Assembly: GCA_003233455.1 (NCBI GenBank)
Contig: QILQ01000043.1
Location: 442 to 64,441, forward strand
Direction of reading: 5' to 3'
Length of the DNA: 64,000 nt
Origin: Candidatus Zambryskiibacteriota bacterium
Lineage (GTDB): Bacteria > Patescibacteriota > Minisyncoccia > Phycocordibacterales > WO2-35-19
The notes under the pieces: model-generated
The model's input: only the letters and a program-made list of their open reading frames with translations
Database searches by the model: none
Told to the model about the DNA's origin: nothing
Part shown: piece by piece, positions 1-64,000 of the stretch
Layout: every line of letters starts with the position of its first letter
Position numbering within the stretch: position 1 is the first letter of the stretch
Made by a program: the position numbers and the translations under genes

Positions 1-769
1 GATCAAATATAAAACAGAAGAAGAAATAGATATTATGCGAGAGGGGGGTAAAATCCACGCACAGATTTTGAGGGAAGTGGCTAAAAAAATTAAAGCGGGG
101 ATAAAAACAGACGCTCTTAATGATTATGCGGAGAAGCTTATAGATGAGGCTGGATGTGTAGCTTCTTTTTTAGGTTATCAACCTTATGACGCTAAAAAAC
201 CTTATCCGGCATCTCTTTGTGTTTCTATCAACGAAGAAATAGTGCATGGTATTCCGAATGATGGTGGGGGTAAAATTTTATTTGAAGGAGATATTGTGTC
301 TTTAGATCTGGGTCTTACTTATAAAGGTCTTATAACAGATGCAGCTATTACGGTTCCTGTTGGTAAAATAAATAAAGAAACTGAAGACTTGGTGCGAGCG
401 ACTAAAGAGGCGTTGGATAGGGGTATTGTTGCTATGCGACTTGGCGGACATGTTGGAGATATAGGCGATGCTATTATGCAGACAGCGATGAAATATGATT
501 TCGGTATTATTGAAGGATTATCAGGTCATGGGGTGGGATACGATGTGCATGAAGAACCATTTGTGCCAAACAGAGCCAATAGGGGCGAAGGCCCGGAATT
601 AAAAGAAGGATTGGTAATAGCTATTGAACCGATGTTTTCTCTTGGTAGCAGAGATATAAAAAAATTAAGTGATGGTTATACTTTTGTTACTCGCGATAAA
701 TCTCTCTCGGCTCATTTTGAGCATACGGTAGCGATGACCAAAAATGGTGTTGAAATTTTGACAAAATAA
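1..769 (+). CDS. map: Type I methionine aminopeptidase, 5' end truncated by window edge (frame open to position 2)
   Basis: Translation matches MetAP-I family pattern (VHGIP, metal-ligand D/H/E blocks); ORF open upstream of listed ATG. Confidence 0.85.
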   Translation, partial: IKYKTEEEIDIMREGGKIHAQILREVAKKIKAGIKTDALNDYAEKLIDEAGCVASFLGYQPYDAKKPYPASLCVSINEEIVHGIPNDGGGKILFEGDIVSLDLGLTYKGLITDAAITVPVGKINKETEDLVRATKEALDRGIVAMRLGGHVGDIGDAIMQTAMKYDFGIIEGLSGHGVGYDVHEEPFVPNRANRGEGPELKEGLVIAIEPMFSLGSRDIKKLSDGYTFVTRDKSLSAHFEHTVAMTKNGVEILTK

Positions 770-815
770 TATATTTTATTGCTTTTTAACGGGATTTTGA
801 TAATATATATGATAT

Positions 816-1019
816 ATGAAAGGTGTAGTTATGAATTTAAAAAAGAATAAGGATAGAAAAAATGAAAATATTTTGAATGATATTTTTAAGGAGATTCGTT
901 TATTGAGGAAAGAGGTATCTTTGTTTATACCAACAGAAGATATTGAAAGTTATTCTAATTCTAAAAGAATCAAAAATTCTTATAAAAAAGCTTTAAAACA
1001 ATATCCTATTTCTGTTTAA
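816..1019 (+). CDS. Small basic protein, putative antitoxin partner of downstream RelE/ParE-like toxin
   Basis: 67-aa ORF overlapping the toxin start by 1 nt (ATGA), typical TA arrangement; no recognisable motif. Confidence 0.3.
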   Translation: MKGVVMNLKKNKDRKNENILNDIFKEIRLLRKEVSLFIPTEDIESYSNSKRIKNSYKKALKQYPISV

Positions 1020-1273
1020 TGATTATAAAAACTTCTGATTTTAATAAAGCTTATAAAAATTTGCAAGCAAGCATTCGGAAATTATATCTTGTTCAGGAAA
1101 AAAGACTTGAAATTAATCTTAGAGATTCAAGATTGCACATAAAAAAATTAAAGAATTTTGATGGAGTGTTTTCATTTAGAATTACTAGAAGATACAGAGT
1201 TTTATTTTATTTTCAAAATTTAAACACTGTAATATTTTTTGATATAGATCATCGTAAAGATATTTATAAATAA
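1019..1273 (+). CDS. RelE/ParE-family type II toxin (mRNA interferase)
   Basis: C-terminal FSFRITRRYRVLFYF...IDHRKDIY matches RelE/ParE signature (YRIIY...HRKDIY). Confidence 0.6.
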   Translation: MIIKTSDFNKAYKNLQASIRKLYLVQEKRLEINLRDSRLHIKKLKNFDGVFSFRITRRYRVLFYFQNLNTVIFFDIDHRKDIYK

Positions 1274-1286
1274 TTTAAAATATAGA

Positions 1287-1892
1287 ATGAGTCATCCAAA
1301 AAAAGAAAGAACTTTAGTAGTGATAAAACCTGATGGAGTGCAGAGAACTCTTATTGGTGAAATAATAGGCAGATTTGAAAAAATAGGTTTAAAACTTGTG
1401 GGAATAAAAATGGTTGTTCTCACTGAAGATTTTATTGAAAAACATTATACTCTTAATCCTGAGTGGAGAAGAATTACCGGAGAAAAACGCGTAAAGGCAG
1501 CGAGAGAAAAAGGAGAAAAACTTCCAACAGAAGATCCGTTTGAAATAACAGCAGTTATTCTTGAAAAATTAAAAAAATATATGACCAGTGGACCGGTTTT
1601 GGCAATGGTTTGGCAGGGAGCTCATTCGGTGGAACTTGTTAGAAAAATTACTGGCGGGACTGAACCAAGAAGTTCTGATGTGGGCACTATTCGCGGGGAT
1701 TATGTTATTGATTCTTATAAAATGGCCGATGACGATGGTAGGGCAGTTAGAAATCTAATTCACGCTTCCGGCACGGTTGATGAAGCGGAAAAAGAAATAA
1801 AACATTGGTTTAAGGAAAATGAGCTTATAAATTATCGTTTAATTGCTGAACAAATTTTGTATGATGTAAATTTGGACGGGTTGTTGGAATAG
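1287..1892 (+). CDS. ndk: Nucleoside diphosphate kinase with ~40-aa internal insertion
   Basis: VIKPDGVQR, HASGTVDEAEKEI blocks of NDK family. Confidence 0.85.
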   Translation: MSHPKKERTLVVIKPDGVQRTLIGEIIGRFEKIGLKLVGIKMVVLTEDFIEKHYTLNPEWRRITGEKRVKAAREKGEKLPTEDPFEITAVILEKLKKYMTSGPVLAMVWQGAHSVELVRKITGGTEPRSSDVGTIRGDYVIDSYKMADDDGRAVRNLIHASGTVDEAEKEIKHWFKENELINYRLIAEQILYDVNLDGLLE

Positions 1893-1907
1893 TGATATAA
1901 TACAAGT
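1851..1907. repeat. Direct repeat copy 1 (ndk 3' end + downstream promoter-like TATAAT); copy 2 at 2794-2850
   Basis: ~57 bp, ~90% identical to 2794-2850, flanking the inserted 1908-2788 two-gene cassette. Confidence 0.7.
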
Positions 1908-2132
1908 ATGATATTTAGACAATCTTTGTTTTGGGATACGGATATTAAAAAAATAGATACTCAAAAGAATGCTCAATATATAATTGAGAGAATTTTTGAG
2001 TTTGGTCGAGATGATGAAGTTAGATGGCTTTGGAGTTTTTATAGTAAATCACTTTTAAAAGAGGTTGTTATTAAATCGAGATCTTTACGGTCTAGAACGA
2101 AAACATTATGGAATTTAATACTCCAAAATTAA
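1908..2132 (+). CDS. Small conserved protein (LFWDTD...IIERIFEFG family) that I recall being commonly paired with AbiEii-like nucleotidyltransferases; putative cognate antitoxin
   Basis: Sequence family recognisable from memory; 25-nt overlap with downstream NTase gene. Confidence 0.4.
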   Translation: MIFRQSLFWDTDIKKIDTQKNAQYIIERIFEFGRDDEVRWLWSFYSKSLLKEVVIKSRSLRSRTKTLWNLILQN

Positions 2133-2788
2133 ATGATGTAAATTTTTCTTGTTTATCTCATTCCACCAAAAAAGCTCTGGATTATTTATCAACTCAAAAT
2201 TGGTTGGATAATTCAAATTGGTATCTTGCCGGAGGTACTGCCCTAGCTTTACAGGTAGGAAATCGTAAATCTGTTGACTTGGATTTTTTTACTACCGACC
2301 AAAATTTTACATCAGAAAAAATATTAATAAATTTTTTAAATAATAAGAATTGGAAGACTGATTTTGACGAGCCAAATACTATTTATGGCGAGTTGTTTGA
2401 GTCTAAGATTAGTTTTATAGCATATCCATTCTTTATACCAAAACAAGAATTCATCAGATATGGTTTTGTAAAGATACTGAATAAAACAGATGTTGCTGTA
2501 ATGAAGGTGATAGCTATTTCTCAAAGAGGAAAAAAAAGAGATTTTTTTGATTTATATTGGTGCGTCAAAAATATTGAGTCACTAGAAAATATAATAAAGC
2601 GACTTCCTATACAATATCCATCAGTTGCTCATGATTATCATCATTTATTTAAAGCTTTGGTTTATTTTGATGATGCTGAGAATGATCCAGATCCAGTTAT
2701 CTTTTTTGATACCAACTGGAATAAGGTGAAAAGTTTTTTTCAGAAAGAAATTCCAATACTTACAAAAAAATTGATAAAATTAAACTAA
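2108..2788 (+). CDS. Nucleotidyltransferase AbiEii/AbiGii-family toxin (type IV TA)
   Basis: N-terminal LAGGTALALQVGNRKSVDLDFFT matches DUF1814/AbiEii hallmark GGTALALxLGHRxSxDLDxF. Confidence 0.65.
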   Translation: MEFNTPKLNDVNFSCLSHSTKKALDYLSTQNWLDNSNWYLAGGTALALQVGNRKSVDLDFFTTDQNFTSEKILINFLNNKNWKTDFDEPNTIYGELFESKISFIAYPFFIPKQEFIRYGFVKILNKTDVAVMKVIAISQRGKKRDFFDLYWCVKNIESLENIIKRLPIQYPSVAHDYHHLFKALVYFDDAENDPDPVIFFDTNWNKVKSFFQKEIPILTKKLIKLN

Positions 2789-2793
2789 TAAAA

Positions 2794-2850
2794 CAAATTT
2801 TATATGATGTAAATTTGGACGGGTTGTTGGAATAGGAGTATAATAGTAGT
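2794..2850. repeat. Direct repeat copy 2 of ndk 3' end/promoter segment
   Basis: See copy 1 at 1851-1907. Confidence 0.7.
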
Positions 2851-2854
2851 GGGA

Positions 2855-3045
2855 TTGTTTGGATATTTTCTAAGTTGCACATATTCAGGGAGGTCAATAT
2901 CTCTATAATATGATGAGCGCTCAGGTGTTCTGATTTTTATAGTTGAGACCACCCACCTAATATTTTTCAATTAGGGAATTATTTCAAGCAATCCCAACAA
3001 AACTCATCAATAGGTGAGTTTTGTTGGGGTATGTGGCTTTAGTAA
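2855..3045 (+). ncRNA. Candidate structured RNA/strong hairpin region (long-range GGGATTG/CAATCCC pairing plus 15-bp perfect stem CCAACAAAACTCA/TGAGTTTTGTTGG)
   Basis: Non-coding 250-bp gap with nested complementary segments; identity unknown. Confidence 0.2.
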
Positions 3046-3101
3046 AGAGGGAGTGTTAAAATAATTTTATAAGAAACTATAAAATTATCACAAATAAATA
3101 T

Positions 3102-3503
3102 ATGTTTAAAAAACCGCTCTTTTTAGAGATGTTTATTTTGTTGACCATAGTGGGAATACTTAATTATATTGCTACCATTTATCATCTTTATTGGTCTATT
3201 TATGAATTTGATAGTGTGGTTCATTTTTTTGGTGGCGCCACTTTATCAGCATTTTTCTTGTGGATTTATTTTTTTTCCGGTTTTTTTAATCCCCAAAATA
3301 GAAGTCTTAAACAATTTTTAATAATATCTATTATCGGAGCAATATTTATAGGTGTTTCTTGGGAAATTTTTGAGCTTTTTCTCGGGGAAGCGGTATTGCA
3401 AAAAGCTGACTATCCGTATGACACTATGATGGATTTAATAATGGATTTTTTAGGTGCTTTGGCTATATGTTTTTACGCTTTTATTAGAGAAATTAAAAAT
3501 TAA
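3102..3503 (+). CDS. Hypothetical polytopic membrane protein
   Basis: 133 aa, four hydrophobic segments, no recognised motif. Confidence 0.45.
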   Translation: MFKKPLFLEMFILLTIVGILNYIATIYHLYWSIYEFDSVVHFFGGATLSAFFLWIYFFSGFFNPQNRSLKQFLIISIIGAIFIGVSWEIFELFLGEAVLQKADYPYDTMMDLIMDFLGALAICFYAFIREIKN

Positions 3504-3519
3504 AAATTAAAAATTAAAA

Positions 3520-4980
3520 ATGAAAAATATAAAAATCATATTTTACGGCGGAGTTGGCAGTACTACTGGAGCGAATATAATGCTTGAATTTAATCAAAGG
3601 AAAATTTTGGTTGATTGCGGTATTTTGCAAGGTATGAAAGAAGATAAAAATTTTGAAGATTTTAAATATAATCCGGCAAGTATCGCTTTTCTTTTAATCA
3701 CTCATGCTCATATGGATCATATAGGTAAAATACCAAAATTAGTGAGAGAGGGTTTTAAAGGTAAAATAATTTCTACTGAAGAAACTATGGAATTGGCTCG
3801 CCCATTATTGGCAGACGCTTTAAAAGTATTAAAAATAAAACATCCAAATAAAATTCTTTTTGAAGAAGCCGATATAGAAAAAACTTTCTCTCTCTGGCAA
3901 GGTCAAAAATATGGTGAAAAAATTGAGCTTTTTGAAGATTGTTTTTTAGAAATGCAAAATGCCGGACATATTTTAGGTTCAGCTATTTTAAATGTTTCTT
4001 GCAAGGAGAATAATAAAATTATAAAAATAGCTTTTACCGGAGATTTGGGAAACTCGCCATCACCGCTTTTGCCGGACACGGAATTTCCTCAAAAAGTAGA
4101 TTATCTAGTAATGGAAAGCGTTTATGGAGATAGAAATCACGAAAATAAAAAAGAAAGAAGAGAAAAATTAAAACAAGCTATTTTGGAAGGTATAAAAAAA
4201 GATGGCACTATAATAATACCGGCTTTTTCTGTGGAGAGAACTCAAGTTTTGCTTTATGAGATAAATAATATGATTGAGGACAAAGAAATTCCAGAAGTGC
4301 CGGTATTTTTAGATTCTCCTTTAGCTATAAAAGTAACAGATATTTATAAAAAACACACTAAAGATTTTAAGGAATTAGTTAAAGAAGAAATAAAAGGAGG
4401 AGATGATATTTTTGATTTTCCAAATTTTCATATTGTCAGAACTGCAGAAGAATCAAAAGAGATAGAAAAAATAAAAGGAGCAAAAATAATTTTAGCTGGC
4501 TCAGGGATGTCAGAAGGAGGCAGGGTGGTTAACCATGAAGCTCATTATTTACCGGATCCTAAAGCGACTATTATAATGGTTGGTTATCAAGCGGTTGGTT
4601 CTTTGGGTAGGGTTATCCAAGATGGTAAAAAAGAAGTTGAAATAACTTCCCCAATCCCTTCTTACATTAAGAGGGAGCAGAAAAACATGCATATTGGTAG
4701 GCAGAAAATAAAAGTTAGAGCTACTATAAAAAATATTACCGGTTACTCATCTCATAAAGATTCGGACCATCTTTTAGAATTTGTTGAGAGGATAAATACT
4801 CCACTTTTCACTTCGCGTAGCCCTCTCCTAGATGCAGGAGAGGGAAAGAAAAAACTAAAACAAGTTTTTGTTATTATGGGAGAAGCGAAATCTTCCCTTT
4901 TTCTCACTCAACGCATTCGCGATTATCTTGATATTAATGCAGTATATCCAGAAGAGGAAAAAGAGTATAAATTAGATTAA
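3520..4980 (+). CDS. MBL-fold / beta-CASP family ribonuclease (RNA-metabolising metallo-beta-lactamase)
   Basis: HAHMDHIG (HxHxDH), downstream D/H motifs, C-terminal GYSSHKD and VIMGE (beta-CASP motifs); adjacent to rny. Confidence 0.6.
   Translation: MKNIKIIFYGGVGSTTGANIMLEFNQRKILVDCGILQGMKEDKNFEDFKYNPASIAFLLITHAHMDHIGKIPKLVREGFKGKIISTEETMELARPLLADALKVLKIKHPNKILFEEADIEKTFSLWQGQKYGEKIELFEDCFLEMQNAGHILGSAILNVSCKENNKIIKIAFTGDLGNSPSPLLPDTEFPQKVDYLVMESVYGDRNHENKKERREKLKQAILEGIKKDGTIIIPAFSVERTQVLLYEINNMIEDKEIPEVPVFLDSPLAIKVTDIYKKHTKDFKELVKEEIKGGDDIFDFPNFHIVRTAEESKEIEKIKGAKIILAGSGMSEGGRVVNHEAHYLPDPKATIIMVGYQAVGSLGRVIQDGKKEVEITSPIPSYIKREQKNMHIGRQKIKVRATIKNITGYSSHKDSDHLLEFVERINTPLFTSRSPLLDAGEGKKKLKQVFVIMGEAKSSLFLTQRIRDYLDINAVYPEEEKEYKLD
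4806..4846 (+). repeat. In-frame palindromic repeat (CGCGTAGCCCTCTCCTAGATGCAGGAGAGGGAAAG) inside the MBL RNase CDS, encoding SRSPLLDAGEGKK
   Basis: Same family and flanks (cttcgcgta...ggagaggg-aaagaaaaa) as intergenic copies at 22800 and 23745. Confidence 0.5.
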
Positions 4981-5101
4981 AATGTGTTATTATAATGCTT
5001 ATGAAAAGAGAATTTACAGCTATATTATTATTTAATTTATCTGGCAAACTCAACGATACGGGATTCTCTGATTAACACCACTTTAATTTCACCAGGATAT
5101 T

Positions 5102-6562
5102 TTAGTTCATAATACGAACGACTATATTGCGAGCCATTTCTTTAGCTTCCAAATCATTTACTTCTCTGGGGGTAACAAAAATTCTAATTTCTCTGCCAGC
5201 TTGCAAAGCATAAGCTTTTTCAACTCCATTAAACGAAGTAGCGACCGCTTCAAGCTCGGCAAGTCTTTTTAAATAATTTTCAACACTGTCTCTTCTGGCT
5301 CCCGGTCTGGCACCGGAAATAGCGTCAGCTGATTGAACAATATATGACTCTAAAGTGGAATAAGGATATTCGCCATGGTGGGATTCCATAGCTCTGATTA
5401 TTTTTTCATCCGCTCCGAATTTTTGCAAAATACGTCGCCCTATTTCCACATGGGTCCCTGTGATTTCATGGTCTACCGCTTTGCCTATGTCGTGAAGCAA
5501 AGCTCCGGCTTTAGCCACAGCCACATCGGCGCCTATTTCTTCGGCTAACATACCGGCAATATGAGACATTTCTATTGAATGTTGCAACACATTTTGACCG
5601 TAAGAAGTTCTGAAGTGCAATCTGCCGAGTATACTCACAATCCTCGGGTCAAGATTAAAAACTCCGCATTCATATGTGGCCGCTTCGCCTTTTTCTTTAA
5701 TTATTTTATTTATATCTTGTTTGGCTTTTTCCACCATTTCTTCTATTTTTGCTGGTTGAATTCTGCCATCTTGAATTAAGTTTTCAAGAGCCACTCTTGC
5801 CACTTGTCGGCGGACGGAATCGTAGGAGGAAATAGTGATAAGTCCAGGGGTATCATCTACAATAACTTCCACTCCGGAAACTCTTTCAAAGGCTTTTATA
5901 TTTCTACCTTCTTTGCCTATAATTTTACCTTTTATTTCATCGGAAGGAATGGTGACAGTGGTGGAAAATATTTCAGAAGAGACTGAATTAGCCAGTCTTT
6001 GAATTGAAGAAGTTAATATTTCTTTTGCTCTCGCTTCAATTTTTTCACCGCCAGCATTTTCTAATTTTTGCATTCTAATTAAAATATCTTCCTTATGTTT
6101 TTCTTCTATTTCTTTAAGCAAAACACTTTTAGCCTCTTCTTCTGTTAAATTAGAGACTTTCTGCAATTCTTCAAATTTTTGTTTTTCTAGCGTTTCTGAT
6201 TTCTCTTTGATGGTTTTTACTTCAGAAACTTTTTTCTTGACTTGTTCAATTTCTTTATCTATATCAACCTGCCGTTTATCTAAAAATTCCTCTTTTTTTA
6301 TAAGGTGATCTTCGGTTTTTTTAATTTTTTCTTCTTTTTCTTTAAATTCCAATCTCGTTTCTTTCAAAGTTTCCTCTGCTTTTTTTTGAGCTTCTTCTGT
6401 GATTTTTTTAGCTTCTTCTCTGGCATGAAGCTCCATTTGTTTAATGCGAAGTTCCACCGAACCGCGTTGACCTAAAGCTATAATCCATCTTAAAAAATAA
6501 CCGAAAGCTACACCAACAAGAGAGGTCAGACCCGCCAGGAGCATTACTAATTTTAATGACAT
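5102..6562 (-). CDS. rny: Ribonuclease Y
   Basis: N-terminal TM, long coiled coil, KH domain (IGKEGRNIKAFE), HD domain (LLHDIGK). Confidence 0.85.
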   Translation of the reverse strand: MSLKLVMLLAGLTSLVGVAFGYFLRWIIALGQRGSVELRIKQMELHAREEAKKITEEAQKKAEETLKETRLEFKEKEEKIKKTEDHLIKKEEFLDKRQVDIDKEIEQVKKKVSEVKTIKEKSETLEKQKFEELQKVSNLTEEEAKSVLLKEIEEKHKEDILIRMQKLENAGGEKIEARAKEILTSSIQRLANSVSSEIFSTTVTIPSDEIKGKIIGKEGRNIKAFERVSGVEVIVDDTPGLITISSYDSVRRQVARVALENLIQDGRIQPAKIEEMVEKAKQDINKIIKEKGEAATYECGVFNLDPRIVSILGRLHFRTSYGQNVLQHSIEMSHIAGMLAEEIGADVAVAKAGALLHDIGKAVDHEITGTHVEIGRRILQKFGADEKIIRAMESHHGEYPYSTLESYIVQSADAISGARPGARRDSVENYLKRLAELEAVATSFNGVEKAYALQAGREIRIFVTPREVNDLEAKEMARNIVVRIMN

Positions 6563-6752
6563 ATATTTTGCTGTAATTTCGCTCTATTTTAGACGAGTTG
6601 TAACTTTTTTCTCTTTATTTTTGGCTTTTTTAGGGAAATTAAGTTCATTTTAGTTAAAAATTCGGTATTTTTTACGAAATTACTTGATTTAATACTAATG
6701 TAAGTAATATACACCAATATATGTTTTTAAGCAAATTATTTTTTAGTAAAAG

Positions 6753-7358
6753 TTAGAGGATTTTGTCAACAATCCCGTATTTTTTAGCTTCGATAGAAGA
6801 CATAAAAAAATCACGGTCTACATCATTTTCTATTTTTTTGATTGGTTGTCCAGTATTTTCAGCCAACATTTTATTAAGATTTTCTTTAGTTTTTAAAATA
6901 TGTTTGGCAGTGATGGCAATATCCGTTGCTTGTCCTTCGGCACCACCTACAGGTTGGTGAATCATCACTTCCGCATTTTGAAGAATAAATCTTTTACCTT
7001 TAGCACCGGAAGACAAAACCATTGCAGCACCAGAAGCAGCAATACCAACACAATATGTAGAAACATCCGGTTTAATGAATTTCATGGTATCCACAATAGC
7101 GAGAGTGGAAGTGACTGAGCCACCAGGGGAATTTATGTAAAGAGAAATTTCTTTTTTAGAGTCTTCATTCTGTAAAAATAAAAGTTGGGCGATAATAAGA
7201 TTTGCCATATCATCCTCAATCTGGCCACTTAAAAATATAATCCTATCTTTTAAAAGTCTGGAATAGATATCATAAGCTCTCTCACCATTGTGAGATTTTT
7301 CAATAACAGTTGGAATTAATATTGAATTTTTAGTTGTATTTTTGTTTATATTTTTCAT
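6753..7358 (-). CDS. clpP: ATP-dependent Clp protease proteolytic subunit
   Basis: [10 protein letters not shown]...[11 protein letters not shown]...MIHQP catalytic triad blocks. Confidence 0.9.
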
Positions 7359-7438
7359 AATGAATAGTATAACAGGTTTTTTGGATTAAATCCATCTCAC
7401 CCCATCTAGATTTTAGTATAATTATAAATGTTCTCCGG

Positions 7439-7476
7439 TCCCTCTCCTTAGTAAGGAGAGGGGAAGGGGTGAGGTT
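7439..7476. repeat. Palindromic repeat CCCTCTCCTTAGTAAGGAGAGGGG + GGGTGAGGTT
   Basis: Member of window-wide GGGTGAGG palindromic family; between clpP and tig. Confidence 0.6.
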
Positions 7477-7477
7477 A

Positions 7478-8551
7478 TTAACTCTCCAAGAGTTTCAAAA
7501 CTGCAGAATTAAGAAGAATAGTAGCTACATAAATACGAGCGTTTACTTCAGAAGCTTCTGGATAATGCTTCATAACTTCTTTAACTTCATTTTCTAGGAT
7601 ATATTTATCTGGAGATAATTTTTCAACTTCGGCAATTTTATTAAAAATAAGTTGAATTTTTGCTTTTTTCTCTGAGCTTTCTTTAAAATCTTTTTTTAAT
7701 TCTTCCTCGGTTTTTTTAGCTTGAGCTAGATAATCATCGTATTTATGACCCGCTTTTTTTATATCATCTTTCATTTGAGCTAACGATTTTTCAGTCTCGC
7801 TCATAACTAAAATATCCGGCAAATCTATTTTTGTATTTTTAAGAAGCTCTCCCATTATACCGGCTCTTTTTTTCTCTATGTTTTTGGCTTTTTTTTCTTC
7901 TATTATGTTTTGTTTAATTTTTTCTTTAAGGTCATTTAAATTTTTAAAATTGCCGGCGGCTTTTGCCAATTCATCATCAAGTTTTGGTAAATTCTCTTCT
8001 TTTTCCAAATCCAATTCAGGGTGGTTGTGAGTATTTTGATTTTTGTTTTTTTGATGCCAATCAAAATGAGCTTTATTTTTCCTTATTTGTAGAAGCACTT
8101 CAGCTACTTCTTTATCGGTAACTTCTAAATCTTCAGCACTTATTTTTACTGAGGATATAGCTTTAGTGGCTATTTTTTTATAATCGGGTAATTCAAATAA
8201 AGGTGCAATAGCAAAAATCGCTTTAAATTCAACCGGATTTCCCAAAGCTAATTTAGTAATGGAGATTTGAGGCTGACCTATTATATCTAATTTTTCCTGT
8301 TCTACAATTTTAGAAAAATGCTCTTTTAAAAGTATATCAGTTGCTTCTTCAAGAATTTTACTTTCGCCAATTTTTTCCACTACGATATTTTCCGGTATAT
8401 GACCTTTTCTAAATCCAGAAACTTCTAAAGAGGAGGCAAACATCTCTACCGCTTTTTTACGGGCGGTCAACAAAAAATCGGCAGGCAGAAATACTTCCAA
8501 TTCCATTTCCGATTTTGGCAATTTTTTTATTTTGATTTGATATTCCACCAA
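7478..8551 (-). CDS. tig: Trigger factor (short form, no obvious PPIase domain)
   Basis: N-terminal ribosome-binding domain with GFRKGHIP motif; upstream of clpP on same strand (tig-clpP synteny). Confidence 0.7.
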   Translation of the reverse strand: MVEYQIKIKKLPKSEMELEVFLPADFLLTARKKAVEMFASSLEVSGFRKGHIPENIVVEKIGESKILEEATDILLKEHFSKIVEQEKLDIIGQPQISITKLALGNPVEFKAIFAIAPLFELPDYKKIATKAISSVKISAEDLEVTDKEVAEVLLQIRKNKAHFDWHQKNKNQNTHNHPELDLEKEENLPKLDDELAKAAGNFKNLNDLKEKIKQNIIEEKKAKNIEKKRAGIMGELLKNTKIDLPDILVMSETEKSLAQMKDDIKKAGHKYDDYLAQAKKTEEELKKDFKESSEKKAKIQLIFNKIAEVEKLSPDKYILENEVKEVMKHYPEASEVNARIYVATILLNSAVLKLLES

Positions 8552-8589
8552 GCTAGTTTAGCTTAAAACTCTTTTTGAAGCAAACCTCA

Positions 8590-8745
8590 CCCCTAATTTT
8601 TATCTTCTATAATAACTTCACCTAGCCCCTCTCCTACTTACCACCATCTCTATTATTTACCACCTCACCTCTCTCCTACCTACTATTTTACCACCTCACC
8701 CCTAGCCCCTCTCCTTAGTAAGGAGAGGGGAAGCGAGAAACTCAA
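8590..8745. repeat. Cluster of degenerate CACCTCACC / CCCCTCTCC repeats ending in a perfect palindrome CCCCTCTCCTTAGTAAGGAGAGGGG
   Basis: Four to five tandem degenerate units visible directly. Confidence 0.55.
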
Positions 8746-8765
8746 ACTTTGTAATAAATTTATAT

Positions 8766-9074
8766 TTATTGCAACTCTGCCTTTATGGCGGCAGCTCCTT
8801 GGTCAAGATTGTCCAAGTTGGTAGCGTTTAAATCTTTTTCTATTGAATTCAAATTATCAGAACTGCTTTGCTGGTTTAAAGATTTGGTAACGGTATCAGT
8901 TTGTTCTGTTGGCGCGACATACGATTTTTGAGATGATCTCGCCCTCAAGAAATACAACCCGCCGATTATAATAAGAGCTAATATAATAATAACCGCAATT
9001 AACGGTCCAACCGATTTTTTTTCCACTTGCTCCGATATTGGAGGCATTTGATTTGGATTATTAAAAGTATCCAT
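8766..9074 (-). CDS. Hypothetical small membrane-anchored protein
   Basis: One TM segment, Ser/Asn-rich tail. Confidence 0.35.
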   Translation of the reverse strand: MDTFNNPNQMPPISEQVEKKSVGPLIAVIIILALIIIGGLYFLRARSSQKSYVAPTEQTDTVTKSLNQQSSSDNLNSIEKDLNATNLDNLDQGAAAIKAELQ

Positions 9075-9099
9075 TTTAATTTAAGTTAGTTTATAAATT

Positions 9100-9882
9100 T
9101 TATTTTTGATTAGAAGAATTTCTTAATTTACTGTAACTCAATTTTAAACTTTTCACAACATCAACTAAAGCCGAGCGGACTGCTTTCAGGTCATTTTTAG
9201 CTTGTTTTATTTGCTTTCTGGTTGTCTCAAAATTTCCTCTTATAAGACTGGCGGTGGTTGAAGCTGTGCTTGAAGCTGTATTTTCCGAAAAGGTAATAAG
9301 GGAAATACTTGTTCTAGCCACTTTAATCTTATTTTTAGCGACCACTATAAGGCTTTTAGCTTCTGATACATCAATACCTTTATTTTCCATTTTGGTAATT
9401 CTTGATTCTATTCTTTCGGTTAAAATATCCAAACGATTGGTTGCGGCGTTAAATCTTTCAGTTATTCTTTGAATAAATTGATTAACGCGTTTTGTCATTC
9501 TACCGGCGATTTCCCGTCTTCTTTTTTGAACCGAGTCTTTTATTCTCTCTTTTTTCTGTTCCAATTCTCGCTTTAAGGTTTCTTTTTCGTTTTCTATTTT
9601 GTCTTTTATAGTTTCTTTTTTATCTTTTACTCTTTCTCTAACCCCTTCTCTTCTATCTTTTACTCTTTCTCTAACTTTTTCTCTCCTATTTTCCAATCTA
9701 TCTTTTACGGTTTCTCTCTTGTTATTCTCCACTTCATTTCCGATAGTTTCTTTTTCTACTTTTACGCTATTATTGTCGGAAACTTCTAGATTGGAGTCTG
9801 TATTGGTTTCCGAATGAGCATAAGTTAAACTTGGCAAAACTATCAAAGAAATTACAATTAAAATCAATAATTTATTTTTCAT
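9100..9882 (-). CDS. Secreted coiled-coil protein with RERVKDRREGV-type internal repeats
   Basis: Signal peptide MKNKLLILIVISLIVLPSLTYA; four or more tandem 11-aa charged repeats; DNA repeats at 9600-9720. Confidence 0.45.
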   Translation of the reverse strand: MKNKLLILIVISLIVLPSLTYAHSETNTDSNLEVSDNNSVKVEKETIGNEVENNKRETVKDRLENRREKVRERVKDRREGVRERVKDKKETIKDKIENEKETLKRELEQKKERIKDSVQKRRREIAGRMTKRVNQFIQRITERFNAATNRLDILTERIESRITKMENKGIDVSEAKSLIVVAKNKIKVARTSISLITFSENTASSTASTTASLIRGNFETTRKQIKQAKNDLKAVRSALVDVVKSLKLSYSKLRNSSNQK

Positions 9883-10002
9883 AATACTAAAATTTATTTA
9901 TAAATAATTTCTACCTAAACATTTTCTATTGTATCACAAAAATAAAATCAAGAGGAACTTCTATTTGAATAACAATTCCCAAAAGAACTCGCTTGGAAAT
10001 TG

Positions 10003-11139
10003 TTATTCGTCTACTTCCAATTTTTCTCCTTCAACTGATTTAATGTCTATTCTCCAGCCGGTAAGTTTAGCTGCTAACCTGACATTTTGACCGCCTTTAC
10101 CTATTGCTAGAGATTGCTGGTCCTCGGAAACCGTTACACTCGCTTCTCTATTTTCCTCATTTATTTCAATGGAAACTATTTTAGCGGGGGAAAGAGCGTC
10201 TTCTATAAATTCAGCCGGATTTTCAGACCATTCTATAATATCTATTTTTTCTCCGCCAAGTTCGGAAGTAACGGTGGCCACCCTTATACCTCTTTGACCG
10301 ACCAAAGACCCTACCGGGTCAATATAATTATCATTTGAAACGACCGCTATTTTGGAACGCGAACCGGCTTCTCTGGCTATTGATTTTATTTCTATAGTTC
10401 CATTCGCTAATTCCGGAGCTTCATTTTCAAAAAGTTTGATAAGAAAACGCGGATGAGAACGAGAAAGACGAAGAGCCACTCCTTTAGGACTATCTTCAAC
10501 TTTATATAAATAAGCTCTTACTCTTTCACCTTGATTAAATCTTTCACCGGGTATTTGTTCTTCATAAGGCAAGATACCCACCGCTCTGCCGACATCTATA
10601 AATATATTACCTCTCTCAATTCTTTGGACGGTGCCGGAAATAATATCTCCTTCTCTTTCTCCAAATTCTTTCAACACCGAAGACCTTTCAGCTTCTCTGA
10701 TTTTTTGCATAATGACTTGTTTGGCGGTTTGGGAAGCTATGCGACCGTAATCTCCTTTTGATTCAAGAGGAAATATCAATTCATCTCCCACTACCGCGTC
10801 CTTTTTTATTTTTTGAGCGTTGGGAAGTAAAATATGATGTTCCGGATTGAAAAGCACTCTATCATCATCCTTTTCTTCCGCCGTTTCCACCGCTTCTTCT
10901 AAAGATTTTTTATCCATAAACACTTTAGTATCATCAACCACAATTTTTACTTGATTCATATTTACCGCTCCGGTTTGCAAATCAAAAATGGCACGGATTA
11001 TTTGTCCGCGTTTGCCATATTCTTTTTTATAAGCGGTAGCCAAAGCCATTTCAATGGCTTCAATCACTTTATTTTTGGGAATACCTCTTTCTTCTTCTAA
11101 TTGGTCAAGAACAGAATTTATAACTTTTAAATCAAACAT
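10003..11139 (-). CDS. nusA: Transcription termination/antitermination factor NusA
   Basis: NusA N-domain, S1 and two KH domains (GxxG motifs). Confidence 0.9.
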   Translation of the reverse strand: MFDLKVINSVLDQLEEERGIPKNKVIEAIEMALATAYKKEYGKRGQIIRAIFDLQTGAVNMNQVKIVVDDTKVFMDKKSLEEAVETAEEKDDDRVLFNPEHHILLPNAQKIKKDAVVGDELIFPLESKGDYGRIASQTAKQVIMQKIREAERSSVLKEFGEREGDIISGTVQRIERGNIFIDVGRAVGILPYEEQIPGERFNQGERVRAYLYKVEDSPKGVALRLSRSHPRFLIKLFENEAPELANGTIEIKSIAREAGSRSKIAVVSNDNYIDPVGSLVGQRGIRVATVTSELGGEKIDIIEWSENPAEFIEDALSPAKIVSIEINEENREASVTVSEDQQSLAIGKGGQNVRLAAKLTGWRIDIKSVEGEKLEVDE

Positions 11140-11164
11140 AAAATTAAATTAACCGATAAAATAC

Positions 11165-11205
11165 CCCCAGCCCCTCTCCTAAATGCAGGAGAGGGGAGAA
11201 ATAAA
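11165..11205. repeat. Palindromic repeat CCCCTCTCCTAAATGCAGGAGAGGGG
   Basis: Family member; in nusA/cyt b divergent intergenic region. Confidence 0.6.
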
Positions 11206-11321
11206 AAATCCGCTTTCAAGCGGAGTATCTTTCTTTCAGTATTGCGTCCATTGTATACTTAAGATAATAAATAGTCAAGAAATTCGCTTGTAATAAAGTT
11301 TTTTTATTAAAATGTATTATA

Positions 11322-12887
11322 ATGAATATTATGAGTAATTTACCCTCTTCAGAGAAAAATATTTCCGCAAAGAAATATAATATATGGGAATTTTTATATA
11401 ACCGACTCGGTTTGCATTCTATCTCTTACTTTGTGCCGGAACACGCACAGTCATTGCCTTATTTATTGGGAGGATTATCGCTTGTGGCATTTGCTATATT
11501 GTTTGCCACCGGTATTTATTTAGCCCAATTTTATAATCCAAATCAAATTATTTCTAACGAAAGTGTTTCTTTCATAATAGCGAGTGTTCCGTTTGGAAAT
11601 TTCGTGCGGAGTATTCATTTTTGGACAGCAAATATTATTTTCGGACTAATTTTATTACATATGGTGCGTGTTTTCATCACCGGAAGTTATAAACGCCCTC
11701 GCGAATTTAGTTGGTTGGCCGGCTTAGGATTGCTTGGAGTTACAATGGGATTTCTTTTTACTGGGACTATGTTAAGTATGGGACAAGAAGGAATAGAGGC
11801 ACTTCAACATACCAGCGAGATAGGAACACTTTTGGGAAGTTGGGGACTATGGTTTACCGGCGGTTTTAGTGCGATTTTACCGTTTATTGGGAGAATATAT
11901 GTGGCACATATTTCTATTTTAGTTATATTATTTGTATTATTTATTTTTGCTCATTTATATTTAATAAAAACGCATGGTATTTCTCCAAAAGCGGAAATAA
12001 ACGCCACCACTGATGGTATAAATAATGAAAAAACTAACAAATTTACCGAACATTTAAAAAAATTGGCAGGTTGGTCATTTATTTTTTTGGCGATTGTGTC
12101 TATCCTCGCACTAATTTTTCCGGAATCTTTGAGCGGTTTCGGGCTTGCTGGTGTTGAAATGACAAAACCGCCGTGGATGTTTTTATGGATATATGGAATG
12201 GAAGATGTTTTTGGTATGACATCTTTAATATGGGGACCCGCTCTACTATTTATTCTTCTTGGTATAATTCCCTTTATTGATCGTTCTCCTTTTTTATCTC
12301 CGCGTCGCAGACCGTGGATTATGGTTTTTGGCACGGCTATTTTTTTGGCACTTTTGGCTTTAAGTATAAACGCTAAGCTTGCTCCGATTGGAGGCAAAAC
12401 TGAAGAAAATCATAAGTCAAATATTGTTACGCAGTTATTCTCTATACCTATTGCTTACGCTCATAATATGCCTTTTCTGTCATTTACACCTTCAGTGGTT
12501 ACTCCCAGTCAAGTGATAAAGATTAACGGAGACGGATTAAAGACAGATGGTGTATATGATATTTATTTAAAAAGTTTTAAAACTATAATAAAACTTGGAA
12601 CAGCGGAAGTTGAGCAAGGAGAAGATAGTTTTGATATTGAATTAAAAATCCCCCCAAATTTACCCGGAGATATGTATTCCGTCAAGATACAAAGTATTCG
12701 TAATAAACAGTTTAGTTTTTCTGCTCCGCTTCAACTTGCCGTTCAGCCGGTTACTGTAATACTCGCGTCAAAAACATTGGTATATACAAAATATCCCATT
12801 CCGAAAAAGGAAATTCCTTGGATTATCGGTATAATTATTATTTCTCTCGGTCTCGGAACATTTTTACTCACTAAGAAAAAATATTAA
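11322..12887 (+). CDS. Cytochrome b (b6/bc-type, fused N- and C-terminal domains) with ~150-aa C-terminal soluble extension
   Basis: VPEHAQSLPYLLGG, FVRSIHFWTAN, HMVRVFITGSYKRPREFSW, four His heme ligands, PEWY-like KPPWMF motif. Confidence 0.75.
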   Translation: MNIMSNLPSSEKNISAKKYNIWEFLYNRLGLHSISYFVPEHAQSLPYLLGGLSLVAFAILFATGIYLAQFYNPNQIISNESVSFIIASVPFGNFVRSIHFWTANIIFGLILLHMVRVFITGSYKRPREFSWLAGLGLLGVTMGFLFTGTMLSMGQEGIEALQHTSEIGTLLGSWGLWFTGGFSAILPFIGRIYVAHISILVILFVLFIFAHLYLIKTHGISPKAEINATTDGINNEKTNKFTEHLKKLAGWSFIFLAIVSILALIFPESLSGFGLAGVEMTKPPWMFLWIYGMEDVFGMTSLIWGPALLFILLGIIPFIDRSPFLSPRRRPWIMVFGTAIFLALLALSINAKLAPIGGKTEENHKSNIVTQLFSIPIAYAHNMPFLSFTPSVVTPSQVIKINGDGLKTDGVYDIYLKSFKTIIKLGTAEVEQGEDSFDIELKIPPNLPGDMYSVKIQSIRNKQFSFSAPLQLAVQPVTVILASKTLVYTKYPIPKKEIPWIIGIIIISLGLGTFLLTKKKY

Positions 12888-12912
12888 TACATTTTTCTGT
12901 TTACAACGCATT

Positions 12913-14583
12913 TTAAATGTTATGTTTGTTATCTTTCTTGATGAATTTTGAGGAATACTGAAGATTGGCGTCTGTTTTTTTATGCGGATTGAAAATATTT
13001 TTTGGGTCAAAAATATTTTTTACTTCTTTGAATAAATCAAATATTTTTTTACCATACATTTTTTCCAAATAAGGTCCGCGAATCAGACCGTCATTATGCT
13101 CACCACTCATAGAACCGCCATATTGAAAAACTAAATCATAAACTTTTTCCGCCAGTTTCGGAATGATGGCACGCTGATTGGCGTCAGTCATATCCATTAA
13201 AGGAATAATATGAAAATTGCCGTTACCAACATGTCCAGCTATGGTGTAAGTTAGTTGGGAATATTGAGCCAAAATAGCGTTAAGTTCTAATAGAAATTCA
13301 GGCATTTTTTTTGGTTGCACAATAATATCATCAATAAAAGGGACAGTTTGCTTGCCTTTTATTTTTTTGCGTAATAAATTAAAACTTTGGCGTCTAATTA
13401 TCCAATATTTTTGTTCTTCAATACTATTTTTAGGGATATGTGTAAAAAGATTAAATTTCTTCAGTAACGCTTTATTGAGTTCATTGATATTTTTATCAAT
13501 TTCAATCATATTATCGCTGTTAAATTCCGCCATCAATACCAGTTTTGGCAAACTTCTCATTTTTAACATTATTTTAAAATCTGGCAATAACAAAAAAGCG
13601 AATTTAAAAATATTAGTCTCTTTGCTGATGAGATGTGCTATTTGTGGTGCAAATTTAAGGGCTAATTTTAGTGTTTTATCATCGTAAGATTCAAAATCAG
13701 TCGGTTTATATTGCAAAACCAGATTGACTATATTCGCTAATTGAGCGGTATCATTTAAATATATCACCAACATTTTGGAATATTTTTCCGTTTTAACGAG
13801 ATGAAATTTTATTTCGGTAATTATTCCAAGAGTTCCTTGGGAACCCACAAAAATTTTACTTAAATCAAAAGTATTCGCTTTTTTGTCAAATACTTTCCAA
13901 AGTAGATAACCGGTTGAATTTTTAGAAACTTTTGGTTTAGCGGCTTGAATAATATCATAATTTTGGGATATCAATTCATACATTTGACGATAAATATTTC
14001 CCTCAAAAGTTTTAAGCGCCAATTTTTCGTGCATTTGCGTTTCGTTTATTTTTTTAAATTCATATTCTTGACCATCGCTTAAAATTACTTTAAGTGAATT
14101 TATATAATCTTCAGTTTTTCCATAACGGAGAGACATTTCTCCACCGGCATTATTGGCTACAATACCTCCTACGGAAGCGATTGACTTGGAAGCCGGATAA
14201 CTGGGGAATATTAAATTTCGTTTTAAGGTTTCTTTTTCCAAGTTGCGATAAAAAAGTCCCGGTTCGCAACTTACCCAATCCGTGCCGAAATCTTTAATTT
14301 CGCGCAAATGGTGATTCAAGTCCATTATAATTGATTCATTCAGCGTGCCACCACCCATATCGGTTCCGGCCGATCTTGGTGTTATGGATAAATTTTTATT
14401 GTCGGATTTATATTTATTTACATAATTGACTAATGTTTTGATGTCCGCGGTATTTTTTGGGAAAACCACTATTTTTGGTTTAATTCGAAAAATGCTCGCA
14501 TCTACGCTATAAAAATCAAGAGTATATGAATCGTCTTTTACTTCGCCTTTAATTAAATTTAATAAATCTTTTTTTAAATCCAT
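12913..14583 (-). CDS. FAD-binding oxidoreductase (GlcD / D-lactate dehydrogenase family)
   Basis: PCMH-type FAD-binding domain, SVGGIVANNAGG block; C-terminal FAD-linked oxidase domain. Confidence 0.7.
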   Translation of the reverse strand: MDLKKDLLNLIKGEVKDDSYTLDFYSVDASIFRIKPKIVVFPKNTADIKTLVNYVNKYKSDNKNLSITPRSAGTDMGGGTLNESIIMDLNHHLREIKDFGTDWVSCEPGLFYRNLEKETLKRNLIFPSYPASKSIASVGGIVANNAGGEMSLRYGKTEDYINSLKVILSDGQEYEFKKINETQMHEKLALKTFEGNIYRQMYELISQNYDIIQAAKPKVSKNSTGYLLWKVFDKKANTFDLSKIFVGSQGTLGIITEIKFHLVKTEKYSKMLVIYLNDTAQLANIVNLVLQYKPTDFESYDDKTLKLALKFAPQIAHLISKETNIFKFAFLLLPDFKIMLKMRSLPKLVLMAEFNSDNMIEIDKNINELNKALLKKFNLFTHIPKNSIEEQKYWIIRRQSFNLLRKKIKGKQTVPFIDDIIVQPKKMPEFLLELNAILAQYSQLTYTIAGHVGNGNFHIIPLMDMTDANQRAIIPKLAEKVYDLVFQYGGSMSGEHNDGLIRGPYLEKMYGKKIFDLFKEVKNIFDPKNIFNPHKKTDANLQYSSKFIKKDNKHNI

Positions 14584-14667
14584 ATATTTTTCATTATACC
14601 CTTTATTTTGAGAATGTGTTAAATAATGCTTTGTATTTTTAATACTCTTACAGTATAATTATAATAT

Positions 14668-16047
14668 ATGGAAGAGCAAATTCCACAAAACAAAAAAAAA
14701 GAATTTCCAGTCGGGAAAGAATTTCCAGTCGGGTTTGCAAATTTACCGTTAGACCAAAAAAGAAAATTTATGAATGAGAAACCACCTGATTCAGAAGGCG
14801 TTTCAGAGGGTGTTGCGACTCCCGAAAATGCAAAATTAATTCTTGTAGGAAAAAGTAATAAGTGGTATAGAAAACAAGGACAATCTGTAAAAAATAATAT
14901 TACCGCGGCAATAATAAGTTTAAATCCTGCTTCTGACCAAAACCAACTGCCTCCAAGAAAAGGTTTTGAACCCGCACCTGGTGATAATATTATTTCAACC
15001 GAAGTTAAACCAATTGAATTTACTGCTCCGGAAGAAATATTTTCTGATTCGTCTATTATAATGCGACACGAAGTAATCGCCGAAGATTCGGTATGGAAAA
15101 TTTTAGAGGAAACACTTGAGACTGGTGAACAATTTAAAAATATGACCAAAGCTCAAAAGATTTATATTTTAGATGTTTTAACAAGTAAAATGTTTCAAGA
15201 CTCTCATCAATATGGATTGGGTGATAATGGGGTTATTAGTGTTGGAGATGAAATAGATTTTACAAAACTGTTTGAAGATAGAGAAGAGATAGTATCTATT
15301 TTTAAGAAAGCCAAAGAAACAATTATTGAAGGCAGTCCTCAAGAGAAATCTATTCTTGCCAATAATAAAAAAATTACCGAACAGATAGAAAAAAATCCAG
15401 ATGTAGAACTCACTAATGATAAAGTGACTGAAATTTTAAAACCAAAACCAAAACCAAAACCAATAACTCCGATTGAATCTGAAATAAACGATTTAGTTGA
15501 AGGAACTGGAAAACCAAAAGCTCCAGAAATAATAGAAAATAATTCTGCAAAAGAACAAATACATAATAATATTGCCGATATTGCCGATATTACTGATATT
15601 GCCGAAGCTAAAGCCAGCCCAGTAAGATCTCTGGCTTCTGATTCTAGATCTGTCCTTGCTAACGTTGCTAACGCTAAATTTGAAGGAGGAATTGAAGAAG
15701 CTTTTCAAGAAGAAATTAATGGTATATACGGAAAAGGTGGTCTTTTGGGGCTTGGTAAAAGGATGGGAATAAATACTCAAGAATGGAAAAAAATGGCAAA
15801 ACTTCCGGCAACTAAAGTGATAGAATATTACACGGGCGATTCAGTTAAATCAGGTTTAGCTCCCAATATTATTGATAAATTATCCAAATCAAAAAAACAC
15901 ATCGCTTTAATGAAGCAAATGGTCGGTTTAATAGAAAAAACAAATGAGGCAGTCAAGCCGTTTGAAAATGAAACAGTGGAACAATTTATAAAAAGATTGG
16001 GAAATTTTGTAATGAAAAATACTCCCTCGTTAGCAAAAGTAGCATAA
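14668..16047 (+). CDS. Hypothetical repeat-rich, low-complexity protein (KEFPVG x2, KPKPKPKP, IADIADITDIA)
   Basis: 459-aa ORF; several in-frame tandem DNA repeats; antisense ORF 14619-15149 judged spurious. Confidence 0.45.
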   Translation: MEEQIPQNKKKEFPVGKEFPVGFANLPLDQKRKFMNEKPPDSEGVSEGVATPENAKLILVGKSNKWYRKQGQSVKNNITAAIISLNPASDQNQLPPRKGFEPAPGDNIISTEVKPIEFTAPEEIFSDSSIIMRHEVIAEDSVWKILEETLETGEQFKNMTKAQKIYILDVLTSKMFQDSHQYGLGDNGVISVGDEIDFTKLFEDREEIVSIFKKAKETIIEGSPQEKSILANNKKITEQIEKNPDVELTNDKVTEILKPKPKPKPITPIESEINDLVEGTGKPKAPEIIENNSAKEQIHNNIADIADITDIAEAKASPVRSLASDSRSVLANVANAKFEGGIEEAFQEEINGIYGKGGLLGLGKRMGINTQEWKKMAKLPATKVIEYYTGDSVKSGLAPNIIDKLSKSKKHIALMKQMVGLIEKTNEAVKPFENETVEQFIKRLGNFVMKNTPSLAKVA

Positions 16048-16049
16048 AA

Positions 16050-16352
16050 TTGATGAATGAAGATTTTAACAAAAAAATAATAAAAGATTTCGGGCTGGAA
16101 AATATGGATTCTGGCGAACAGCAACGAATGATAGAAAAAATAGGCAACCTGCTTTTTGAATCAGTAGTGGAAAAAGCGGTGGAGGTAATGGATGATAATG
16201 TTATGAATGATTTTGAAAATACGGTGGTTAATGCTGGTAGCGATTATCAAAAAGTTATTTCATTTCTCAAATCTCGGGTATTTGGGTTTGATAAAATAGT
16301 GGCTGATGAAATGTCTCGCCTCAAACGAGCCACTTCCGGCATATTCGCTTAA
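16050..16352 (+). CDS. Hypothetical protein
   Basis: 100-aa ORF tightly packed after upstream gene. Confidence 0.35.
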   Translation: MMNEDFNKKIIKDFGLENMDSGEQQRMIEKIGNLLFESVVEKAVEVMDDNVMNDFENTVVNAGSDYQKVISFLKSRVFGFDKIVADEMSRLKRATSGIFA

Positions 16353-16357
16353 ATAAT

Positions 16358-16648
16358 ATGAAAAATATAGACGAAAAAGAAATACAAAAAACACTTGATG
16401 AAATCAGTAAAAGGACAGAAGAATTTCAATCTGGTGAAAATTATTCTCCAGATAATAAATCTTCTCCTAATCATTTGATGGTAATACTTGCTACTATAGG
16501 AATAATTGTAGTGTTGATTATCGCAACATTTTTTTATAGTAAGGGTAGTGGGTCAAATTCAAAAATAAAAGCTCCAGCTGGATATGAAGTTGTTTATCCA
16601 AAAAATGCCCCTCCTCGTTTACAAAAAAATAATTATGAAAACATCTAA
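16358..16648 (+). CDS. Hypothetical single-pass membrane protein
   Basis: 96 aa with one TM helix. Confidence 0.35.
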   Translation: MKNIDEKEIQKTLDEISKRTEEFQSGENYSPDNKSSPNHLMVILATIGIIVVLIIATFFYSKGSGSNSKIKAPAGYEVVYPKNAPPRLQKNNYENI

Positions 16649-17111
16649 AGGATTTACTTTGATAGAGCTTCTCGTTGTTATCGCTATTATTGGGATACTT
16701 TCATCTATTATTCTTGGGAGTCTTAATAATGCCAGAGCTAGTGCTAGAGATTCAAAAAGAAAGCAAGAAATGATATCTATGCAAACAGCTCTTGAATTGT
16801 ATTATTTTGATAATGGTGTGTATCCTTCAACTAATGGTTCTTGGCGAGGGGCTGTTACATTTGGTAATTATGGAACAGGTGCAACAGGATATATTCCCGG
16901 GTTAGTTCCCAATTATATACCTGTTTTACCGTTAGATCCAAGTGGTACTAATGATGGATATCTCTATCGTTCTAATGGTACTAACTATAAATTGCTTTCA
17001 CATAAAAGTCCGGAGAGTTATCCTGCCCCTGGGACCAAATTTTATGATTCTGCCAGACCCACTTGGGCATGGAAGCTATGTAGTGGAGAACCTGCTTGTA
17101 GTAGTTGGTAA
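16635..17111 (+). CDS. Type IV pilin (prepilin, class III signal peptide)
   Basis: MKTSKGFTLIELLVVIAIIGIL N-terminus; paralog of 50175-50627. Confidence 0.75.
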   Translation: MKTSKGFTLIELLVVIAIIGILSSIILGSLNNARASARDSKRKQEMISMQTALELYYFDNGVYPSTNGSWRGAVTFGNYGTGATGYIPGLVPNYIPVLPLDPSGTNDGYLYRSNGTNYKLLSHKSPESYPAPGTKFYDSARPTWAWKLCSGEPACSSW

Positions 17112-17140
17112 AATTTATGTTGACTTCTTTTTGGAGTTTG
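17110..17140 (+). promoter_or_regulatory. Near-consensus sigma70-type promoter (TTGACT-16-TAATAT), copy 1 of a 31-bp direct repeat (copy 2 at 17526-17556 upstream of tuf)
   Basis: Identical 31-mer ttgacttctttttggagtttgttaatatata at both sites. Confidence 0.5.
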
Positions 17141-17179
17141 TTAATATATATATATATATTGATTTACACTAGAAATATT

Positions 17180-17392
17180 ATGATTAAAACAAAAACAAAA
17201 CTAAATATCACCTTAAAAGAAGCGAGCAGACTTTTTAAAGTTGCTAATAATTTTGCTGATATTTTTGAAGATTTTTTAGAGTCAAAAAAAATGTTTAGTT
17301 CTGAATTTACAAAAGGTTTGCAGACTTCTGTAGAACAAGCAAAATCAGGTCGCCTAAAGAAAATTTCTTCACTCTCAATATTAAAAAATTAA
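17180..17392 (+). CDS. Putative antitoxin-like small protein upstream of degraded RelE/ParE toxin
   Basis: 70-aa ORF; position relative to toxin remnant. Confidence 0.3.
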   Translation: MIKTKTKLNITLKEASRLFKVANNFADIFEDFLESKKMFSSEFTKGLQTSVEQAKSGRLKKISSLSILKN

Positions 17393-17395
17393 AAG

Positions 17396-17509
17396 GATTT
17401 AACCCACCTATATGGAGAGTAAGAATAGGAATTTATAGAATAATTTATTCTTTTGATAAAGATTTTATTATTTGTCTTAGGTTTAGACACAGAAAAGATA
17501 TATACAGAA
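17396..17509 (+). pseudogene. RelE/ParE toxin remnant (C-terminal half only: PIWRVRIGIYRIIYSFDKDFIICLRFRHRKDIYRNL)
   Basis: Clear RelE/ParE C-terminal signature in frame lacking any start; upstream frame blocked by TGA. Confidence 0.45.
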
Positions 17510-17525
17510 ATTTATGAATTTTTAT

Positions 17526-17556
17526 TTGACTTCTTTTTGGAGTTTGTTAATATATA
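17526..17556 (+). promoter_or_regulatory. tuf promoter (TTGACT-16-TAATAT), copy 2 of the 31-bp repeat
   Basis: See 17110-17140. Confidence 0.5.
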
Positions 17557-17641
17557 GACCATTGATAAATAAGCGAGCGGCTTTTATTTTGTCGCGATTT
17601 TAGAAGCTTTAAAAATTAATAATAAATTTAATCAAAATATT

Positions 17642-18844
17642 ATGGCAGAAGAATTTGATCGTTCAAAACCACATGTAAATGTTGGAACAGTCGGCCATGT
17701 TGACCATGGCAAAACCACTTTAACAGCCGCGTTGCTCAAGATTATTGATATGAATAAGGCGGATGGTTATGGGGCTCGTTTGGAAGAAATTGATAGTATT
17801 GATAATGCACCCGAAGAAAAATCTCGCGGTATTACTATTGCTTTGCATCACAGCGAATATTGGACACCGGAAAGACATTACGCTCACATTGACGCTCCGG
17901 GACACGCCGACTATATTAAAAATATGATTACCGGCGCCGCTCAAATGGATGGTGCGATTTTGGTAGTTGCCGCTACGGATGGAGTGATGCCTCAAACCAG
18001 AGAACATATTTTGCTTGCTAAGCAGGTTGGAGTTCCAAAAATAATTGTGTTTCTTAATAAATGCGATATGGTGGCGGACCAAGATTTAATTGATTTGGTG
18101 GAAGAGGAAATTCGCGAGCTTTTGACTAAAAATCAATATGATGGCGCGGCTACCCCCATTATCAGAGGTTCCGCCCTTAAAGCTTTGGAAGCTAATGATA
18201 TGAATGATGAATGGGCTAAAAAAGTTTTTGAACTTGTGAAAACTCTTGATTCTTATATTCCGTTGCCTGTTCGCGAGCTTGATAAACCATTCCTTATGCC
18301 GATTGAAGATATTTTCTCCATTGAAGGCAGGGGAACCGTGGTTACCGGAAAAATTGAAAGAGGAGAAGTAAAAGTGGGTGAAGAAGTGGAAATAATCGGT
18401 CTTAAAGATGCTCAAAAAACAACCGTTACCGGTATTGAAATGTTTAACAAACAACTTAAGGAAGGCAGAGCTGGAGATAATGCCGGTATTTTACTTCGCG
18501 GTCTCAAAAAAGAAGATGTTCATAGAGGTCAAGTAATCGCTAAACCGGGAACTGTTACTCCCCATACCGATTTTGAAGCGGAAGTTTATATCTTGAAAAA
18601 AGAAGAAGGGGGACGACATACACCGTTTTTCACTGGTTACAAACCGCAATTTTACATCAGAACCACTGATGTTACCGGCGAAGTAACTTTGGCTGAAGGA
18701 GTAGAAATGGTAATGCCTGGAGATACCATTACTTTCAAAGTAAAATTAACAGCACCGGTAGCTCTGGAAGAAAAGCAAAAATTTGCTATTCGCGAAGGCG
18801 GTAAAACTGTTGGTGCTGGAGTGGTAACAAAAATAGTAGCTTAA
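17642..18844 (+). CDS. tuf: Elongation factor Tu
   Basis: [23 protein letters not shown]-domain motifs. Confidence 0.95.
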
Positions 18845-18858
18845 AGATATGGAAAATT

Positions 18859-19242
18859 TTGAAAGAAAACCAATTAAAAAAAGAAAAAAAGACGACTAAA
18901 ACAACAAAGACTAAGGCAAAGAAAAAAGAAGAGCCTATTTCTAAATTGCGTATTAGAGTAATGGCTTATGAATATAAAGTGCTTGACCTTTCGGTTAAGC
19001 AAATTATAGATACGGCTATGCGTTATGATGCCAAAGTGGTTGGACCGGTGCCTTTGCCTACGGAAATTAAAAAGTATACGGTCAATCGTTCTCCTTTCGT
19101 TTATAAAGATGCTCGGGAGCAATTTGAGATGCGAGTGCATCGCAGATTGATAGATATTATCAATCCTTCTCCAAAAATAATGGATTCTTTAACCAATCTT
19201 TCACTTCCATCTGGAGTGAATATTGAGGTCAAGATAGTATAG
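18859..19242 (+). CDS. rpsJ: 30S ribosomal protein S10 with Lys-rich N-terminal extension
   Basis: IRVMAYEYKVLD...PLPTE S10 core. Confidence 0.9.
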   Translation: MKENQLKKEKKTTKTTKTKAKKKEEPISKLRIRVMAYEYKVLDLSVKQIIDTAMRYDAKVVGPVPLPTEIKKYTVNRSPFVYKDAREQFEMRVHRRLIDIINPSPKIMDSLTNLSLPSGVNIEVKIV

Positions 19243-19253
19243 TTACAAAAAAC

Positions 19254-19568
19254 TTGACAAGATATATACAACATATATACTTCTTATATATGGATACTGT
19301 GATATTTAAAATAGATAAAAAACTTAAACAAGCTGCCCAAAAACAAGCTAAAAAGGGAGGTTTTTCTTTATCTGACTATTATAGATCAGTTACTATTCCT
19401 TTGGCGGAAGGGAAAAGTAGGATTGGTTTAATTCGGGAGGAACAGTTAAATGCAAAAACTGTTCGTGAACTTTTAAAGATTTCAAAAGATATTAAAGAAG
19501 GTAAAAATCTATCTCCTGTTTTTGATAATGTAGAAGATGCTATAAATTATTTAAAATGTGCTAAATGA
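19254..19568 (+). CDS. RelB/DinJ-family antitoxin
   Basis: Paralogous to 34590-34853 and 63330-63635 (shared KDIKEGKN...F.NVEDAINYL C-terminus). Confidence 0.55.
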   Translation: MTRYIQHIYFLYMDTVIFKIDKKLKQAAQKQAKKGGFSLSDYYRSVTIPLAEGKSRIGLIREEQLNAKTVRELLKISKDIKEGKNLSPVFDNVEDAINYLKCAK

Positions 19569-19621
19569 GAATAGATTATCACAGAAGATTTGTTAAAAAT
19601 TTTATTAAATTATTTATATAA
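19565..19621 (+). pseudogene. Truncated YafQ/RelE-type toxin remnant (MRIDYHRRFVKNFIKLFI*)
   Basis: Resembles N-terminus of 63640-63900 toxin; stops after 18 codons. Confidence 0.3.
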
Positions 19622-19684
19622 TAATTTAATAATTCAATAACAAAAAATAATCACATCATCCATAATAATTTTATTTTTTAAGAT

Positions 19685-19735
19685 ACTATACAAATGGGAC
19701 GATCGTCCCGTTTGTATAGTCTGTTTTTTATTTTG
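19685..19735 (+). terminator. Perfect 36-bp palindrome ACTATACAAATGGGACGATCGTCCCGTTTGTATAGT followed by T-tract; second copy at 41672-41706
   Basis: GC core stem + U-run; both copies adjacent to TA cassettes in r-protein operons. Confidence 0.5.
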
Positions 19736-19828
19736 AAAATATTGACAAAAAATTTGCAAAAAATTGATAATTCTGTTAATCTATCAAAAGCCAAACGGCG
19801 TTTTTTATTGAGGATATGAATTAAAGAT

Positions 19829-20461
19829 ATGAAATTTACATTAGCTAAAAAAGTAAATATGACCCAGATTTTTGGGGAAGATGGTAAAGTGACGGCAGTG
19901 ACTGTTTTGAATGTGGAGCCTATAGTGGTTTCTCAAATTAAAACTAAAGAAAAAGATGGTTATAGTGCGGTACAGGTAGGCACTGGTTCTCGCAGAGAAA
20001 AAAACACTCCAAAACCTGTTTTAGGACATTTGAAGGATGTTCCTATGCCTGAAGGAAAGAAGGGAAGTTTCGCTGTTCTTAAAGAATTTAGATTAGAGGA
20101 TACTTCTTCTTTAAACAAAGGGGATAATATGGAGGTAGATACTTTTACTATTGGCGATAAAATTGCTGTTTCTGCTATATCAAAAGGTAAAGGTTTTCAA
20201 GGAGTGGTTAAAAGACATGGCTTCCATGGTGGTCCTCGTTCTCATGGACAAAAACATTCTGAAAGAGAGCCGGGTTCTATTGGTGCCACCGGACCTCAGA
20301 GAGTTTTTAAAGGAGTAAAAATGGCTGGTCGGATGGGAAGCGATAAGGTAACGGTGAAAAATTTAAAAGTGGTTGCCATAGATAAAGAAAACAATATAAT
20401 GATGGTCTCCGGTGCGGTGCCGGGCAGAAGAGGAACACTGGTTGAAATTCGCTCAGTTTGA
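19829..20461 (+). CDS. rplC: 50S ribosomal protein L3
   Basis: L3 family blocks (KGKGFQGVVKRHGF). Confidence 0.9.
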   Translation: MKFTLAKKVNMTQIFGEDGKVTAVTVLNVEPIVVSQIKTKEKDGYSAVQVGTGSRREKNTPKPVLGHLKDVPMPEGKKGSFAVLKEFRLEDTSSLNKGDNMEVDTFTIGDKIAVSAISKGKGFQGVVKRHGFHGGPRSHGQKHSEREPGSIGATGPQRVFKGVKMAGRMGSDKVTVKNLKVVAIDKENNIMMVSGAVPGRRGTLVEIRSV

Positions 20462-20516
20462 AAATTTTAAAATTGATACATTTAATGAAAATTCTAAATT
20501 GAAAATTTAAATCATC

Positions 20517-21176
20517 ATGGAAGCGACAATATATAATCAAACAGGTAAAGAAGAAGGAAAAATAAAACTTCCGGAAAAAGTTTTCGGTTTATCTTGGAAT
20601 ACAGATTTGGTGCATCAAGTAGCCACTTCTATGATGGCAAACAAAAGAATTCCTATCGCTCATACAAAAAACAGAGGTGAAGTTTCTGGTGGTGGCAAAA
20701 AACCATGGAGACAAAAAGGCACCGGCAGAGCTAGACATGGTTCAAGAAGAAGTCCTATTTGGGTTGGTGGTGGAGTTACTCATGGACCCAGAAATGACAA
20801 AGACTATTCAAAAAAAATCAATAAAAAAATGAAAGTCAAAGCTCTTTTTACGGTGCTTTCTCGCAAATTCAAGGAGGGAGAAGTGATTTTTATTGATAAT
20901 ATTTCTTTGAAAGCTCCAAAAACAAAAGAAGCGAAAAATATAATAAATTCTTTATCAAAAATAAAAGAATTAAGTTCTATCACCAGAAGAAAAAATGCCG
21001 CCTTTATCGCTCTTCAACAAAAAAATGAAAATATTTTAAAAAGTTTTAGTAATTTTGGTAATTTAGAAATCGGTCAATTGAAGGATTTGAATGTTTTAGA
21101 CCTTTTGCAATACAGATATCTTGTTGTGACTGATCCGGAAAAATCAATAACAATTCTTTCTTCCAAGATAAAATAA
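20517..21176 (+). CDS. rplD: 50S ribosomal protein L4
   Basis: WRQKGTGRARHGS motif. Confidence 0.9.
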   Translation: MEATIYNQTGKEEGKIKLPEKVFGLSWNTDLVHQVATSMMANKRIPIAHTKNRGEVSGGGKKPWRQKGTGRARHGSRRSPIWVGGGVTHGPRNDKDYSKKINKKMKVKALFTVLSRKFKEGEVIFIDNISLKAPKTKEAKNIINSLSKIKELSSITRRKNAAFIALQQKNENILKSFSNFGNLEIGQLKDLNVLDLLQYRYLVVTDPEKSITILSSKIK

Positions 21177-21181
21177 AAATT

Positions 21182-21469
21182 ATGACAATAGATTTAAAAG
21201 CAAAATACGCGAATATTTTATTAAGACCCCGTATTACCGAGAAGGCTAATTCTATGGCAGATAAAAATATTCACACTTTTGAAATTGCGTCAAAGGCGAC
21301 CAAAAAACAGGTTATTGAAACAATTAAAGCTTTTTATAAAATTTCTCCCGTGAAAGTGAATATCGTTAAAAATCCCGCCAAGAAAGTTTTTATAAAAGGA
21401 AAGAAAGGTGTTAAAACAGGAGTGAAAAAAGCTTATGTCTATTTAAAAGAAGGAGATAAGATAGAATAG
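21182..21469 (+). CDS. rplW: 50S ribosomal protein L23
   Basis: LLRPRITEKA; synteny rplD-rplW-rplB. Confidence 0.9.
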   Translation: MTIDLKAKYANILLRPRITEKANSMADKNIHTFEIASKATKKQVIETIKAFYKISPVKVNIVKNPAKKVFIKGKKGVKTGVKKAYVYLKEGDKIE

Positions 21470-21483
21470 TTCAAAATAAAAAT

Positions 21484-22332
21484 ATGGCAATAAAAAATTA
21501 CAAACCAACATCAAAATCAAGGAGACATATGTCTATTGTCTCTTATAAATCTATTTTAACTAAAAACAAACCTCTAAAAGCTCTCACTTCCGGCGTGAAG
21601 AGATCTGTCGGACGAAATAATGCGGGCAGGATAACAACGCGTCATAAAGGTGGCGGTCATAAGAGATTATTTAGAGAGATTGATTTTAAATACAACAAAA
21701 TCAATATTCCTTATAAAATAACTTCTGTGGAATATGACCCAAATCGCACCGGGTTTATCGGTATTGCTGTTTATGAAGATGGCGAGAAAAGATATATTCT
21801 TTTGCCAAAAAATATTAAAGTTGGCGAAAAACTTTTAACAGGAGAAAAGGCGGAAATAAAACAAGGTAATAGATTACCGTTAAAGAGTATACCGACTGGC
21901 GCTTTTGTTTATAATGTGGAACTAAAACCTCTTGGGGGAGCGAGAATTGCTCGTTCAGCCGGCAATTTTGTTCAAGTATTGGCTAAGGATGCTGGTTATG
22001 TTGATTTAAAAATGCCATCTAGTGAAATACGCAAAGTGAAAGAAACTTGTTGGGCCAGTATTGGCACGGTTTCAAATGAAGAAAAAAGACTTGAAAATTA
22101 TGGAAAGGCCGGAAAAAGCAGGTGGAAAGGTATTCGTCCAACAGTACGAGGTACCGCAATGAATCCGGTTGACCATCCGCATGGTGGCGGTGAAGGTAGG
22201 CAAGGCAGAGGCAGGAAACGAGCGGTTTCTAAATGGGGTAAACCAACCGGTAAAGGTCAAAAATCGCGACGCACTAAAAAATATTCTGATAAATTTATTA
22301 TTAGCAGAAGAAAAGTAGGCAAGAAGAGATAA
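21484..22332 (+). CDS. rplB: 50S ribosomal protein L2
   Basis: GTAMNPVDHPHGGGEG motif. Confidence 0.95.
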   Translation: MAIKNYKPTSKSRRHMSIVSYKSILTKNKPLKALTSGVKRSVGRNNAGRITTRHKGGGHKRLFREIDFKYNKINIPYKITSVEYDPNRTGFIGIAVYEDGEKRYILLPKNIKVGEKLLTGEKAEIKQGNRLPLKSIPTGAFVYNVELKPLGGARIARSAGNFVQVLAKDAGYVDLKMPSSEIRKVKETCWASIGTVSNEEKRLENYGKAGKSRWKGIRPTVRGTAMNPVDHPHGGGEGRQGRGRKRAVSKWGKPTGKGQKSRRTKKYSDKFIISRRKVGKKR

Positions 22333-22334
22333 TT

Positions 22335-22742
22335 ATGAATAATATAAAAATTTCACTGATTGATATTGATAAAAGAAAAAAGCTGAATATAAGATCCGGA
22401 GATACAGCGCGTGTTACTCAAAAAATAATTGAAAAAGATAAAAAGACCGGCAAGCCAAAAACCAGATTGCAGGATTTTGAAGGATTATGTTTGGCAGTCA
22501 AGCACGGTAAAGAAGCCGGAGGCACTTTTACTTTGAGAAAAGTGGCGTCAGGGGTGGGAGTTGAAAGAATTTTTCCAATTTATTCTCCAATGATAGAAAA
22601 AATAAAAATAATTAAACGCTCCAAAGTTCGTCGCGCCAAACTTTATCATATTCGTGATAAAGCGGCTAAAGAAATTCGTCGTCAAATGAGAAATGTCAGA
22701 GCTTTACCTAAAGTGGAAGAAATTGAACTTGACACAAAATAA
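22335..22742 (+). CDS. rplS: 50S ribosomal protein L19 (unusual position directly after rplB)
   Basis: RSGDTARV...FEGLCLAVKHG...GVGVERIFPIYSP...VRRAKLYHIR matches L19. Confidence 0.8.
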   Translation: MNNIKISLIDIDKRKKLNIRSGDTARVTQKIIEKDKKTGKPKTRLQDFEGLCLAVKHGKEAGGTFTLRKVASGVGVERIFPIYSPMIEKIKIIKRSKVRRAKLYHIRDKAAKEIRRQMRNVRALPKVEEIELDTK

Positions 22743-22841
22743 CTCCTTCACTCATTCATTCACTCACTCTTCATTTTTGGTCTACTAATGGGAACACCTC
22801 ACCCCTCGCTTCGCGTAGGAGAGGGGAAAGAAAAACTTAAC
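22728..22841. repeat. 114-bp direct repeat copy 1 (rplS 3' end + GGGTGAGG palindromic element); copy 2 at 23668-23784
   Basis: Near-identical (3-bp indel) copies flank the HD-domain gene. Confidence 0.75.
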
Positions 22842-22893
22842 TAAATCACTTTAAGGCGTAGAAATTCAAACAAAGATTATGTAGCGGCACAAG

Positions 22894-23541
22894 TTAAAGC
22901 ACTTTTAGATTTTCTGCAATTTTTAACATTTCAGAAATACTCTTGTCTTCTAATGATTCTTTCACATTATTCCAAAGAGCAAGATTTGTTTTTGCCCAAT
23001 TCAAATATTTTGTTTTTGCTAAATCAGTATAAAAATAAATTCCTTCGTCCAGTAATTTATTTTGTTCAGAAGTAATTTTATTTGCTAGCTTTTGTATATC
23101 TATTTTATTTTGTTTGATATAATTATTTGTAAATAAAATTGGTGTAATTGGTAAAGACTTGAACAAAGTATCGGCATCACTTAATGATTTTCCTTCATTT
23201 GAAATATTTTGATTTCTAATTGCAGTATGAGCTTCCATAATTATATTTTCAATTTTGATGATTTCCTCATCAGAATATCCGCTTTTAATCAAAATATTAT
23301 TACGGTAACTATTCGCTTCTTCAGGTTCAGAATTAACTTTTACAATATAATTCAAATCATGAACAAGTGCCGCTGACTCAACAAAAAATAAATTGGCGTT
23401 GATTGATTTAGCAAAAACAATTGCTTTATTTTTTACAAAAACAATATGGTGCCATCCATGAAAAAGTAGTTTTTTACTTTTTTTTAAGTATACCTTTTCA
23501 AGGTTTAAAGTTAAATTATTTATCTTGCTTTTTTGTTTCAT
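22894..23541 (-). CDS. HD-domain phosphohydrolase-like protein
   Basis: HGWHH...VHD...SDAD matches H..H/HD/D motif set of the HD superfamily. Confidence 0.55.
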   Translation of the reverse strand: MKQKSKINNLTLNLEKVYLKKSKKLLFHGWHHIVFVKNKAIVFAKSINANLFFVESAALVHDLNYIVKVNSEPEEANSYRNNILIKSGYSDEEIIKIENIIMEAHTAIRNQNISNEGKSLSDADTLFKSLPITPILFTNNYIKQNKIDIQKLANKITSEQNKLLDEGIYFYTDLAKTKYLNWAKTNLALWNNVKESLEDKSISEMLKIAENLKVL

Positions 23542-23667
23542 AACCCAGGTGCACCAATCTTTTGTTATATATTATACAAACTCAATATATAATTATTACA
23601 TAAACTGTAAATAATCATACTATCAAGATTATTTTACTGATTTTTATAAAATTATGCAACAAAAATA

Positions 23668-23784
23668 CTTGACACAAAATAACTCCTTCACTCATTCATT
23701 CACTCACTCTTCATTTTTGGTCTACTAATGGGAACACCTCACCCCTCGCTTCGCGTATAAGGAGAGGGGAAAGAAAAACTTAAC
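23668..23784. repeat. Direct repeat copy 2 (see 22728-22841)
   Basis: Direct comparison. Confidence 0.75.
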
Positions 23785-23856
23785 ATTATACTAAAATCTA
23801 GATAGGGTGAGGTGTTTGAAAAAAGATGGAAAGTAGATATACTTTGTTTGTAATTA

Positions 23857-23941
23857 GCGCGAGTGGTGGAATTGGTAGACACGCTGGCATGAGGTGCCAG
23901 TGCCGTAAGGTGTGCAGGTTCAAGTCCTGTCTCGCGCACCA
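23857..23941 (+). tRNA. tRNA-Leu (anticodon GAG), long variable arm, CCA encoded
   Basis: Acceptor GCGCGAG/CTCGCGC, anticodon loop AT-GAG-GT, T-arm GGTTCAAGTCC. Confidence 0.8.
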
Positions 23942-23982
23942 AAATCGCTAACCGCTAGTAAAAATTTTCTTTATGGTATAAA

Positions 23983-24639
23983 GTGAGTATTATGCTTTAC
24001 ACTAAAAAAGGAGATGATGGAACAACCAAAACATTCGGATGCGATCAACGGATATCAAAAAGTTCGGCGGTTGCGGAAGCTTTAGGAAATCTTGACGAAA
24101 TAAACTCATTTTTAGGTCTTTGTAAGGTTCAAGCGACTTATCTTGGTTTTAAGTTGAAGGATACGAATTTGGCTGACTTTGTTCATAATATGCAAAAAAA
24201 TCTTTTTATTATTCAAGCGGAAATAGCTGGAGCTGATAAAGTAATTACTGAAGATAAAGTTAAAGAATTAGAAGAGATTGTGGATAATATTGAAAAGGAA
24301 TTACCGCCGATAAAATCTTTTTTCATCTCTGGAGGTACATCTGATATGACCAAGTGGCAATTGGGGGGAGCGGGGCTTGGAGCTATTTTTGATATTGCTC
24401 GCGTTATTGCCAGAAGAGCCGAGAGAAGGGTAATCGTTTTAGATGAAGAAATATCCCAACCTCAACTTCCAATTTCCAAATTAAAACAAGATAAAAATAA
24501 TCCGTCAGCTGACGGAATAAAAGAAATAAGTAAACAAACTAAAGCTTATTTAAATAGACTTTCAAGTGCTCTATATGCACTGGCTCGCTATTCAAATCAT
24601 AAAGTTGGCATAATAGAAGAAGCTCCTGATTATCGGTAA
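23983..24639 (+). CDS. PduO-type ATP:cob(I)alamin adenosyltransferase-like protein with C-terminal extension
   Basis: MLYTKKGDDGTT...EALGNLDEINSFLGL N-terminal signature. Confidence 0.6.
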   Translation: MSIMLYTKKGDDGTTKTFGCDQRISKSSAVAEALGNLDEINSFLGLCKVQATYLGFKLKDTNLADFVHNMQKNLFIIQAEIAGADKVITEDKVKELEEIVDNIEKELPPIKSFFISGGTSDMTKWQLGGAGLGAIFDIARVIARRAERRVIVLDEEISQPQLPISKLKQDKNNPSADGIKEISKQTKAYLNRLSSALYALARYSNHKVGIIEEAPDYR

Positions 24640-24710
24640 TTGAGGAAAATAAAAACTGGAGAAATTGCATATTTTATGCCAAAATATCTTTTGTCGGTGT
24701 TTTTTATATT

Positions 24711-24787
24711 GGTGGTAGTAGCTCAGCTAGTAGAGCGCCGCTCTGTGGAAGCGGAGGTCGTGGGGGCAGAACCCATCTACCACCCAT
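24711..24787 (+). tRNA. tRNA-His (anticodon GTG) with G-1:C73; atypical T-loop, no encoded CCA
   Basis: G-1 GTGGTAG acceptor pairs CTACCAC+C73; anticodon stem CCGCT/AGCGG, loop CT-GTG-GA. Confidence 0.55.
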
Positions 24788-24814
24788 TTTTATTTTGTAT
24801 AATATAATTATATT

Positions 24815-25198
24815 ATGAAAAGATTAATTTTTATTTTTATAATAGCTTTTGTTTTAAATTTTGTTTGGGAAAATTTACACGTAGTGTTTTACAATAATTA
24901 TTTAGGAGGAGAAATTACAAAATTTATTTTATTTCAAGCTTCTATTGTGGATGCTTTTATAATAACTTTGGTATCTCTTCCTTTTTTATATATAAAATAT
25001 TTTGAGAATAAAACATGGTTAATCATAATTTTTGGAATGATAATCTCTATATGTATTGAATGGTTCGCTTTATCTATAAATTGGTGGCAATACAGTCCAA
25101 ATATGCCGATAGTGCCTATATTGAAAATAGGTATCACTCCTATGATACAACTTGGTCTTTTGGGTTACATTTCGTATAAAATAGTGCAATCCACATAA
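24815..25198 (+). CDS. Hypothetical membrane protein
   Basis: Four hydrophobic segments. Confidence 0.4.
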   Translation: MKRLIFIFIIAFVLNFVWENLHVVFYNNYLGGEITKFILFQASIVDAFIITLVSLPFLYIKYFENKTWLIIIFGMIISICIEWFALSINWWQYSPNMPIVPILKIGITPMIQLGLLGYISYKIVQST

Positions 25199-25283
25199 AA
25201 AGGATGCAAGGTTTTTTATTTTGTTATAGAATATATAGTAGGAGAATTTATTTTTATTTAATTATTTAATTATTTAATTCAAT

Positions 25284-25550
25284 ATGGAATCAACAAATGA
25301 AGACTACAAACAAATGCTCACAGAAATAATCAAAAAACAGATTGTTATTTTAGGTCCTCAAATTGCGGTGCTTAAAGCTAGAGGGGTGGCTGGATTGAAA
25401 GTATCAGACGATGGAGTAGTTACTGATGTCGCCGGACCGGAACAAACTGTGTTACAACAATTGATAGATAAATATGTCGCTCTTTCAGGAGAAATTGTTA
25501 AAAATGCCGTTAATTCTATTTTTGAAAAATATCCTTCAATCAAACATTAA
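25284..25550 (+). CDS. Hypothetical protein
   Basis: 88-aa ORF. Confidence 0.3.
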   Translation: MESTNEDYKQMLTEIIKKQIVILGPQIAVLKARGVAGLKVSDDGVVTDVAGPEQTVLQQLIDKYVALSGEIVKNAVNSIFEKYPSIKH

Positions 25551-25568
25551 TTTAATATGATTTAATAT

Positions 25569-25967
25569 ATGAAAAAATTTTTATTATTGTTGGTCGTTAT
25601 CGGGATTACGCAACCGTTGGGGGTTTTTGCTCAAACATTAAATGGGTCAATTTCTAATGATGGTTTTGCTTACGCTTCGGTATTTACCGGAAATTTTTCT
25701 CTGTTACTTTCTATTGTTATAGGAATTATAGCTACTTTTTTTGTTTTTAGGGCGGCCAAAATATTAGGAGGCGGTTTATTTGGGTCAGTTCTTAATTATA
25801 TTGGAGTCGGTATGTTTCTTGTTGTTTTGGGAACTATAGCTACTATTGCTAACAGCTGGTTTATAGATTTTTGGTTTAATATTGCCAGCACTGTCTTTTT
25901 TGCTATAGGATATATTTTTATGGTTATTGGTGCCAACAAGCTCCTTAAAGGCATAATGGATAATTAA
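25569..25967 (+). CDS. Hypothetical secreted/membrane protein
   Basis: Signal peptide + three TM segments. Confidence 0.4.
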   Translation: MKKFLLLLVVIGITQPLGVFAQTLNGSISNDGFAYASVFTGNFSLLLSIVIGIIATFFVFRAAKILGGGLFGSVLNYIGVGMFLVVLGTIATIANSWFIDFWFNIASTVFFAIGYIFMVIGANKLLKGIMDN

Positions 25968-25968
25968 A

Positions 25969-27732
25969 ATGAATATTGCGCTTCATTCAGGCGCCGTGAT
26001 GTATCTGTTTTTAATCTCTGCATTTTTGCTGTTGATTGTTTTTTATTTTTTTATTAGAAGAAGAGAAAAAGAGATAATAAAAGAAAAAGAAGAATCAACT
26101 CGCCACCTCTATGAACTTACTATTCTTAAAGAATTAGGAGAAAGAGTGGGATATTCCTTGGATGTGGAAGAGATTCTTCAAATTATAACAGGTTCTTTAA
26201 GGCAGTTTATAGATTATACGGCTGTTGGTTATATTGTTATCACTCCTGAAAAAGTAAAAATAAATACTCATATAGAAAAATCAGTTAGCCATTTATTTTT
26301 GAAAGAAATGAAAGAAAAAATGATAGCTTCACTTTCCGCTCTTACCGACAAATCTTTTGATGATTCCAGATTGGATGAGGCGGTTTCCGGAGCTATTGTT
26401 ATTGATGAAATGGAGCAAAATATTGGTTCTCTTTTTAATATCCCCTTAGTCATCGGGGGTAAAGTAGTTGGAGTTTTAACCGTGGCTCATATAGACTCGG
26501 GTTTGTATAAAGAAGAAGATATGACTATCTTGTATAAAATAACCGGTCAAGCTTCGGGGGCGGTTTCTCGTTTACAGGAAGTGGTTAAAATTGAAAAAGG
26601 AAAATTAAACGCTATGGTGGAAAGTATGCAAGATGGAGTTTTAATGGTTGATACTGAATATAGAATAGTAGTCGCTAATCCCGCAATTAAAAAAATTATA
26701 AAATTTAATCCGTCACCTGATGAAAATAAGGAAGTGAATATTTTTAATTTTGTAGATGCACTCGGCGGTAAATTTGATATCCACGGTAGACTGGAAGAAG
26801 CCTTGGTTAATAAAAAAACTTTTGTTTCGGAGAGAATAAACATTGACGATTCTTTTTTTGAGATTGGAGTTTCTCCGGTTTTGCATTTAATGCCAAAAGG
26901 TGGTAGTCAAATGCATGGAGCGGTGGTGGTTTTTAATGATATTACTAGAGACATTGAACTTGAAAGAGTTAGAGAGGAATTTACCGGTATGATTGTGCAT
27001 GAACTTCGTTCACCACTTGATGGTATTAAAAAAATCACAGAGTCGGCTATTTCCGGCAACATTGATAGAAATTCGGACCAATTTAAAGAATATTTGAATA
27101 TGATTTATCAAAGCTCAGCGTCAATGCTTGGATTAGTTAATGATATTTTAGACCTTTCCAAACTTCAAGCCGGTAAATTTGAAGTAAATAAAGAAAAAGC
27201 TAATATTAAGGAGGTAATAAATAATAGAATTTTATTTTATAAAATTTCGGCTGATGTTAGAAAAATATCATTGGAAGCTTATTTGGATGATAGTTTACCG
27301 GATTTTTTTGAATTTGATCCTCGAGCCTTGAAACAAATTTTAAATAATTTTATTTCTAACGCTTTAAAATTTACTTCATCTAATGGCTCGGTTTTAGTTT
27401 CCGCTTTTCTTTATGACCCTAAAGAATATTTTCCCAAAGATTTTGACAGAACAAAAGCTCCGGTATTTCCTGAAGCAAAAGATATAAATGTTAAAAAGCC
27501 TTCTTTGTGTGTGGTTGTTTCCGATACCGGTATTGGTATACCCTCGGATAATATTAAAGACTTATTTCATACTTTTAAACAAGCGAGATTAAGTCCGATA
27601 GATAAGGAAAGTAAAGGTACCGGTTTGGGTTTAGTTATTGCCAAAGGTATTGTGGAAGCTCATAATGGCACTATTGGCGTTGTTTCAAAAGAAGGGGCAG
27701 GCACCAGTTTTTTCTTTACAATTCCTTTGTAG
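25969..27732 (+). CDS. Sensor histidine kinase (TM, GAF/PAS-like sensor, HisKA, HATPase_c)
   Basis: HELRSPL H-box; N, G1 (DTGIGI), G2 (GTGLGL) boxes. Confidence 0.8.
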   Translation: MNIALHSGAVMYLFLISAFLLLIVFYFFIRRREKEIIKEKEESTRHLYELTILKELGERVGYSLDVEEILQIITGSLRQFIDYTAVGYIVITPEKVKINTHIEKSVSHLFLKEMKEKMIASLSALTDKSFDDSRLDEAVSGAIVIDEMEQNIGSLFNIPLVIGGKVVGVLTVAHIDSGLYKEEDMTILYKITGQASGAVSRLQEVVKIEKGKLNAMVESMQDGVLMVDTEYRIVVANPAIKKIIKFNPSPDENKEVNIFNFVDALGGKFDIHGRLEEALVNKKTFVSERINIDDSFFEIGVSPVLHLMPKGGSQMHGAVVVFNDITRDIELERVREEFTGMIVHELRSPLDGIKKITESAISGNIDRNSDQFKEYLNMIYQSSASMLGLVNDILDLSKLQAGKFEVNKEKANIKEVINNRILFYKISADVRKISLEAYLDDSLPDFFEFDPRALKQILNNFISNALKFTSSNGSVLVSAFLYDPKEYFPKDFDRTKAPVFPEAKDINVKKPSLCVVVSDTGIGIPSDNIKDLFHTFKQARLSPIDKESKGTGLGLVIAKGIVEAHNGTIGVVSKEGAGTSFFFTIPL

Positions 27733-27842
27733 CGGTTATAATATTAATATACGAAAGCTATACGAAGATTAAGAAAGAATAATAAAAATAGCTTAAAAAT
27801 TTTCGCAGTTTTTCGTAATTATTCGCATAATTTTCGTATAAT

Positions 27843-28223
27843 ATGAAAAAAATACTTGTAATAGATGATGACCAATTTTTTCCAAAAACTTTAGAAGCCG
27901 CTTTGCCCAAAGCTAAATACAAATTGATTTCCGCTGAAGATGGAGAAGCTGGTTTAAAAAAACTTATATCCGAGAAACCGGATCTCATTATTCTTGATTT
28001 AATGATGCCTAAATTAGACGGCAGTGCTTTTTTAAAGAAACTTCAAGAATCAAAAGATTTGCCAAAGGTGCCAATTTTAGTTTCTTCCAATCTTTCCAGT
28101 ATTAAAAAAATAAGCGATGTAATGTCTATGGGGGTGGTGGGTTATGTGATTAAATCAGACGAGAGTATGCAGTCTATTGTTCAAGATATAGAACGAGTAT
28201 TGGGAGAAGAGGATAAAAAATAA
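27843..28223 (+). CDS. Stand-alone response-regulator receiver domain (CheY-like)
   Basis: VIDDD...LIILDLMMP...K motif set; no output domain. Confidence 0.75.
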   Translation: MKKILVIDDDQFFPKTLEAALPKAKYKLISAEDGEAGLKKLISEKPDLIILDLMMPKLDGSAFLKKLQESKDLPKVPILVSSNLSSIKKISDVMSMGVVGYVIKSDESMQSIVQDIERVLGEEDKK

Positions 28224-28246
28224 TTTTCGGTTAATAAAATTTAGGA

Positions 28247-28816
28247 TTATAATATTTCAGTGATAAAACTGCCAAAGTAAACAGTTAGGATGTTGCTGGG
28301 AATAAGACCCAAAAAAGTGCCGACAATATAGTCTCTCGTTTTTATTTTAGAGACGCCCATTAAAATATTAAGGATATTAATAGGCATTATTGGCACCATT
28401 CTTAAAATAATTATATCTCCTATCGCTCCGGATTCTAATCTTTTGTTGTATTTATTTAGATATTTCAGATACTTATTTTCTAAAATATTTGCTACTCGTT
28501 CTTGACCTAATTTTCTTGAAATAGTAAAAACTATAATGGAACTTGAAAAACCGCTAAAGATTGCATAAATAAAACCATATTTAAAACCAAATAAAATACC
28601 AGAAGCAATCATAAACGGAGTGGAAGGAATAAAAATAGCACCAAATATATAAAGCAAAATAAAAATAAGAGGTGCCCAAATACCGAAACTTTGTAGATAT
28701 ATTCTTATTTTCTCTAAATCAAGATCACCTCCATATATTTGATAAATTAAAAGTGAACCGAATGTTAAAACTAAAAACACAATAAAAAAAATTTTTTGCA
28801 ATCTTTGCCATTTCAT
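28247..28816 (-). CDS. DedA / TVP38-TMEM64 family membrane protein
   Basis: Polytopic with G-rich re-entrant motif typical of DedA family. Confidence 0.55.
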   Translation of the reverse strand: MKWQRLQKIFFIVFLVLTFGSLLIYQIYGGDLDLEKIRIYLQSFGIWAPLIFILLYIFGAIFIPSTPFMIASGILFGFKYGFIYAIFSGFSSSIIVFTISRKLGQERVANILENKYLKYLNKYNKRLESGAIGDIIILRMVPIMPINILNILMGVSKIKTRDYIVGTFLGLIPSNILTVYFGSFITEIL

Positions 28817-28912
28817 ATTATTATAATAACATTATTTATAAATAATTTTAAAAATATGAAGGATGATGATAGAGAACAATATATATTAAAAAGGAGGGGG
28901 TGAGGTTTGAAT

Positions 28913-28981
28913 TTGACAAGAATTTTACTTCGTGTATAATAAACATATAATTTAATAAAGAAGCCCCGCAAGGGGTTTTTT
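28913..28981 (+). promoter_or_regulatory. Consensus promoter TTGACA-16-TATAAT followed by GCCCCGCAAGGGG-T6 hairpin in the secE 5' leader
   Basis: Direct sequence reading. Confidence 0.4.
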
Positions 28982-28994
28982 AATAAAAAATATT

Positions 28995-29171
28995 ATGTCA
29001 TTAATTAGTTATATAAAAGAAACTAAAGGAGAATTATCTCATGTAAATTGGCCTACTAGAAGAGAAGGGATAATTTTTTCAGTAGTTGTTATTATTATTT
29101 CCATTTTAACTGCGTTATTTTTAGGTTTGTTTGATTTTGTTTTTTCTAGGATTTTAAATATATTTGTGTAA
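28995..29171 (+). CDS. secE: Preprotein translocase subunit SecE (58 aa; not in supplied ORF track)
   Basis: MSLISYIKETKGELSHVNWPTRREG + single TM; directly upstream of nusG as in the conserved secE-nusG-rplK cluster. Confidence 0.6.
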   Translation: MSLISYIKETKGELSHVNWPTRREGIIFSVVVIIISILTALFLGLFDFVFSRILNIFV

Positions 29172-29172
29172 T

Positions 29173-29708
29173 ATGAGTAAACAACAAATACAAGAAAGTA
29201 GAAATTGGTATGCCATCCATACTTATTCCGGTTATGAGAATGCGGTAACCAGAAACCTTATGAGTCTTTAGGTATGGAAGACAAAATTTTTGATGTTATT
29301 GTCCCAACTGAAAAAAAAATAAAAATAAAAGGTAATAAAAGAGTTGAAGAAAAAGAAAAAATTTATCCTGGTTATGTTTTGGTGAATATGATTGTTACCG
29401 ATGATTCATGGTATGTAGTCAGAAATACACCAAGAGTGACTGGTTTTGTTGGTGCTGGGGTTTTTCCGGTGCCTCTCGCTCAAAAAGAAGTAGATGAACT
29501 TTTTAAGAGAATGAATTCAGATAAAGTTAAACATAATATAGATTTATCTTTAGACGATGCTGTTAAAATTGTTGACGGACCGTTTAAAGATTTGGAAGGT
29601 AAAGTGGGGGAGGTGGATGAAGAAAGGGGTAAAGTCAAAATATTAGTGCCGATGTTTGGTAGAGAAACACCGGTAGAGTTGGATTTCTTGCAAGTGAAGA
29701 AGATTTAA
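29173..29708 (+). CDS. nusG: Transcription antiterminator NusG, interrupted by a frameshift near 29269-29274 (N-terminal 32 aa in one frame, rest in +2 frame)
   Basis: MSKQQ..WYAIHTYSGYEN (frame A) then SLGMEDKIFDVIVPTE...PGYVLVNM, KOW domain (frame B); TAG-gt-ATG junction. Confidence 0.7.
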
Positions 29709-29834
29709 TTGACTTAATTTTTTATTTAAGTTAATATCATGTTTCGTCGAAAGCGAATTTGCAAAAGTTCTCGGGTCGCTTCTTACAGAGCTCAACCAGA
29801 CTTTTAAAATTCATTTTCGGCTTCACATTCAATT

Positions 29835-30260
29835 ATGGCAAAGAAAATCACCAAAAAAATAAAATTAGTTATAGCGGCAGGTAAAGCAACACCTGCTCCT
29901 CCTGTCGGCACTGCTTTGGGTCCGGCTGGTATCAACATCGGTGAATTTGTTACTAAATTTAATGAGGCTACCAGAGAGATGACTGGTGCTTTAGTGCCAG
30001 CTGAAATTTCTGTTTATGAAGATAGGACTTTTGATTTTATATTAAAAACTTCGCCTGCTTCAAGTCTTATTATGAAGGCGATTAACATTAAAAAAGGTTC
30101 GGGCAAAACTCCAGTTCAGAAAGTTGGATCCATTACTCGCCAACAATTGGAAGAAATTGCTCAAACAAAAATGGTAGACCTAAACGCCACCAATTTGGAA
30201 GCAGCTGTTAAAATTATCGTCGGCACTTGTCAAAGTATGGGAGTGGAGGTGAAGGGATAA
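29835..30260 (+). CDS. rplK: 50S ribosomal protein L11
   Basis: PPVGTALGPAGINI motif. Confidence 0.9.
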   Translation: MAKKITKKIKLVIAAGKATPAPPVGTALGPAGINIGEFVTKFNEATREMTGALVPAEISVYEDRTFDFILKTSPASSLIMKAINIKKGSGKTPVQKVGSITRQQLEEIAQTKMVDLNATNLEAAVKIIVGTCQSMGVEVKG

Positions 30261-30325
30261 CCTCACCTCAACCCCTCTCCTTAATAAGGAGAGGGCACAC
30301 GAAGTGAGGGGTGAGGTGAAAGTGT
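30261..30325. repeat. Compound palindromic repeat CCTCACCTCAACCCCTCTCCTTAATAAGGAGAGGG...GGGGTGAGGTG
   Basis: Nested inverted repeats; between convergent rplK and dcd. Confidence 0.6.
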
Positions 30326-30335
30326 TTAAATAAAA

Positions 30336-31010
30336 TTATTTTTTCTTAATATCTTTATCATTATAAAGTTGAGGTAGCATGTTTTTAGGACTCCATTCTT
30401 TTATCATTTTTTTGATATTTTTTGTGGTTTGATATTTTCCTAATTTACTATAATCTTGGTCAAGAATTTCTCCAGTTTCAAAAAAAATAAGTTGAGCAAT
30501 ACGACGACCTACCACGAGAGGAATATAATAATGTTTGGAATTATTAGTAATCTCCATAGTCCAACGATTTATATAACCCACATCTCCCCAACCAGCACAT
30601 TTACAAACTTCAATAAAACTTCTTCCAAGAGAAGACCTTGCTTTCATCATAGTGGTAATATGATTTCGTCCACCTATAAATTCATTAGTATGAGCTAAAA
30701 TGGTTTCTCCCGGAGCAAGCATTATTACTTTATCTTTTGGAGATATATTTCCGAATTTAAATTTGTAATCTTTAAACACTTCATTGGCCTTTTTTGCTCG
30801 TAATGGAGTAGTTCCCCATACATAATCTACATGCTCTTTTTCGTATATATTGAAAATATTTTGGAAATGTTTTGGTGGTTGTTCAACAAAAAAATATTCA
30901 CCAAGAGTTAGGTCATAACTTGAGGTAGAAAGATTATTTTTTATGAATGGTTCAATAATTATATTGCCATTTTTTATTTCTTCAATTATTTTTTTATTAC
31001 TAAGTGCCAT
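30336..31010 (-). CDS. dcd: dCTP deaminase family protein (possibly bifunctional dCTP deaminase/dUTPase)
   Basis: N-terminal IIIEPF, C-terminal GWGDVGY..RWTMEI.N blocks. Confidence 0.65.
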   Translation of the reverse strand: MALSNKKIIEEIKNGNIIIEPFIKNNLSTSSYDLTLGEYFFVEQPPKHFQNIFNIYEKEHVDYVWGTTPLRAKKANEVFKDYKFKFGNISPKDKVIMLAPGETILAHTNEFIGGRNHITTMMKARSSLGRSFIEVCKCAGWGDVGYINRWTMEITNNSKHYYIPLVVGRRIAQLIFFETGEILDQDYSKLGKYQTTKNIKKMIKEWSPKNMLPQLYNDKDIKKK

Positions 31011-31036
31011 AATTTTAATATTCTATACAAACATTT

Positions 31037-32569
31037 TTATCTTTTTTTTGATTTATTTTTTATTGATTCAAATATAAGAGGTTTATCTTGAATATACGGA
31101 ATATTTGTAGAAATTGCAATTTCTGCCTTCTGGAGTTCTGCTCCTATATCAAGAAGATGTTCTGGTAAGTTTACAAGTTCTAACTGGGCAATTTTTTTAG
31201 AAACTTCAATTGCTGTTTTCCCTACTATAGTTAATAGGTCGTCTCCACTTGGAGTTTTAAAATGGGCACTTATTTTATTATCTTTAATACTTATAATAAA
31301 GAGACCTCTTGGATCACCACTCACACTTGGGTCAAAACCAAGATAAGGTTCTCTTTTCCATAAAGAACATTGCACTAATTTTTTTGCATCAACCCATTCT
31401 GCTTCATATATATGAGCTGATTGAGAAGTAATTTGTAAACTTCCAATTTTTAATCCCGCTTGAGTGGCAATTTCTTTTTGTAAAGCTCTTAAACCAAAAG
31501 CATTTGGTATTGCTGCTTTAAAAATATCATGACTCCTAACTGTAACCAGTAAATGCATTTTTTTGTTTGTTTGAAGAACTTGGATTTGAGTTATACACGG
31601 TGGCTCTTTAGAGTCTTTGTCTATCCAAGGAACAAGAGTAGTAGCTACTCCACGTCGCGTATCTATAGAATCTTTTAATTCTTTAATTATAATTTCTTTA
31701 ATTTGATTAACCTCACTTTTAGCTCCAGGATATCTCATTAGTCTGTTTCCATATGTATATTTTACACCTTTCGGAGTATCTGGAGATAAGAAAATAGATT
31801 TATAATGATTAATTGATTCTTTATTTAAACCAATAGTTTGTTTTAAACTTTTTGGTAAGTCCATATTTAGATTTGGATTATCTGGATCTTCTTCTTCAAC
31901 AACCCATGTTACACCAATTAACTCTCTTTGTTGTGTTCCGTATTGTGTTCCTTTGATTGTGCCATAACGTATAATACGATCAACTACTCTTATCCAAGCA
32001 TCAGTTATGGTTTTTCCTCTAACAATAAAACCAACTTTTTCGGAAGGAAAAACATCTATAACTTCTGGTATTGCATCTTTAAATCTAACAGATTTCATAT
32101 AGGGAGCTTCTTTACTTTCTAAAAGTTTTTTTGCTACTGTATGAATTTTTGGATCTGATAATTCTTTTAAACTAACATTTTTTATAATCTTATTTACTAT
32201 ATCTACATCTATTTCTTTTTCTATCTTGAAATCAATTCCCGGTATCTCTCTTTTTTTGTTTATTCCTTTTTTCCACAATTTAAGTAAAATTTCTTTACCA
32301 GAAACTCCAAAAGGACTGCAGGATAAAGCACCATTATTCCAAATGTATAAATTACGTATTTGAGGATTTAAAGCTAGATTTCTCAATATTATATTAACTC
32401 CTTGTCTACTATATAAAGTGCCTACAATTGCAGAACGTTTTAAAATATCAGGACATTCCTTTATAATTTTTTCTGGCTCATTCCAAAGAGTGCAAAAACC
32501 CGCACTTTTACCTTTACCTAATATTACTTTGTATTTATTAGATTGGTATAATTTTTCAGAAGTAATCAT
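31037..32569 (-). CDS. Thymidylate synthase (ThyA)-like enzyme with ~180-aa N-terminal and ~100-aa C-terminal extensions
   Basis: EPPC (catalytic Cys), RSHD, IPNAFG (Asn = dUMP specificity), AHIY blocks of ThyA/dNMP hydroxymethylase fold. Confidence 0.6.
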   Translation of the reverse strand: MITSEKLYQSNKYKVILGKGKSAGFCTLWNEPEKIIKECPDILKRSAIVGTLYSRQGVNIILRNLALNPQIRNLYIWNNGALSCSPFGVSGKEILLKLWKKGINKKREIPGIDFKIEKEIDVDIVNKIIKNVSLKELSDPKIHTVAKKLLESKEAPYMKSVRFKDAIPEVIDVFPSEKVGFIVRGKTITDAWIRVVDRIIRYGTIKGTQYGTQQRELIGVTWVVEEEDPDNPNLNMDLPKSLKQTIGLNKESINHYKSIFLSPDTPKGVKYTYGNRLMRYPGAKSEVNQIKEIIIKELKDSIDTRRGVATTLVPWIDKDSKEPPCITQIQVLQTNKKMHLLVTVRSHDIFKAAIPNAFGLRALQKEIATQAGLKIGSLQITSQSAHIYEAEWVDAKKLVQCSLWKREPYLGFDPSVSGDPRGLFIISIKDNKISAHFKTPSGDDLLTIVGKTAIEVSKKIAQLELVNLPEHLLDIGAELQKAEIAISTNIPYIQDKPLIFESIKNKSKKR

Positions 32570-32589
32570 TCTATGATAATATCATTATT

Positions 32590-33234
32590 ATGAAAAAAGG
32601 AAAATTTATTGTTTTTGATGGTAGTGATGGATCTGGTAAACAGACACAAGTTGCCCTGTTGAAATCTTACTTAAGAGAAAAAGGAGTTCTGGTTGAAACA
32701 ATTGATTTTCCTCAATACAAAAATAACTTTCATGGGAAAATTTTGAAAGCAGCTCTTCGGGGAGAGTTTGGGGATTTTATTTCTCTTAATCCTTATACTG
32801 CTTCACTTCTTTATACTGCTGATCGTTTTGAATCAGTAGGTAAAATCAAAGAGCTTCTTGAAAGAGGTTATACTGTGATTGCCGACAGATTTACAACTGC
32901 AAATATGATTCATCAAGGGGGTAAGTTTCCTGATACAAATGAGAGAGACAAGTATTTGAAATGGCTTTTAGGTTTGGAATTTGAGTATTTGAAATTTCCT
33001 AAACCAGATGCAGTTGTTTTTCTTAAGGTTCCGGTTGAAGTTTCTTTGAGACTTTTAGAAGATAAAAAAGGAAAAGATAAAGCAGAAGAAAGCACTTCTT
33101 ATCTTACTAATTCTCTTGTGTGTGCAGAAGCAATCGCGAAGAAGTATGGTTGGATTGTGGTGAATTGTGCACCTAATGGTGTAATGCGATCACGCGAATC
33201 AATTCATAAGGAAGTAGCGGGCTTATTTTTTTAA
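32590..33234 (+). CDS. tmk: Thymidylate kinase
   Basis: FIVFDGSDGSGKQTQ P-loop, DRF motif. Confidence 0.8.
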   Translation: MKKGKFIVFDGSDGSGKQTQVALLKSYLREKGVLVETIDFPQYKNNFHGKILKAALRGEFGDFISLNPYTASLLYTADRFESVGKIKELLERGYTVIADRFTTANMIHQGGKFPDTNERDKYLKWLLGLEFEYLKFPKPDAVVFLKVPVEVSLRLLEDKKGKDKAEESTSYLTNSLVCAEAIAKKYGWIVVNCAPNGVMRSRESIHKEVAGLFF

Positions 33235-33863
33235 TTCAAAATTTCTCCAGTTAAAGATTTTGGATTTTTTCCGTCCCAAGATATTTCGCCAGTTAAAACT
33301 TTTTCAGTGATGATGGGTTGCCAACGATGTTCAACTTCATTTACTCTTTTAGCTAAAGTTTCAATAGTGTCGGTTGGCAAAATTTTTACTTTTTGGCTGA
33401 AAAATAAAGGACCACGATCGTATTCTTCTGTTACAAAATGCATTGATACGGCCGAGTGAGATATATCTTCATTTTTATAGGCTTTTATCACTGCTTCATG
33501 AACATAATGTCCATACATTCCGGCACCACCAAATTTAGGTAAAGGTCCGGGATGAATATTGATAGTTTTTTGAGGGTCAAGACCAGTAACTAATTTGAGC
33601 CAACCAGACAAACAAACTAAATCTGTCCCTTTTGTTATTTCTTGATATTTTTCTGCTGTCCATGGTTTAGGGAAATGAATAAATTTGATACCAAGTCTGT
33701 CAGCTTTTTCTCTCACTCCACCATTTTTATGATTGGAAACTACCGCTGAAATTTCGGCGTTTAAAAGACCGCTTTGGCTGGCTTTGACCATATTTTCAAA
33801 ACCACTTCCACCTCCGTCTTTAGTGCCAGAAGCGAATATAATTATTTTTTTCATTTTTCCCAT
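33231..33863 (-). CDS. PurN-like folate-dependent formyltransferase (GAR transformylase family)
   Basis: IIIFASG...SGW...INIHPGPLP...HFVTEEYDRGP blocks. Confidence 0.65.
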   Translation of the reverse strand: MGKMKKIIIFASGTKDGGGSGFENMVKASQSGLLNAEISAVVSNHKNGGVREKADRLGIKFIHFPKPWTAEKYQEITKGTDLVCLSGWLKLVTGLDPQKTINIHPGPLPKFGGAGMYGHYVHEAVIKAYKNEDISHSAVSMHFVTEEYDRGPLFFSQKVKILPTDTIETLAKRVNEVEHRWQPIITEKVLTGEISWDGKNPKSLTGEILN

Positions 33864-33930
33864 ATGCAGACAAGTATAGCAAAAAAATAAGGATTGATAA
33901 ATTTTTGATAAATGGTAATATGTATAAAAT

Positions 33931-34188
33931 ATGAAAACTAAAAAGACAAAAAATAATAAAGTAATAAATTTACCTGTACTTATTGAGCAAGATGAAAACG
34001 GGATGTTTGTTGGATCTGTGCCATCTTTACGCTCTTGTTATACTCAAGGTAAAACTCTTGAAGAACTTTATAAAAACCTAGAAGAAGTGGTTGAGCTTTG
34101 TACTGAGGCAGATAAAGAATTTTTTGGAAATAAAATCTATAGCAATAAAATTATAGGATTTCAAAATCTTTCTTTTTCACTTCGTTAA
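33931..34188 (+). CDS. hicB: HicB-family antitoxin
   Basis: IEQDENGMFVGSVPSLRSCYTQGKTLEELYKNLEEVVE matches HicB (UPF0150). Confidence 0.6.
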   Translation: MKTKKTKNNKVINLPVLIEQDENGMFVGSVPSLRSCYTQGKTLEELYKNLEEVVELCTEADKEFFGNKIYSNKIIGFQNLSFSLR

Positions 34189-34415
34189 TGTCACATTTAT
34201 CACCAATTTCACCAAAAAAACTCATAAAACTTTTAAAAAATGAGGGCTTTGTTTGTGTTAAAATAAAAGGAAGTCATCATTTTTTCTTGAATAATATTGA
34301 TAAAAGAACTACTTCTGTACCACTGCACGGTAATAAAGATATTGGGGTGGGACTTTTGCATAAGATTATTAAAGATATAAAAATGTCTGTTGAAAATTTT
34401 AAAAAGAAATTATAA
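34188..34415 (+). CDS. hicA: HicA-family toxin (mRNA interferase)
   Basis: KLLKNEGF...KGSHHFF...TSVPLHGNKDIGVGLLHKIIKDI matches HicA. Confidence 0.6.
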   Translation: MSHLSPISPKKLIKLLKNEGFVCVKIKGSHHFFLNNIDKRTTSVPLHGNKDIGVGLLHKIIKDIKMSVENFKKKL

Positions 34416-34426
34416 AAGTGGAGTGT

Positions 34427-34456
34427 CCTAATTGGGGGGTGAATTTAGCCTAATTG
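34427..34456. repeat. Motif CCTAATTGGGGGGTGAATTTAGCCTAATTG; inverted near-identical copy at window end 63978-64000
   Basis: 22/23 identity to reverse complement of 63978-64000. Confidence 0.5.
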
Positions 34457-34589
34457 TAATTTTTTTGGAATACCACCTGAACCAGAACCACACAATGCTT
34501 TAAATGGTGCTATGACAGCTTATGAACTTTTTAAAAAATTAGAAAATAATGTTTGACATAAATTAACCGTTGTATATACTTTAGATAAT

Positions 34590-34853
34590 ATGAAAACTGT
34601 ATTAAATGTAAAAATGCTAAAAAAGGAAGCACAAAAAATTGCCAAAGAGGCTGGTATTCCTCTGAGTCTTGTGGTAGATAATGGATTGAGAAAATTTGTA
34701 GCTCGCAGAGCAATTACCGTTGAAGCGCCACTTATTCCAAATGCAAAAACTGCCAAGATTTTGGATAGAGTTTTGAAAGATATCAAAGAGGGAAAAAATA
34801 TTGAAGGACCATTCTATTCTGTAGAGGAATTTATGAAAGGTCTTAAATCCTAG
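34590..34853 (+). CDS. RelB/DinJ-family antitoxin
   Basis: Paralog of 19254 and 63330 ORFs. Confidence 0.55.
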   Translation: MKTVLNVKMLKKEAQKIAKEAGIPLSLVVDNGLRKFVARRAITVEAPLIPNAKTAKILDRVLKDIKEGKNIEGPFYSVEEFMKGLKS

Positions 34854-34862
34854 CTTTGAATT

Positions 34863-35126
34863 ATGTTGCTCGTTTACAGGCACAAAAAATTTTCTAAGGA
34901 ATTTAAGAAGCTTCTTAGGGTTGTTCAAGAAAAATTTGAGCAAAAAATAGGAATTTTTGTCATAGATCAGTATTCGGTTGGATTTAATAACCATGGTCTA
35001 AAAAGGAAATATAACGGTTGTAGGAGTATTGATATTACTGGAGATTATAGGGCAATATATTACATAAATAACAGTATTGCAATTTTTATCCATATAGGCA
35101 CTCATCATCAGCTTTATGGAAAATAA
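34863..35126 (+). CDS. YafQ/RelE-family toxin
   Basis: C-terminal IHIGTHHQLY (GTHSDLF-like); paralog of 63640-63900. Confidence 0.6.
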   Translation: MLLVYRHKKFSKEFKKLLRVVQEKFEQKIGIFVIDQYSVGFNNHGLKRKYNGCRSIDITGDYRAIYYINNSIAIFIHIGTHHQLYGK

Positions 35127-36831
35127 TATGAAAATGAAAATTCAAGAAAAGATAAAAAATTGGATAGAAGAGACTTTAGAAATTAAAGGAAATTTTGCGC
35201 TTGCTCATCCAAAAAATATTAAAAATGGTGATTACTCATTTTTTTCTTCTGCTCAAAATCCAGAAAAGGATGTAAAAAAATTAAATGAAAATAAAATTCC
35301 AGAAATAGAAAAAATAGAAATAGTGGGGAAATTTGTAAACTTTTATTTATCAAAAAATTTTTTTGCTGGCTCTATTGAAGAAATAAATACAGAAAAAGAA
35401 AATTTTGGAAAAAATAACTTACTTGAGCACCAGAAAATAATGATTGAATATACTGATCCTAATGTATTTAAACCTTTTCATATTGGACATTTAATGAGTA
35501 ACGCGATTGGTGAATCTTTATCAAGAATTTATGATTTTTCTAAAAATGAAGTAAAACGCGTTAATTATTTTAGTGATATTGGTCTTGGAATCGCTAAAGC
35601 TGTTTGGGGAATGAAAGCTCTTTCAAGTGAAATTCCAAATGATGATGAAAATATTGTGACTAAGACTACTTTTTTAGGAAAAGCTTATGCTTATGGAGTT
35701 AGTCAATCAAAAGAAAACCCAAGAATTGAAACCGAAGCTCGTGAAATAAATAAAAAAATATATAACAAAAGTGACTCAGAAATAAATTCTTTATATCAAA
35801 AAGGTAGAGATTGGAGTATTGAACATTTTGAACATTTATATAAAAAACTTGGAAGCAATTTTGATTATTTTATCGCCGAAAGTGAAGTAGCTATTTCTGG
35901 GAAAAAGATTGTTAAGGAATGGTTTTCTAAAGGATTGTTTATAGAAAGTGAGGGAGCGATAGTTTTTCAAGGAGAAAAATATGATAAAAAACTTCACACT
36001 AGAGTTTTTATAACTAAAGATGGCTTGCCTACATATGAAGCGAAAGAAATAGCGTTAATCTTAAAGAAAGAAGAAATTTTTAACGCTGATAAATCTATAA
36101 TAATTACTGCCAATGAACAAAATGATTATTTTAAAGTTGTTTTAAGGGCGATCAAAGAAATATCGCCAGAGATTGAAGCAAAAACAAAACATCTTTCTCA
36201 TGGGATGATGAAATTACCAACAGGCAAGATGTCTTCGCGAACCGGAGAAATAATCACTGCCGAAGCCTTGATTGATAAAACAAAAGAAAAAGTTTTTGAA
36301 AAAATAAAAGATAGAGAATTTAATGACAAAGAAAAAGACGAAGTAGCTGAGATTATAGCCATAGGGGCTATCAAGTATTCAATATTAAGGCAGGCGATTG
36401 GAGGAGATATTATTTTTGATTTTGATAAATCAATTTCTTTTGAGGGAGATTCTGGACCATATCTTCAATATACTTATGTTCGAGCAAGTTCGGTTTTAAA
36501 GAAAGTTGAAAAGATAGACTTAAAAAAATTAGAACACACTTCAAAAAAGCCAAGGGGAACCCTTGACACTTGGAAGACGACAGAACTGGAAAAGTATTTG
36601 TATAGATTTCCAGAGATAGTAGAAAGGGCAGGAAAGGAATATACGCCACATCATATTGTTACTTATCTAACCGAATTAGCCAGCATTTTCAATAGTTTTT
36701 ATGCTAAAGAAAAAATAATTGATGAAAAAGACCCCAATTCTCCTTACAAAATTACTCTAACTGAAGCAGTGGCTCATATTCTTAAATCCGGCCTTTATAT
36801 TCTCGGTATCAAAGTGCCTGAGAGAATGTAG
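35116..36831 (+). CDS. argS: Arginine--tRNA ligase
   Basis: HIGH (HIGHLMS) and KMSK-like (GKMSSRTG) class I motifs; ArgRS domain order. Confidence 0.85.
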   Translation: MENNMKMKIQEKIKNWIEETLEIKGNFALAHPKNIKNGDYSFFSSAQNPEKDVKKLNENKIPEIEKIEIVGKFVNFYLSKNFFAGSIEEINTEKENFGKNNLLEHQKIMIEYTDPNVFKPFHIGHLMSNAIGESLSRIYDFSKNEVKRVNYFSDIGLGIAKAVWGMKALSSEIPNDDENIVTKTTFLGKAYAYGVSQSKENPRIETEAREINKKIYNKSDSEINSLYQKGRDWSIEHFEHLYKKLGSNFDYFIAESEVAISGKKIVKEWFSKGLFIESEGAIVFQGEKYDKKLHTRVFITKDGLPTYEAKEIALILKKEEIFNADKSIIITANEQNDYFKVVLRAIKEISPEIEAKTKHLSHGMMKLPTGKMSSRTGEIITAEALIDKTKEKVFEKIKDREFNDKEKDEVAEIIAIGAIKYSILRQAIGGDIIFDFDKSISFEGDSGPYLQYTYVRASSVLKKVEKIDLKKLEHTSKKPRGTLDTWKTTELEKYLYRFPEIVERAGKEYTPHHIVTYLTELASIFNSFYAKEKIIDEKDPNSPYKITLTEAVAHILKSGLYILGIKVPERM

Positions 36832-36947
36832 ATAAAATATACAATATTCCTTGTTTTAATTTTTTTAGATTGACAATATAGGGTTATTTGATAGTATTGT
36901 GAGCAAGCTCTAAGGAGCTTTTAATTTGCAAAAGAAATAAACAGATT

Positions 36948-37289
36948 ATGTCACGATCACTTAAAAAAGGCCCTTATGTTGATGAAAGGGTGCTCAAAAA
37001 AATAGAAGGCAAAAAACCTGCAGATACTGCGGTTATTAAGACTTGGTCTAGAGCTTGTGCTATTGCTCCTGAGATGATTGGTTTCACTTTTGGAGTGCAT
37101 AATGGCAGGGAACATATTGAAGTTTTTGTCACAGAAGATATGGTTGGTCATAAACTTGGAGAATTTTCTTTGACTCGCAAATTTATAAAACATGGAGGTA
37201 AGATGCAAAAAGAACTTGAAGCCAAGAAAAAAGAAGATGAAATAAAAGCGGCTAAATCCGCTAAAGCGACATCTGAATCAAAAAAATAA
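36948..37289 (+). CDS. rpsS: 30S ribosomal protein S19 with Lys-rich C-terminal tail
   Basis: SLKKGPYVD...[28 protein letters not shown]. Confidence 0.85.
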
Positions 37290-37405
37290 GTTAAACATAC
37301 AAATATGCAAATGATGCAAATAATACAAATGAATGCTAATCCATATCCAAATTATATTCGTAGTTATTCGTTGATTAGTATAATTAGTAGATTGGTATAT
37401 TAAAA
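37290..37405. repeat. ~115-bp intergenic element copy 1, starts at rpsS stop codon (copy 2 at 39752-39865)
   Basis: Near-identical (1 mismatch) to copy 2; contains conserved 32-codon [35 protein letters not shown]. Confidence 0.7.
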
Positions 37406-37443
37406 CGGCACAATTAAATAGCTATAGACAATCTCCCAGAAAA

Positions 37444-37797
37444 GTGAGATTAGTAGCCGATACCATTAGAGGTATATCTACCAAAGAAGCTAGAATTAAA
37501 TTGGATTTTATAACTAAACGAGCCGCTGGTCCGTTAGGTAAACTTCTAAACTCCGCTATTGCTAACGCGAAAAATTTAGGTGCTGATATGGATAATCTTT
37601 GGATTAAAACTATTACTGTTAATGGTGGCAGAATATTATACAGACGCAGACCAGTTTCTCACGGCTCGGCTCATCCTATTCGTAAACGCACTTCGCGTAT
37701 TACTGTTGTTTTGGCGGAAAAACAAAAAACCGCAACTCAAAAAACCAAATTAGAAGCTGAAAAATTCGCGCTTAATCAACCAACAAGTAAAAAATAA
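37444..37797 (+). CDS. rplV: 50S ribosomal protein L22 (true start probably ~35 nt upstream at a non-ATG codon)
   Basis: Upstream in-frame sequence encodes ...SYRQSPRKVRLVADTIRG, the conserved L22 N-terminus, with no ATG. Confidence 0.8.
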   Translation: MRLVADTIRGISTKEARIKLDFITKRAAGPLGKLLNSAIANAKNLGADMDNLWIKTITVNGGRILYRRRPVSHGSAHPIRKRTSRITVVLAEKQKTATQKTKLEAEKFALNQPTSKK

Positions 37798-37801
37798 AAT
37801 T

Positions 37802-38461
37802 ATGACTCACACAGTACACCCATATGCTCATAGATTAGGTATTATTCGCGATTGGAAATCGCGTTGGTTTGAGGTGAAATCCAAATATAAAGAAAATTTA
37901 AAAAAGGATGTCCTAATTTTTGAATATCTTAAAAAGCGTCTAAAAGGATTTTTTGTAAATTCTATTGAAATTGAAAGAAGTGTTAAAACTTTTAGAATTA
38001 TTATTGAAACCTCTCGTCCCGGACTTATTATTGGCAGAAGTGGCGAAGGTATGAATAAACTTAGAGAAGACATTATTCATTTTATAAAGAAACGCGATTT
38101 AAATTCTAGAGAAGAATTAAAAATAGATGTGAAAGAGGTAAAATCACCGGAATCAAATGCTATGATAGTAGCTCAAATGATAGCTGAAGGGCTTGAAAAA
38201 AGAATGCCTTTCAGAAGGGTAATGAAAACTATGATTGAAAAAGCTTTTGCTAATCGTGATGTAAAAGGGGTTAAAATTTCTCTTTCTGGTATGCTTGGTG
38301 GTTCAAAAATGGCTAGATTAGAGTCTAAAAAGATTGGTCGAATTCCTTTGCAAACATTACGTGCCGATATTGATTATGCAAAATATGAAGCTCTTCAACC
38401 ACTTGGAAAAATCGGCATAAAAGTTTGGATTTATAAAGGTGAGATTTTTGATAAAAAATAA
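37802..38461 (+). CDS. rpsC: 30S ribosomal protein S3
   Basis: KH domain RPGLIIGRSG. Confidence 0.9.
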   Translation: MTHTVHPYAHRLGIIRDWKSRWFEVKSKYKENLKKDVLIFEYLKKRLKGFFVNSIEIERSVKTFRIIIETSRPGLIIGRSGEGMNKLREDIIHFIKKRDLNSREELKIDVKEVKSPESNAMIVAQMIAEGLEKRMPFRRVMKTMIEKAFANRDVKGVKISLSGMLGGSKMARLESKKIGRIPLQTLRADIDYAKYEALQPLGKIGIKVWIYKGEIFDKK

Positions 38462-38473
38462 TTCTTAATTATT

Positions 38474-38893
38474 ATGTTATTTCCTAAAAAAATTAAACAT
38501 AGAAAGTGGCAAACTATGCGCAAGAATCCTAAAAAAGTCGGACCGGCAACTCGTGGCATCAAAGTATCTTTTGGGTCGTATGGTCTTAAAGCAATGACTC
38601 CTGGCAGAATTACTTCCAATCAGATTGAATCTGCCAGAAAAGCCATAACTAAATCTATAAGTAAAACTGGTAGAGTTTGGATACGCATTTTTCCTGATAT
38701 GCCTTTTACCAAAAAACCGGCGGAAGTGAAGATGGGTAAAGGTAAGGGAGATTTAGAGGGATATCACGCTAAAGTTTTATCTGGACAAATTATATTTGAA
38801 GTTGATGGAGCCTCAAATTCTTTATCTATTGAGTCTTTGCGTAAAGGTGGCACCAAGATGCCAATAAAAACTAGAATTGTGGCTCGCAATTAA
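38474..38893 (+). CDS. rplP: 50S ribosomal protein L16
   Basis: KHRKWQ...GRI family signature. Confidence 0.9.
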
Positions 38894-38906
38894 AATATTT
38901 AATTAA

Positions 38907-39089
38907 ATGAAAAAAGGATTATTAAAAAAGAATAAAGATGATTTAATGAAAGAATTAGACGAAAAACGTCTTTCTTTGCGCGATATTAGATTTGGTATTG
39001 CTGGAAGTAAAAGTAAAAATGTTAAAGAACAAAAAACAATAAAAAAAGATATTGCCAGAATAATGACTGAATTAAGAATTATGAATTAA
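38907..39089 (+). CDS. rpmC: 50S ribosomal protein L29
   Basis: Size, position, ELRxxxxxELxxxLxxLRF pattern. Confidence 0.8.
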   Translation: MKKGLLKKNKDDLMKELDEKRLSLRDIRFGIAGSKSKNVKEQKTIKKDIARIMTELRIMN

Positions 39090-39094
39090 GAATT

Positions 39095-39367
39095 ATGAAT
39101 GAAAAAAAAGAAAAAAAGAATATAAATAAGGAAAAGAAAACAAACGGTAAAATTTTAAGCGGAGTAGTAATATCGGCTAAAATGCGAGATACTTGTACTG
39201 TTTTGGTTAGCAGATTTATAAAGCATAAAAAATACAGAAAATATTATAAAGTAAGCAAAAAATATAAAGCGCATGATGCTGGCAATATTAAAAAAGTGAG
39301 AGATAAAGTTAAGATAATGGAATGTCGCCCCATTTCTAAAGATAAACATTTTATGATAATAAATTAA
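39095..39367 (+). CDS. rpsQ: 30S ribosomal protein S17
   Basis: GVVISAKMRDTCTVLV...KYKAHD pattern. Confidence 0.85.
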   Translation: MNEKKEKKNINKEKKTNGKILSGVVISAKMRDTCTVLVSRFIKHKKYRKYYKVSKKYKAHDAGNIKKVRDKVKIMECRPISKDKHFMIIN

Positions 39368-39373
39368 AAAATT

Positions 39374-39751
39374 ATGATTCAGCCCCAAACAATAATAAAA
39401 ATAGCGGATAATTCAGGTGCCAAATTGGGGCGAGTATTTAAGGTATTGGGTAGTTCTAAAAAAAGATACGCCAGAGTGGGAGAGTTGGTTATCTTTTCTG
39501 TTCAAAAGGCAGAGCCCCGCAAAGAAATTAAAAAGAAAGCGGTGCTTTTGGGTTTAATTGTTCGCCAAAAAGCTCCACTTAGAAGAAAAGACGGTTCTTA
39601 TATTCGTTTTGATGAAAATGCGGCTGTTGTGGTAGAGCGAAAAAAAGGCGAGATTATTCCCAAAGCCGGAAGAATATTTGGTCCGATACCGAGAGAAATC
39701 GCTGAAGCGGGATATCAAGCTATTGTTTCTTTGGCACCTGAAATAATTTAG
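39374..39751 (+). CDS. rplN: 50S ribosomal protein L14
   Basis: MIQPQTIIKIADNSGAK. Confidence 0.9.
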   Translation: MIQPQTIIKIADNSGAKLGRVFKVLGSSKKRYARVGELVIFSVQKAEPRKEIKKKAVLLGLIVRQKAPLRRKDGSYIRFDENAAVVVERKKGEIIPKAGRIFGPIPREIAEAGYQAIVSLAPEII

Positions 39752-39865
39752 TTAAACATACAAATATGCAAATGATGCAAATGATACAAATGAATGCTAA
39801 TCCATATCCAAATTATATTCGTAGTTATTCGTTGATTAGTATAATTAGTAGATTGGTATATTAAA
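39752..39865. repeat. ~115-bp element copy 2, starts at rplN stop codon
   Basis: See 37290-37405. Confidence 0.7.
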
Positions 39866-39868
39866 TTT

Positions 39869-40093
39869 ATGAAAATCAAAAAAGGAGACAAAGTAAAAAT
39901 AATAACAGGTAAAGACAAAGGTAAAACAGGTGTTGTTTTAAAAGCGTATCCTAAAGATTTTTTAGTATTGGTTGAAAATATAAACAAGAAAAAAATTCAT
40001 CAAAAACCGAGAAAACAAGGAGAAAAAGGTAAAATAATAGAACAATCAGCACCGATACATGTATCAAATGTTAAAAAGATTAAGGATAAGTAA
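39869..40093 (+). CDS. rplX: 50S ribosomal protein L24 (short form)
   Basis: [25 protein letters not shown] motif. Confidence 0.75.
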
Positions 40094-40096
40094 AAT

Positions 40097-40145
40097 AATA
40101 ACCCCACCTCAACCCCTTCCCAAAGAGGAGGGGCGAAAAGAGGAG
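40097..40145. repeat. Degenerate CCCCACCTCAACCCCTTCC...GAGGAGGGG palindromic repeat
   Basis: Family member between rplX and rplE. Confidence 0.45.
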
Positions 40146-40167
40146 AATAAAGATAACAAAAATCAAA

Positions 40168-40716
40168 ATGAAATTAATGAAAGAAAAAACAAAAGAAGCT
40201 TTTAAAGAACTCAAAAAACAATTGGGTTTAAAAAATATTATGCAATCTCCGAAAATTGTTAAAGTGGTTATCAATTCCGGAGTTGGTTCTCTTAGCGATA
40301 AAAAGAAAATAGATATGATAATAGACAGACTGGCTAAAATAACCGGTCAAAAAGCCATTAAAAGAGGAGCTAAGAAATCGGTTGCTTCTTTTAAATTAAG
40401 AGAAGGAGATATTGTTGGAGTTCAAATTACTTTACGAGGAGAAAAGATGTGGAGTTTTTTAGACCGTCTTTTTAGTATCGCTTTGCCTCGGACTAAAGAT
40501 TTTAGAGGTATTTCTCTTAAAGCAATAGATGAAATGGGTAATTATACTCTGGCTATCAGAGAACATACTGTATTTCCGGAAACTTCAGATGAAGATTTAA
40601 AGGATATTTTTAGTTTTGCCGTTACTATTGTCACAAATTTAAAAGGCAAAAATGAAGCTTTGGAATTTTTTAAGGCTCTTAGTTTTCCTTTTAAAAAAGC
40701 TACGACCAAAAAATAA
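40168..40716 (+). CDS. rplE: 50S ribosomal protein L5
   Basis: L5 family blocks. Confidence 0.9.
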   Translation: MKLMKEKTKEAFKELKKQLGLKNIMQSPKIVKVVINSGVGSLSDKKKIDMIIDRLAKITGQKAIKRGAKKSVASFKLREGDIVGVQITLRGEKMWSFLDRLFSIALPRTKDFRGISLKAIDEMGNYTLAIREHTVFPETSDEDLKDIFSFAVTIVTNLKGKNEALEFFKALSFPFKKATTKK

Positions 40717-40778
40717 ATAAACTTTAAAAAAGTCCTTACGTCCGTCCTTACGTCCGTAAGTACTTTTTTAGTATGTGA

Positions 40779-41243
40779 TTGAAATCTTTCCAAAGAGATG
40801 ATAAATTGTTAGTAATTATGGTTATAGATATAGAGCTTACTCTAAATAAATTTGGATTTGGGAAGATTGCTGAAAATAAATTTCAACTGTTTTGGTTGAG
40901 GTTTTCTAAATGGAAGATTCCCAACAAACATTCCATTGATTTAGGAAGAAAAAATGATTATAAGCTAAATTGGTGTGGGGATAAAAATGTGATATACTGT
41001 AAGTCTATGATTCAAAATTATATTGAAAATTACTTAAATAAAGCCCAATACGAAATGATAGATGGTGGAAAGAAATTTTATGCGGAAATAAAAAATTTGC
41101 GTGGTGTTTGGGCTACAGGAAAAACCCTTGAAGAATGTCGACGAAATTTAGCTAATACAATTGAAGGGTGGTTGATTTTAAGATTAAAGAAAAATCTCAC
41201 TATTCCAAACTTTAAAGTACCGAGTGTTCGTTTAAAAGTATAA
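40779..41243 (+). CDS. HicB-like antitoxin (extended N-terminus)
   Basis: C-terminal FYAEIKNLRGVWATGKTLEECRRNLANTIEGWL matches HicB core. Confidence 0.5.
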   Translation: MKSFQRDDKLLVIMVIDIELTLNKFGFGKIAENKFQLFWLRFSKWKIPNKHSIDLGRKNDYKLNWCGDKNVIYCKSMIQNYIENYLNKAQYEMIDGGKKFYAEIKNLRGVWATGKTLEECRRNLANTIEGWLILRLKKNLTIPNFKVPSVRLKV

Positions 41244-41249
41244 ATTTAT

Positions 41250-41471
41250 ATGTCTAAATTAGGTCCAATATCATGGATCAAGTTTGTAAGAAGAATGAGA
41301 GTTCTTAATTTTAGTGGACCATATCAAGAAGGCAAGCATCCATACATGATAAAAGGTAATCTTTCTATTACTATTCCAAATCCTCATGAGAGGGATATTG
41401 GTGTAGATTTATTAATTCGTATTTTAAGACAAGCGGGAATTTCTAGATTAGTTTGGATGAAATTTAAGTAA
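41250..41471 (+). CDS. hicA: HicA-family toxin
   Basis: ...KHPYMIKGNLSITIPNPHERDIGVDLLIRILRQAGIS matches HicA. Confidence 0.55.
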   Translation: MSKLGPISWIKFVRRMRVLNFSGPYQEGKHPYMIKGNLSITIPNPHERDIGVDLLIRILRQAGISRLVWMKFK

Positions 41472-41499
41472 TTTTATTTAAAATTATACATTAAAAATT

Positions 41500-41668
41500 G
41501 CAATTTTTTACGGTCGTGTTATAAACCAGATTGTTGAGGCAGGAATGACCGAGGTAAGGCTGTGTGAGTATCAGGATATACATATGGTAGCCGGACTTTT
41601 CAGAAAAGCTCTGCTCTAGCCTAAACGAGGTTGCAATCGAAAGACGCAACCCCTTCTTTTTTATTTTA
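41500..41668 (+). ncRNA. Candidate small RNA / structured 3' region ending in a rho-independent terminator (GGTTGC..GCAACC + U-tract)
   Basis: 170-nt non-coding segment with internal complementarity; identity not established. Confidence 0.2.
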
Positions 41669-41671
41669 AAT

Positions 41672-41706
41672 ACTATACAAACGGGACGATCGTCCCAAGT
41701 GTGTAG
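41672..41706. terminator. Second copy of TATACAAACGGGACGATCGTCCC palindrome (bidirectional terminator candidate, comFC / hicBA)
   Basis: Matches 19685-19720 palindrome. Confidence 0.45.
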
Positions 41707-41723
41707 TGTTAAATATTTGAATT

Positions 41724-42386
41724 TTAATGAGCGATGAATAAACCAACTACTCTTTTAGCACCAGCAGAAACCAAAGCACGACGAGCTTCAAGTAAAGAAG
41801 CTCCGGTAGTGTAAACATCATCTAAAATTATTATTGTTCTATTTTTTAAATTTTTATCTGAATGCATTGATTTTTTTAGGTTCTTCATTCTTTCTTCTCT
41901 GTTCAATTTAGTTTGTCTTTTTGTTTCTCTTACTTTTTTTAAAGTATTATAAGAAACTTCCATATTATCGCCACTTAATTTTTTTATTTCTCCGCAAAGT
42001 TCTTCGCATTGATTAAATCCTCTTTTTCTTTTTTCTTTTCTACTCATTGGCATAGGAACTAAAAGAGGTAGGGTTCCTTCAAAAAGAGCAATTTCAGAAG
42101 AGATATCCATTAATTCTTCGTTTAGATAAACAGCCACTCTTTTTCTTAAAGCGGCATTATTTTTATATTTTATAAATTTTATTATTAACTTAACTATTTT
42201 GTTATTATAATCAAACAAAACAAAAATATCTTTTGAATAAACAGGCGATTTAGCTAAAAGATTTCGCATTGTTTCTGTGGGGAGTTCTAAAAGTTTTTTG
42301 ATTTTTATATCTTCTGGTGCCAGAGCATTTACTATGATTTCTAAAATTTTTTTTATCCAGTTTATAACTGACTTTAACATAAACAT
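41724..42386 (-). CDS. comFC: ComF-family protein (phosphoribosyltransferase domain)
   Basis: IILDDVYTTGASL PRTase motif. Confidence 0.7.
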   Translation of the reverse strand: MFMLKSVINWIKKILEIIVNALAPEDIKIKKLLELPTETMRNLLAKSPVYSKDIFVLFDYNNKIVKLIIKFIKYKNNAALRKRVAVYLNEELMDISSEIALFEGTLPLLVPMPMSRKEKRKRGFNQCEELCGEIKKLSGDNMEVSYNTLKKVRETKRQTKLNREERMKNLKKSMHSDKNLKNRTIIILDDVYTTGASLLEARRALVSAGAKRVVGLFIAH

Positions 42387-42437
42387 TATGATACAATTAT
42401 AGTCTAATTAGAGAAAACTTTGTAACTATTATATGAT

Positions 42438-43547
42438 ATGAGTTTTATTTCCGATATTTTTAAAAAGAAAAAAGTAAGTGCTTTAGGTATTGATATAGGT
42501 TCCTCTTCTATAAAGATAGTTCAACTTCAAAAAAAAGGAAGTAAAGCGATATTGGAAACATATGGGGAACTTTCTTTAGGTCCTTATAGCGGAGTTTCAG
42601 TTGGTCAATCCACTAATTTGCCTGTTGAAAAAATAATACAAGCAATGAATGATTTACTTAATGAAAAAGAAGTCGCCATTACCACTAAATTTTGCGGTTT
42701 AGCTATTCCTTTCAAAGCAAGTTTACTCTCAATTATACAAATGCCAGATATAGGACAAAAAGAATTGACTTCTATGGTGCCGATAGAAGCTCGCAAATAT
42801 ATACCGGTGCCGATATCGGATGTTACCATTGATTGGTCTATTGTGCCTAAATCTGAAGTGGTAGAAGATTCTTCTAAAGAAAAAACAGATAAAAATAAAG
42901 TAAAAACCGTAGATATTTTATTGGTAGCTATTCATAATAATATTATCAATCAATATAAAGAAATTGTCTCTAAAACTCAACTTAACGCTAAATTTTTTGA
43001 GATAGAAGTCTTTAGTTCAATGAGAGCTATTCTTGAAGGCATCAAAGGTCCTATTATGATTTTTGATATGGGAGCTTCAACTACTAAATTGTATGTGGTG
43101 GATAGGGGTTTAGTTCAAAATTCACACACCATAAATCAAGGTTCTCAGGATATAACTTCAAATATTGCCAGAGTTTTAAATGTTTCAACAGAAGAAGCGG
43201 AAGTTATAAAAAGATCTGTTGGTATGGGTAAAACTGTGGATGGAGTAGATCTTTCAGAAATGGTATTAGTGATTGCTGGCAATATTTTTGCTGAAGCGAA
43301 TAGATTTCTTTTTGATTTTCAAAAGAAAAAAAATAAAAATATAAAATCAGTATTTTTGACTGGTGGCGGTTCAGCTCTTTTGGGTTTTAGAGATTTGGCT
43401 GCTCAAAATTTTAAAGTGGAAGTAATTTCCGCGGACCCTTTTGAAAAAGTGGAAACTCCCGCCTTTTTGGAAAATATACTTAAAGTAACAGGTCCTGAAT
43501 TTACCGTGGCTGTCGGCGCCGCTCTTCGTTGTTTGGAAGAGATTTAA
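42438..43547 (+). CDS. pilM: Type IV pilus assembly protein PilM (actin-like ATPase fold)
   Basis: ALGIDIGSSSIKIVQL N-terminus. Confidence 0.75.
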   Translation: MSFISDIFKKKKVSALGIDIGSSSIKIVQLQKKGSKAILETYGELSLGPYSGVSVGQSTNLPVEKIIQAMNDLLNEKEVAITTKFCGLAIPFKASLLSIIQMPDIGQKELTSMVPIEARKYIPVPISDVTIDWSIVPKSEVVEDSSKEKTDKNKVKTVDILLVAIHNNIINQYKEIVSKTQLNAKFFEIEVFSSMRAILEGIKGPIMIFDMGASTTKLYVVDRGLVQNSHTINQGSQDITSNIARVLNVSTEEAEVIKRSVGMGKTVDGVDLSEMVLVIAGNIFAEANRFLFDFQKKKNKNIKSVFLTGGGSALLGFRDLAAQNFKVEVISADPFEKVETPAFLENILKVTGPEFTVAVGAALRCLEEI

Positions 43548-43648
43548 TTATATTTATATTATTTTAGTATGAAGAATAAAAATGGGATGTAGGAATTATT
43601 AACATAATCTATTGACAGATTGGCTACTTTGGCTATAATAGCTATTAT

Positions 43649-43903
43649 ATGAATCAAATAACATTTACAGCAAAAGAAGCAAAAAATAATTTTGGTAGGC
43701 TTTTAGATGAAGCTCGTCGTTCTCCTGTGGCTATAAACAAAAACGGCAGAAAAGTTGCTTTTGTGGTTTCTTATGAAGATTTTTCTCAATTTGAAGGAAT
43801 GGTAGATTCTTATTGGGGCAAAAAAGCTAAAACGGCAATAAAAAAAGGATATCTGACTGTTGCTGAAAGTAAAAAATTTGTAGATTCTATTTTAAATGCT
43901 TAA
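43649..43903 (+). CDS. Phd/YefM-family antitoxin
   Basis: N-terminal ITFTAKEAKNNFGRLLDEARRSPVAINKNGRKVAFVVSYEDF typical of Phd/YefM. Confidence 0.55.
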   Translation: MNQITFTAKEAKNNFGRLLDEARRSPVAINKNGRKVAFVVSYEDFSQFEGMVDSYWGKKAKTAIKKGYLTVAESKKFVDSILNA

Positions 43904-44168
43904 TATTAGATTTTCAAAATTATCAAAGAAATTTGTAGAAAGAGTTCCAATAAAACACAGAAGACAAATTGTTGAAAAATCTGTAAGTCTAAAAAATAAT
44001 CCTCTACCTTCGGATAGTAGGGCTATGAAGGGATTTCCGGGTTATTTTCGTGTTGATATTGGGGAATATAGGATTATTTATACAATTTCAGAATCTAAAA
44101 TAAATATTGAACTAATTGGTAAAAGAAACGACGACGAAGTTTATCGTAAATTTAAAAGACTTATGTGA
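43896..44168 (+). CDS. RelE/ParE-family toxin
   Basis: GYFRVDIGEYRIIYTI...IELIGKRNDDEVY; 8-nt overlap with antitoxin. Confidence 0.65.
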   Translation: MLNIRFSKLSKKFVERVPIKHRRQIVEKSVSLKNNPLPSDSRAMKGFPGYFRVDIGEYRIIYTISESKINIELIGKRNDDEVYRKFKRLM

Positions 44169-44239
44169 TTAGTAACTGAAGTAATCAACAATATTTGTTT
44201 ACACTTGTGCGGGTTTATGAAGTATAATTAAAATAAATT

Positions 44240-44812
44240 ATGGCACCAAACTTTCAATCATCATTCATACCCAAAGGACCGGTTACTCAAGAGGTTTTTA
44301 AAAAGAAAAAAACCAGTTTGTTTGGTATTTTAGTAATTTTTTTGTTTATCGCCTCAATAATCATTTCTATCGGTCTGTTTGTTTACAAAGGTATTGTTAA
44401 AAATGATATTAAAAATCTTCAATCTCAACTAACTGTGGCAGAAACAAAAATAGATAGAAAAGAAATCAATGAGATGTCTCAATTTAGCAAAAAATTAGGT
44501 TTTACCAAGTTAATTATTTCCAAACATCAAGTAGTTTCAAATTTTATGGACACTTTAGCTTCTTCTACTGTTAGCTCGGTTTATTTTGATGATTTTAATT
44601 ATGATAATTTGAAAAAAGGCAATAATTTGACTGTTGTTTTGCATGGCAAGGCTACTGATTATGCGAGTGTCGCTTTACAAGAAAATGTATTTTCTCAAAA
44701 TAAATATTTTAAATCGGTAACATTTTCCAATCTGACTTTAACAGACAAAGGTCTTGTTTCTTTTGATTTAACCATTTCTGTTGACCCACGAATTTCTGTT
44801 TATTCTCCGTAA
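44240..44812 (+). CDS. PilN-like bitopic pilus assembly protein
   Basis: Single N-terminal TM + coiled coil; position after pilM. Confidence 0.4.
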   Translation: MAPNFQSSFIPKGPVTQEVFKKKKTSLFGILVIFLFIASIIISIGLFVYKGIVKNDIKNLQSQLTVAETKIDRKEINEMSQFSKKLGFTKLIISKHQVVSNFMDTLASSTVSSVYFDDFNYDNLKKGNNLTVVLHGKATDYASVALQENVFSQNKYFKSVTFSNLTLTDKGLVSFDLTISVDPRISVYSP

Positions 44813-44834
44813 TTTATAATATTAAAATTAAAAT

Positions 44835-45383
44835 ATGAGTAATACTTCAATAATCGCATATCTGATATTAACTCTCTCAATAGGGTATGCTTTTATTTAT
44901 CCCGCAACGGGGAATTTGTCTGTTCTTATGAAGGAAAAACAAAAATATAATGACTCTTTGGAAACAGTTAGCAATATTAAGAATAAAAAAAGTGAATTAT
45001 TAACCAAATTTAATAATATATCTGTTGCTGATAAAAAAAATATAAATATTATCTTGCCAAACTCTTTGAATTTTGTGAAGTTAATCTCTCAAATTGACGC
45101 GGTGGCAGCGAATTATAACATATCAATAGATAAAGTTACTTCAAAAAAAACAGCTCCCGCTAGCGGAAAATCAATAGGAGAGAAACAACCCCCTAAAACA
45201 TATGATTCGGCGATTATCGGATTTTCATTTATCGCTCCTTACAACAAATTTAGTAATTTTATGGATGATTTAGAGAAGAGTCTGCGTATTTTAGATATAA
45301 GGTCTGTAAAATTAAAGACTCAAGAAAATGGAAATTACTCATATAATGTTGAATTTGAAACTTATTGGCTTAAACCATCATGA
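44835..45383 (+). CDS. PilO-like pilus assembly protein
   Basis: N-terminal TM, position. Confidence 0.4.
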   Translation: MSNTSIIAYLILTLSIGYAFIYPATGNLSVLMKEKQKYNDSLETVSNIKNKKSELLTKFNNISVADKKNINIILPNSLNFVKLISQIDAVAANYNISIDKVTSKKTAPASGKSIGEKQPPKTYDSAIIGFSFIAPYNKFSNFMDDLEKSLRILDIRSVKLKTQENGNYSYNVEFETYWLKPS

Positions 45384-45703
45384 AAAATAAAAACTCAAAA
45401 AATAAACACACCTCTATTTTAATTATAATCCTTTTAGGACTCTTAATTATAGCTTATAAAATTATGTTTATTTCACCTAATGAAAATTTAATTACTGATG
45501 AAAATACTGTCGCTAGTGTGAGAGCGACAGCTATCCTGCAAGAAATTAAAGATATGAATTTTGATACAAATGTGGTAAATAATCCTAAATTCAAATCTCT
45601 AAAAAGTATTGAAGCTCCATTATTTTCTCTACCTATTGGAAGAAAAAATCCGTTTGCCAGCAATTCCATTTCTAATTCCATTTCTAATTCCATTTCTAAT
45701 TAA
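45380..45703 (+). CDS. Hypothetical membrane-anchored protein with C-terminal NSIS x3 repeat (12-bp tandem DNA repeat 45661-45700)
   Basis: TM segment; tandem repeat visible. Confidence 0.3.
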   Translation: MKNKNSKNKHTSILIIILLGLLIIAYKIMFISPNENLITDENTVASVRATAILQEIKDMNFDTNVVNNPKFKSLKSIEAPLFSLPIGRKNPFASNSISNSISNSISN

Positions 45704-45712
45704 CATTTCATT

Positions 45713-47482
45713 ATGAGTATTTTAGATATTCTTGTAAAACAGGGTGTAATTGAAACTAAAGACCTTTCTTCTATAAAAGGAAAAACAAACTCTTCCAGAA
45801 AAGACATAGAAGAAAGTTTAGTGTCTTTGGGAATTAGCGAAGAAGATATTTTAAGAGCCAAAGCTGAATATTATTCTATGCCCATTAAAAAAGTTGATAT
45901 ATCGCTTATAACCAGCAAAGCACTTGATTATATTCCGGAAGAAGCCGCGGTTTATTATCAATTTGTGCCTATGGGGGTAAACGATGGCGTTTTGGAAGTT
46001 GGAGTGGTGGATCCGGATAATATTTCAGCTCGTGACGCTTTAAATTTTATATCATCTAAAGTAAATTTACCGTTTAAAACTTTTATTATTTCTCAAGATA
46101 ATTTTGATGAAATTATAAAATTATATAAAGGTTTGTCCGGCGAGGTAACTAAAGCTCTATCCGAACTTGAAACTGAATTCGTAAATGATTCTAAAGAAAA
46201 TAATAAAAAATCAAAAGAAAGTAAAAAAGTGAGTTTAACGGCAACTTCTGGCGATAATGAAAATGATTTAAGTGCTTCCGAAAACAAAGGCACTAAAATT
46301 ATTGAAAATGCTCCAGTTACCAAAATAGTAGCCACTATTTTAAGATACGCTATTGACGGTAGGGCATCCGATATTCACATAGAACCGACTGCTTCAAATG
46401 TAAAAGTTCGGTTTAGAGTGGATGGTATTATGAATACCAGTATTGTTCTTCCTTTAAGAGTTCATAGTGCTATTGTGGCCAGAATTAAAATTATGTCTAA
46501 TATGAGGCTTGACGAGAAAAGAAAACCTCAAGATGGTAGATTTAGTGCGAAATTAAATGAAAGAAAAGTGGATTTTAGAGTGTCTACTTTCCCAACTTAT
46601 TTTGGTGAAAAAGTGGTTATACGTATTTTGGACCAAGAAAAAGGAATTCGTAAATTAAGTGAACTTGGCTTAAGTAAAAGAAATCTGGAACTGATTATGG
46701 ATGCCATAAAACTGCCTTATGGTCTTATTCTTATATCCGGTCCAACCGGTTCGGGAAAATCTACTACTTTATATTCTATGATGAACGAAGTTGATAGAGA
46801 CCATAAAAATGTGCTTTCTCTTGAAGACCCGATTGAATATAATATGGAAGGTATGAGTCAATCGCAAGTTATGCCGGAAATAGGTTATACTTTTGCTTCC
46901 GGTCTTCGGACTACTCTTCGTCAGGATCCGGATATTATAATGGTGGGTGAGATAAGAGATAAAGAAACAGCTCAACTTGCGATTCAAGCGGCACTTACTG
47001 GACATTTGGTTTTTTCCACTATTCATACCAATACCGCTATAGGAGTAATACCTCGTCTTATTGATATGGGTATAGATCCTTATCTTATCGCTCCCACTTT
47101 GGTATTGGCTATTGCTCAACGATTGGTCAGATCATTTTGCCCAGGAGCGGGCAAGCCGATTAAAGTTGATGCTAGTATTGAAATAATGATATCTAAACAA
47201 CTTGAAGATTTACCTGAAGAATATAAAAAAGAAATTCCAATTGGAAAAGAAGTTTATGAAATTTCTCCGGCTCCCAATTGTCCAAGCGGAGTTAAAGGTA
47301 GAGTGGCGGTAATGGAAGTGCTTAAAGTTGATAAAAAAATGGAACAAATCATTCTTAAAAATCCGACTGAACAAGAAATTTGGAAATATGCCAGAGCTAA
47401 AGGTATGCTTACAATGAAAGATGACGCCTTAATAAAAGTTTTCAATAAAATTATTCCTTTTGAAGAATATAATAGTTTATAG
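45713..47482 (+). CDS. pilB: Type IV pilus assembly ATPase PilB (GspE family)
   Basis: N-terminal T2SSE_N domain, Walker A GPTGSGKSTT, Asp/His boxes. Confidence 0.9.
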   Translation: MSILDILVKQGVIETKDLSSIKGKTNSSRKDIEESLVSLGISEEDILRAKAEYYSMPIKKVDISLITSKALDYIPEEAAVYYQFVPMGVNDGVLEVGVVDPDNISARDALNFISSKVNLPFKTFIISQDNFDEIIKLYKGLSGEVTKALSELETEFVNDSKENNKKSKESKKVSLTATSGDNENDLSASENKGTKIIENAPVTKIVATILRYAIDGRASDIHIEPTASNVKVRFRVDGIMNTSIVLPLRVHSAIVARIKIMSNMRLDEKRKPQDGRFSAKLNERKVDFRVSTFPTYFGEKVVIRILDQEKGIRKLSELGLSKRNLELIMDAIKLPYGLILISGPTGSGKSTTLYSMMNEVDRDHKNVLSLEDPIEYNMEGMSQSQVMPEIGYTFASGLRTTLRQDPDIIMVGEIRDKETAQLAIQAALTGHLVFSTIHTNTAIGVIPRLIDMGIDPYLIAPTLVLAIAQRLVRSFCPGAGKPIKVDASIEIMISKQLEDLPEEYKKEIPIGKEVYEISPAPNCPSGVKGRVAVMEVLKVDKKMEQIILKNPTEQEIWKYARAKGMLTMKDDALIKVFNKIIPFEEYNSL

Positions 47483-47504
47483 GATGGCGATATAAACTAT
47501 ATCA

Positions 47505-47921
47505 ATGTATAATAATATTATGTCTGAAGAAGCAGAAAAAAAATATAAAATAATAATGGTTGATGATGATGATTTTTTAGTCAATATGTATACCGCTAAA
47601 TTTAATCGCAATAATGTTTTGGTAGATGGTTGCGTTTCGGGAGAATCTTTGCTAGAAAAATTGAGGGACGGGATAAAAGCGGATCTTATACTTCTGGATA
47701 TTATAATGCCAAATATGAGTGGTATAGAAACTTTGGCAAAAATGCGTCAAGCGGAATTAGCGAAAGAGATTCCGGTGGTAATGTTAACAAATCAAAATAA
47801 TGAAAAAAATATAGAAGAGGCTAAAAAACTTGGTGTCGCCGGTTATATAATTAAATCAGCAATTACGCCATCTGAAGTGATAAAAAAAGTTATAGCTATT
47901 ATAAAAAATTCACAAACCTAA
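47505..47921 (+). CDS. CheY-like receiver domain protein (PilH/PilG-like) within pilus locus
   Basis: MVDDDD...LLDIIMP...K receiver motifs. Confidence 0.7.
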   Translation: MYNNIMSEEAEKKYKIIMVDDDDFLVNMYTAKFNRNNVLVDGCVSGESLLEKLRDGIKADLILLDIIMPNMSGIETLAKMRQAELAKEIPVVMLTNQNNEKNIEEAKKLGVAGYIIKSAITPSEVIKKVIAIIKNSQT

Positions 47922-47931
47922 TTTTATTTTT

Positions 47932-48959
47932 ATGGATGATTTAAATAAACTTATAGAACTTATGATTAAAGAAGGAGCTTCAGATTTGCATATTTCTGAA
48001 GGTAGAAATCCTTATATTAGGGTCTCCGGTCAATTAACACCTCTTTTAAAATATCAAAAATTTACTAAAATTTTGATAGAAAATATTGCCAACAAAATTA
48101 TCCCCGAATCTAAAAAAATCATTTTCAAATCTTCTCAAAGTGCTGATTTTGCTTATAGCCATAATGGCAACAGATTTAGGGTTCATGTTTTTTTGGACCA
48201 GCAAAGAATTTGTATGACTTTTCGTTATATTCCCAAAAAAATACCGTCGCTTACCGAATTAAATTTGCCAAATGATTTGGAAAATTTTGCCAGATTAAAA
48301 TCGGGTTTCTTTTTAGTGGTAGGTCCGACCGGACATGGTAAATCAACCACTCTCGCTTCTTTAATAGAGACTATATAATTACCATAGAGGATCCAATAGA
48401 ATATTTGTTTACTGCCAAGAAATCTATTATTCATCAAAGAGAAATTGGGTTGGATACACCAAATTTCGCTTCCGCTTTGCATGATTCTTTTAGAGCTGAC
48501 GCGAATGTTATTATGGTTGGCGAAATGAGAGATATTGATACTATAGCTACCGCGGTTTCTGCCGCGGAAACTGGTCATCTAGTGCTTTCTACTCTGCATA
48601 CTAATAATGCTGCTCAAACAGTTGATCGTATTATAGATTCATTTTCTGCCAGTCAACAAAACCAAGTCCGTATTCAATTAGCTGCTTCTTTATCTGGCAT
48701 CTTTTCTCAAAGACTTATTCCCAAAATATCAGGTGGTCTCATTCCGGCTTATGAGCTTTTAGTGAATAATGTGGCTGTTTCAAATCTTATTAGGGACAAG
48801 AGAACTCACGAATTAAATACTATAATTGAAACTGGGTCGCAAGAAGGTATGATTGATTTCAATAGATGTTTGGTGGAAAAAGTAAATAAAGGCGAAATCA
48901 GTATTGAAAATGCTTATCTTTATTCCACTAATCCGCGTTCTCTGGAAAAAATGTTATAA
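47932..48959 (+). pseudogene. pilT: Twitching-motility ATPase PilT split into two ORFs (47932-48378 and 48405-48959) by an apparent 2-bp insertion near 48366-48372
   Basis: Walker A VGPTGHGKSTT in ORF1; ITIEDPIEY...REIGLDT...HLVLSTLHTN in shifted frame; removing 2 nt gives LIDYIITIEDPIE. Confidence 0.7.
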
Positions 48960-48963
48960 CTTT

Positions 48964-50175
48964 ATGCTTTTTTTATACCAAACAATCAATAAAAACGGAG
49001 AAAGAAAAAAGGGCAGTATAGAAGCTTTTAGTATGGATGCGGCTATAACTTCCTTGCAAAGAAAGGGTCTAGCTGTTTCTTCTATTAAACCAAAAGAGGA
49101 TGATGATGGGGATATTCTTAAAAAAATTCCTTTTTTTAATAGAGTTTCCAATAAGGAAGTAGTTATACTATCAAGACAACTCTCAACTCTTTTTGAAGCT
49201 CAGGTTTCCGCTTTAAGAGTTTTTAAACTTATTGGGACTGAATCCGAAAATCCAACTTTAAGAAAGCATCTTCTTGAAATTGTTGATGATTTACAGGGCG
49301 GATCTTCCATATCGTCCGCTCTCTCCAAACATCCGGATGTATTTTCAGATTTTTATGTGAATATGATTAAATCCGGGGAAGAATCCGGTCATATAGACCA
49401 AACTTTTTCATATTTAGCTGATTATATGGATCGTACTTATGAAGTTTTATCTAAAGCCAAAAACGCACTTATTTATCCGGCTTTTGTTATATTTACTTTT
49501 ATCGCTGTTATGGTCTTAATGTTTACAGTTATTGTGCCTAAAATCTCTCTTATTATAAAAGATTCTTCTCAAGAAATACCCCTTTACACAAAAGTTGTTT
49601 TTTGGATAAGCGATTTTTTCACTAAAAATTGGATACTAATGCTCTTAGCTCTTATTGTAGGTATAATAGGTCTTATTTGGTATGGTAGAACCAAAGAAGG
49701 TAGGAGACAAATTTCAAATGTCAGACTTTATATTCCTTATGTCGGAGATCTTTATCGTAAATTGTATCTTTCCAGATTTTCTGATAATATGAGCACCATG
49801 ATTCTTTCTGGTATTCCAATGCTTAAAGCTATTGAAGTAACTTCTTCTATTATAGATAATGAAATATACAGAGAAATTTTAGTTGAGGCTGCCACTAAAG
49901 TCAAAGCGGGTCAAGCACTTTCGGCGGCTCTCGGCGATAGAGAGGAAATTCCAAGCATTTTAACCCAAATGGTGAGAGTGGGAGAAGAAACCGGAGAACT
50001 TGGTAATATTTTAAAAACAATGTCAAAATTTTATCAGAGAGAAGTTATGAATGCGGTAGATACTTTGGTTGGTATGATTGAGCCTATTATGATAGTAGCT
50101 TTAGGAGTTGGGGTTGGTATTTTATTAGCGTCTGTTCTTATGCCTATATATAATATAGCCGCAATGGCATCATAA
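48964..50175 (+). CDS. pilC: Type IV pilus platform protein PilC (GspF family)
   Basis: Two T2SSF repeats; start at internal Met MLFLYQTINKNGERKKG favoured. Confidence 0.8.
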   Translation: MLFLYQTINKNGERKKGSIEAFSMDAAITSLQRKGLAVSSIKPKEDDDGDILKKIPFFNRVSNKEVVILSRQLSTLFEAQVSALRVFKLIGTESENPTLRKHLLEIVDDLQGGSSISSALSKHPDVFSDFYVNMIKSGEESGHIDQTFSYLADYMDRTYEVLSKAKNALIYPAFVIFTFIAVMVLMFTVIVPKISLIIKDSSQEIPLYTKVVFWISDFFTKNWILMLLALIVGIIGLIWYGRTKEGRRQISNVRLYIPYVGDLYRKLYLSRFSDNMSTMILSGIPMLKAIEVTSSIIDNEIYREILVEAATKVKAGQALSAALGDREEIPSILTQMVRVGEETGELGNILKTMSKFYQREVMNAVDTLVGMIEPIMIVALGVGVGILLASVLMPIYNIAAMAS

Positions 50176-50627
50176 TGAATAAATTTAAAAATAAAAAAGG
50201 TTTTACACTTATTGAACTTCTGGTGGTTATTACCATAATAGGAGTTTTATCCACTATTATTTTAGGCAGTATTTCAAATTCAAGAAATAAGGCTTATAAT
50301 TCAAAAATAGAGCAACAACTTAGCGGTTTTCGCACTGCTGCGGAGATATATTTTACCAATCAAACTCCAAATGGCTATGGTCCAGCCAGCAGTATTTGTA
50401 GTGCGGGTATTTTTAATAATGTTGACCCCATAAATGGCAGTCCCGGTTTATATATAGCGGCAGGCAATCTTCCAGATTTTAGTCAAGTAGTTTGTGGTTC
50501 TACTGATTCATCTTACGCTGTCAAAGCTACTCTGTATTCCGGAAATAAATATTGGTGTGTGGATAATAAAGGATCTTCAAGATTAATATCTGGTGCTATT
50601 GGTAATACGGTTACTTTTTGTCCATAA
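50175..50627 (+). CDS. Type IV pilin (major-pilin paralog)
   Basis: KGFTLIELLVVITIIGVL; C-terminal Cys pair. Confidence 0.75.
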   Translation: MNKFKNKKGFTLIELLVVITIIGVLSTIILGSISNSRNKAYNSKIEQQLSGFRTAAEIYFTNQTPNGYGPASSICSAGIFNNVDPINGSPGLYIAAGNLPDFSQVVCGSTDSSYAVKATLYSGNKYWCVDNKGSSRLISGAIGNTVTFCP

Positions 50628-50709
50628 TGTTTTAATATATACGATGTTTTGCGGAGTGAGAGTGCAACGTGCCTTTAGCCTATTTTTGAAAAAATTTATT
50701 CTTATTATT

Positions 50710-53700
50710 TTAAAGATCAATATTAGTTTCAAAAATTTTATCAAGTTCAAGATTAATCGCTTTTTTTATACTTTCAATTTTTTTATATTTTTCTGCAATT
50801 TCTTTTTGTGCTTGTAAATCAAAATTTTCCTGATTATCAATAGGGATTTGAACTTTAATGTTTTCAATTTGATTTGTACCAAGTTTTTTGTTCCCATAAC
50901 CTTTTGCTTTATCAAAGAATAATGGTTGAATTATGAATTTAATATATTCAAGACAAAGATCATCTTTTCTAGGAATTAAAATGCCACAATGATTGTTTAT
51001 AGTGAAAAAATATTCTTCTTTCTTTTCTTGCAACAAATTCTCTGAATTGCGAACAAATAATTTGCCTGCATAACCATCTACAGACCACGTCAAACAATAT
51101 TGATAATATAAATCATTTTTATTTATTTTATCCAAATCCATTTTCATTAATAATCCTTCATTTTTTGTATTTGATGAATAAACTGGGATGTTACCTTTCC
51201 ATCCATTACCAATTACTCTTTTTTTTGTATAAAATGCGTTACCTTGCTTAATGTTAAAAAGATCATCAATTTTTATCAATTTTGTTTTTTGATCATTTAT
51301 TTTTATCTCAACCATTAAATCCTTGATTTGTTTTTTATATTCTTCAACTTTTTGTTTAACTTCTTTTATTATTTGATATTTATCTAAGATATTTTTTTGA
51401 AAATCTAAATCAAAATCACCATTTGAATCGATTGGTATTTGAACTACAACATCTTTCATGTTTTTCAATGACGATCTTAATCCTCTATCAAATCCATATT
51501 TATGTTTAACTTTCGAAAGTTGTAACATTAAATATTCTGGTAGAATATTATCTGTTAATATTCTAATAACACCACAGTGATCCGTCGTCATAAATGGAGT
51601 GTTTTTTTTGATAAAATTGAATTCAAAATCACCATCAATCCCCCAAATAACAAAATCATTTTCAAAATTTTCTATATTACTTTTAAAATGATAACCAACT
51701 GGATTAAAAACATTAGCACTATAAATTGGAATATTACCACTAATTTTTACTAAATCTTTTTTTACCAACCTTTTACCTATAAATAAATCAAAATATTTCT
51801 TGTCTGATAAAAATATTTCTTTAAAAGAATTTTTTAACTTTTTTTTTTCGCCAAACTCTTTTACAAGCTGACTAAATTCATTAAGAGATTCGGAAATATC
51901 ACCTATCAATTCTCCAAATTCTTGTACTCCAACTATTTTATCTTCTTCTAAAATGCCAAGTTCTATTTTTTCCTCTTTACTCCACCACCTATCAACTGAC
52001 CAATGTTGTTCTGGATTAAATTTATCTATTGATTGAATTTTACATCTTTTATCAGAATTATTTTCAATAAAATATTCTGGACTTCCTTTAAATCCTTTAA
52101 ATAATTTTACAGCTTCTTGTAAATCGTTTTGTTCAATATCAAAACGATAAATATCCCTTGACTCTCCAATCTCACTTACCAAATAAGTAAATACTGGTTT
52201 TTTTTGAATATCTTTTTTGTTTGTTTTCTTTGTAATTGCTAAAATATAAGTTTTCTTTGGAGTAGTGAAAAATGTTTTTATCGGTAGTGAAATAATTCCG
52301 TCAATATAACATTCATCTAAAATAAACTTTCTTAAATTTTTATCATTTTGACGATTTAAAATTCCGTCAGGAATTACTACAAATGCTTTTCCACCTGGTT
52401 TTAATGCTTTCACAATCCACTCCATAAAAAGTCCTTCAACCCCCATAGCATTGATTTTGTAATAATTTTCAAGTTCTCCGTCTTTTTTTATTTCGTCTTT
52501 TAAATTTCCGCTACCACTAGTTACATACGGAGGATTGGTTAAAATTAAATTATATTCATTTTCAACGGGTTCTGAAAGTGTTCCAAGAATAGAATTTGTT
52601 TTAAGAGTAAAGCTATCATTAAATAATTTTGCAAATTCTTGTGTTAGATTTGGATTGTCTTTTATTAAATCAGAAAAATAAATCAGCATATTGGCTTTTG
52701 CCAAAATAATTGTTTTCTGTTCATCTTTATCAAAACCTTTATCAAAGCCATGAATAGCTATCTTTGAAACAATTTTATCTTTTTTAATATTATAAAAATC
52801 TTCAAGTCTTGTCGTTAATGGCTCTAAAAGGAATTTACCAACTCCGCAAGCAGGATCACAAATACTTACTCCTTCCTTTATATCGTCTTTTGCCATTTCG
52901 ACAATAGAACGAACAACTTTTAATGGGGTGAAAAACTGTCCCCAGTTTTTCTTACTAATACTTTCCTTCAAAAAACTCTCAAAAATCTGACTTTTGAAGT
53001 CATAATCAATATTTTCTAATTTTCCATATTTCAGAAATTTATCTAAAACAGTTTTAAAAGTCGTACTATATCCTTTAACAGCTTTTTGATCTTTATTTAC
53101 AAAAATTGTTCCATTGATAATAGTAGTTTTATCTTCTGTGTCTTGTGGAAATAATTGTTTAATTTTTGGACGAATTGTTGTTGCGTAGTGTTCTAATACT
53201 TCGTTTTCTGTATTACCACCATCATACATTTTAATGAGAGTATAAAAATTATGGACTCCTTTTAAAACATCTAAGTCACTAAGATATTTGAAAATGAAAA
53301 GTTCAACAAAAGTATAAAGACAATTTTCAGGAGTTGCTCCACTTACAGACCAAATATCTTGCCAAATGCTTTTTGCCAAATTTGTTGGATTTACAAATTC
53401 TTTTGGTTTTATATTATCAGTTTGCTCATTTATAGAATCATAAACTTTTTTTAATAATTCTGGTAGTTTTTCAGCTCTTGAATCAAATAAAACTTTAATT
53501 TCTTTTCCATTTTCATCTTTAATCCTATTCCCAGTTAAAGCATTTATCCAAATAGCTTCTTTTGTGTCTGTAGCAATAAAAATTTTAGCTCCCAATTTTT
53601 TAGCAACTTCAATTTCCTGTTCAATAGCTTTACTATGATCTTTTGCTGTCTTAAATTTTTTAGGAATTTTATATTCAATAACTGCAATAACATTTTTATT

Positions 53701-53874
53701 CTGTACCATGAGAGCATCAACTTTTTTTCTTTCAAAAGCTCCATAATTAACATTACGAATAATATTTGATTCTTTTAGAGCTTTTACTGTTGTTGCTCCA
53801 ATATTATAAAAATCCCATTTCCCAATTTTCTCTGGGTTTTTTATTAAATCCCTTTGTAGAAGTTCTTCACTCAT
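50710..53874 (-). CDS. Single-chain restriction-modification enzyme: N-terminal PD-(D/E)xK nuclease, gamma-class N6-adenine MTase, two HsdS-like target-recognition domains (Type IIB/IIG-like)
   Basis: D...VIEYK (PD-ExK), FFTP, DPACGVGKFL (motif I), NPPY (motif IV), two TRD-terminal QIPID..FDL..QK.I..KY conserved blocks. Confidence 0.65.
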   Translation of the reverse strand: MSEELLQRDLIKNPEKIGKWDFYNIGATTVKALKESNIIRNVNYGAFERKKVDALMVQNKNVIAVIEYKIPKKFKTAKDHSKAIEQEIEVAKKLGAKIFIATDTKEAIWINALTGNRIKDENGKEIKVLFDSRAEKLPELLKKVYDSINEQTDNIKPKEFVNPTNLAKSIWQDIWSVSGATPENCLYTFVELFIFKYLSDLDVLKGVHNFYTLIKMYDGGNTENEVLEHYATTIRPKIKQLFPQDTEDKTTIINGTIFVNKDQKAVKGYSTTFKTVLDKFLKYGKLENIDYDFKSQIFESFLKESISKKNWGQFFTPLKVVRSIVEMAKDDIKEGVSICDPACGVGKFLLEPLTTRLEDFYNIKKDKIVSKIAIHGFDKGFDKDEQKTIILAKANMLIYFSDLIKDNPNLTQEFAKLFNDSFTLKTNSILGTLSEPVENEYNLILTNPPYVTSGSGNLKDEIKKDGELENYYKINAMGVEGLFMEWIVKALKPGGKAFVVIPDGILNRQNDKNLRKFILDECYIDGIISLPIKTFFTTPKKTYILAITKKTNKKDIQKKPVFTYLVSEIGESRDIYRFDIEQNDLQEAVKLFKGFKGSPEYFIENNSDKRCKIQSIDKFNPEQHWSVDRWWSKEEKIELGILEEDKIVGVQEFGELIGDISESLNEFSQLVKEFGEKKKLKNSFKEIFLSDKKYFDLFIGKRLVKKDLVKISGNIPIYSANVFNPVGYHFKSNIENFENDFVIWGIDGDFEFNFIKKNTPFMTTDHCGVIRILTDNILPEYLMLQLSKVKHKYGFDRGLRSSLKNMKDVVVQIPIDSNGDFDLDFQKNILDKYQIIKEVKQKVEEYKKQIKDLMVEIKINDQKTKLIKIDDLFNIKQGNAFYTKKRVIGNGWKGNIPVYSSNTKNEGLLMKMDLDKINKNDLYYQYCLTWSVDGYAGKLFVRNSENLLQEKKEEYFFTINNHCGILIPRKDDLCLEYIKFIIQPLFFDKAKGYGNKKLGTNQIENIKVQIPIDNQENFDLQAQKEIAEKYKKIESIKKAINLELDKIFETNIDL

Positions 53875-54209
53875 AATTTAAGTTTATTGAAGTAAATATA
53901 TAAATCTACTAATTTTAGTATACAATTATTTTAACTTTTTTACTATACATTGTATTTTTATGTGCCCATTTATTTAATGAATGCAATATGTATGTGAACT
54001 TGGTCAATTAAAAATCTTTAAATTCAAATTTTTTCAAAAATATGTCATATAATAAATACTTTCGCTTGCGAGGAGGACTGGTTATCCACATATTAGCTAC
54101 AAAAAAATTAACGTTTGTTTATAATATATTAAGGCTTGAAAGTGAAAATAAGGTCGATGTTGTCAAGCTTCTCTCTCGAGAGAGCATTAATTAATTTTAT
54201 TTTAAAATT

Positions 54210-54658
54210 ATGTTTAAATTAAGAAATAAAGGTTTTACACTTATTGAACTTCTAGTGGTTATCGCTATTATTGGTATTCTTTCTTCCGTTGTTTTAGCGT
54301 CTCTAAACACCGCTCGTGGTAGAGGTAATGATGCTAAAGTTAAAGCTCAGCTTTCCGGTCTTCGGGTCTTCGTGCCGCTGCTGAACTCTATTATGATGAT
54401 AATCCAACTCAGGGTTATGGTCCCGCATCTTCCAGTTGTACAACTGGTATGTTTGCTAATGCGACTGTTCAAGCTTATATCGCTCCCGCTAATCTTCCAG
54501 CTAACGCTACCCCGGCATGTTTCTCTTCTACCGGTAGTTATGCGGTTACAACCAAACTTCCTGGCGCAGGTGGTGCTAACAAATGGTGTGTTGATTCACT
54601 TGGTGTTTCTAAGCAAGTTATCGGTATCGCTACTTCGGCTGGTTGTCCCGCTTCCTAA
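54210..54658 (+). pseudogene. Type IV pilin paralog inactivated by 8-bp tandem duplication (GGTCTTCG x2 at 54357-54372)
   Basis: N-terminus KGFTLIELLVVIAIIGIL in frame 1; C-terminal pilin homology (KWCVDSLG...) in +2 frame; duplication visible. Confidence 0.65.
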
Positions 54659-54727
54659 ATACCTGACTTATTTTGTTGCCGAACAAAAGCCTCATTTGGA
54701 GGCTTTTGTGTTATTATATGGAAGTAA

Positions 54728-55585
54728 ATGCAATATTTATTTTTAATCATTATTTTTTTATTCGGAACGGCTTTAGGAAGTTTTGTTACTGTGATTGCCA
54801 ATAGGTTCAATACCGGTTTACCTTTTTTTAGAGGTAGGTCATTTTGTTTCTCTTGCAACACCAAACTTCAAAAAAAAGATTTAGTTCCATTATTTTCTTT
54901 TTTATTTTTAAAAGGCAGATGCAGATATTGTAAAAGCAAGATACCCAGAGAAACTTTAATAATTGAGATTTTAATGGGTATTTTATCGGTATTATCCGCT
55001 CTGAAATCCGGTTTTTCAGTTTTTGATTTTTCCTTATTGTCTATTATTAACTATTTGCTACTAACTTTTATTTTTGCCACTATTCTTCTGATTGCTGTCT
55101 ATGATATAAAACATTTTATTATTCCCGATTCTTTTCTTTTTACTCTTTTTCTTTTTTCTTTGTTTTATATTTCTTTATCCAACTTTATCATTCAAACTAA
55201 TATAATAAATAATATATATTCTCTTATTCCTTTTTTCATTTCTTCTATAATTCTAACACTGCCATTCTTGTTAATTTTTGTTATTTCAAAAGGTCGGTGG
55301 CTTGGTTTTGGGGATATTAAATATATTTTAGTTTTGGGTTTTCTGCTTGGGTTTAGTCAAGGGTTGTCGGCTGTAATTTTAGCCTTTTGGATAGGAGCGG
55401 CTTTTTCTTTGATAATTTTATCTTTAAAATATTTTAGGTTACATATAAATTTGCCTTTACTCCGTAATAATTTTACAATTAAATCTGAGATTCCTTTTGG
55501 ACCATTTTTATCAATTGGGATAATAATAAGTCTTTATTTAAATGCTGATTTATTTCAAATACATTCTCTCTTTAATATCTTCTAA
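54728..55585 (+). CDS. pilD: Prepilin peptidase (A24 family) with N-terminal Cys4 zinc finger
   Basis: CxxC...CxxC, catalytic Asp-containing polytopic fold. Confidence 0.85.
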   Translation: MQYLFLIIIFLFGTALGSFVTVIANRFNTGLPFFRGRSFCFSCNTKLQKKDLVPLFSFLFLKGRCRYCKSKIPRETLIIEILMGILSVLSALKSGFSVFDFSLLSIINYLLLTFIFATILLIAVYDIKHFIIPDSFLFTLFLFSLFYISLSNFIIQTNIINNIYSLIPFFISSIILTLPFLLIFVISKGRWLGFGDIKYILVLGFLLGFSQGLSAVILAFWIGAAFSLIILSLKYFRLHINLPLLRNNFTIKSEIPFGPFLSIGIIISLYLNADLFQIHSLFNIF

Positions 55586-56156
55586 AAACAAAGGATTTAC
55601 TTTAACCGAGTTGATAGTGGTTATAGCTATAGCTACTGTAATAATGACTTCTTTAATTATTCAACAAAGTCAATGGAATGATCAATTAGTTGTAAATAAT
55701 CAAACTTATGAAATGGTTTTAACAATTCGTCAAGCTAAAGTTTATAGTTTGGGGGTAAGGGAAGATTTGGGTGGTAGTGGTGATAAATTTAACATAGGTT
55801 ATGGAGTATATTTAAATAAAAATAATGTTAATCAATACATATTTTTCGCGGATAGAAATGGAAATAAAAGATATAATATTGGGGAAGCGATAAAAACCAA
55901 AGTTTTTACCAGAGGGGTAAAAATAAATAATGTTTGTGGCAATACCAGATGTTTTTTTTCCCGTGGCGGTCCTTTGGACCAAGTGAGCATTTCATTTTTT
56001 AGACCGGAAACTAAACCAAATATAAATATAAGTCTTTTAAATCGTGGTAATCGGCCGGTTGATACTCCTCCAATTACTATTATTTTAAAATCGCCAAAAG
56101 GTAAAACTTCTTCAATAAAAATAGAAGCTAACGGTCAAATTTCGGTTAGTCAGTAA
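55542..56156 (+). CDS. Minor pilin/pseudopilin (class III signal peptide)
   Basis: KGFTLTELIVVIAIATV. Confidence 0.55.
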   Translation: MLIYFKYILSLISSKNKGFTLTELIVVIAIATVIMTSLIIQQSQWNDQLVVNNQTYEMVLTIRQAKVYSLGVREDLGGSGDKFNIGYGVYLNKNNVNQYIFFADRNGNKRYNIGEAIKTKVFTRGVKINNVCGNTRCFFSRGGPLDQVSISFFRPETKPNINISLLNRGNRPVDTPPITIILKSPKGKTSSIKIEANGQISVSQ

Positions 56157-56174
56157 TTATATTTTATATAATAT

Positions 56175-56720
56175 ATGAAAATTTTTAATTTTAAATCTTC
56201 AAATGGTTTTACTCTCGTTGAATTGATTATAGCGATAGCTCTTTTTACTTTAATTGCTTCTTTTTCTATTGGAGCGGTTTTGAGTATTTTTAGTGCTAAC
56301 AGAAAAGCCAGATCTTCTAAAACTGTGGTAGATAATCTAAATTTTGCTATTGAAAATATGGTTAGAGTAGCGCGTTTTGGAAACAATTATCATTGTGGCG
56401 ATATTGCTCCTCTTTCTGTTTCAAGGGATTGTCCAGCAGGAGATAATTTTTTAGCTTTAAATTTTGAAGGCAATACTTTAGTTTATCGTCTAAATGGTGT
56501 TGCTATTCAAAGATCTGATAACGGCGGATCAACTTACACGGATATTACTCCTTCGGAAACAGTTATAGAAAATTTGAAATTTTATGTTCTTAATTCTTCT
56601 TCTAATAATAAGCAACCTTATATTATTGTTGTTATAAAAGGTTATTCTGGTAATAGACCAACTAACCAGTCAAAATTTTCTATTCAAACTTTAATATCTC
56701 AAAGAGTGCTTAATATATGA
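56175..56720 (+). CDS. Minor pilin
   Basis: NGFTLVELIIAIALFTL. Confidence 0.55.
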   Translation: MKIFNFKSSNGFTLVELIIAIALFTLIASFSIGAVLSIFSANRKARSSKTVVDNLNFAIENMVRVARFGNNYHCGDIAPLSVSRDCPAGDNFLALNFEGNTLVYRLNGVAIQRSDNGGSTYTDITPSETVIENLKFYVLNSSSNNKQPYIIVVIKGYSGNRPTNQSKFSIQTLISQRVLNI

Positions 56721-57304
56721 TTAAAAAAATTAAAATTAAAATTAAAAATTATGAATTAAAAATCTCCGCAAAACGAGCGGGATTTACCATACTTGAAGCT
56801 ATTGTTGCTATTGCTATTTTATCTCTTTCCATCTCTGGATCTTTTTCCGCAGTCCAAAAAAGTCTTTCTGAATCTATAATTGCCAAAGATGAAATAAAAG
56901 CCTTTTATTTGGCTCAAGAAGCGGTAGAGATAATCAGAAATAAAAGAGATGTCAATCAACTGAATAAAATAAATAACGGTAGTGGCAATTGGCTTGCCGG
57001 TATATCGGAAAATGTTGTGGATCCTTGTTATTTCGGCAAAATATGTCAAGTTGATGTTATTCCCATCCCACCTTCTTTGACTTATTGTGGCTCATCTTCT
57101 TGGGGTAGTTGTCCTGTTTTAAATCAAGACCCAGCAACCTCGTTATATAGTTACGGAGCTTATCCAGCGACTGATTTTAAAAGGGAAGTAAAAATTGAAT
57201 CAATAAATGCTTATGAAATAGCCGTTATTGTGCGAGTTTCTTGGACTAAAGGCTTGATAAGCAGAGAGTTTAAAGTAAAAACATTTTTATTTAACTGGAT
57301 ATAA
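56717..57304 (+). CDS. Minor pilin
   Basis: AGFTILEAIVAIAILSL. Confidence 0.55.
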   Translation: MIKKIKIKIKNYELKISAKRAGFTILEAIVAIAILSLSISGSFSAVQKSLSESIIAKDEIKAFYLAQEAVEIIRNKRDVNQLNKINNGSGNWLAGISENVVDPCYFGKICQVDVIPIPPSLTYCGSSSWGSCPVLNQDPATSLYSYGAYPATDFKREVKIESINAYEIAVIVRVSWTKGLISREFKVKTFLFNWI

Positions 57305-57308
57305 TAAT

Positions 57309-57839
57309 ATGAGATTGAAAATTGAAAATTTTAAATTGAAAATTCCTGCTAAGCAGGCAGGTATAACTCTGTTTATAGTAATCGTCATTATGAGCATCTT
57401 GCTTCTTATAAGTTTCGCGATAGTCAATATTACTTTGAAAGCTACTCTCTTTTCTTCTTCTGGCAGAGATTCTCAATACGCTTTTTATGCGGCAGATAGC
57501 GGTATAGAATGTGCTATTTATTGGGATTCCAGGTTTAATCCAAGCAAATTTGCCACTTCCACTTCAGGCTCTCCTATAAGTTGTAATAATATAGCTATTT
57601 CAAATGGTCAAACTATTCCCGGCACTACCACTTTAACTCTAATCGGCGGAGGCGGTAATGCTAATCCAACCAGTATTTTTTACTTTAATATGAATCAAGG
57701 TTCGGACCCAGAACCTTATTGCGCTATTGTGACGGTAACTAAAAATACGGACGGTAGCACTTATATTAAATCTCGCGGTTATAATACTTGTGACCCTTCT
57801 AATCCAAGGAGAGTAGAGAGAGGTATTGAATTGTATTAA
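57309..57839 (+). CDS. Minor pilin (PilX-like)
   Basis: QAGITLFIVIVIMSILLL. Confidence 0.5.
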   Translation: MRLKIENFKLKIPAKQAGITLFIVIVIMSILLLISFAIVNITLKATLFSSSGRDSQYAFYAADSGIECAIYWDSRFNPSKFATSTSGSPISCNNIAISNGQTIPGTTTLTLIGGGGNANPTSIFYFNMNQGSDPEPYCAIVTVTKNTDGSTYIKSRGYNTCDPSNPRRVERGIELY

Positions 57840-57902
57840 AATAAACTCATCTTGTCCCTCTTTTGTTGTAAAAAAGGAACCGAGCAAAGCGAGAGGGGGT
57901 GA

Positions 57903-59990
<2,088 letters not shown>

Positions 59991-60019
59991 TATATTCTTT
60001 TTTGTGCTATATTTTTTAT

Positions 60020-60328
60020 ATGATTTCTAAAGAAGAAATTAAAAAATTAGCTGATTTGGTTAGAATAAATATTGCGGATGAAGAAGCGGAAAATTTGCGA
60101 GGTGAAATAAGCGATATTTTAGATTATGTTGGACAAGTTAAATCTATAACTGAAAATAATAAAGAGAGACAAAATCCTCTTCTTGTTGTAAAAAGGGGGC
60201 AGGGGGATGTTATAAATGTAATGAGAGAAGATGAAAATCTAATTGAATCAGATACTCACAGCAAAAATTTAATTGCTGAATTTCCAAACAAAGAGAGAGA
60301 TTATTTAAAAGTAAAGAAAATATTATAA
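60020..60328 (+). CDS. gatC: Asp/Glu-tRNA(Asn/Gln) amidotransferase subunit C
   Basis: ISKEEIKKLADLVRINIADEEAENLRGEISDILDYV; upstream of gatA. Confidence 0.8.
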   Translation: MISKEEIKKLADLVRINIADEEAENLRGEISDILDYVGQVKSITENNKERQNPLLVVKRGQGDVINVMREDENLIESDTHSKNLIAEFPNKERDYLKVKKIL

Positions 60329-60372
60329 TTTCCCCTCTCCTGCATTTAGGAGAGGGGCTAGGGGTGAGGTTA
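60329..60372. repeat. Palindromic repeat CCCCTCTCCTGCATTTAGGAGAGGGG + GGGGTGAGGTT
   Basis: Family member between gatC and gatA. Confidence 0.6.
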
Positions 60373-60377
60373 ATAAA

Positions 60378-61817
60378 ATGGATATTTCAAAACTTACAAT
60401 CAAAGAAGCCAGAAAGTTACTTGATACTAAAAAAATTTCTGTAAAAGAACTTGTTGAAGAATATCTAAAAAATATTGAAGATAAAAATAAAGAATTAAAT
60501 GTATTTCTGGAAGTTTATGATGATGTTTTAAAACAAGCGGAAGAAGCTCAAAAAATTATAGATGAAGGTGGAGCTTTAGAGTTGACAGGTATTCCTCTGG
60601 CTGTGAAAGATAATATTTTAATAAAAGGCAGAAAAGCGAGCGCCGCTTCAAAAATGCTTCAAAATTATCAAGCTACTTATACTGCTACCGCTGTTCAAAA
60701 ATTGATTGACCAAAAAGCGGTATTTATGGGCAGGACAAATATGGATGAATTTGCTATGGGTAGCTCAACCGAAAATTCTAGTTTTGGGGTAACTAAAAAT
60801 CCTTATGATATTTCTCGAGTGGCGGGTGGTTCTTCTGGTGGCTCGGCGACAGCAGTAGCCTCAAATATGGCTTTGGGGGCTCTGGGTTCTGATACTGGAG
60901 GTTCAATTAGAGAGCCAGCCAGTTTTTGTGGAGTGGTTGGATTGAAACCAACATATGGTAGCGTTTCTCGTTATGGTCTGATGGCGATGGGTTCTTCTTT
61001 GGATGTTATCGGTCCTATCAGTAAGACAGTAACTGATAATGAAATAATTTTTAACGCTATTAAAGGCAGAGATAAAATGGACAGCACTTCTATACCTCAC
61101 TCGGACTTCGTCTCGACCTCTCCTAATTTAGGAGAGGTAAAAAAAATCAAGATTGGAGTTCCTTATCATATTTTGAATCAGGAAGGAATATCAAATGAAG
61201 TTAAGAAAAATTTTGATACTTCTGTTGAAAGAATGAAAAAATTAGGGTTTGAAATCAAAGATATTAAATTGCCGAATATGGATAAATCTTTGGCTGTTTA
61301 TTATATAATTATGCCAGCCGAAGTTTCTTCCAATATGGCAAGGTATGATGGTATTAAATATGGTTTATCTTTGGAGGCCGAAAATTTATTGGATGTCTAT
61401 AAGAAAACTAGAGGTGAAGGTTTTGGTAGAGAGGTCAGGAGAAGGATTATTTTAGGTGCTTATATTCTTTCTTCCGGTTATTATGACGCCTATTACAGCA
61501 AAGCGATGATGGTTAGAAAAATAATACAAGATGAATTTAAAGAAGCTTTTAAAGGAGTGGATGTAATATTTACCCCAACTACTCCCTCTCCCGCTTGGAA
61601 AATAGGCGAAAAAACAAGTCCTTTAGAAAACTATTTGGCTGATATTTTTACGGTAACTGCGAATATTGCGGGAATTCCGGCTATCTCTTTACCATCCGGA
61701 TATGTTAAAATTAGTGATAATGAATCGGAACTGCCTCTCGGCGTTCAACTTATGTCCTCGCATAAAAATGAAGATGTGTTATTTAAAATTGGCAAAAAGT
61801 TTTTAAATGAAAATTGA
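60378..61817 (+). CDS. gatA: Asp/Glu-tRNA amidotransferase subunit A (amidase)
   Basis: Amidase signature GGSSGGSA, Ser-cisSer-Lys triad region. Confidence 0.9.
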   Translation: MDISKLTIKEARKLLDTKKISVKELVEEYLKNIEDKNKELNVFLEVYDDVLKQAEEAQKIIDEGGALELTGIPLAVKDNILIKGRKASAASKMLQNYQATYTATAVQKLIDQKAVFMGRTNMDEFAMGSSTENSSFGVTKNPYDISRVAGGSSGGSATAVASNMALGALGSDTGGSIREPASFCGVVGLKPTYGSVSRYGLMAMGSSLDVIGPISKTVTDNEIIFNAIKGRDKMDSTSIPHSDFVSTSPNLGEVKKIKIGVPYHILNQEGISNEVKKNFDTSVERMKKLGFEIKDIKLPNMDKSLAVYYIIMPAEVSSNMARYDGIKYGLSLEAENLLDVYKKTRGEGFGREVRRRIILGAYILSSGYYDAYYSKAMMVRKIIQDEFKEAFKGVDVIFTPTTPSPAWKIGEKTSPLENYLADIFTVTANIAGIPAISLPSGYVKISDNESELPLGVQLMSSHKNEDVLFKIGKKFLNEN

Positions 61818-61842
61818 TAATTATAAATTGAAAATTTAGTTT

Positions 61843-62505
61843 ATGGCAGAAGATAAAAAAGAAAAACCGGCGGGTTGGAATTTTGATATCGTAGAAAGTA
61901 TAGTAGTTCTGCTTTTTTTGTTGAGTATTATTGGTTCTATTTTTCCTCTTATCAATTATTTCACTTCCGGAGAACTTTCTTTTTACGGTTTTAAATTTGT
62001 CGGCATTTTTAACTTTTTTAAGTCAAATGTTCAATTTTTCAAAATTATGGGTTTTGTTATAGCGGCCGGAGCGGCTGTTGGCACTTTTGTGTTTAATAAA
62101 AAAGCTGACCATATTTTATTAGCCGAAAAAACAAAACTTTATCCAGCGGAGATGCCTATAACCGCGGAAGAAACTCCGATTGAAAATTATCATCTAGGGA
62201 AATGGCAAAAAATTGTTAAACTTTCTCAATCTGAAAATACTTCCGATTGGCGTCTGGCTGTTATAGAAGCGGATATTATGCTTGATGAACTTTTGGAAAA
62301 ACTTAAATTACCGGGTGATACAATGGGAGAGAAATTAAAAGCGGTGGAAAAAAGCGATTTTCTAACCATAGAATCTGCTTGGGAAGCTCATAAAATTCGC
62401 AATATGATAGCTCATCAAGGGAATGATTTTCTGATCAGTCAACGAGAAATTCGCCGTATTATTTCTCTATACGAAGCGGTTTTTAAAGAATTCCGTTTAA
62501 TATAA
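61843..62505 (+). CDS. Membrane-anchored protein with C-terminal HEPN-like (DUF4145-type) domain
   Basis: Two N-terminal TM helices; C-terminal AVIEADIMLDELLEKL...HKIRNMIAHQG (R-x4-H HEPN motif). Confidence 0.45.
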   Translation: MAEDKKEKPAGWNFDIVESIVVLLFLLSIIGSIFPLINYFTSGELSFYGFKFVGIFNFFKSNVQFFKIMGFVIAAGAAVGTFVFNKKADHILLAEKTKLYPAEMPITAEETPIENYHLGKWQKIVKLSQSENTSDWRLAVIEADIMLDELLEKLKLPGDTMGEKLKAVEKSDFLTIESAWEAHKIRNMIAHQGNDFLISQREIRRIISLYEAVFKEFRLI

Positions 62506-62532
62506 ACAAATTATACCACATTTTTTAAAAGG

Positions 62533-62565
62533 AAGAGGGGAACCCTCTTCCTAAAAATTTTTGTG
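62533..62565 (+). terminator. Hairpin GGAAGAGGGGAACCCTCTTCC + T-run
   Basis: Perfect 9-bp stem followed by T-rich tract. Confidence 0.5.
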
Positions 62566-62715
62566 TCATAATTTTATTCATGTTGCGGAGTTTGGATTTG
62601 CACCAAAATTTCAAGGTTATGAGCCTCGCGAGTTACTATTACTCTACCCCGCAATGCTTATACTGTATATCTTTTTTTGTTTTTATGCAATAAATATGAT
62701 AAAGTTTTGGTTATT

Positions 62716-62789
62716 GTCGGGGTAGCTCAGTTGGTTAGAGCGCAGCACTCATAAAGCTGAGGTCGTGGGTTCAATTCCCACCCTCGACA
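62716..62789 (+). tRNA. tRNA with CAT anticodon (elongator Met or Ile2/lysidine type; G1-C72 argues against initiator)
   Basis: Cloverleaf: acceptor GTCGGGG/CCTCGAC, anticodon loop CT-CAT-AA, T-arm GTGGGTTCAATTCCCAC. Confidence 0.75.
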
Positions 62790-62834
62790 CTATATAAAAT
62801 TCTTTATCAGCTGGCGTTATTATAAAAAAGTTTC

Positions 62835-63041
62835 TTAAACTCCTAAAGTTTGGAAGGCACCTGTGTAATTGCTAATAAAAGAAGGAATTACAAACATAAG
62901 ACCTATCAAAGGAAGAACAAATAAAGCCAAACTTATAACCATAGTCCAAAAAAAGTATCTTCTGGTTTTTTCTACGGATACATAAATCTTGTCTATTTTT
63001 TCTTTTAATTCAGTAATTTGTTTTTGGGTATCATTTTCCAT
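62835..63041 (-). CDS. Hypothetical small membrane protein
   Basis: 68 aa, one TM. Confidence 0.3.
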   Translation of the reverse strand: MENDTQKQITELKEKIDKIYVSVEKTRRYFFWTMVISLALFVLPLIGLMFVIPSFISNYTGAFQTLGV

Positions 63042-63112
63042 AATCTAATTTTAACATAATTATTAATTTTAGTGGAAATTTTTCATAAAATCTGTTAAAT
63101 TTCTTCTGTATG

Positions 63113-63185
63113 CGATCGTAGCTCAACTGGTTAGAGCACCCGCCTGTCACGCGGGAGGTTGTGGGTTCAAGTCCCGTCGGTCGCG
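63113..63185 (+). tRNA. tRNA-Asp (GTC)
   Basis: Acceptor GCGATCG/CGGTCGC, anticodon loop CT-GTC-AC, T-arm GTGGGTTCAAGTCCCGT. Confidence 0.85.
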
Positions 63186-63329
63186 CAATATTTCGATAGG
63201 GTCACATAAAATCGGTAAGAATGCTTTGCATATTGTATGAAATAAAGTAATATAAAAAATATCCAAATATTAAAATACATTTTAATATATACTTTGATAT
63301 TTATATAGTATTTTAGTGTACAAAGATAT

Positions 63330-63635
63330 TTGACAATACCTACCATATGTATATACTTGTGGTATATGAAAATACAAGTCAATTTAAAAATAGATAATAG
63401 TGTTAAAAAACAAGCTCAAAAAAGAGCTAAAAACATAGGTCTCTCTCTTAGCTCTATTGTTAATGCTACTTTAAAACAGTTTGCTAAAACTGGAGAACTT
63501 GAATTATCTTCTGCTCCTAAAATGACTCCTTATCTTGAAAAATTAGTTTTTGAAGCTAGAAAAGAATATTTAAAAGGTAAGACTTATGGTCCGTTTGATA
63601 ATGTTAAGGATTTAATGAAGCATTTAAATTCTTGA
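63330..63635 (+). CDS. RelB/DinJ-family antitoxin
   Basis: KIQVNLKIDNSVKKQAQKRAKNIGLSLSSIVNATLKQF matches DinJ; paralog of 19254 and 34590. Confidence 0.55.
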   Translation: MTIPTICIYLWYMKIQVNLKIDNSVKKQAQKRAKNIGLSLSSIVNATLKQFAKTGELELSSAPKMTPYLEKLVFEARKEYLKGKTYGPFDNVKDLMKHLNS

Positions 63636-63639
63636 TTAT

Positions 63640-63900
63640 ATGAGGATTATTACTACCACAAAGTTTGATAAACAATTTAGAAAACAACCTTTAAAAATTA
63701 AAATAGAATTTGAAAATAGAGTTGAGATATTCATAGAAAATGTAAACGCTCCAATTCTTAACACTCATAAATTGTCTGGAAAATTGAAAGATTTATGGAG
63801 TTTCAATATAAGTGGAAATATTAGAGTTGTTTTTGATAAAAACCAAGAAAGTATAATTATATTTATTGCCATTGGTTCTCATTCGCAACTCTATAATTAG
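63640..63900 (+). CDS. YafQ/RelE-family toxin
   Basis: C-terminal IFIAIGSHSQLY. Confidence 0.6.
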   Translation: MRIITTTKFDKQFRKQPLKIKIEFENRVEIFIENVNAPILNTHKLSGKLKDLWSFNISGNIRVVFDKNQESIIIFIAIGSHSQLYN

Positions 63901-63977
63901 TCACTTAAAAAAATACGTATTAAAATACGTATTTAATTATTTAACTAAAATGTGTTAATATATTTAATATGATAGAA

Positions 63978-64000
63978 GCTAAATTCACCCCTCAATTAGG
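63978..64000. repeat. Inverted copy of CCTAATTG(A/G)GGGGTGAATTTAGC motif at window edge
   Basis: Reverse complement matches 34427-34449 with 1 mismatch. Confidence 0.5.

Follow-up and report, generated by a model that had tools for sequence, protein, structure and literature searches.

Insertion with long target duplication was reportedly described for restriction-modification cassettes by Nobusato and colleagues in 2000. Furuta, Abe and Kobayashi set out this kind of insertion for such cassettes (Furuta et al. 2010, NAR 38:2428, PMC2853133). In their account, the cassettes have no mobility genes and mostly belong to naturally competent species, and the 46-bp repeats of an H. influenzae case (44/46 identity) extend into the 3' end of the gene before the insert. 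DNA cleavage by the cassettes' own enzymes was proposed as the cause of the duplication. A second described layout comes from Rhs, CDI and T6SS effector-immunity loci, for which C-terminal displacement has been proposed (Jackson et al. 2009; Kirchberger et al. 2017, PMC5361080); there, a variable toxin tip is displaced together with its immunity gene, and arrays grow. Here we compare these systems with a locus in a 64-kb stretch of DNA (64,000 nucleotides, hereafter the window) from a Candidatus Zambryskiibacteriota bacterium.

In the window, the nucleoside diphosphate kinase gene ndk (1287–1892, plus strand, as are all features of the locus below; 201 aa, Pfam NDK E = 1.2e-38) is followed by an inserted cassette of 899 nt (1893–2791). 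The insert starts with a -10 box that looks to be its own, stops 3 nt beyond the stop codon of the putative toxin gene, and contains a DUF6922 gene and an AbiEii gene, nothing else. The first-pass annotation had read a two-gene module at 1908–2788, and Pfam bears out this gene content. The upstream gene (1908–2132) encodes a 74-aa protein, MIFRQSLFWDTD..., that matches DUF6922 (PF21956, E = 8.6e-20) as its only Pfam hit and has no NCBIfam or PADLOC match. It overlaps by 25 nt the gene for an AbiEii-type nucleotidyltransferase (2108–2788, 226 aa; PF08843 E = 2.8e-14, 54.1 bits, cut-off 22.5; PADLOC AbiEii E = 3.2e-9), whose sequence shows the nucleotidyltransferase motifs GGTALALQ...DLDFF and KVIAISQRGKKRDFFD. 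Homologues of this enzyme number 3073 at E < 1e-10, the best non-self match being 75% identical, and those with names belong to Patescibacteria/candidate-phyla bacteria. At every other locus examined, DUF6922 is partnered with a nucleotidyltransferase; in the literature we searched, DUF6922 is nowhere mentioned. The AbiEii (DUF1814) toxin domain, the nucleotidyltransferase motifs and the overlapping two-gene operon are shared with AbiE/MenAT type IV systems, whereas the upstream partner is the 74-aa DUF6922 protein and not an AbiEi antitoxin, which has an N-terminal winged helix-turn-helix and a C-terminal domain. We therefore refer to the cassette as a putative AbiEii-type toxin-antitoxin pair, with the nucleotidyltransferase as putative toxin and the DUF6922 protein as putative antitoxin.

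The insert is bracketed by a direct repeat of the end of ndk. Copy 1 (1849–1892) comprises the last 14 codons and the TAG stop of ndk and serves as the functional gene end; copy 2 (2792–2835) is a displaced, non-coding ndk tail with no open reading frame upstream, and is out of frame with the nucleotidyltransferase gene. The copies have the same orientation and agree at 43 of 44 positions, and their single mismatch falls at a synonymous site. A repeat search of the window returned the pair as a gapless match of 64 nt (1849–1912 against 2792–2855, 88% identity, spacing 943 nt), and just a handful of repeats in the 64 kb are as long. The 13-mer ATGATGTAAATTT has exact matches in the window at 1861, 2133 and 2804 only. 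The first and last of these lie inside the repeat copies, and the third exact copy (2133–2145) sits where the DUF6922 gene meets the nucleotidyltransferase gene; there the homologous position of L162, the closest homologous cassette, differs at 6 of 9 bases. The synonymous codons GGG TTG TTG are common to both copies of the ndk tail and, being specific to this lineage, are absent from relatives, so the duplication arose inside this lineage.

We considered whether the repeat is an assembly artefact or a chance or convergent similarity. The sequence does come from a metagenome assembly, and the sole other contig (JGI Ga0212224_1000125), at 99.95% identity, may share its population or reads. The copies, however, differ from each other by one base and in their flanks, and assembly k-mers and reads are typically longer than 44 nt, which makes a mis-join in the assembly graph unlikely. 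Further, the NCBI and JGI assemblies differ elsewhere by a 4-nt indel, suggesting that they were assembled separately. A 43/44 match cannot occur by chance in 64 kb; on the letters themselves, chance can be ruled out as the origin of the ndk-tail repeat. Taken as a whole, an explanation by artefact or chance is extremely improbable.

The extent of the repeat needs more care. The first-pass annotation had described a 57-bp duplication (1851–1907 and 2794–2850) made up of the ndk tail plus a downstream TATAAT-containing segment. A direct repeat is indeed present over these coordinates (51/57, or 89.5%), and the ndk-tail part of the description holds at 43/44. The TATAAT part does not: identity drops from 41/42 as far as the ndk stop codon to 10/15 beyond it (Fisher p = 0.0036), and the TATAAT hexamer alone supplies 6 of those 10 matching positions. 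Moreover, the 18 nt past the copy-1 stop agree better with the promoter of the L162 cassette, which lies in an unrelated locus (15/18), than with the sequence behind copy 2 (11/18). Given the break in identity at the stop codon and the closer resemblance of the copy-1 promoter to L162, we dropped a duplication of 57–64 bp including TATAAT and regard 44 bp, stopping at the ndk stop codon, as the secure reading of the alignment. Through an alignment with two 1-nt indels, which would carry the repeat on through TATAATA, the duplication may have been longer, at about 53–57 bp.

The two TATAAT boxes are most likely independent -10 boxes that happen to follow the two copies. Behind copy 1, 6 nt separate the extended -10 box TGATATAAT (1893–1901) from the ATG of DUF6922. 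It looks cassette-borne, since TGATATAAT-N6-ATG also precedes the homologous cassette in L162 and L163; other homologues have TGGTACAAT-N6-ATG (L164) or TGATAAAAT-N9-ATG (L172). The 6-nt spacing suggests that the cassette mRNA is leaderless, as a prediction from the promoter sequence. Behind copy 2, the TATAAT (2839–2844) serves a conserved structured RNA as its -10 box. In relatives this box lies 3 nt past the ndk stop codon, and the arrangement TAG-nnn-TATAAT-N6-(A/G)GG is kept in all nine of the nine aligned relatives. DNA homology between the insert and the L162 cassette begins at TGATATAAT and stops at the stop codon, which is to say at exactly the two junctions.

The structured RNA (2851–3031) spans ~145 nt, with a terminator-like hairpin behind it. 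It has nhmmer matches in ~90 relatives, a minimum free energy z of -5.7 and strong covariation, and could be a small RNA or else the 5' leader of a longer transcript; it has no match in Rfam even at E <= 10. It always stands directly upstream of a membrane-protein gene (3102–3503, 133 aa), a downstream neighbour in conserved synteny. This protein carries a precomputed PF09997/DUF2238 label that our own Pfam scans did not reproduce. The DUF2238 label is thus no more than a tentative lead to a possible link with the yjdF riboswitch family; our search of the literature for such a link found no paper.

Comparison with relatives establishes what the site looked like before the insertion. The gene order map, ndk, structured RNA, membrane-protein gene, beta-CASP gene recurs at ~160 related Patescibacteria loci, and the C-terminal ndk tail, ...ILYDVNLDGLLE*, intact here, is kept in all ~150 relatives. 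Close relatives with an empty site (for example L002, L003, L005/L082, L007/L084, L028 and L030; Ndk 72–91% identical) have about 200 nt (184–255 nt) between ndk and the membrane-protein gene. In these cassette-less relatives, which the first-pass annotation had predicted to hold one copy of the segment, we found a single ndk tail and no second copy. An empty site with one ndk tail in close relatives means insertion with target duplication, and the annotation's central proposal, that the module is an insertion flanked by duplicated target, is thus supported by this comparative sequence evidence. The empty-site relatives belong to other species (no more than 91% identity in Ndk), and the pre-insertion sequence is reconstructed from them. 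Look-ups with the exact Ndk, DUF6922, membrane-protein and L19 sequences gave NCBI and JGI contigs of one population, or nothing, and hence no same-species empty-site allele on record. The insert is AT-richer than its flanks (GC content 28.3%, against 36.3% for ndk).

We next asked which class of mobile DNA this structure fits. As an insertion signature it is not that of a conventional transposon. Staggered cutting by a transposase, once repaired by fill-in, would formally yield a direct target duplication flanking the insert, as seen here. Yet 44 bp is far too long, exceeding the known target-site duplications of transposons several-fold; terminal inverted repeats are absent from the insert, and the one inverted repeat close to an end lies internally and is 70% complementary. 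No transposase, integrase or IntI is found in the insert or among the 37 window open reading frames scanned. An integron gene cassette fares no better: the repeat folds into a weak 7-bp hairpin (-3.3 kcal/mol, z -1.6 to -2.4) that is not attC-like, and the neighbours are housekeeping genes. We rejected both the transposon or insertion sequence and the integron cassette as identities of the insert, and a staggered-cut or integron-type origin is largely refuted and very improbable.

Direct repeats as long as these are typical of att identity segments, as also discussed in PMC2853133. As in integrative and cis-mobilisable elements, the repeats bracket the insert and the left one completes the target gene; a conserved gene's 3' end that is targeted and restored is the classic layout of such elements. 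A 943-bp circle of cassette plus one 44-bp att-like ndk tail could have integrated through a recombinase supplied in trans or a single homologous crossover of the Campbell type, leaving the repeats as attL and attR. The insert differs from integrative elements in being only 0.9 kb and in having no integrase, whether within it, adjoining it or among the 37 open reading frames, although a recombinase acting in trans could be encoded elsewhere in the genome. Related cassettes share no common att sequence: homologues in three other contexts hold no ndk-like sequence. The ndk tail varies synonymously among lineages, yet the supposed element copy equals the host's at 43/44. Finally, the other repeats of this genome, described below, differ from this one in sequence and length, against a single site-specific system. 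We consider integration of a circle quite unlikely.

Neither the cassette nor the site produces such repeats as a rule. Around DUF6922/AbiEii cassettes elsewhere we found no flanking repeat in three independent contexts (nine loci), and rejected the repeat as a general trait of these cassettes. At the ndk/RNA junction, different insertions occur in no fewer than 12 other distinct lineages, none with an ndk-tail copy, and we likewise rejected duplication as a general trait of this hotspot. These repeat-less inserts at the site, with the repeat-less cassettes of the same family, indicate that duplication is neither obligatory here nor typical of the cassette. Among the relatives, L097 has direct repeats near ndk that flank a GC-rich minus-strand gene. 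Direct repeats near ndk in L139 were dismissed as a parallel because they flank a small gene and the conserved beta-CASP gene, with no insert.

Set beside the restriction-modification insertions, the locus shows a close likeness. Both involve a small cassette without a mobility gene (here 899 nt, well under 20 kb, with no other mobile-element genes), atypical GC content, and direct repeats of more than 30 bp that take in the 3' end of the preceding gene (here 44 bp, 43/44). In both, the site is empty in relatives; here the repeats align to one copy in relatives that are other species. They differ in that the host is an uncultured Patescibacteria lineage and the cargo is a toxin-antitoxin-like pair and not a complete restriction-modification system, and we apply the class name in a broader, structural sense. 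With such cargo, a trigger by the cassette's own DNA-cleaving enzyme is inapplicable. A cargo without DNA-cleaving activity makes the cassette's own nuclease less likely as the cause of the duplication, and host recombination or repair of imported DNA more likely.

We therefore favour, at a probability of roughly 60%, a recombinase-independent insertion with long target duplication, in which a toxin-antitoxin cassette reaching from promoter to stop codon was placed after the ndk stop. Forty-four base pairs of target would have been copied, one copy completing ndk and the other preceding the -10 box of the RNA. Non-homologous DNA would have entered, probably through a type-IV-pilus competence system; type IV pilus genes lie in the window. 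Two illegitimate joints in crossed order would then have linked the imported DNA to the chromosome, such that the target stretch between them finished on both flanks of the insert. The outcome would be the same with a staggered break or with a template switch during replication. This joining mechanism we infer. The insertion point is confined, with the ndk coding end and the RNA -10 box adjoining, 3 nt apart, in relatives. Where the genome is compact and this site leaves no intergenic DNA to spare, variants that keep both intact should persist more readily, and the -10 box would retain its native upstream sequence on the far side of the insert. Once in place, the cassette would probably rely on its own extended -10 box for transcription, yield a leaderless mRNA and act as an addictive module.

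The left junction, lying exactly at the stop codon, with a synonymous site as the sole difference between the copies, also fits homology-facilitated illegitimate recombination of the C-terminal displacement kind. Conspecific DNA holding the 3' part of ndk plus the cassette would have recombined homologously inside ndk at its left end and illegitimately at its right end, 44 bp upstream of the recipient's stop, pushing the resident tail downstream. Such an event predicts the layout seen and shared with Rhs, CDI and T6SS loci, namely an intact conserved gene end, new genes next to it and an orphaned old end downstream. In those loci the displaced part is a toxin tip with its immunity gene, whereas here a 44-bp housekeeping tail is duplicated once. 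The near-identical copies would demand a conspecific donor, yet the cassette stands beside ndk in 0 of 160 related loci and no donor arrangement of this kind is known. Two of the further duplications in this genome, moreover, are non-coding and offer no conserved gene as anchor. We judge this route unlikely.

Within ~70 kb of the same genome we found at least three further repeat-flanked inserts, a recurrence in which the locus also departs from the restriction-modification cases. Their repeats measure 51–91 nt. A HicBA pair is flanked by a 73-nt repeat (3696–3768 and 4292–4364 of L001). A decayed RelE-like pair is flanked by a 51-nt repeat of the tuf promoter, where the relative L181 has a single copy and no insert. 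An HD-like gene, absent from L178–L180, is flanked by a perfect 91-nt repeat. Across the four inserts, the repeats are unrelated in sequence and measure 44, 51, 73 and 91 nt; the HicBA and tuf-promoter duplications are non-coding promoter or terminator segments, and at both sites the newcomer appears to be expressed from a duplicated copy of the promoter. The first-pass annotation had suggested looking for the same junction structure at other toxin-antitoxin loci. HicBA and the RelE-like pair display it, whereas a ParE-like pair just upstream of ndk has no flanking repeats and the three other contexts of the cassette lack it as well.

These recurrences raise a broader proposal that we advance tentatively, as possible but not the likelier case. 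Accessory genes of Patescibacteria may routinely enter by a recombinase-independent, probably competence-fed route that leaves duplications of 40–120 bp, with preferred targets where a gene end or terminator adjoins the next promoter. Duplication there would give the newcomer room without breaking either neighbour. The four inserts in ~70 kb would then be the recent, visible fraction, and the repeat-less hotspot inserts of relatives the decayed products.

This kind of insertion is already known, and the toxin-antitoxin case is a further member of its class; the practical significance is modest and current views are not overturned. What the locus offers is a clean, datable case of a toxin-antitoxin cassette, without a mobility gene of its own, entering a genome of great compactness. 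At the insertion point, the ndk end overlaps the promoter region that serves the following transcript, yet both are unbroken. The poorly understood class of long target duplications thereby gains toxin-antitoxin cargo and reaches the candidate phyla radiation, and because the process recurs at several loci of a single genome, it can be counted in metagenome-assembled genomes.

Two ORFs that overlap by 25 nt lie between ndk (1287-1892, +; Pfam NDK, E = 1.2e-38) and its conserved neighbours. The first is a 74-aa DUF6922 gene (putative antitoxin; 1908-2132, +; Pfam DUF6922, E = 8.6e-20) and the second a 226-aa AbiEii-type nucleotidyltransferase gene (putative toxin; 2108-2788, +; Pfam AbiEii, E = 2.8e-14, 54 bits against a 22.5-bit cut-off), whose product PADLOC also calls AbiEii. 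Then follow a 250-nt non-coding stretch, a 133-aa membrane-protein gene (ORF reading, 3102-3503, +) and a beta-CASP gene. A repeat search of the window confirmed the direct repeat that the first-pass annotation had placed around the two-gene module: 64 nt at 88% identity (1849-1912 and 2792-2855, spacing 943), or 51/57 over the annotated 1851-1907 and 2794-2850, which is far beyond chance. Querying with Ndk returned 80 metagenome loci and 80 loci from genomes of GTDB species, all 160 from the Parcubacteria/Paceibacteria group of Patescibacteria; the nearest named relative by Ndk is Candidatus Zambryskibacteria (85% identical). Searching these loci with the window proteins (tblastn) revealed a conserved order of map, ndk, membrane protein and beta-CASP. 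In the window, 1210 nt separate the ndk stop from the membrane-protein gene, versus 184-255 nt in close relatives, such as L002 (Ndk 91%, 208 nt), L003 (88%, 238 nt) and L005/L082 (85%, 214 nt). Every relative keeps the ndk tail, ILYDVNLDG(I/L)LE and stop, and none of the empty-site close-relative loci carries a second copy of it. As predicted, relatives lacking the cassette thus have a single segment copy, and the proposal of an insertion that duplicated its target is borne out by their short gap and single ndk tail. Identical proteins occur on only one other contig, JGI Ga0212224_1000125 (L001), which matches at 99.95% over 7.9 kb with the same structure; because it represents the same population, it is not an independent test of the empty site.

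The duplicated target is probably shorter than the 57 bp, TATAAT segment included, that had been proposed. Identity between the copies is 41/42 up to the ndk stop (43/44 from 1849) and drops to 10/15 after it (Fisher p = 0.0036), with TATAAT itself supplying 6 of the 10 post-stop matches. Copy 1 is followed by TGATATAAT-ACAAGT-ATG, and a close counterpart, TGATATAAT-GAAGGT-ATG, precedes the nearest homologous cassette (L162/L163), which has 75% protein identity and occupies a wholly different locus beside a reverse transcriptase and a T4SS coupling protein. Cassettes in two other contexts have TGGTACAAT-N6-ATG and TGATAAAAT-N9-ATG. The 18 post-stop bases of copy 1 agree with L162 at 15/18 and with copy 2 at 11/18. 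In pairwise alignment, DNA homology between the window and L162 cassettes starts at TGATATAAT and ends at the toxin stop, exactly the two junctions. On the identity drop, the promoter match and these homology limits, we put at roughly 80% the reading that the 899-nt insert spans 1893-2791, beginning at an extended -10 box of its own and reaching the stop codon, that the duplicated target is 44 bp (1849-1892, copied at 2792-2835) and that the TATAAT likeness reflects two similar promoters; confidence is limited to that level by an alternative alignment with two 1-nt indels, which could extend the repeat through TATAATA. Both copies share the synonymous codons GGG TTG TTG GAA, which differ in all relatives, indicating that the ndk-tail copies derive from each other within the window's lineage. 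Separately, a 13-mer, ATGATGTAAATTT, occurs at 1861-1873 and 2804-2816, inside the repeat copies, and at 2133-2145, exactly at the junction of DUF6922 stop and nucleotidyltransferase start. Extended to 17 nt, this middle occurrence matches copy 2 at 16/17, and the L162 cassette differs from it at 6/9 bases of the homologous stretch; chance, a micro-conversion tract or a pairing anchor could account for the additional occurrence.

We found no integrase or transposase in the 37 window ORFs scanned, no recombinase in or near the insert, and no terminal inverted repeats on it; the direct repeat forms only a weak 7-bp hairpin. The cassette family comprises 3073 homologues at E < 1e-10, the named ones from Patescibacteria, and flanking repeats are absent from nine family loci covering three other contexts. 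These results argue against a transposon (no transposase, no inverted ends), an integron cassette (no recombinase, the weak hairpin) and a self-encoded att-type element (no integrase, nine repeat-free loci). Since its closest non-self relative is only 75% identical, the cassette has not been spreading recently.

This genome has three more inserts bracketed by long direct repeats. The first, 2.3 kb upstream of ndk and covered by L001 but not by the window, is hicB-hicA, which lies between direct repeats of 73 nt that align with one indel (L001:3696-3768 and L001:4292-4364). Each repeat includes a hairpin and a -10 box, TGGTATGAT, placed 7 nt ahead of the hicB ATG in copy 1 and 8 nt ahead of a 59-aa ORF in copy 2. 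No empty-site relative for this insert was found among the fetched loci. At tuf, the promoter occurs at 17100-17150 and again at 17506-17556. The copies are 82% identical over 51 nt and share an unchanged 31-nt core, TTGACTTCTTTTTGGAGTTTGTTAATATATA; between them lie an ORF that looks like an antitoxin (17161-17392) and the C-terminus of a RelE/ParE protein, frameshifted (~17405-17510). Among the relatives used at this site and at rplS (L178-L181), L181 has one promoter copy and no insert; in L178 the site is occupied by another pair, Phd/PemK, and upstream of it the -35 part of the promoter is partially copied. Finally, a perfect 91-nt repeat (22727-22817 and 23667-23757; ~118 nt with a 3-nt indel) begins in the last four rplS codons and brackets a minus-strand HD(IG)-like gene (22894-23541). 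In L178-L180 a tRNA and a cobalamin adenosyltransferase gene come 220 nt after rplS, with no HD-like gene between rplS and the tRNA, so this gene is an insertion; these loci are too diverged to reveal the single-copy state of the repeat. Its 940-nt spacing is near the 943 nt at ndk, a likeness that looks coincidental. The suggested look at other toxin-antitoxin loci thus found flanking repeats at hicB-hicA and the RelE/ParE-like pair at tuf but not at a pair between map and ndk (816-1273; a 67-aa ORF and a weak ParE-like 84-aa ORF), which is absent from relatives and has no flanking direct repeat. The repeats in this genome share no sequence and differ in length; this fits a process that is not site-specific and disfavours site-specific integration by a recombinase acting in trans.

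Several other features of this genome are recorded here. A Gp49/HigB-like and HTH pair at L001:3037-3676, among adk, map and ndk, lacks flanking direct repeats; counting all pairs, four toxin-antitoxin modules lie within 5 kb of conserved housekeeping genes. The supercluster of ribosomal protein genes is broken up (21484-22742, 36948-40716, L001:1-2349): rplB followed by rplS (L19) is an adjacency common to the window and L178-L181, rpsS through rplE lie 14 kb away, and rplR, rpsE, secY, adk and map are upstream of ndk. Within its operon, a 125-nt repeat at 97% (37280-37404 and 39741-39865), containing promoter-like TTGATT...TATAAT motifs, lies directly 3' of rpsS and of rplN and brackets rplV, rpsC, rplP, rpmC, rpsQ and rplN with no accessory insert between. 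The type IV pilus cluster contains, between two pilin genes, a 1054-aa N6-adenine methylase fusion (50710-53874, -) that resembles a type IIG restriction-modification enzyme. The 5' ends of these pilin genes are 78% identical over 73 nt (50193-50265 and 54225-54297), a repeat that could be paralogy or another insertion with duplication.

The DNA behind ndk proved to be more than a spacer. Aligning nine relatives showed that the region up to the membrane-protein gene is conserved, with TATAAT 3 nt 3' of the ndk stop and, six nt further, a ~145-nt sequence ending in a variable, terminator-like hairpin with a T-run (2851-3031, +, in the window). Homologues occur in ~90 fetched loci (for example, L002:734-877 and L005:5622-5765). 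The predicted fold is a rod (-64.7 kcal/mol, z = -5.7). Across 35 aligned sequences, 97% of proposed pair cells hold standard pairs and 18/30 pairs show both-sided changes, compared with 10.5 +/- 1.5 in shuffles (0/500 reach 18) and at most 8 in slid registers. Standard pairing and covariation above shuffles establish this sequence as a real structured RNA. Rfam gave no match to it, even at E <= 10. The RNA is a candidate for a new leader, riboswitch or small RNA and may have a link with yjdF/DUF2238 riboswitches. In some members there is an apical AUGAUGAG...UUCUGA module that resembles a kink-turn. By nhmmer profile, the RNA starts ~16 nt past the ndk stop in most close relatives. The last ndk codons in the window's clade also serve as the region upstream of the RNA's -10 box, and the junction has no spare DNA. 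The junction is an insertion hotspot, because at least 12 distinct lineages carry other, unrelated insertions there, placing the RNA start 484 to ~3200 nt past the ndk stop (L010/L088, L017/L090, L019, L025/L027/L095, L032, L060, L107, L115, L138, L141, L154 and L161). Even where other DNA parts it from ndk, the RNA remains directly upstream of the 133-aa membrane-protein gene in every lineage. None of these other inserts has an ndk-tail copy before the RNA; the duplication is therefore confined to the lineage of the window.

As our preferred reading, we infer that imported non-homologous DNA was joined illegitimately to the chromosome. The two joints would have been made in crossed order, thereby duplicating the 44 bp between them; a staggered break or template switch would be an equivalent route. 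In a compact genome, selection would then retain variants that leave the ndk end and the RNA promoter region both intact. Genes for a type IV pilus system (PilB, PilC, PilM, PilN, PilO, prepilin peptidase and pilins) are present in the window, which agrees with DNA uptake without proving it. The chief competing model is homology-anchored integration, also termed 'C-terminal displacement' (PMC5361080). There, a conspecific donor fragment bearing an ndk tail followed by the cassette would recombine within ndk at its left end and join illegitimately at its right end. The locus layout fits this model, but the cassette lies beside ndk in 0/160 relatives.

By its structure, the event falls in a class already described for restriction-modification cassettes, insertion with long target duplication. 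Published members lack mobility genes, come mostly from competent species and are mechanistically unexplained; a Haemophilus influenzae example has 46-bp repeats (44/46 identity), one overlapping 15 bp of the upstream gene's 3' end (PMC2853133). The window insert shares the structural features by which that paper defines the class: it is absent in relatives, its repeats align to one copy, and it combines a repeat of >30 bp with a size of <20 kb and no mobile-element genes. Unlike the published cases, its cargo is a toxin-antitoxin pair, which cannot cut DNA and so weakens the suggestion that a cassette's own nuclease triggers the event (PMC2853133). To this class the window adds toxin-antitoxin cargo, a Patescibacteria host, a target where gene end and promoter region overlap, and recurrence within one genome. 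The conserved, covarying RNA at that target, itself not in Rfam, may be a more novel object than the insertion.

Follow-up and report, generated by a model that had tools for sequence, protein, structure and literature searches.

An in-frame copy of a short GC-rich palindromic repeat in a beta-CASP RNase gene of a Zambryskibacteria-like bacterium

In this study, we analyzed a 64,000-nucleotide stretch of a Candidatus Zambryskiibacteriota contig (hereafter the window) and found that its beta-CASP RNase gene carries a copy of a short GC-rich palindromic repeat. The repeat family is real, is common to genes and spacers, and keeps the reading frame inside genes; one and the same unit recurs across distinct sites and genes. 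Judging from orthologous sequences, the insertion in the RNase is derived, and structural modelling places it in a predicted surface loop that would be compatible with the fold. We consider it probable (approximately 80%) that this segment is a copy of a selfish mobile palindromic element, whose copies within genes survive only if they keep the frame, are free of stop codons and fall in a loop.

Host gene and position of the insert

The host gene is the following:

3520..4980, + strand: beta-CASP metallo-beta-lactamase RNase, TTHA0252/CPSF73-like, 486 aa (open ORF, Pfam, structure match)

Pfam matches on the host protein comprise Lactamase_B, Beta-Casp and a truncated RMMBL match, the last of which ends at residue 426, immediately ahead of the insert. 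The best solved relative is TTHA0252 (fold match, TM-score 0.84/0.94), which is devoid of both segments found inserted here (site a and site b). H62, H64, D66, H67, H150, D175 and H412 are invariant in 101 orthologues, and MBL motifs 1-4 as well as beta-CASP motifs A and B are all present, the motif B histidine being H412 within SSHKD. The motif C histidine was not found in this RNase; Met453 (IMGE) stands there and is invariant across the family. Motif C was assigned by its position in the ..V(H/M)GE strand, and motifs B and C were judged against H380/H400 of TTHA0252. We take the motif C histidine to be H400 in TTHA0252 and H418 in CPSF-73, a numbering obtained partly from the names of PDB mutants.

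The sequence-only reading had reported a 41-bp palindrome inserted in frame in this gene. The quoted sequence is indeed present within 3520-4980 and the ORF stays open, but the string is 34 nt long, and only 24 nt of it (9+6+9) form a perfect palindrome. The element itself is larger than noted (approximately 4798-4854) and is organized as follows:

4798..4854, + strand: element copy at site b, encoding T427-K445 (sequence, alignment, allele comparison)
4798-4808, + strand: decayed left block ACTCCACTTTT, consensus ACCTCACCCCT (alignment of copies)
4809-4820, + strand: linker CACTTCGCGTAG (alignment of copies)
4821..4844, + strand: perfect hairpin core, with arms CCCTCTCCT (4821-4829) and AGGAGAGGG (4836-4844) around the loop AGATGC (hairpin scan, RNA fold)
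4845-4854, + strand: A-rich tail (alignment of copies)

The RNA fold of this hairpin has an energy of -17.3 kcal/mol (z = -2.6), and the peptide around the insert reads ...RINTPLFTSRSPLLDAGEGKKKLKQ.... As had been claimed, the insert lies between two beta-CASP motifs, namely between H412 (motif B) and M453 (motif C position). In the AlphaFold2 model of the RNase (mean pLDDT 88.3), the insert is predicted as coil between helix 415-426 and strand 448-452. Values of pLDDT below 50 occur only at 387-391, which belongs to site a, and at 430-434 and 437-440 within the present insert, all of them coil, in agreement with the suggested location in a loop.

Two further in-frame copies were identified in the window, one in the same gene and one in gatA:

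4645..4680, + strand: second, decayed in-frame element at site a, ACTTCCCCAAT followed by CCCTTCTTA-CAT-TAAGAGGG (4656-4675), encoding TSPIPSYIKREQ (orthologous copies)
61094..61146, + strand: in-frame copy in gatA (60378..61817), ACCTCACTCGGACTTCGTCTCG followed by ACCTCTCCTA-ATT-TAGGAGAGGT and A8 (sequence, hairpin scan, fold)

The site-a counterparts in two orthologous loci are perfect palindromes (CCCCCTCTTA-CAT-TAAGAGGGGG in L002 and CCCCCCCTTA-CAT-TAAGGGGGGG in L006), and compared with these loci the window has C-to-T changes in its site-a arms and in its site-b left block. The basal loop at site a is approximately 17 aa shorter. The gatA copy encodes IPHSDFVSTSPNLGEVKK in a reading frame that differs from that of the RNase copy, and its RNA fold reaches -18.5 kcal/mol (z = -3.9). 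The corresponding GatA loop (DSTS..KIGVP) exceeds the modal length by 6 residues; in orthologues, it is a hot spot for peptides of this kind. Further copies embedded in coding sequences, for which the sequence-only reading had proposed a search, thus comprise site a (4645-4680), gatA (61094-61138) and several genes of relatives described below.

The repeat family in the window

The full unit of the family consists of ACCTCACCCC(T), an optional linker (CGCTTCGCGTAG or AGC), the hairpin and usually an A/G-rich tail. The 5' arm of the hairpin is C-rich pyrimidine (CCCCTCTCCTT) and the 3' arm is the matching purine run (AAGGAGAGGGG). Units are approximately 25-65 bp long (8-20 residues) and GC-rich within a genome of 32% GC. 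Seven perfect C-rich pyrimidine/purine hairpins are present in the window, five intergenic and two genic (plus one decayed genic copy), versus none in 100 first-order Markov simulations. The core 9-mer, allowing at most one mismatch, has 23 matches versus 5.8 expected, a number reached in 0/100 shuffles; GGGTGAGG has nine matches versus 0.45 expected, and the linker CTTCGCGT four versus 0.36, three of these four adjoining the core. The match between the RNase palindrome and the intergenic repeats, which had been asserted from the letters alone, extends over linker, hairpin, loop and tail and is far above chance level. The intergenic copies are as follows:

7440..7474, - strand: copy in the tig-clpP spacer, hairpin 7440-7462 and GGGGTGAGG 7466-7474 (core/motif search, fold)
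8585..8733, + strand: cluster of solo CCTCACCCC blocks (8585, 8663, 8694), a half copy (8627) and a full hairpin (8706-8730) (sequence, hairpin scan)
11163..11207, + strand: copy upstream of nusA (sequence, hairpin scan, fold, alignment)
22797..22841, + strand: half copy CCTCACCCCTCGCTTCGCGT-AGGAGAGGGGAAAGAAAAACTTAAC, with linker and tail common to the RNase copy (linker search)
23737..23784, + strand: second, identical half copy, within a 116-bp direct repeat (linker search, repeat comparison)
30261..30316, - strand: most complete copy, a nested palindrome ACCTCACCTCAAC-hairpin-CACACGAAGTGAGGGGTGAGG (sequence, fold, alignment)
60332..60369, - strand: copy filling the gatC-gatA spacer (sequence, hairpin scan, fold)

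The loop of the nusA-upstream copy, AAATGC, is the same as that of the RNase copy in L002 and is one base off that of the RNase copy in the window. The nested palindrome has the RNA fold with -34.8 kcal/mol (z = -5.6). The bases directly 5' of the stem are GTAG ahead of CCCTCTCCT in the long-linker subfamily, and CTAG, CCAG, CCAA or CCGA in others. A run of A4 or longer flanks exactly one side in 40/76 hairpins and both sides in none. The left block lies on the sense strand in genic bacterial copies, whereas phage copies are antisense and intergenic copies run both ways, and a general orientation rule was rejected on these grounds. An intrinsic (Rho-independent) terminator was likewise rejected, since the hairpins are followed by A/G-rich tracts and not U, and copies lie in ORFs and upstream of genes.

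Filled and empty alleles in orthologues

Among GTDB species-level Paceibacteria orthologues, the segment from the H-x-D of motif B to the strand before MGE has 16-20 residues in 66/74, versus 34 in the window. Orthologues that are without the repeat are also without the peptide, so that the sequence-only reading survives its own proposed refutation by an ancestral peptide. In a set of 118 close orthologues, 56 have a short site-b loop and 62 have inserts of varied palindrome-type peptides; an insert is present in at least one of three RNase loops in 83 of the 118. These three loops are insertion hot spots, at which one element recurs at different loops, and both the presence and the type of insert are scattered over an NJ tree built from 117 orthologues. 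Even close relatives frequently have short-loop alleles. The closest orthologue, L002 (approximately 80% identity), has the site-b segment in common with the window.

Compared with the empty allele in L009 and L080 (AAT GAA TCA AAA AAA CTC), the net gain at site b is 15 aa (45 nt), and in filled alleles the unit is placed between TCA/TCG and the A-tract. The comparison of filled with empty alleles yielded neither a convincing target-site duplication nor exact ends of the element; the insertion adjoins the A-tract. At the same site, L003 has ACCTCACCCCT directly followed by AAAAAAA, which could be either a deletion remnant or a first-step insertion.

Occurrence in other genes, relatives and phages

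Loci of close relatives contained hairpins of this type, whereas approximately 65 other Paceibacteria loci had none; the hairpins are confined to one Zambryskibacteria-like clade of Paceibacteria. Within the RNase, the identical unit TSPLASR(S/D)PLL.. occupies site a of P0034 (as seen in the protein sequence only), site c of P0007 and L091, and both site b and site c of L007. In 18 AT-rich stretches of metagenome DNA, the 20-mer CCTCACCCCTCGCTTCGCGT is matched exactly and the hairpin follows it; among the genes hit there are LysRS, TruB, a GT1-GtrA glycosyltransferase and, at site c, the beta-CASP RNase. Genic copies in relatives lie in LysRS, TruB, an RsmE-like methyltransferase and a GT1 glycosyltransferase. 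A composite unit in which another palindrome is nested (CCCGCCCG..CGGGCGGG) was observed at two unrelated loci (L002 and L088). Approximately one third of the copies are inside ORFs. Their stems stay perfect over 9-11 bp, and every hairpin within a long ORF leaves that ORF open and stop-free, genic copies here being hairpins inside intact long ORFs, a screen that by itself is blind to frame-breaking copies.

The left block and the motif were also found in several phage contigs, including phage structural genes, and a 7.3-kb phage fragment contains five copies in a single orientation. A search of a cultured-phage collection for the element gave one weak match only. In the window, no RAYT (Y1 HUH transposase) gene was found, and no ORF of at least 90 aa has a transposase, HUH, reverse-transcriptase or integrase Pfam domain. 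By eye, a 215-aa gene bracketed by two half elements looks more like an HD-type hydrolase than a transposase, and it has no Pfam match. Full-text literature searches on palindromic, MITE or in-frame repeats in CPR/Patescibacteria/Parcubacteria returned no description of such elements, the papers being CRISPR-related or irrelevant.

Origin of the insert and alternative explanations

According to the preferred reading, short GC-rich palindromic repeats would have multiplied in a Zambryskibacteria-like clade of Paceibacteria (Patescibacteria/CPR), landing both between and inside genes, with selection filtering the genic ones. All genic copies observed maintain the frame, have a stop-free loop and fall in a tolerant surface loop. 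Because arms of pure pyrimidine or pure purine contain no TAA, TAG or TGA in any frame, survival within genes would be eased; such arms encode Pro/Ser/Leu and then Gly/Glu/Arg/Lys. The RNase copy would have entered 5' of the A-tract of Lys codons, in the stretch that separates the helix following motif B from the strand with the motif C position; it would be translated as approximately 15 extra disordered residues and is now decaying through C-to-T changes. We infer that the element is selfish and neutral to slightly harmful, that it is selection that does the filtering of genic copies, and that the RNase insert is translated. As for the mover, our leading guess is a single-strand DNA mechanism that recognizes hairpins and acts in trans, in the manner of REP/RAYT or IS200/IS605. 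Counting against a mobile element, the approximately 64 kb covered by the window yielded no mobilising enzyme, and neither exact element ends nor a clear target-site duplication emerged from the alleles.

Alternatively, copies could spread through mutual recombination or gene conversion, a route that has been proposed for the GC clusters of yeast mitochondria. In its full form, this explanation holds that the repeats spread by recombination/gene conversion together with template switching at A-tract or CCTCACC microhomologies, the inserts in hot loops being one old insertion repeatedly overwritten, and we regard it as possible, if clearly less probable. Differing subfamilies indeed occupy the identical point at site b, 5' of the AAAAAA Lys codons, and composite, nested units exist; the 116-bp perfect duplication in the window terminates in a half element, the window is without a transposase, and yeast GC clusters are reported to merge, to shuffle and to mediate gene conversion (PMC8811140). 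However, the first arrivals in three loops of one gene, in at least six unrelated genes and in phage genes would still need explaining, and short-loop alleles are common even in close relatives. The repeated use of the same three loops may reflect one old insertion reshaped by gene conversion and not many independent insertions. A more speculative and rather doubtful idea is a novel hairpin- or single-strand-specific machinery, common to these Paceibacteria and their phages, that favours sites adjacent to A-tracts. If true, it would account for repeated hits at the same loop codons and for the five same-orientation copies on the 7.3-kb phage fragment; it would also make CPR proteins systematically 'expandable' in their loops and turn the elements into markers of phage-host pairs, with a possible part in phage-host conflict.

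It is unlikely that the hairpins are selected functional cis-elements, also in genes (as signals of a protein-binding or DNA-uptake type, as mRNA stabilisers or as sites of translational pausing), with the peptide as a by-product. The perfect genic stems and a matched, compensatory change on both arms of the gatA copy (A...T replacing C...G) could reflect selection on the hairpin itself. Also in favour, the motif and left block recur in several phage contigs, and GGGGTGAGG in the gatC-gatA spacer lies 8 nt ahead of the gatA ATG, where the ribosome-binding site would be. Among residues identical between the window and L002, third-codon-position identity is 0.81 in the site-b insert versus 0.66 in the rest of the gene, a difference that is not significant with only 16 codons in the insert. 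On the other hand, presence is patchy among close orthologues, some copies are clearly decayed (site a and the site-b left block), position and orientation relative to genes are not constant, and stem sequences vary freely between subfamilies. Rfam at gathering thresholds detected only tRNAs in the whole window and no known RNA family matching the element, and the A rather than U after the hairpin gives no intrinsic terminator.

It is highly improbable that the insert is an untranslated intervening sequence, bypassed by the ribosome like the 'byps' of Magnusiomyces or cut from the mRNA. Bypass of GC-rich palindromic clusters that lie within genes is known from one system with an AT-rich genome (Lang et al. 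2014, as summarized in PMC8811140), and insertions in rRNA genes are a known trait of CPR genomes (PMC10221324). Bypassed or spliced elements need no frame, so the open, stop-free state of all long ORFs with hairpins argues against bypass, albeit from a screen that took intact long ORFs only; as an independent check, no gene is split by any intergenic copy in the window. Least credible of all is a native ancestral loop with coincidental palindromy and likeness to intergenic repeats: although loop length varies in this protein family and L002 has the segment, the loop is short in most species-level orthologues, the DNA matches intergenic copies from linker to tail, the simulated windows contain no such hairpins, and the same unit occurs in unrelated genes.

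Comparison with known repeat systems

REP/BIME/REPIN sequences, mobilised by RAYT, resemble the present family as high-copy hairpins of 20-40 nt; one subfamily here has GTAG directly 5' of the stem, at the place of the conserved GT[AG]G head of REPs, with other bases there in the remaining subfamilies, and a single-strand hairpin is a plausible substrate. REPs are extragenic by definition, whereas about one third of the present copies lie in ORFs; they are also mostly single and not in inverted pairs, and no RAYT gene was found in the 64-kb window.

The Rickettsia elements RPE-1 to RPE-10 are approximately 100-150 bp long and encode 30-50 residues (Ogata et al. 2000, as summarized in PMC10969869). 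They are likewise multi-copy palindromes of a small genome, found in spacers and in frame in unrelated housekeeping genes, with a peptide apparently compatible with the fold (PMC10969869). The present elements are set apart by length (25-65 bp versus 100-150 bp), and no sequence relationship is expected. Moreover, their arms are GC-rich and strictly pyrimidine/purine within a genome of 32% GC, insertions recur in the same loops across lineages, copies occur in phage genes, and the host belongs to Patescibacteria and not to Rickettsiales. The term 'RPE-like', used in the sequence-only reading, is therefore appropriate as an analogy of behaviour and not as homology to the Rickettsia families.

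The GC clusters of yeast mitochondria are also short GC-rich palindromes in a very AT-rich genome, mostly intergenic and in frame in var1; they merge or nest into composites, often have (T)AG beside the stem, and count as suspected mobile elements for which no enzyme is known (PMC8811140). In contrast to the many essential genes hit here, they affect one variable gene (var1) of an organelle, and an AG target duplication has been proposed for them (PMC8811140), whereas none is demonstrable from the alleles here. The mitochondrial 'byp' elements of Magnusiomyces capitatus are similarly GC-rich clusters in protein-coding genes of an AT-rich genome, but are skipped by the ribosome and need no frame (Lang et al. 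2014, via PMC8811140), whereas all genic copies detected here lie in intact, stop-free ORFs. MITEs (ERIC, Correia, Nezha and others) share with the present family that they are non-autonomous repeats that occasionally extend host proteins, through in-frame fusion with host ORFs (PMC10969869). They are typically longer than 100 bp and have both terminal inverted repeats and target-site duplications, neither of which could be demonstrated for this element.

Implications

The family is best read, by analogy, as a further case of a known phenomenon, like the Rickettsia elements and the yeast mitochondrial GC clusters; the literature searches turned up no description of it in Patescibacteria. The genomes of these ultra-small bacteria are tiny and streamlined, AT-rich in the present case, and are not known for repeat invasions. 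A prolific palindromic repeat in essential genes (those for the RNase, GatA, LysRS, TruB and RsmE) would mean that selfish DNA shapes proteins even in streamlined genomes. It would also account for odd length variation and for low-complexity P/S/L...G/E/R/K loops in CPR protein families, and such repeat-derived loops call for caution among annotators and structure predictors. The repeat is, in addition, a possible marker for assigning uncultured phages to hosts within the CPR. At the same loops, thousands of metagenome-assembled genomes have alleles in the filled, empty or decayed state, a set much denser than those of Rickettsia or yeast mitochondria for studying the movement of such elements and their tolerance by proteins.

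A palindromic element within the RNase gene

The beta-CASP metallo-beta-lactamase gene (TTHA0252/CPSF73-like, 486 aa; hereafter RNase) carries at 4821-4844 of the plus strand a hairpin sequence whose 9-bp arms match perfectly around a 6-nt loop, CCCTCTCCT-AGATGC-AGGAGAGGG, and its ORF, 3520..4980, is open throughout, as the sequence-only reading had stated. The palindrome had been given there as 41 bp; the quoted string is actually 34 nt, of which 24 nt are palindromic, and the rest of the description was correct. The proposed match to an intergenic palindrome family was also borne out: hairpins, linker and tail are common to the RNase and spacer copies, and the counts lie far above those simulated. 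In the window, the core 9-mer with at most one mismatch has 23 matches versus 5.8 expected (0 of 100 shuffles reached 23), GGGTGAGG occurs nine times (0.45 expected), and the linker CTTCGCGT four times (0.36 expected), three of them directly adjoining the core. Seven perfect hairpins have a C-rich pyrimidine tract as their 5' arm; 100 first-order Markov simulations produced none. A search for other copies embedded in coding sequences yielded a second one in the RNase (site a) and one in gatA.

Copies of the element in the window
4821: perfect hairpin in the RNase ORF
61116: perfect hairpin in the gatA ORF
7440, 8706, 11171, 30273 and 60332: intergenic perfect hairpins (five of the seven)
4645-4680: site a copy in the RNase, ACTTCCCCAATCCCTTCTTACATTAAGAGGGAGCAG, encoding TSPIPSYIKREQ; a decayed version of the palindromes at L002 and L006 (loci of relatives)
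61094-61146: full extent of the gatA copy whose hairpin is listed at 61116, encoding IPHSDFVSTSPNLGEVKK in a frame different from that of the RNase copy

Anatomy of the unit

Alignment of the window copies with those of relatives (A2) gave the consensus ACCTCACCCCT, followed by CGCTTCGCGTAG or AGC, then CCCTCTCCT-loop-AGGAGAGGGG and an A/G-rich tail. Some copies add an inverted left block, GGGGTGAGG, at the right, which produces a nested palindrome; the one at 30261-30316 folds with -34.8 kcal/mol (z = -5.6). The RNase copy extends over approximately 4798-4854. ACTCCACTTTT is the decayed form of its left block, the linker CACTTCGCGTAG and the tail AAAGAAAAAACTAA agree with those of the half copies at 22797-22841 and 23737-23784, and the loop is one base off the AAATGC loops at 11171 and 60332. 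Across 76 such hairpins from the window and related loci, the left block lies on one side, and the opposite side bears an A-run of at least 4 in 40 of 76, with runs on both sides in none (0/76; background 0.14 per side). Therefore, the unit has polarity.

The inverted left block of the copy in the gatC-gatA spacer is located 8 nt upstream of the gatA ATG (60361-60380), in the position of a ribosome-binding site. The purine (AAGGAG) and pyrimidine (CTCCTT) arms resemble Shine-Dalgarno and anti-Shine-Dalgarno sequences, respectively.

Insertion into a predicted exposed loop

Judged by sequence comparison, the segment at site b (the copy at 4798-4854) is an insertion. Of 74 orthologues taken from GTDB species genomes, 66 have 16-20 residues between the motif B H-x-D and the strand that precedes MGE; the window has 34, and the long version occurs only in close relatives. 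The loop is short, of the KVAPKKV or KxNESKKLTKV type, in 56 of 118 close orthologues (59-100% identity). The remaining 62 carry inserts, such as TPLLAKERGE, PPLDQGREG, PQPPLTTRGGAG and PPYIKGG, whose peptides are as encoded by pyrimidine-arm/purine-arm palindromes. At the DNA level, empty alleles read AAT GAA TCA AAA AAA CTC (L009 and L080), and in filled ones the unit follows TCA/TCG and precedes the A-tract; in different genomes, exactly this point is occupied by different subfamilies. L003 has ACCTCACCCCT-AAAAAAA alone, which is either what a deletion has left or the first step of an insertion.

In the AlphaFold2 model of the RNase (101 orthologues; mean pLDDT 88.3, pTM 0.89), pLDDT falls below 50 only at residues 387-391 (site a), 430-434 and 437-440 (site b). 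As anticipated for an insert in a loop, site b is predicted to be coil between helix 415-426 and strand 448-452, and site a lengthens the turn of a beta-hairpin formed by strands 372-376 and 394-398; the inserts are modelled in exposed loops. The best solved match is TTHA0252 (TM-score 0.84/0.94), which is without the site a and site b segments; the sequence alignment ends at residue 422. Because its catalytic residues are invariant among the 101 orthologues, the RNase gene looks functional.

The motif C position is occupied by Met453 (4876-4878), which is invariant in the 101 close orthologues; MGE is present there in 74 of 74 parsed GTDB orthologues. By its position in the strand, it corresponds to His400 in TTHA0252 and His418 in CPSF-73, a zinc ligand. 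Met at this position is unusual for an RNA-type beta-CASP enzyme.

The window (32% GC) contains ribosomal-protein, type IV pilus, tRNA-synthetase and like genes typical of a small Patescibacteria genome. An identical beta-CASP protein is encoded on JGI metagenome contig 3300020233, Ga0212224_1000125, as well as on an NCBI contig, and its nearest named relatives are from metagenome-assembled Candidatus Zambryskibacteria/Paceibacterota genomes.

Other genic copies and evidence for mobility

At site a, L002 and L006 have perfect palindromes, CCCCC(T/C)CTTA-CAT-TAAG(A/G)GGGGG, and intergenic copies of this subfamily are present in L005, L006, L008 and L012. In 21 of 118 orthologues an insert occupies a third hot loop of the RNase (site c, around residue 165). 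The gatA copy is common to the closest GatA orthologues, and across orthologues the GatA loop DSTS..KIGVP holds many different palindrome-type peptides, ITSPLTPLLDAGEGK among them. In four genomes, an RsmE-like methyltransferase (Pfam) shows a hot loop of its own just ahead of SIFIG.

The window, L002 and L007 have the same TSPLASR(S/D)PLL.. unit at site b; L007, L091 and the orthologue P0007 have it at site c, and P0034 (protein level only) at site a. A 20-mer spanning left block and linker had exact matches in 19 metagenome stretches, of which 18 are AT-rich and nearly all run into the hairpin; the hosts include LysRS, TruB, beta-CASP site c, and a GT1-GtrA glycosyltransferase with its copy at the interdomain linker. 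A composite with a second palindrome nested within the first, CCCGCCCG...CGGGCGGG, recurs at two unrelated loci, L002 and L088. The presence of an insert and its type show a scattered distribution on a simple NJ tree of the orthologues. Hairpins occur in the close-clade loci (window, L002, L005-L009, L012, L015, L016 and L080), and none was found in approximately 65 other Paceibacteria loci.

In addition, 10 of 11 matching IMG/VR stretches contain the hairpin plus left block. The 7.3-kb phage fragment L106 (IMGVR_UViG_3300048592_001291), on which PHROGs identified terminase, portal, minor head and neck genes, has five copies of AACCTCACCCCC-NNN-CCCCTCTCCTTGGNAAGGAGAGGGG in a single orientation (1877-1931, 3722-3776, 4378-4432, 6577-6631 and 7186-7240). 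Three or four of them are putative inserts, in frame within the structural genes, which are read from the opposite strand; SPTPLSLPRRGDGGEVV in the minor head protein is one such case.

Other repeats and features of the window

The nested second palindrome, CCCGCCCGAA(A/G)CG..GTTCAGGCGGGCGGG, lies between GCGTAGCC and CCTCTCCT at L002 2723-2753 and near L088 6708-6727 (minus strand). A gene of 215 aa (22894..23541, minus strand) with HD-like H..HD motifs by eye and no Pfam match lies between the two copies of a 116-bp direct repeat (22727-22841 and 23667-23784; identical save a 3-nt indel). The first repeat copy begins within the end of the L19 gene, and both copies terminate in a half element, CCTCACCCCTCGCTTCGCGT..AGGAGAGGGGAAAGAAAAACTTAAC; the arrangement resembles a scar of recombination or insertion in which the element took part. 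In ligA (57915..59990, plus strand), a different perfect palindrome, GTTGCCAAGGACTGTCCTT-N16-AAGGACAGTCCTTGGCAAC (19-bp arms, 58610-58663), lies in frame in the adenylation domain of the encoded NAD-dependent DNA ligase. At this position the solved LigA 1b04 shows a gap of 10 residues, and no second copy was found elsewhere in the window. A second intergenic family, ACTATACAAA(C/T)GGGACGA-TCGTCCC... (19680-19725 and 41663-41716; arms 23-28 nt, no spacer), is unrelated to the pyrimidine/purine hairpins.

Near 48375 a frameshift or deletion breaks a gene for a PilT-like T2SSE ATPase into two ORFs (47932..48378, ending ...LIETI*, and 48405..48959, continuing with ITIEDPIEYLF in a different frame), with no hairpin element at the break. 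The S10 ribosomal-protein cluster is interrupted (18859-22742 and 36948-40716): S10-L3-L4-L23-L2 is succeeded by L19 and about 14 kb of unrelated genes, including the HD-like gene, tRNAs, histidine kinase, NusG, L11, dCTP deaminase, thymidylate genes and ArgRS, and then by S19-L22-S3-L16-S17-L14-L5. A tRNA at 24712-24784 was matched by Rfam (51.6 bits) and not by ARAGORN.

Proposed mechanism and comparison with known systems

The element is most likely a selfish palindromic repeat spreading through the genome, and a genic copy leaves its host ORF intact only if it is in frame, its loop is stop-free and nothing essential is disrupted. Since stop codons require a pyrimidine followed by purines, the pure pyrimidine and purine arms are open in all six frames, a direct consequence of the genetic code; for an open frame, only loop and linker matter. 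On translation, the long-linker consensus has four of six frames open, GTAG closing one sense frame and the TGA within GGGGTGAGG one antisense frame. The arms encode a flexible, hydrophilic peptide of the type Pro/Ser/Leu...Gly/Glu/Arg/Lys, and we infer that the insert is translated. About a third of the perfect copies (18 of 47) lie in ORFs of at least 120 codons, which, because the loci are gene-dense, suggests that genic copies may be under-represented. Genes were called by ORF length, and screens for intact long ORFs are blind to frame-breaking copies; independently of such screens, none of the intergenic copies in the window interrupts a gene.

No transposase-like gene was found in the window. 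The polarity, the hairpin, the GTAG head of one subfamily and insertion next to an A-tract suggest a mechanism that recognises single-strand hairpins, as in systems of the REP/RAYT or IS200/IS605 type. Spread by recombination or gene conversion, as proposed for yeast mitochondrial GC clusters (PMC8811140), fits equally well: the composites with one palindrome inside another, the 116-bp duplication with its terminal half element and the different subfamilies at one identical point are all consistent with it.

Full-text literature searches returned no description of such repeats in CPR/Patescibacteria. Unlike REPs, which are taken as extragenic, the Patescibacteria element also lies within genes, and the hallmarks of MITEs are not demonstrable in it. 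The earlier label "RPE-like" holds for behaviour, which matches that of Rickettsia palindromic elements (PMC10969869), but not for family membership, which is excluded by size. The element likewise behaves as do the in-frame GC clusters of yeast var1 (PMC8811140).

Follow-up and report, generated by a model that had tools for sequence, protein, structure and literature searches.

A RelE-type toxin–antitoxin cassette probably inserted inside a duplicated tuf promoter in Paceibacteria, with later loss of its toxin

In the genome of an ultra-small bacterium of the Paceibacteria (Candidate Phyla Radiation), the gene for elongation factor Tu is preceded by two identical copies of a promoter-like sequence, and the copies enclose what remains of a small toxin–antitoxin (TA) cassette. 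The arrangement raises the question of whether the cassette entered the tuf promoter and duplicated it on entry, or whether the second copy has some other origin, and what became of the cassette afterwards. The window, i.e., the whole stretch of DNA analysed here (64,000 nt), comes from a metagenome assembly. A first-pass annotation had already proposed a degraded RelE/ParE cassette that was inserted in front of tuf and borrowed its promoter; the claims made there are taken up below at the points where the evidence bears on them.

The promoter repeat and the tuf locus

The 31-mer TTGACTTCTTTTTGGAGTTTGTTAATATATA occurs in two exact copies in the 64-kb window, both on the + strand and 406 bp apart, with no others even when up to three mismatches are allowed; none of 100 dinucleotide-preserving shuffles of the window contained any 31-mer match. 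The repeat described in the first-pass annotation is therefore exact and present twice, with one correction: its first copy had been placed at 17110, whereas the true start is 17120, 10 nt higher (Table 1). Its description as a consensus −35/−10 promoter agrees with a consensus scan, which reads TTGACT, 16 nt and TAATAT with a TG extended −10. The hexamers, the 16-nt spacing and the fixed place upstream of the gene fit a predicted promoter of the sigma-70 type. Beyond the 31 bp, possible likeness between the copies extends leftward through TTTAT with a 1-nt indel and rightward through ATTGAT past a (TA)n/GACC indel, in both directions short and ambiguous.

Copy 2 is the predicted working promoter of tuf, as judged from consensus, position and conservation. 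Its orthologues lie 5' of tuf in L003, L004, L016, L017, L018, L020, L024 and L025, and equivalent −35/−10 elements are found in 13 relatives at equal distance from the leader hairpin and the ATG. By the same three standards, both copies would be active promoters. The window copies agree at 31 of 31 positions, compared with about 5 differences in 31 among orthologous promoters, so that either a recent event or gene conversion is required. Four of eight metagenome matches to the promoter pattern (L013, L014, L019 and, in part, the surroundings of L020) proved to lie in unrelated contexts and were rejected.

The sequence on either side of the repeats is informative as well. The pilin stop codon (TAA, 17109-17111) lies 8 nt ahead of copy 1, and in L024 and L025 pilin orthologues with 75-77% identity directly precede the promoter of tuf. 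Hardly any free intergenic DNA exists at this place in the clade, since the promoter abuts the stop codon of the preceding gene or overlaps with it. On the other side, the stem-loop of the tuf leader, GCGGC-UUUUAUUUU-GUCGC, keeps a constant position in 13 relatives while its stem sequences vary; it is present after copy 2 and missing after copy 1, and thereby marks the extent of the duplication. An RNAalifold consensus on a MAFFT alignment of the tuf leaders returned no structure because the 3' arms were misaligned, and single-sequence folds were used instead. A search of Rfam over 17000-17700 found no known RNA, giving a chance-level match to isrF only, and no terminator-like sites were found from 16500 to 18000.

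Table 1. Features of the tuf promoter region, in window coordinates
Feature	Position	Strand	Basis
Gene for a type IV pilin-like protein (158 aa), flanking the insertion on the left	16635..17111	+	Pfam N_methyl and T2SSG; orthologues
Promoter copy 1: TTGACT (−35), 16-nt spacer, TG-n-TAATAT (−10)	17120..17150	+	Exact repeat; consensus scan
(TA)8 run at the right edge of copy 1, where identity with copy 2 stops	17145..17160	.	Sequence read directly; copy-versus-copy alignments
Putative antitoxin ORF, intact, ATG start, 70 aa, DUF2683-like	17180..17392	+	ORF listing; homologues
Deletion junction (±2 nt), ~142 nt lost relative to intact cassettes	17370..17371	.	DNA alignment to L021 and L022; protein alignment
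RelE/ParE toxin remnant, codons ~40-87 of 87, native stop TGA at 17515-17517	17371..17517	+	Pfam; homologue alignment
Promoter copy 2, running into the conserved tuf leader	17526..17556	+	Exact repeat; orthologous promoters 5' of tuf
tuf leader stem-loop	17577..17595	+	Single-sequence folds of 13 relatives
tuf, encoding EF-Tu of 400 aa, with rpsJ and the S10 operon after it	17642..18844	+	Pfam families; 87-93% aa identity to relatives

The antitoxin ORF and the toxin remnant

The insert between the repeats consists of the antitoxin ORF and the toxin remnant only, and its 406 bp correspond to about 548 bp before the deletion described below. The antitoxin-like ORF of the first-pass annotation is intact, and its homologues are paired with ParE/RelE toxins. 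A word-indexed search gave a single relative. The family could be delimited only with an exhaustive HMMER search and has 77 representatives in a library of 1.84 billion proteins. The nearest homologue (P0002, 62% identical) is encoded upstream of tuf in L003. Among 46 HMMER-detected homologues, 26 match PF10884 (DUF2683) at E<=0.01, the best at 1.3e-6; the window antitoxin itself reaches 14.1 bits (E=0.059), below the 27-bit gathering cut-off. In L003, L021, L022, L023 (partial) and the P0006 contig, the antitoxin homologue has a ParE/RelE toxin as its partner, encoded by an ORF of 86-87 aa that follows it within about 10-15 nt. From this position just upstream of toxin genes, the small ORF probably encodes a putative DUF2683-type antitoxin. 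No relative of the family with a solved structure came up in a profile search against PDB sequences, and exact-protein look-ups with tuf and the antitoxin returned the source contig only. The sole mention of DUF2683 found in the literature is a fold-assignment survey, and no report with its function tested was found.

The toxin survives as its last 47-48 codons, in a frame different from that of the antitoxin, with neither a start codon nor a ribosome-binding region; the open stretch ends in ...LNIKKLKGFNPPIWRVRIGIYRIIYSFDKDFIICLRFRHRKDIYRNL*, and no ORF of 25 aa or more starting with ATG, GTG or TTG was found in this frame. As proposed from the first reading, the fragment has a C-terminal signature and lacks an N-terminus and start: it matches the C-terminal half of ParE_toxin (PF05016) at 25.9 bits (curated cut-off 23; E=1.5e-5), the match spanning profile positions 52-89 of 89 only and thus less than the complete domain, and residues 1-40 are absent. 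Toxins of this superfamily cleave mRNA on the ribosome (RelE) or poison gyrase (ParE), and the closing RHRKDIYR of the remnant resembles the basic/Tyr catalytic end of the RelE type. Across the retained part the remnant is 73-76% identical to intact toxins, which measure 87 aa in L021 and 86 aa in L022.

The mode of decay can be specified by comparison with these two intact pairs, which point to one deletion of about 142 nt and not to scattered frameshifts. Lost with it were the last ~4 codons and stop of the antitoxin, the spacer, the toxin start and toxin codons 1-40, and the last six antitoxin residues (L65-N70) are now read from toxin-derived DNA in a different frame. Nothing in the frame-corrected reconstruction suggested earlier, when compared with intact homologues, restores a full-length toxin. 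On these alignments, a single deletion of ~142 bp inactivated the toxin and fused its DNA out of frame to the antitoxin tail, and the remnant is presumably untranslated. For annotation purposes, the toxin is best recorded as a pseudogene fragment rather than a functional PF05016 member, and the small ORF as a probable DUF2683-type antitoxin.

Empty sites and recurrent insertion at the tuf promoter

Related genomes indicate what the locus looked like without the cassette. Seven of them (L005-L009, L011 and L018) have empty sites of the form DUF5663-[~95 nt promoter]-tuf, and L024 carries DUF5663-TM-pilin-promoter-tuf with the TA cassette absent. The proposal that the cassette was inserted in front of tuf is upheld by these seven relatives and L024, which have nothing there, and the ancestral state reconstructed from them is DUF5663-(TM-pilin)-Ptuf-tuf, Ptuf being the tuf promoter. 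The single site of L024 aligns to both the left junction of the window (pilin stop/promoter) and the right one (promoter/leader). In this alignment copy 1 occupies the ancestral tuf-promoter position beside the pilin stop, with the antitoxin gene now downstream of it, and copy 2 retains the promoter/leader-hairpin junction found in all relatives. The notion of a duplicated and borrowed tuf promoter gains its main support here: copy 1 keeps the upstream junction and copy 2 the downstream one, so that the cassette sits inside a duplicated promoter. L024 belongs to a different species (tuf ~79% identical to that of the window at the nucleotide level), and no strain-level empty site for the RelE cassette of the window was found among the relatives compared.

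The same cassette family is found upstream of tuf in the distant L003 (tuf 78% nucleotide identity to the window) and upstream of rplC in L022. In L003 an exact 11-mer is common to the DNA ahead of the antitoxin and the −10 region of Ptuf; 62 of 5000 shuffles reached such a match in a restricted test, a suggestive result. A broad Smith-Waterman search upstream of this antitoxin gave no significant full promoter copy (119 of 1000 shuffles reach the score), so that not every case shows a duplication at insertion.

A TA cassette of another kind has entered the same place. In L017, a Phd/PemK cassette unrelated to that of the window lies at Ptuf with the 12-bp core TTGACTTCTTTT on each side, and L018, whose tuf is 96% identical to that of L017 at the nucleotide level, provides the single-copy empty site. 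A Phd/PemK cassette ~84% identical to that of L017 is present in L025/L026, where it was assembled from two separate samples, with equal boundaries and a different outer flank. These loci indicate that promoter-duplicating insertion recurs in the clade with a second, unrelated TA family. The core TTGACTTCTTTT is −35-proximal and the most conserved stretch of the promoter; it begins both window copies and, across all loci fetched, is confined to Ptuf and these cassette flanks. The upstream promoter copy of L017 bears the −10 half of the Ptuf of another lineage, and two distinct MITE-like elements sit in one and the same −35, where TTGA(C) is duplicated. The flanking repeats measure 12 bp in L017, 31 bp in the window and 116 bp (at 93% identity) in L025, a range of lengths that does not establish one uniform mechanism.

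Origin of the arrangement and comparison with known systems

Taken together, the junctions and the relatives make it probable that a RelE/DUF2683-like TA cassette was inserted inside the tuf promoter, that the promoter was duplicated, and that a deletion later inactivated the toxin. The original unit would have been a two-gene type II TA module, with a DUF2683-like antitoxin followed by an 87-aa toxin of the RelE/ParE fold. It would have entered by recombination within the promoter, either through a long target duplication or through integration of an excised circle bearing one promoter copy. Only insertions restoring both the end of the upstream gene and the tuf promoter would have survived, which would explain why all of them land at exactly one point. 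Transcription from copy 1 probably now covers the orphan antitoxin and, since no terminator lies between, probably runs on into tuf, which would thus have tandem promoters.

A rival account of the order of these events supposes that the cassette was resident first with its own promoter, as in L003, and that a later local event (ectopic gene conversion, template switching, or tandem duplication followed by deletion) copied about 35-50 bp of Ptuf over the native promoter, the duplication being secondary and no by-product of insertion. We regard this as quite improbable. The L003 cassette, at the same place with a Ptuf match of only 11 nt upstream of its antitoxin, is what such a starting point would resemble, and the perfect identity of the window copies despite diverged orthologous promoters speaks for a recent event. 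However, the left flank of copy 1 is the pilin-stop/promoter junction conserved in L024 and L025, which places this copy at the ancestral promoter position and not at a new one. The L017/L018 pair is a clean insertion with flanking repeats, made by another cassette at the same site; moreover, the distance between the window and L003, together with the lack of a cassette in the nearest relatives of the window, makes shared ancestry of the insertion doubtful. A possible match of AAATTTATG, just left of copy 1, to the last codons of the toxin was considered as a 3'-end remnant of a tandem duplication and dropped as evidence, because TTTAT with a 1-nt gap aligns equally well and L024 explains the flank.

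Two further possibilities concern the agent of insertion and the assembly itself. A dedicated site-specific recombinase or transposase acting in trans, with TTGACTTCTTTT as its attachment or target site and the repeats as att cores or a 12-bp target-site duplication, is unlikely, in our view, though the core does mark both ends of the PemK cassette in two genomes that differ in their outer flanks, and also starts both window copies. The two MITE-like elements in one −35 fit such an enzyme, and the transfer of a circle with a single att site from host to host would produce a hybrid promoter copy like that of L017. Against such an enzyme, no integrase or transposase families were found in the cassette or among the genes within ±4 kb, and an inverted-repeat search at the insert ends gave low-complexity TA-rich matches only (I7, 78% complementary over 18 nt). 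The spread in repeat length is better matched by long target duplication of variable extent, or by recombination over short homologies. Diverged promoter alleles share no stretch longer than the core, so that any homology-guided crossover would map there, and survivorship alone can explain the site preference because only promoter-rebuilding insertions are viable. Current metagenome assemblers work with final k-mers longer than 31 bp, and a repeat shorter than these and than the reads cannot alone create a false join between strain variants pilin-P-tuf and X-A-deltaT-P-tuf through the shared 31-mer, which would leave no genome with both copies. Such an artefact is very improbable even for a metagenome contig whose JGI and NCBI records derive from one sample, JGI 3300020233, and are thus not independent, and whose site is polymorphic among relatives: the join would still need a strain with a promoter copy directly 5' of the antitoxin, i.e., the same biological observation, and the P-cassette-P layout recurs in independent assemblies, namely L017 and L025/L026 (two samples).

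Beyond the insertion itself, it is tempting to speculate that the promoter core TTGACTTCTTTT serves as a shared landing site for recombinase-less TA cassettes of Paceibacteria, which would excise as circles with one hybrid promoter, move between genomes and re-integrate by recombination in promoters of genes that are essential and highly expressed, namely tuf and perhaps rplC. The hybrid copy of L017 supports this tentative idea. If it were true, each integration would place the cassette under a strong promoter, and the host could rid itself of it safely only by precise loss. On a side reading, the host may have retained the orphan antitoxin for its own benefit, with a tuf-type promoter in front, as an anti-addiction or immunity factor that guards against a return of this cassette.

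In its own right the dead cassette is nothing unusual; what is moderately novel is that addiction modules repeatedly insert at Ptuf and the promoter is duplicated. Literature searches turned up no account of TA cassettes placed at tuf promoters or within ribosomal operons of the CPR, although the coverage was limited and the evidence is accordingly weak. Type II TA modules are known as mobile, and to our knowledge the movement of bare two-gene cassettes without their own recombinase is poorly documented. The present locus and its relatives offer sequence-level before/after pairs, in which two unrelated TA families enter the same few bases in the promoter of an essential gene and the promoter is duplicated. 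They suggest a rule for very compact genomes, whereby an insertion survives only if the neighbouring stop codon and promoter are both rebuilt. A housekeeping promoter would here have been co-opted by a selfish cassette, leaving the host with predicted tandem tuf promoters and an orphan antitoxin.

Among known systems, the cassette resembles type II modules that combine RelE/ParE (PF05016) with a DUF2683 (PF10884)-like partner, with the same order of antitoxin and toxin, which in intact homologues measure 70 aa and 87 aa and lie about 10 nt apart. This pairing is found in at least five other loci, and the remnant shares the C-terminal signature ...WRVRIG.YR.IY...RHRKDIYR. It differs from such modules in that the toxin retains residues ~40-87 only, with no start codon, and in that the usual autoregulated TA promoter is replaced by a housekeeping-promoter copy. 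TA remnants are common in bacterial chromosomes, and orphan antitoxins and degraded chromosomal TA loci have likewise lost the toxin and kept the antitoxin ORF; what sets the window apart is a single clean deletion, with a new frame recreating the conserved C-terminal S-L-x-x-L motif of the family, and the placement of the orphan under a tuf-promoter copy. A second example of an orphan antitoxin or degraded TA locus lies about 2 kb downstream in the same window. Integron cassettes are also small, promoter-less or promoter-poor and reliant on an outside promoter, and in chromosomal integrons they often carry TA genes, while the two MITE-like inserts with short target duplications at one −35 recall MITE/IS elements. 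Unlike any of these, the window cassette ends without an attC-like imperfect palindrome or terminal inverted repeats, and has no array and no integrase nearby.

The closest known parallel comes from restriction-modification units, for which Furuta, Abe and Kobayashi (2010, PMC2853133) described "insertion with long target duplication", in which a unit of <20 kb without a mobility gene is flanked by direct repeats of >30 bp that are single-copy in insert-free genomes. Such repeats can overlap the 3' end of a neighbouring gene, e.g., the 46-bp repeats in H. influenzae; the terms "toxin-antitoxin" and "promoter" never occur in the text of that paper. The window likewise contains a small addiction-type unit (406 bp, no mobility gene within ±4 kb) between direct repeats, whose 31 exact bp narrowly exceed the limit, and the repeat is single-copy in L024, a different species; for the PemK cassette, the L018/L017 pair provides the single copy at strain level. 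The process would thereby be extended from restriction-modification units to TA modules. In contrast to those units, the duplicated target here is a core promoter, so that the cassette gains a promoter through the duplication while the essential gene keeps its own, and one target is hit repeatedly by different cassettes.

A duplicated tuf promoter around a RelE/ParE cassette

The tuf gene, encoding EF-Tu (17642..18844, +), is preceded in the window by a type II toxin-antitoxin (TA) module of the RelE/ParE superfamily with a DUF2683-like antitoxin, flanked by two copies of one promoter. The 31-bp repeat, TTGACTTCTTTTTGGAGTTTGTTAATATATA, is laid out as TTGACT, a 16-nt spacer and TAATAT with TG before it, and the 64-kb window has just two exact copies of it; allowing up to 3 mismatches added no third, and 100 dinucleotide-preserving shuffles produced no match. 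The first-pass annotation had reported both copies as identical: the repeat is indeed exact and its copy at 17526 correctly placed, while the first coordinate, 17110, was 10 nt too low (17120). At the right edge of identity a (TA)8 run follows copy 1 versus GACC after copy 2, with a short ATTGAT next in both, and on the left TTTAT alone is common to them, with a 1-nt indel. The 12-bp -35-proximal core, TTGACTTCTTTT, is found exactly in the window only at these copies and, among all fetched loci, is confined to tuf promoters and the flanks of TA cassettes. No terminator-like site was found within 16500-18000.

The contig that carries the window was assembled from a metagenome (JGI 3300020233), and related loci (L003-L026) were fetched through the neighbouring DUF5663 gene, in Zambryskibacteria, Paceibacterota and Parcubacteria MAGs, and through the promoter pattern. 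Seven relatives (L005, L006, L007, L008, L009, L011, L018) have empty sites, with only ~95 nt between DUF5663 and tuf, and several have a -35, TTGACA, that includes the DUF5663 stop TGA. In the remaining loci this stretch varies (see table); the closest homologues of the window's type IV pilin-like gene (75-77% identity) occupy the same place. One locus with no TA cassette, L024, reads DUF5663-TM94-pilin-[TGGTAA AAAAT TTGACTTCTTTTTGG...]-leader-tuf. It aligns to the left junction of the window through the pilin 3' end, stop and promoter, and to the right junction through the promoter, ATTGATAAA and the leader hairpin, so copy 1 stands at the ancestral promoter position and copy 2 runs on into the ancestral leader. 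On this alignment the antitoxin/toxin segment is shown to lie inside a duplicated promoter, with the target duplicated and the outer junctions ancestral, as the earlier proposal of an insertion before tuf with promoter duplication had it.

The leader stem keeps its position throughout L003-L025, ~20 nt past the -10 in all relatives, where 5-6 bp of GC stem close a U-rich loop of 9-10 nt. The stem sequences differ by lineage with pairing kept (GCGGC/GUCGC, GGGGCG/CGCCCC, GCAGG/CCTGC, AGCGC/GCGCU), and no Rfam family matched it.

Features of the window and of related loci (L numbers), and content of the stretch between the DUF5663 stop and the tuf promoter -35
Feature	Locus	Position	Strand	Details
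Promoter copy 1	window	17120-17150	+	
Promoter copy 2	window	17526-17556	+	
Antitoxin ORF	window	17180-17392	+	ATG start, 70 aa
Toxin remnant	window	stop 17515-17517		open stretch ending LNIKKLKGFNPPIWRVRIGIYRIIYSFDKDFIICLRFRHRKDIYRNL*, frame other than antitoxin's (translation, Pfam)
tuf leader stem	window	17577-17595		
Second degraded TA pair	window	19290-19720		between rpsJ and rplC
Its antitoxin-like ORF	window	19290-19568		92 aa, intact
Its toxin remainder	window	19566-19622		from ATG, MRIDYHRRFVKNFIKLFI*, then decayed DNA
Terminator hairpin	window	19685-19720		strong, with T-run
At least five further TA pairs/toxins	window	1019-1273, 33931-34415, 34590-35126, 43649-44168, 63330-63900		apparently intact
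Phd/YefM-PemK/MazF cassette	L017	2036-2708		TTGACTTCTTTT at both ends
Phd/YefM-PemK/MazF cassette	L025	3082-3691		TTGACTTCTTTT at both ends
MITE-like palindrome	L004	6312-6405		~110 bp
MITE-like palindrome, unrelated	L025	3005-3081, 4485-4557		66 bp
DUF5663 stop to -35	window			TM96, pilin, TA remnant
DUF5663 stop to -35	L003			membrane-protein gene, DUF2683/RelE pair
DUF5663 stop to -35	L004			~110-bp palindromic insert
DUF5663 stop to -35	L015/L016			~400 bp
DUF5663 stop to -35	L017			Phd/PemK TA pair
DUF5663 stop to -35	L020			1.6 kb

Decay of the toxin gene

Taken alone, the antitoxin ORF matches DUF2683 only weakly. When it was aligned with its one close relative and the alignment used for an exhaustive HMMER search, a family of 77 representatives of ~70 aa emerged, and PF10884 was matched by 26 of the 46 members scanned; no sequence-related solved structure was found for the family. 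Members precede an 86-87-aa ParE/RelE ORF in L003, L021, L022, L023 and one further contig, so that, by position, the window's small ORF is the antitoxin partner.

The toxin part is a pseudogene fragment that fails both full-domain and ORF tests: it scores 25.9 bits against Pfam ParE_toxin PF05016 (curated cut-off 23) over profile positions 52-89 of 89 only, and its frame holds no ORF with a start codon. Intact toxins at L021 (87 aa) and L022 (86 aa) align with it from ~residue 40 to the end, and relative to both the window DNA has one 142-nt gap (junction 17370/17371). From the antitoxin the gap takes the stop and the ~4 codons before it, and from the toxin the start codon and the first 40 codons; the spacer of ~10 nt between the genes is lost as well. 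Comparison with these homologs shows that one deletion killed the toxin. A toxin without N-terminus or start codon, since decayed, was what the first-pass annotation had described; frame correction, tried against that claim, recovered no full-length toxin, which is therefore truly truncated. The gap of 142 nt does not divide into whole codons and so yields no fusion protein. The remnant is presumably untranslated. Just 5' of the antitoxin stop lies a heptamer, A_AAA_AAT (17383-17389), where a -1 slip would enter the remnant frame; it is probably due to chance, because the toxin's own KKLK codons supply the A-run. The antitoxin now ends ...KKISS-LSILKN*, its last residues being toxin DNA (T-LNIKKL) in another frame, and by chance or by selection this tail restores L65 and L68, C-terminal residues that hardly vary across the family.

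A dead cassette is in itself ordinary. Besides it, five or more TA pairs or toxins occur in this window alone, among them HicB/HicA, a Phd/ParE pair, two pairs of YafQ-like type and a toxin resembling ParE, a TA density very high for a small genome. At the second degraded pair, which the terminator separates from the rplC promoter, the orthologous toxin, of 85-aa ParE/YafQ type, is intact in L003, L004, L005, L007 and L020. Elsewhere in the window, Rfam detects a tRNA at 24712-24784 (51.6 bits) that is not in the ARAGORN list.

Cassettes at related loci

The RelE cassette family also lies directly upstream of the tuf promoter at L003, whose tuf is distant (78% nt identity), directly upstream of rplC at L022, with TTGACTT a few bases past the toxin stop, and in an unrelated context at L021; the cassette is thus mobile and repeatedly placed just before promoters of translation genes. 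At L003 a full upstream promoter copy was not detectable; an exact 11-mer, TTTGTTATGAT, is shared by the antitoxin upstream region and the -10 of that locus's own tuf promoter, and was reached in 62 of 5000 shuffles. The window's nearest tuf relatives, L017 and L018 (84%), lack the RelE cassette, which points weakly, the tuf tree being shallow and saturated, to independent acquisition as more likely than deep shared ancestry. Separately, the otherwise intact RelE toxin gene at L003 2850-2960 contains 10 consecutive N and 28 residues that no homologue has; a misjoin or a gap from scaffolding in the public assembly is the probable cause.

An unrelated cassette occupies the same site at L017, which reads DUF5663 stop-TAGTGGCATTTTTGTA-TTGACTTCTTTT-GGGGGGTTTGCTAAT...-Phd-like antitoxin-PemK toxin-...GAT-TTGACTTCTTTT-AAGAGTTTGTTAGTATATG...-tuf. 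The empty L018, 96% identical to it in tuf (nt), has a single TAGTGGCATTTTTGTA-TTGACTTCTTTT-AAGAGTTTGTTAGTATATG, and the two loci give a clean comparison of empty and filled site, the insert being flanked by a repeat of 12 bp. The PemK cassette of L017 is ~84% identical over ~650 bp to that of L025/L026 (assemblies from two samples); homology begins and stops at the same TTGACTTCTTTT, the outer flanks differ, and in both L017 and L025 the -35 includes the PemK stop TGA. Between its two cassette genes L017 has GTATGCCTAA x4, a short tandem repeat absent from L025. The upstream promoter copy of L017 has a -10 half of the L025 native type (GGGGG) versus the AAGAG type of L017 and L018, so half of this promoter seems, from these sequences, to have travelled with the cassette out of an earlier host.

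L025 holds three copies of the core, and a 116-bp block (pilin end, 66-bp palindrome, promoter) is duplicated there at 93% identity. Upstream of tuf (2258-4585), L025 also has two stacked TM-pilin modules on either side of the PemK cassette; they are divergent, with pilins only 35% identical. Both MITE-like elements, at L004 and L025, sit exactly in the tuf -35 with TTGA(C) duplicated, and hence preserve both the upstream gene end and the promoter.

Mode of insertion and known parallels

Integron, IS and MITE models for the window cassette are unsupported, as terminal inverted repeats bracketing the insert were not found and neither the unit nor the ±4 kb around it has a mobility gene. Integration probably proceeded by recombination within the promoter, either with a long target duplication or by crossover of a circle at the conserved core; a circle bearing one promoter copy and crossing over in the shared core would give the foreign promoter half at L017. 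The site preference is probably for the most part survivorship in a genome without spare intergenic DNA, and copy 1 would now drive the orphan antitoxin, with read-through into tuf.

TA cassettes in tuf promoters or CPR ribosomal operons were not described anywhere in the literature searched. The insertion mode of the window cassette matches the definition of "insertion with long target duplication" of restriction-modification units, which calls for a unit lacking mobility genes between direct repeats >30 bp, the repeat being single in the genome with the empty site (PMC2853133); "toxin-antitoxin" and "promoter" are absent from the text of that paper. Against this known mode, the new variation is that unrelated TA cassettes have repeatedly entered precisely the tuf promoter and duplicated it.
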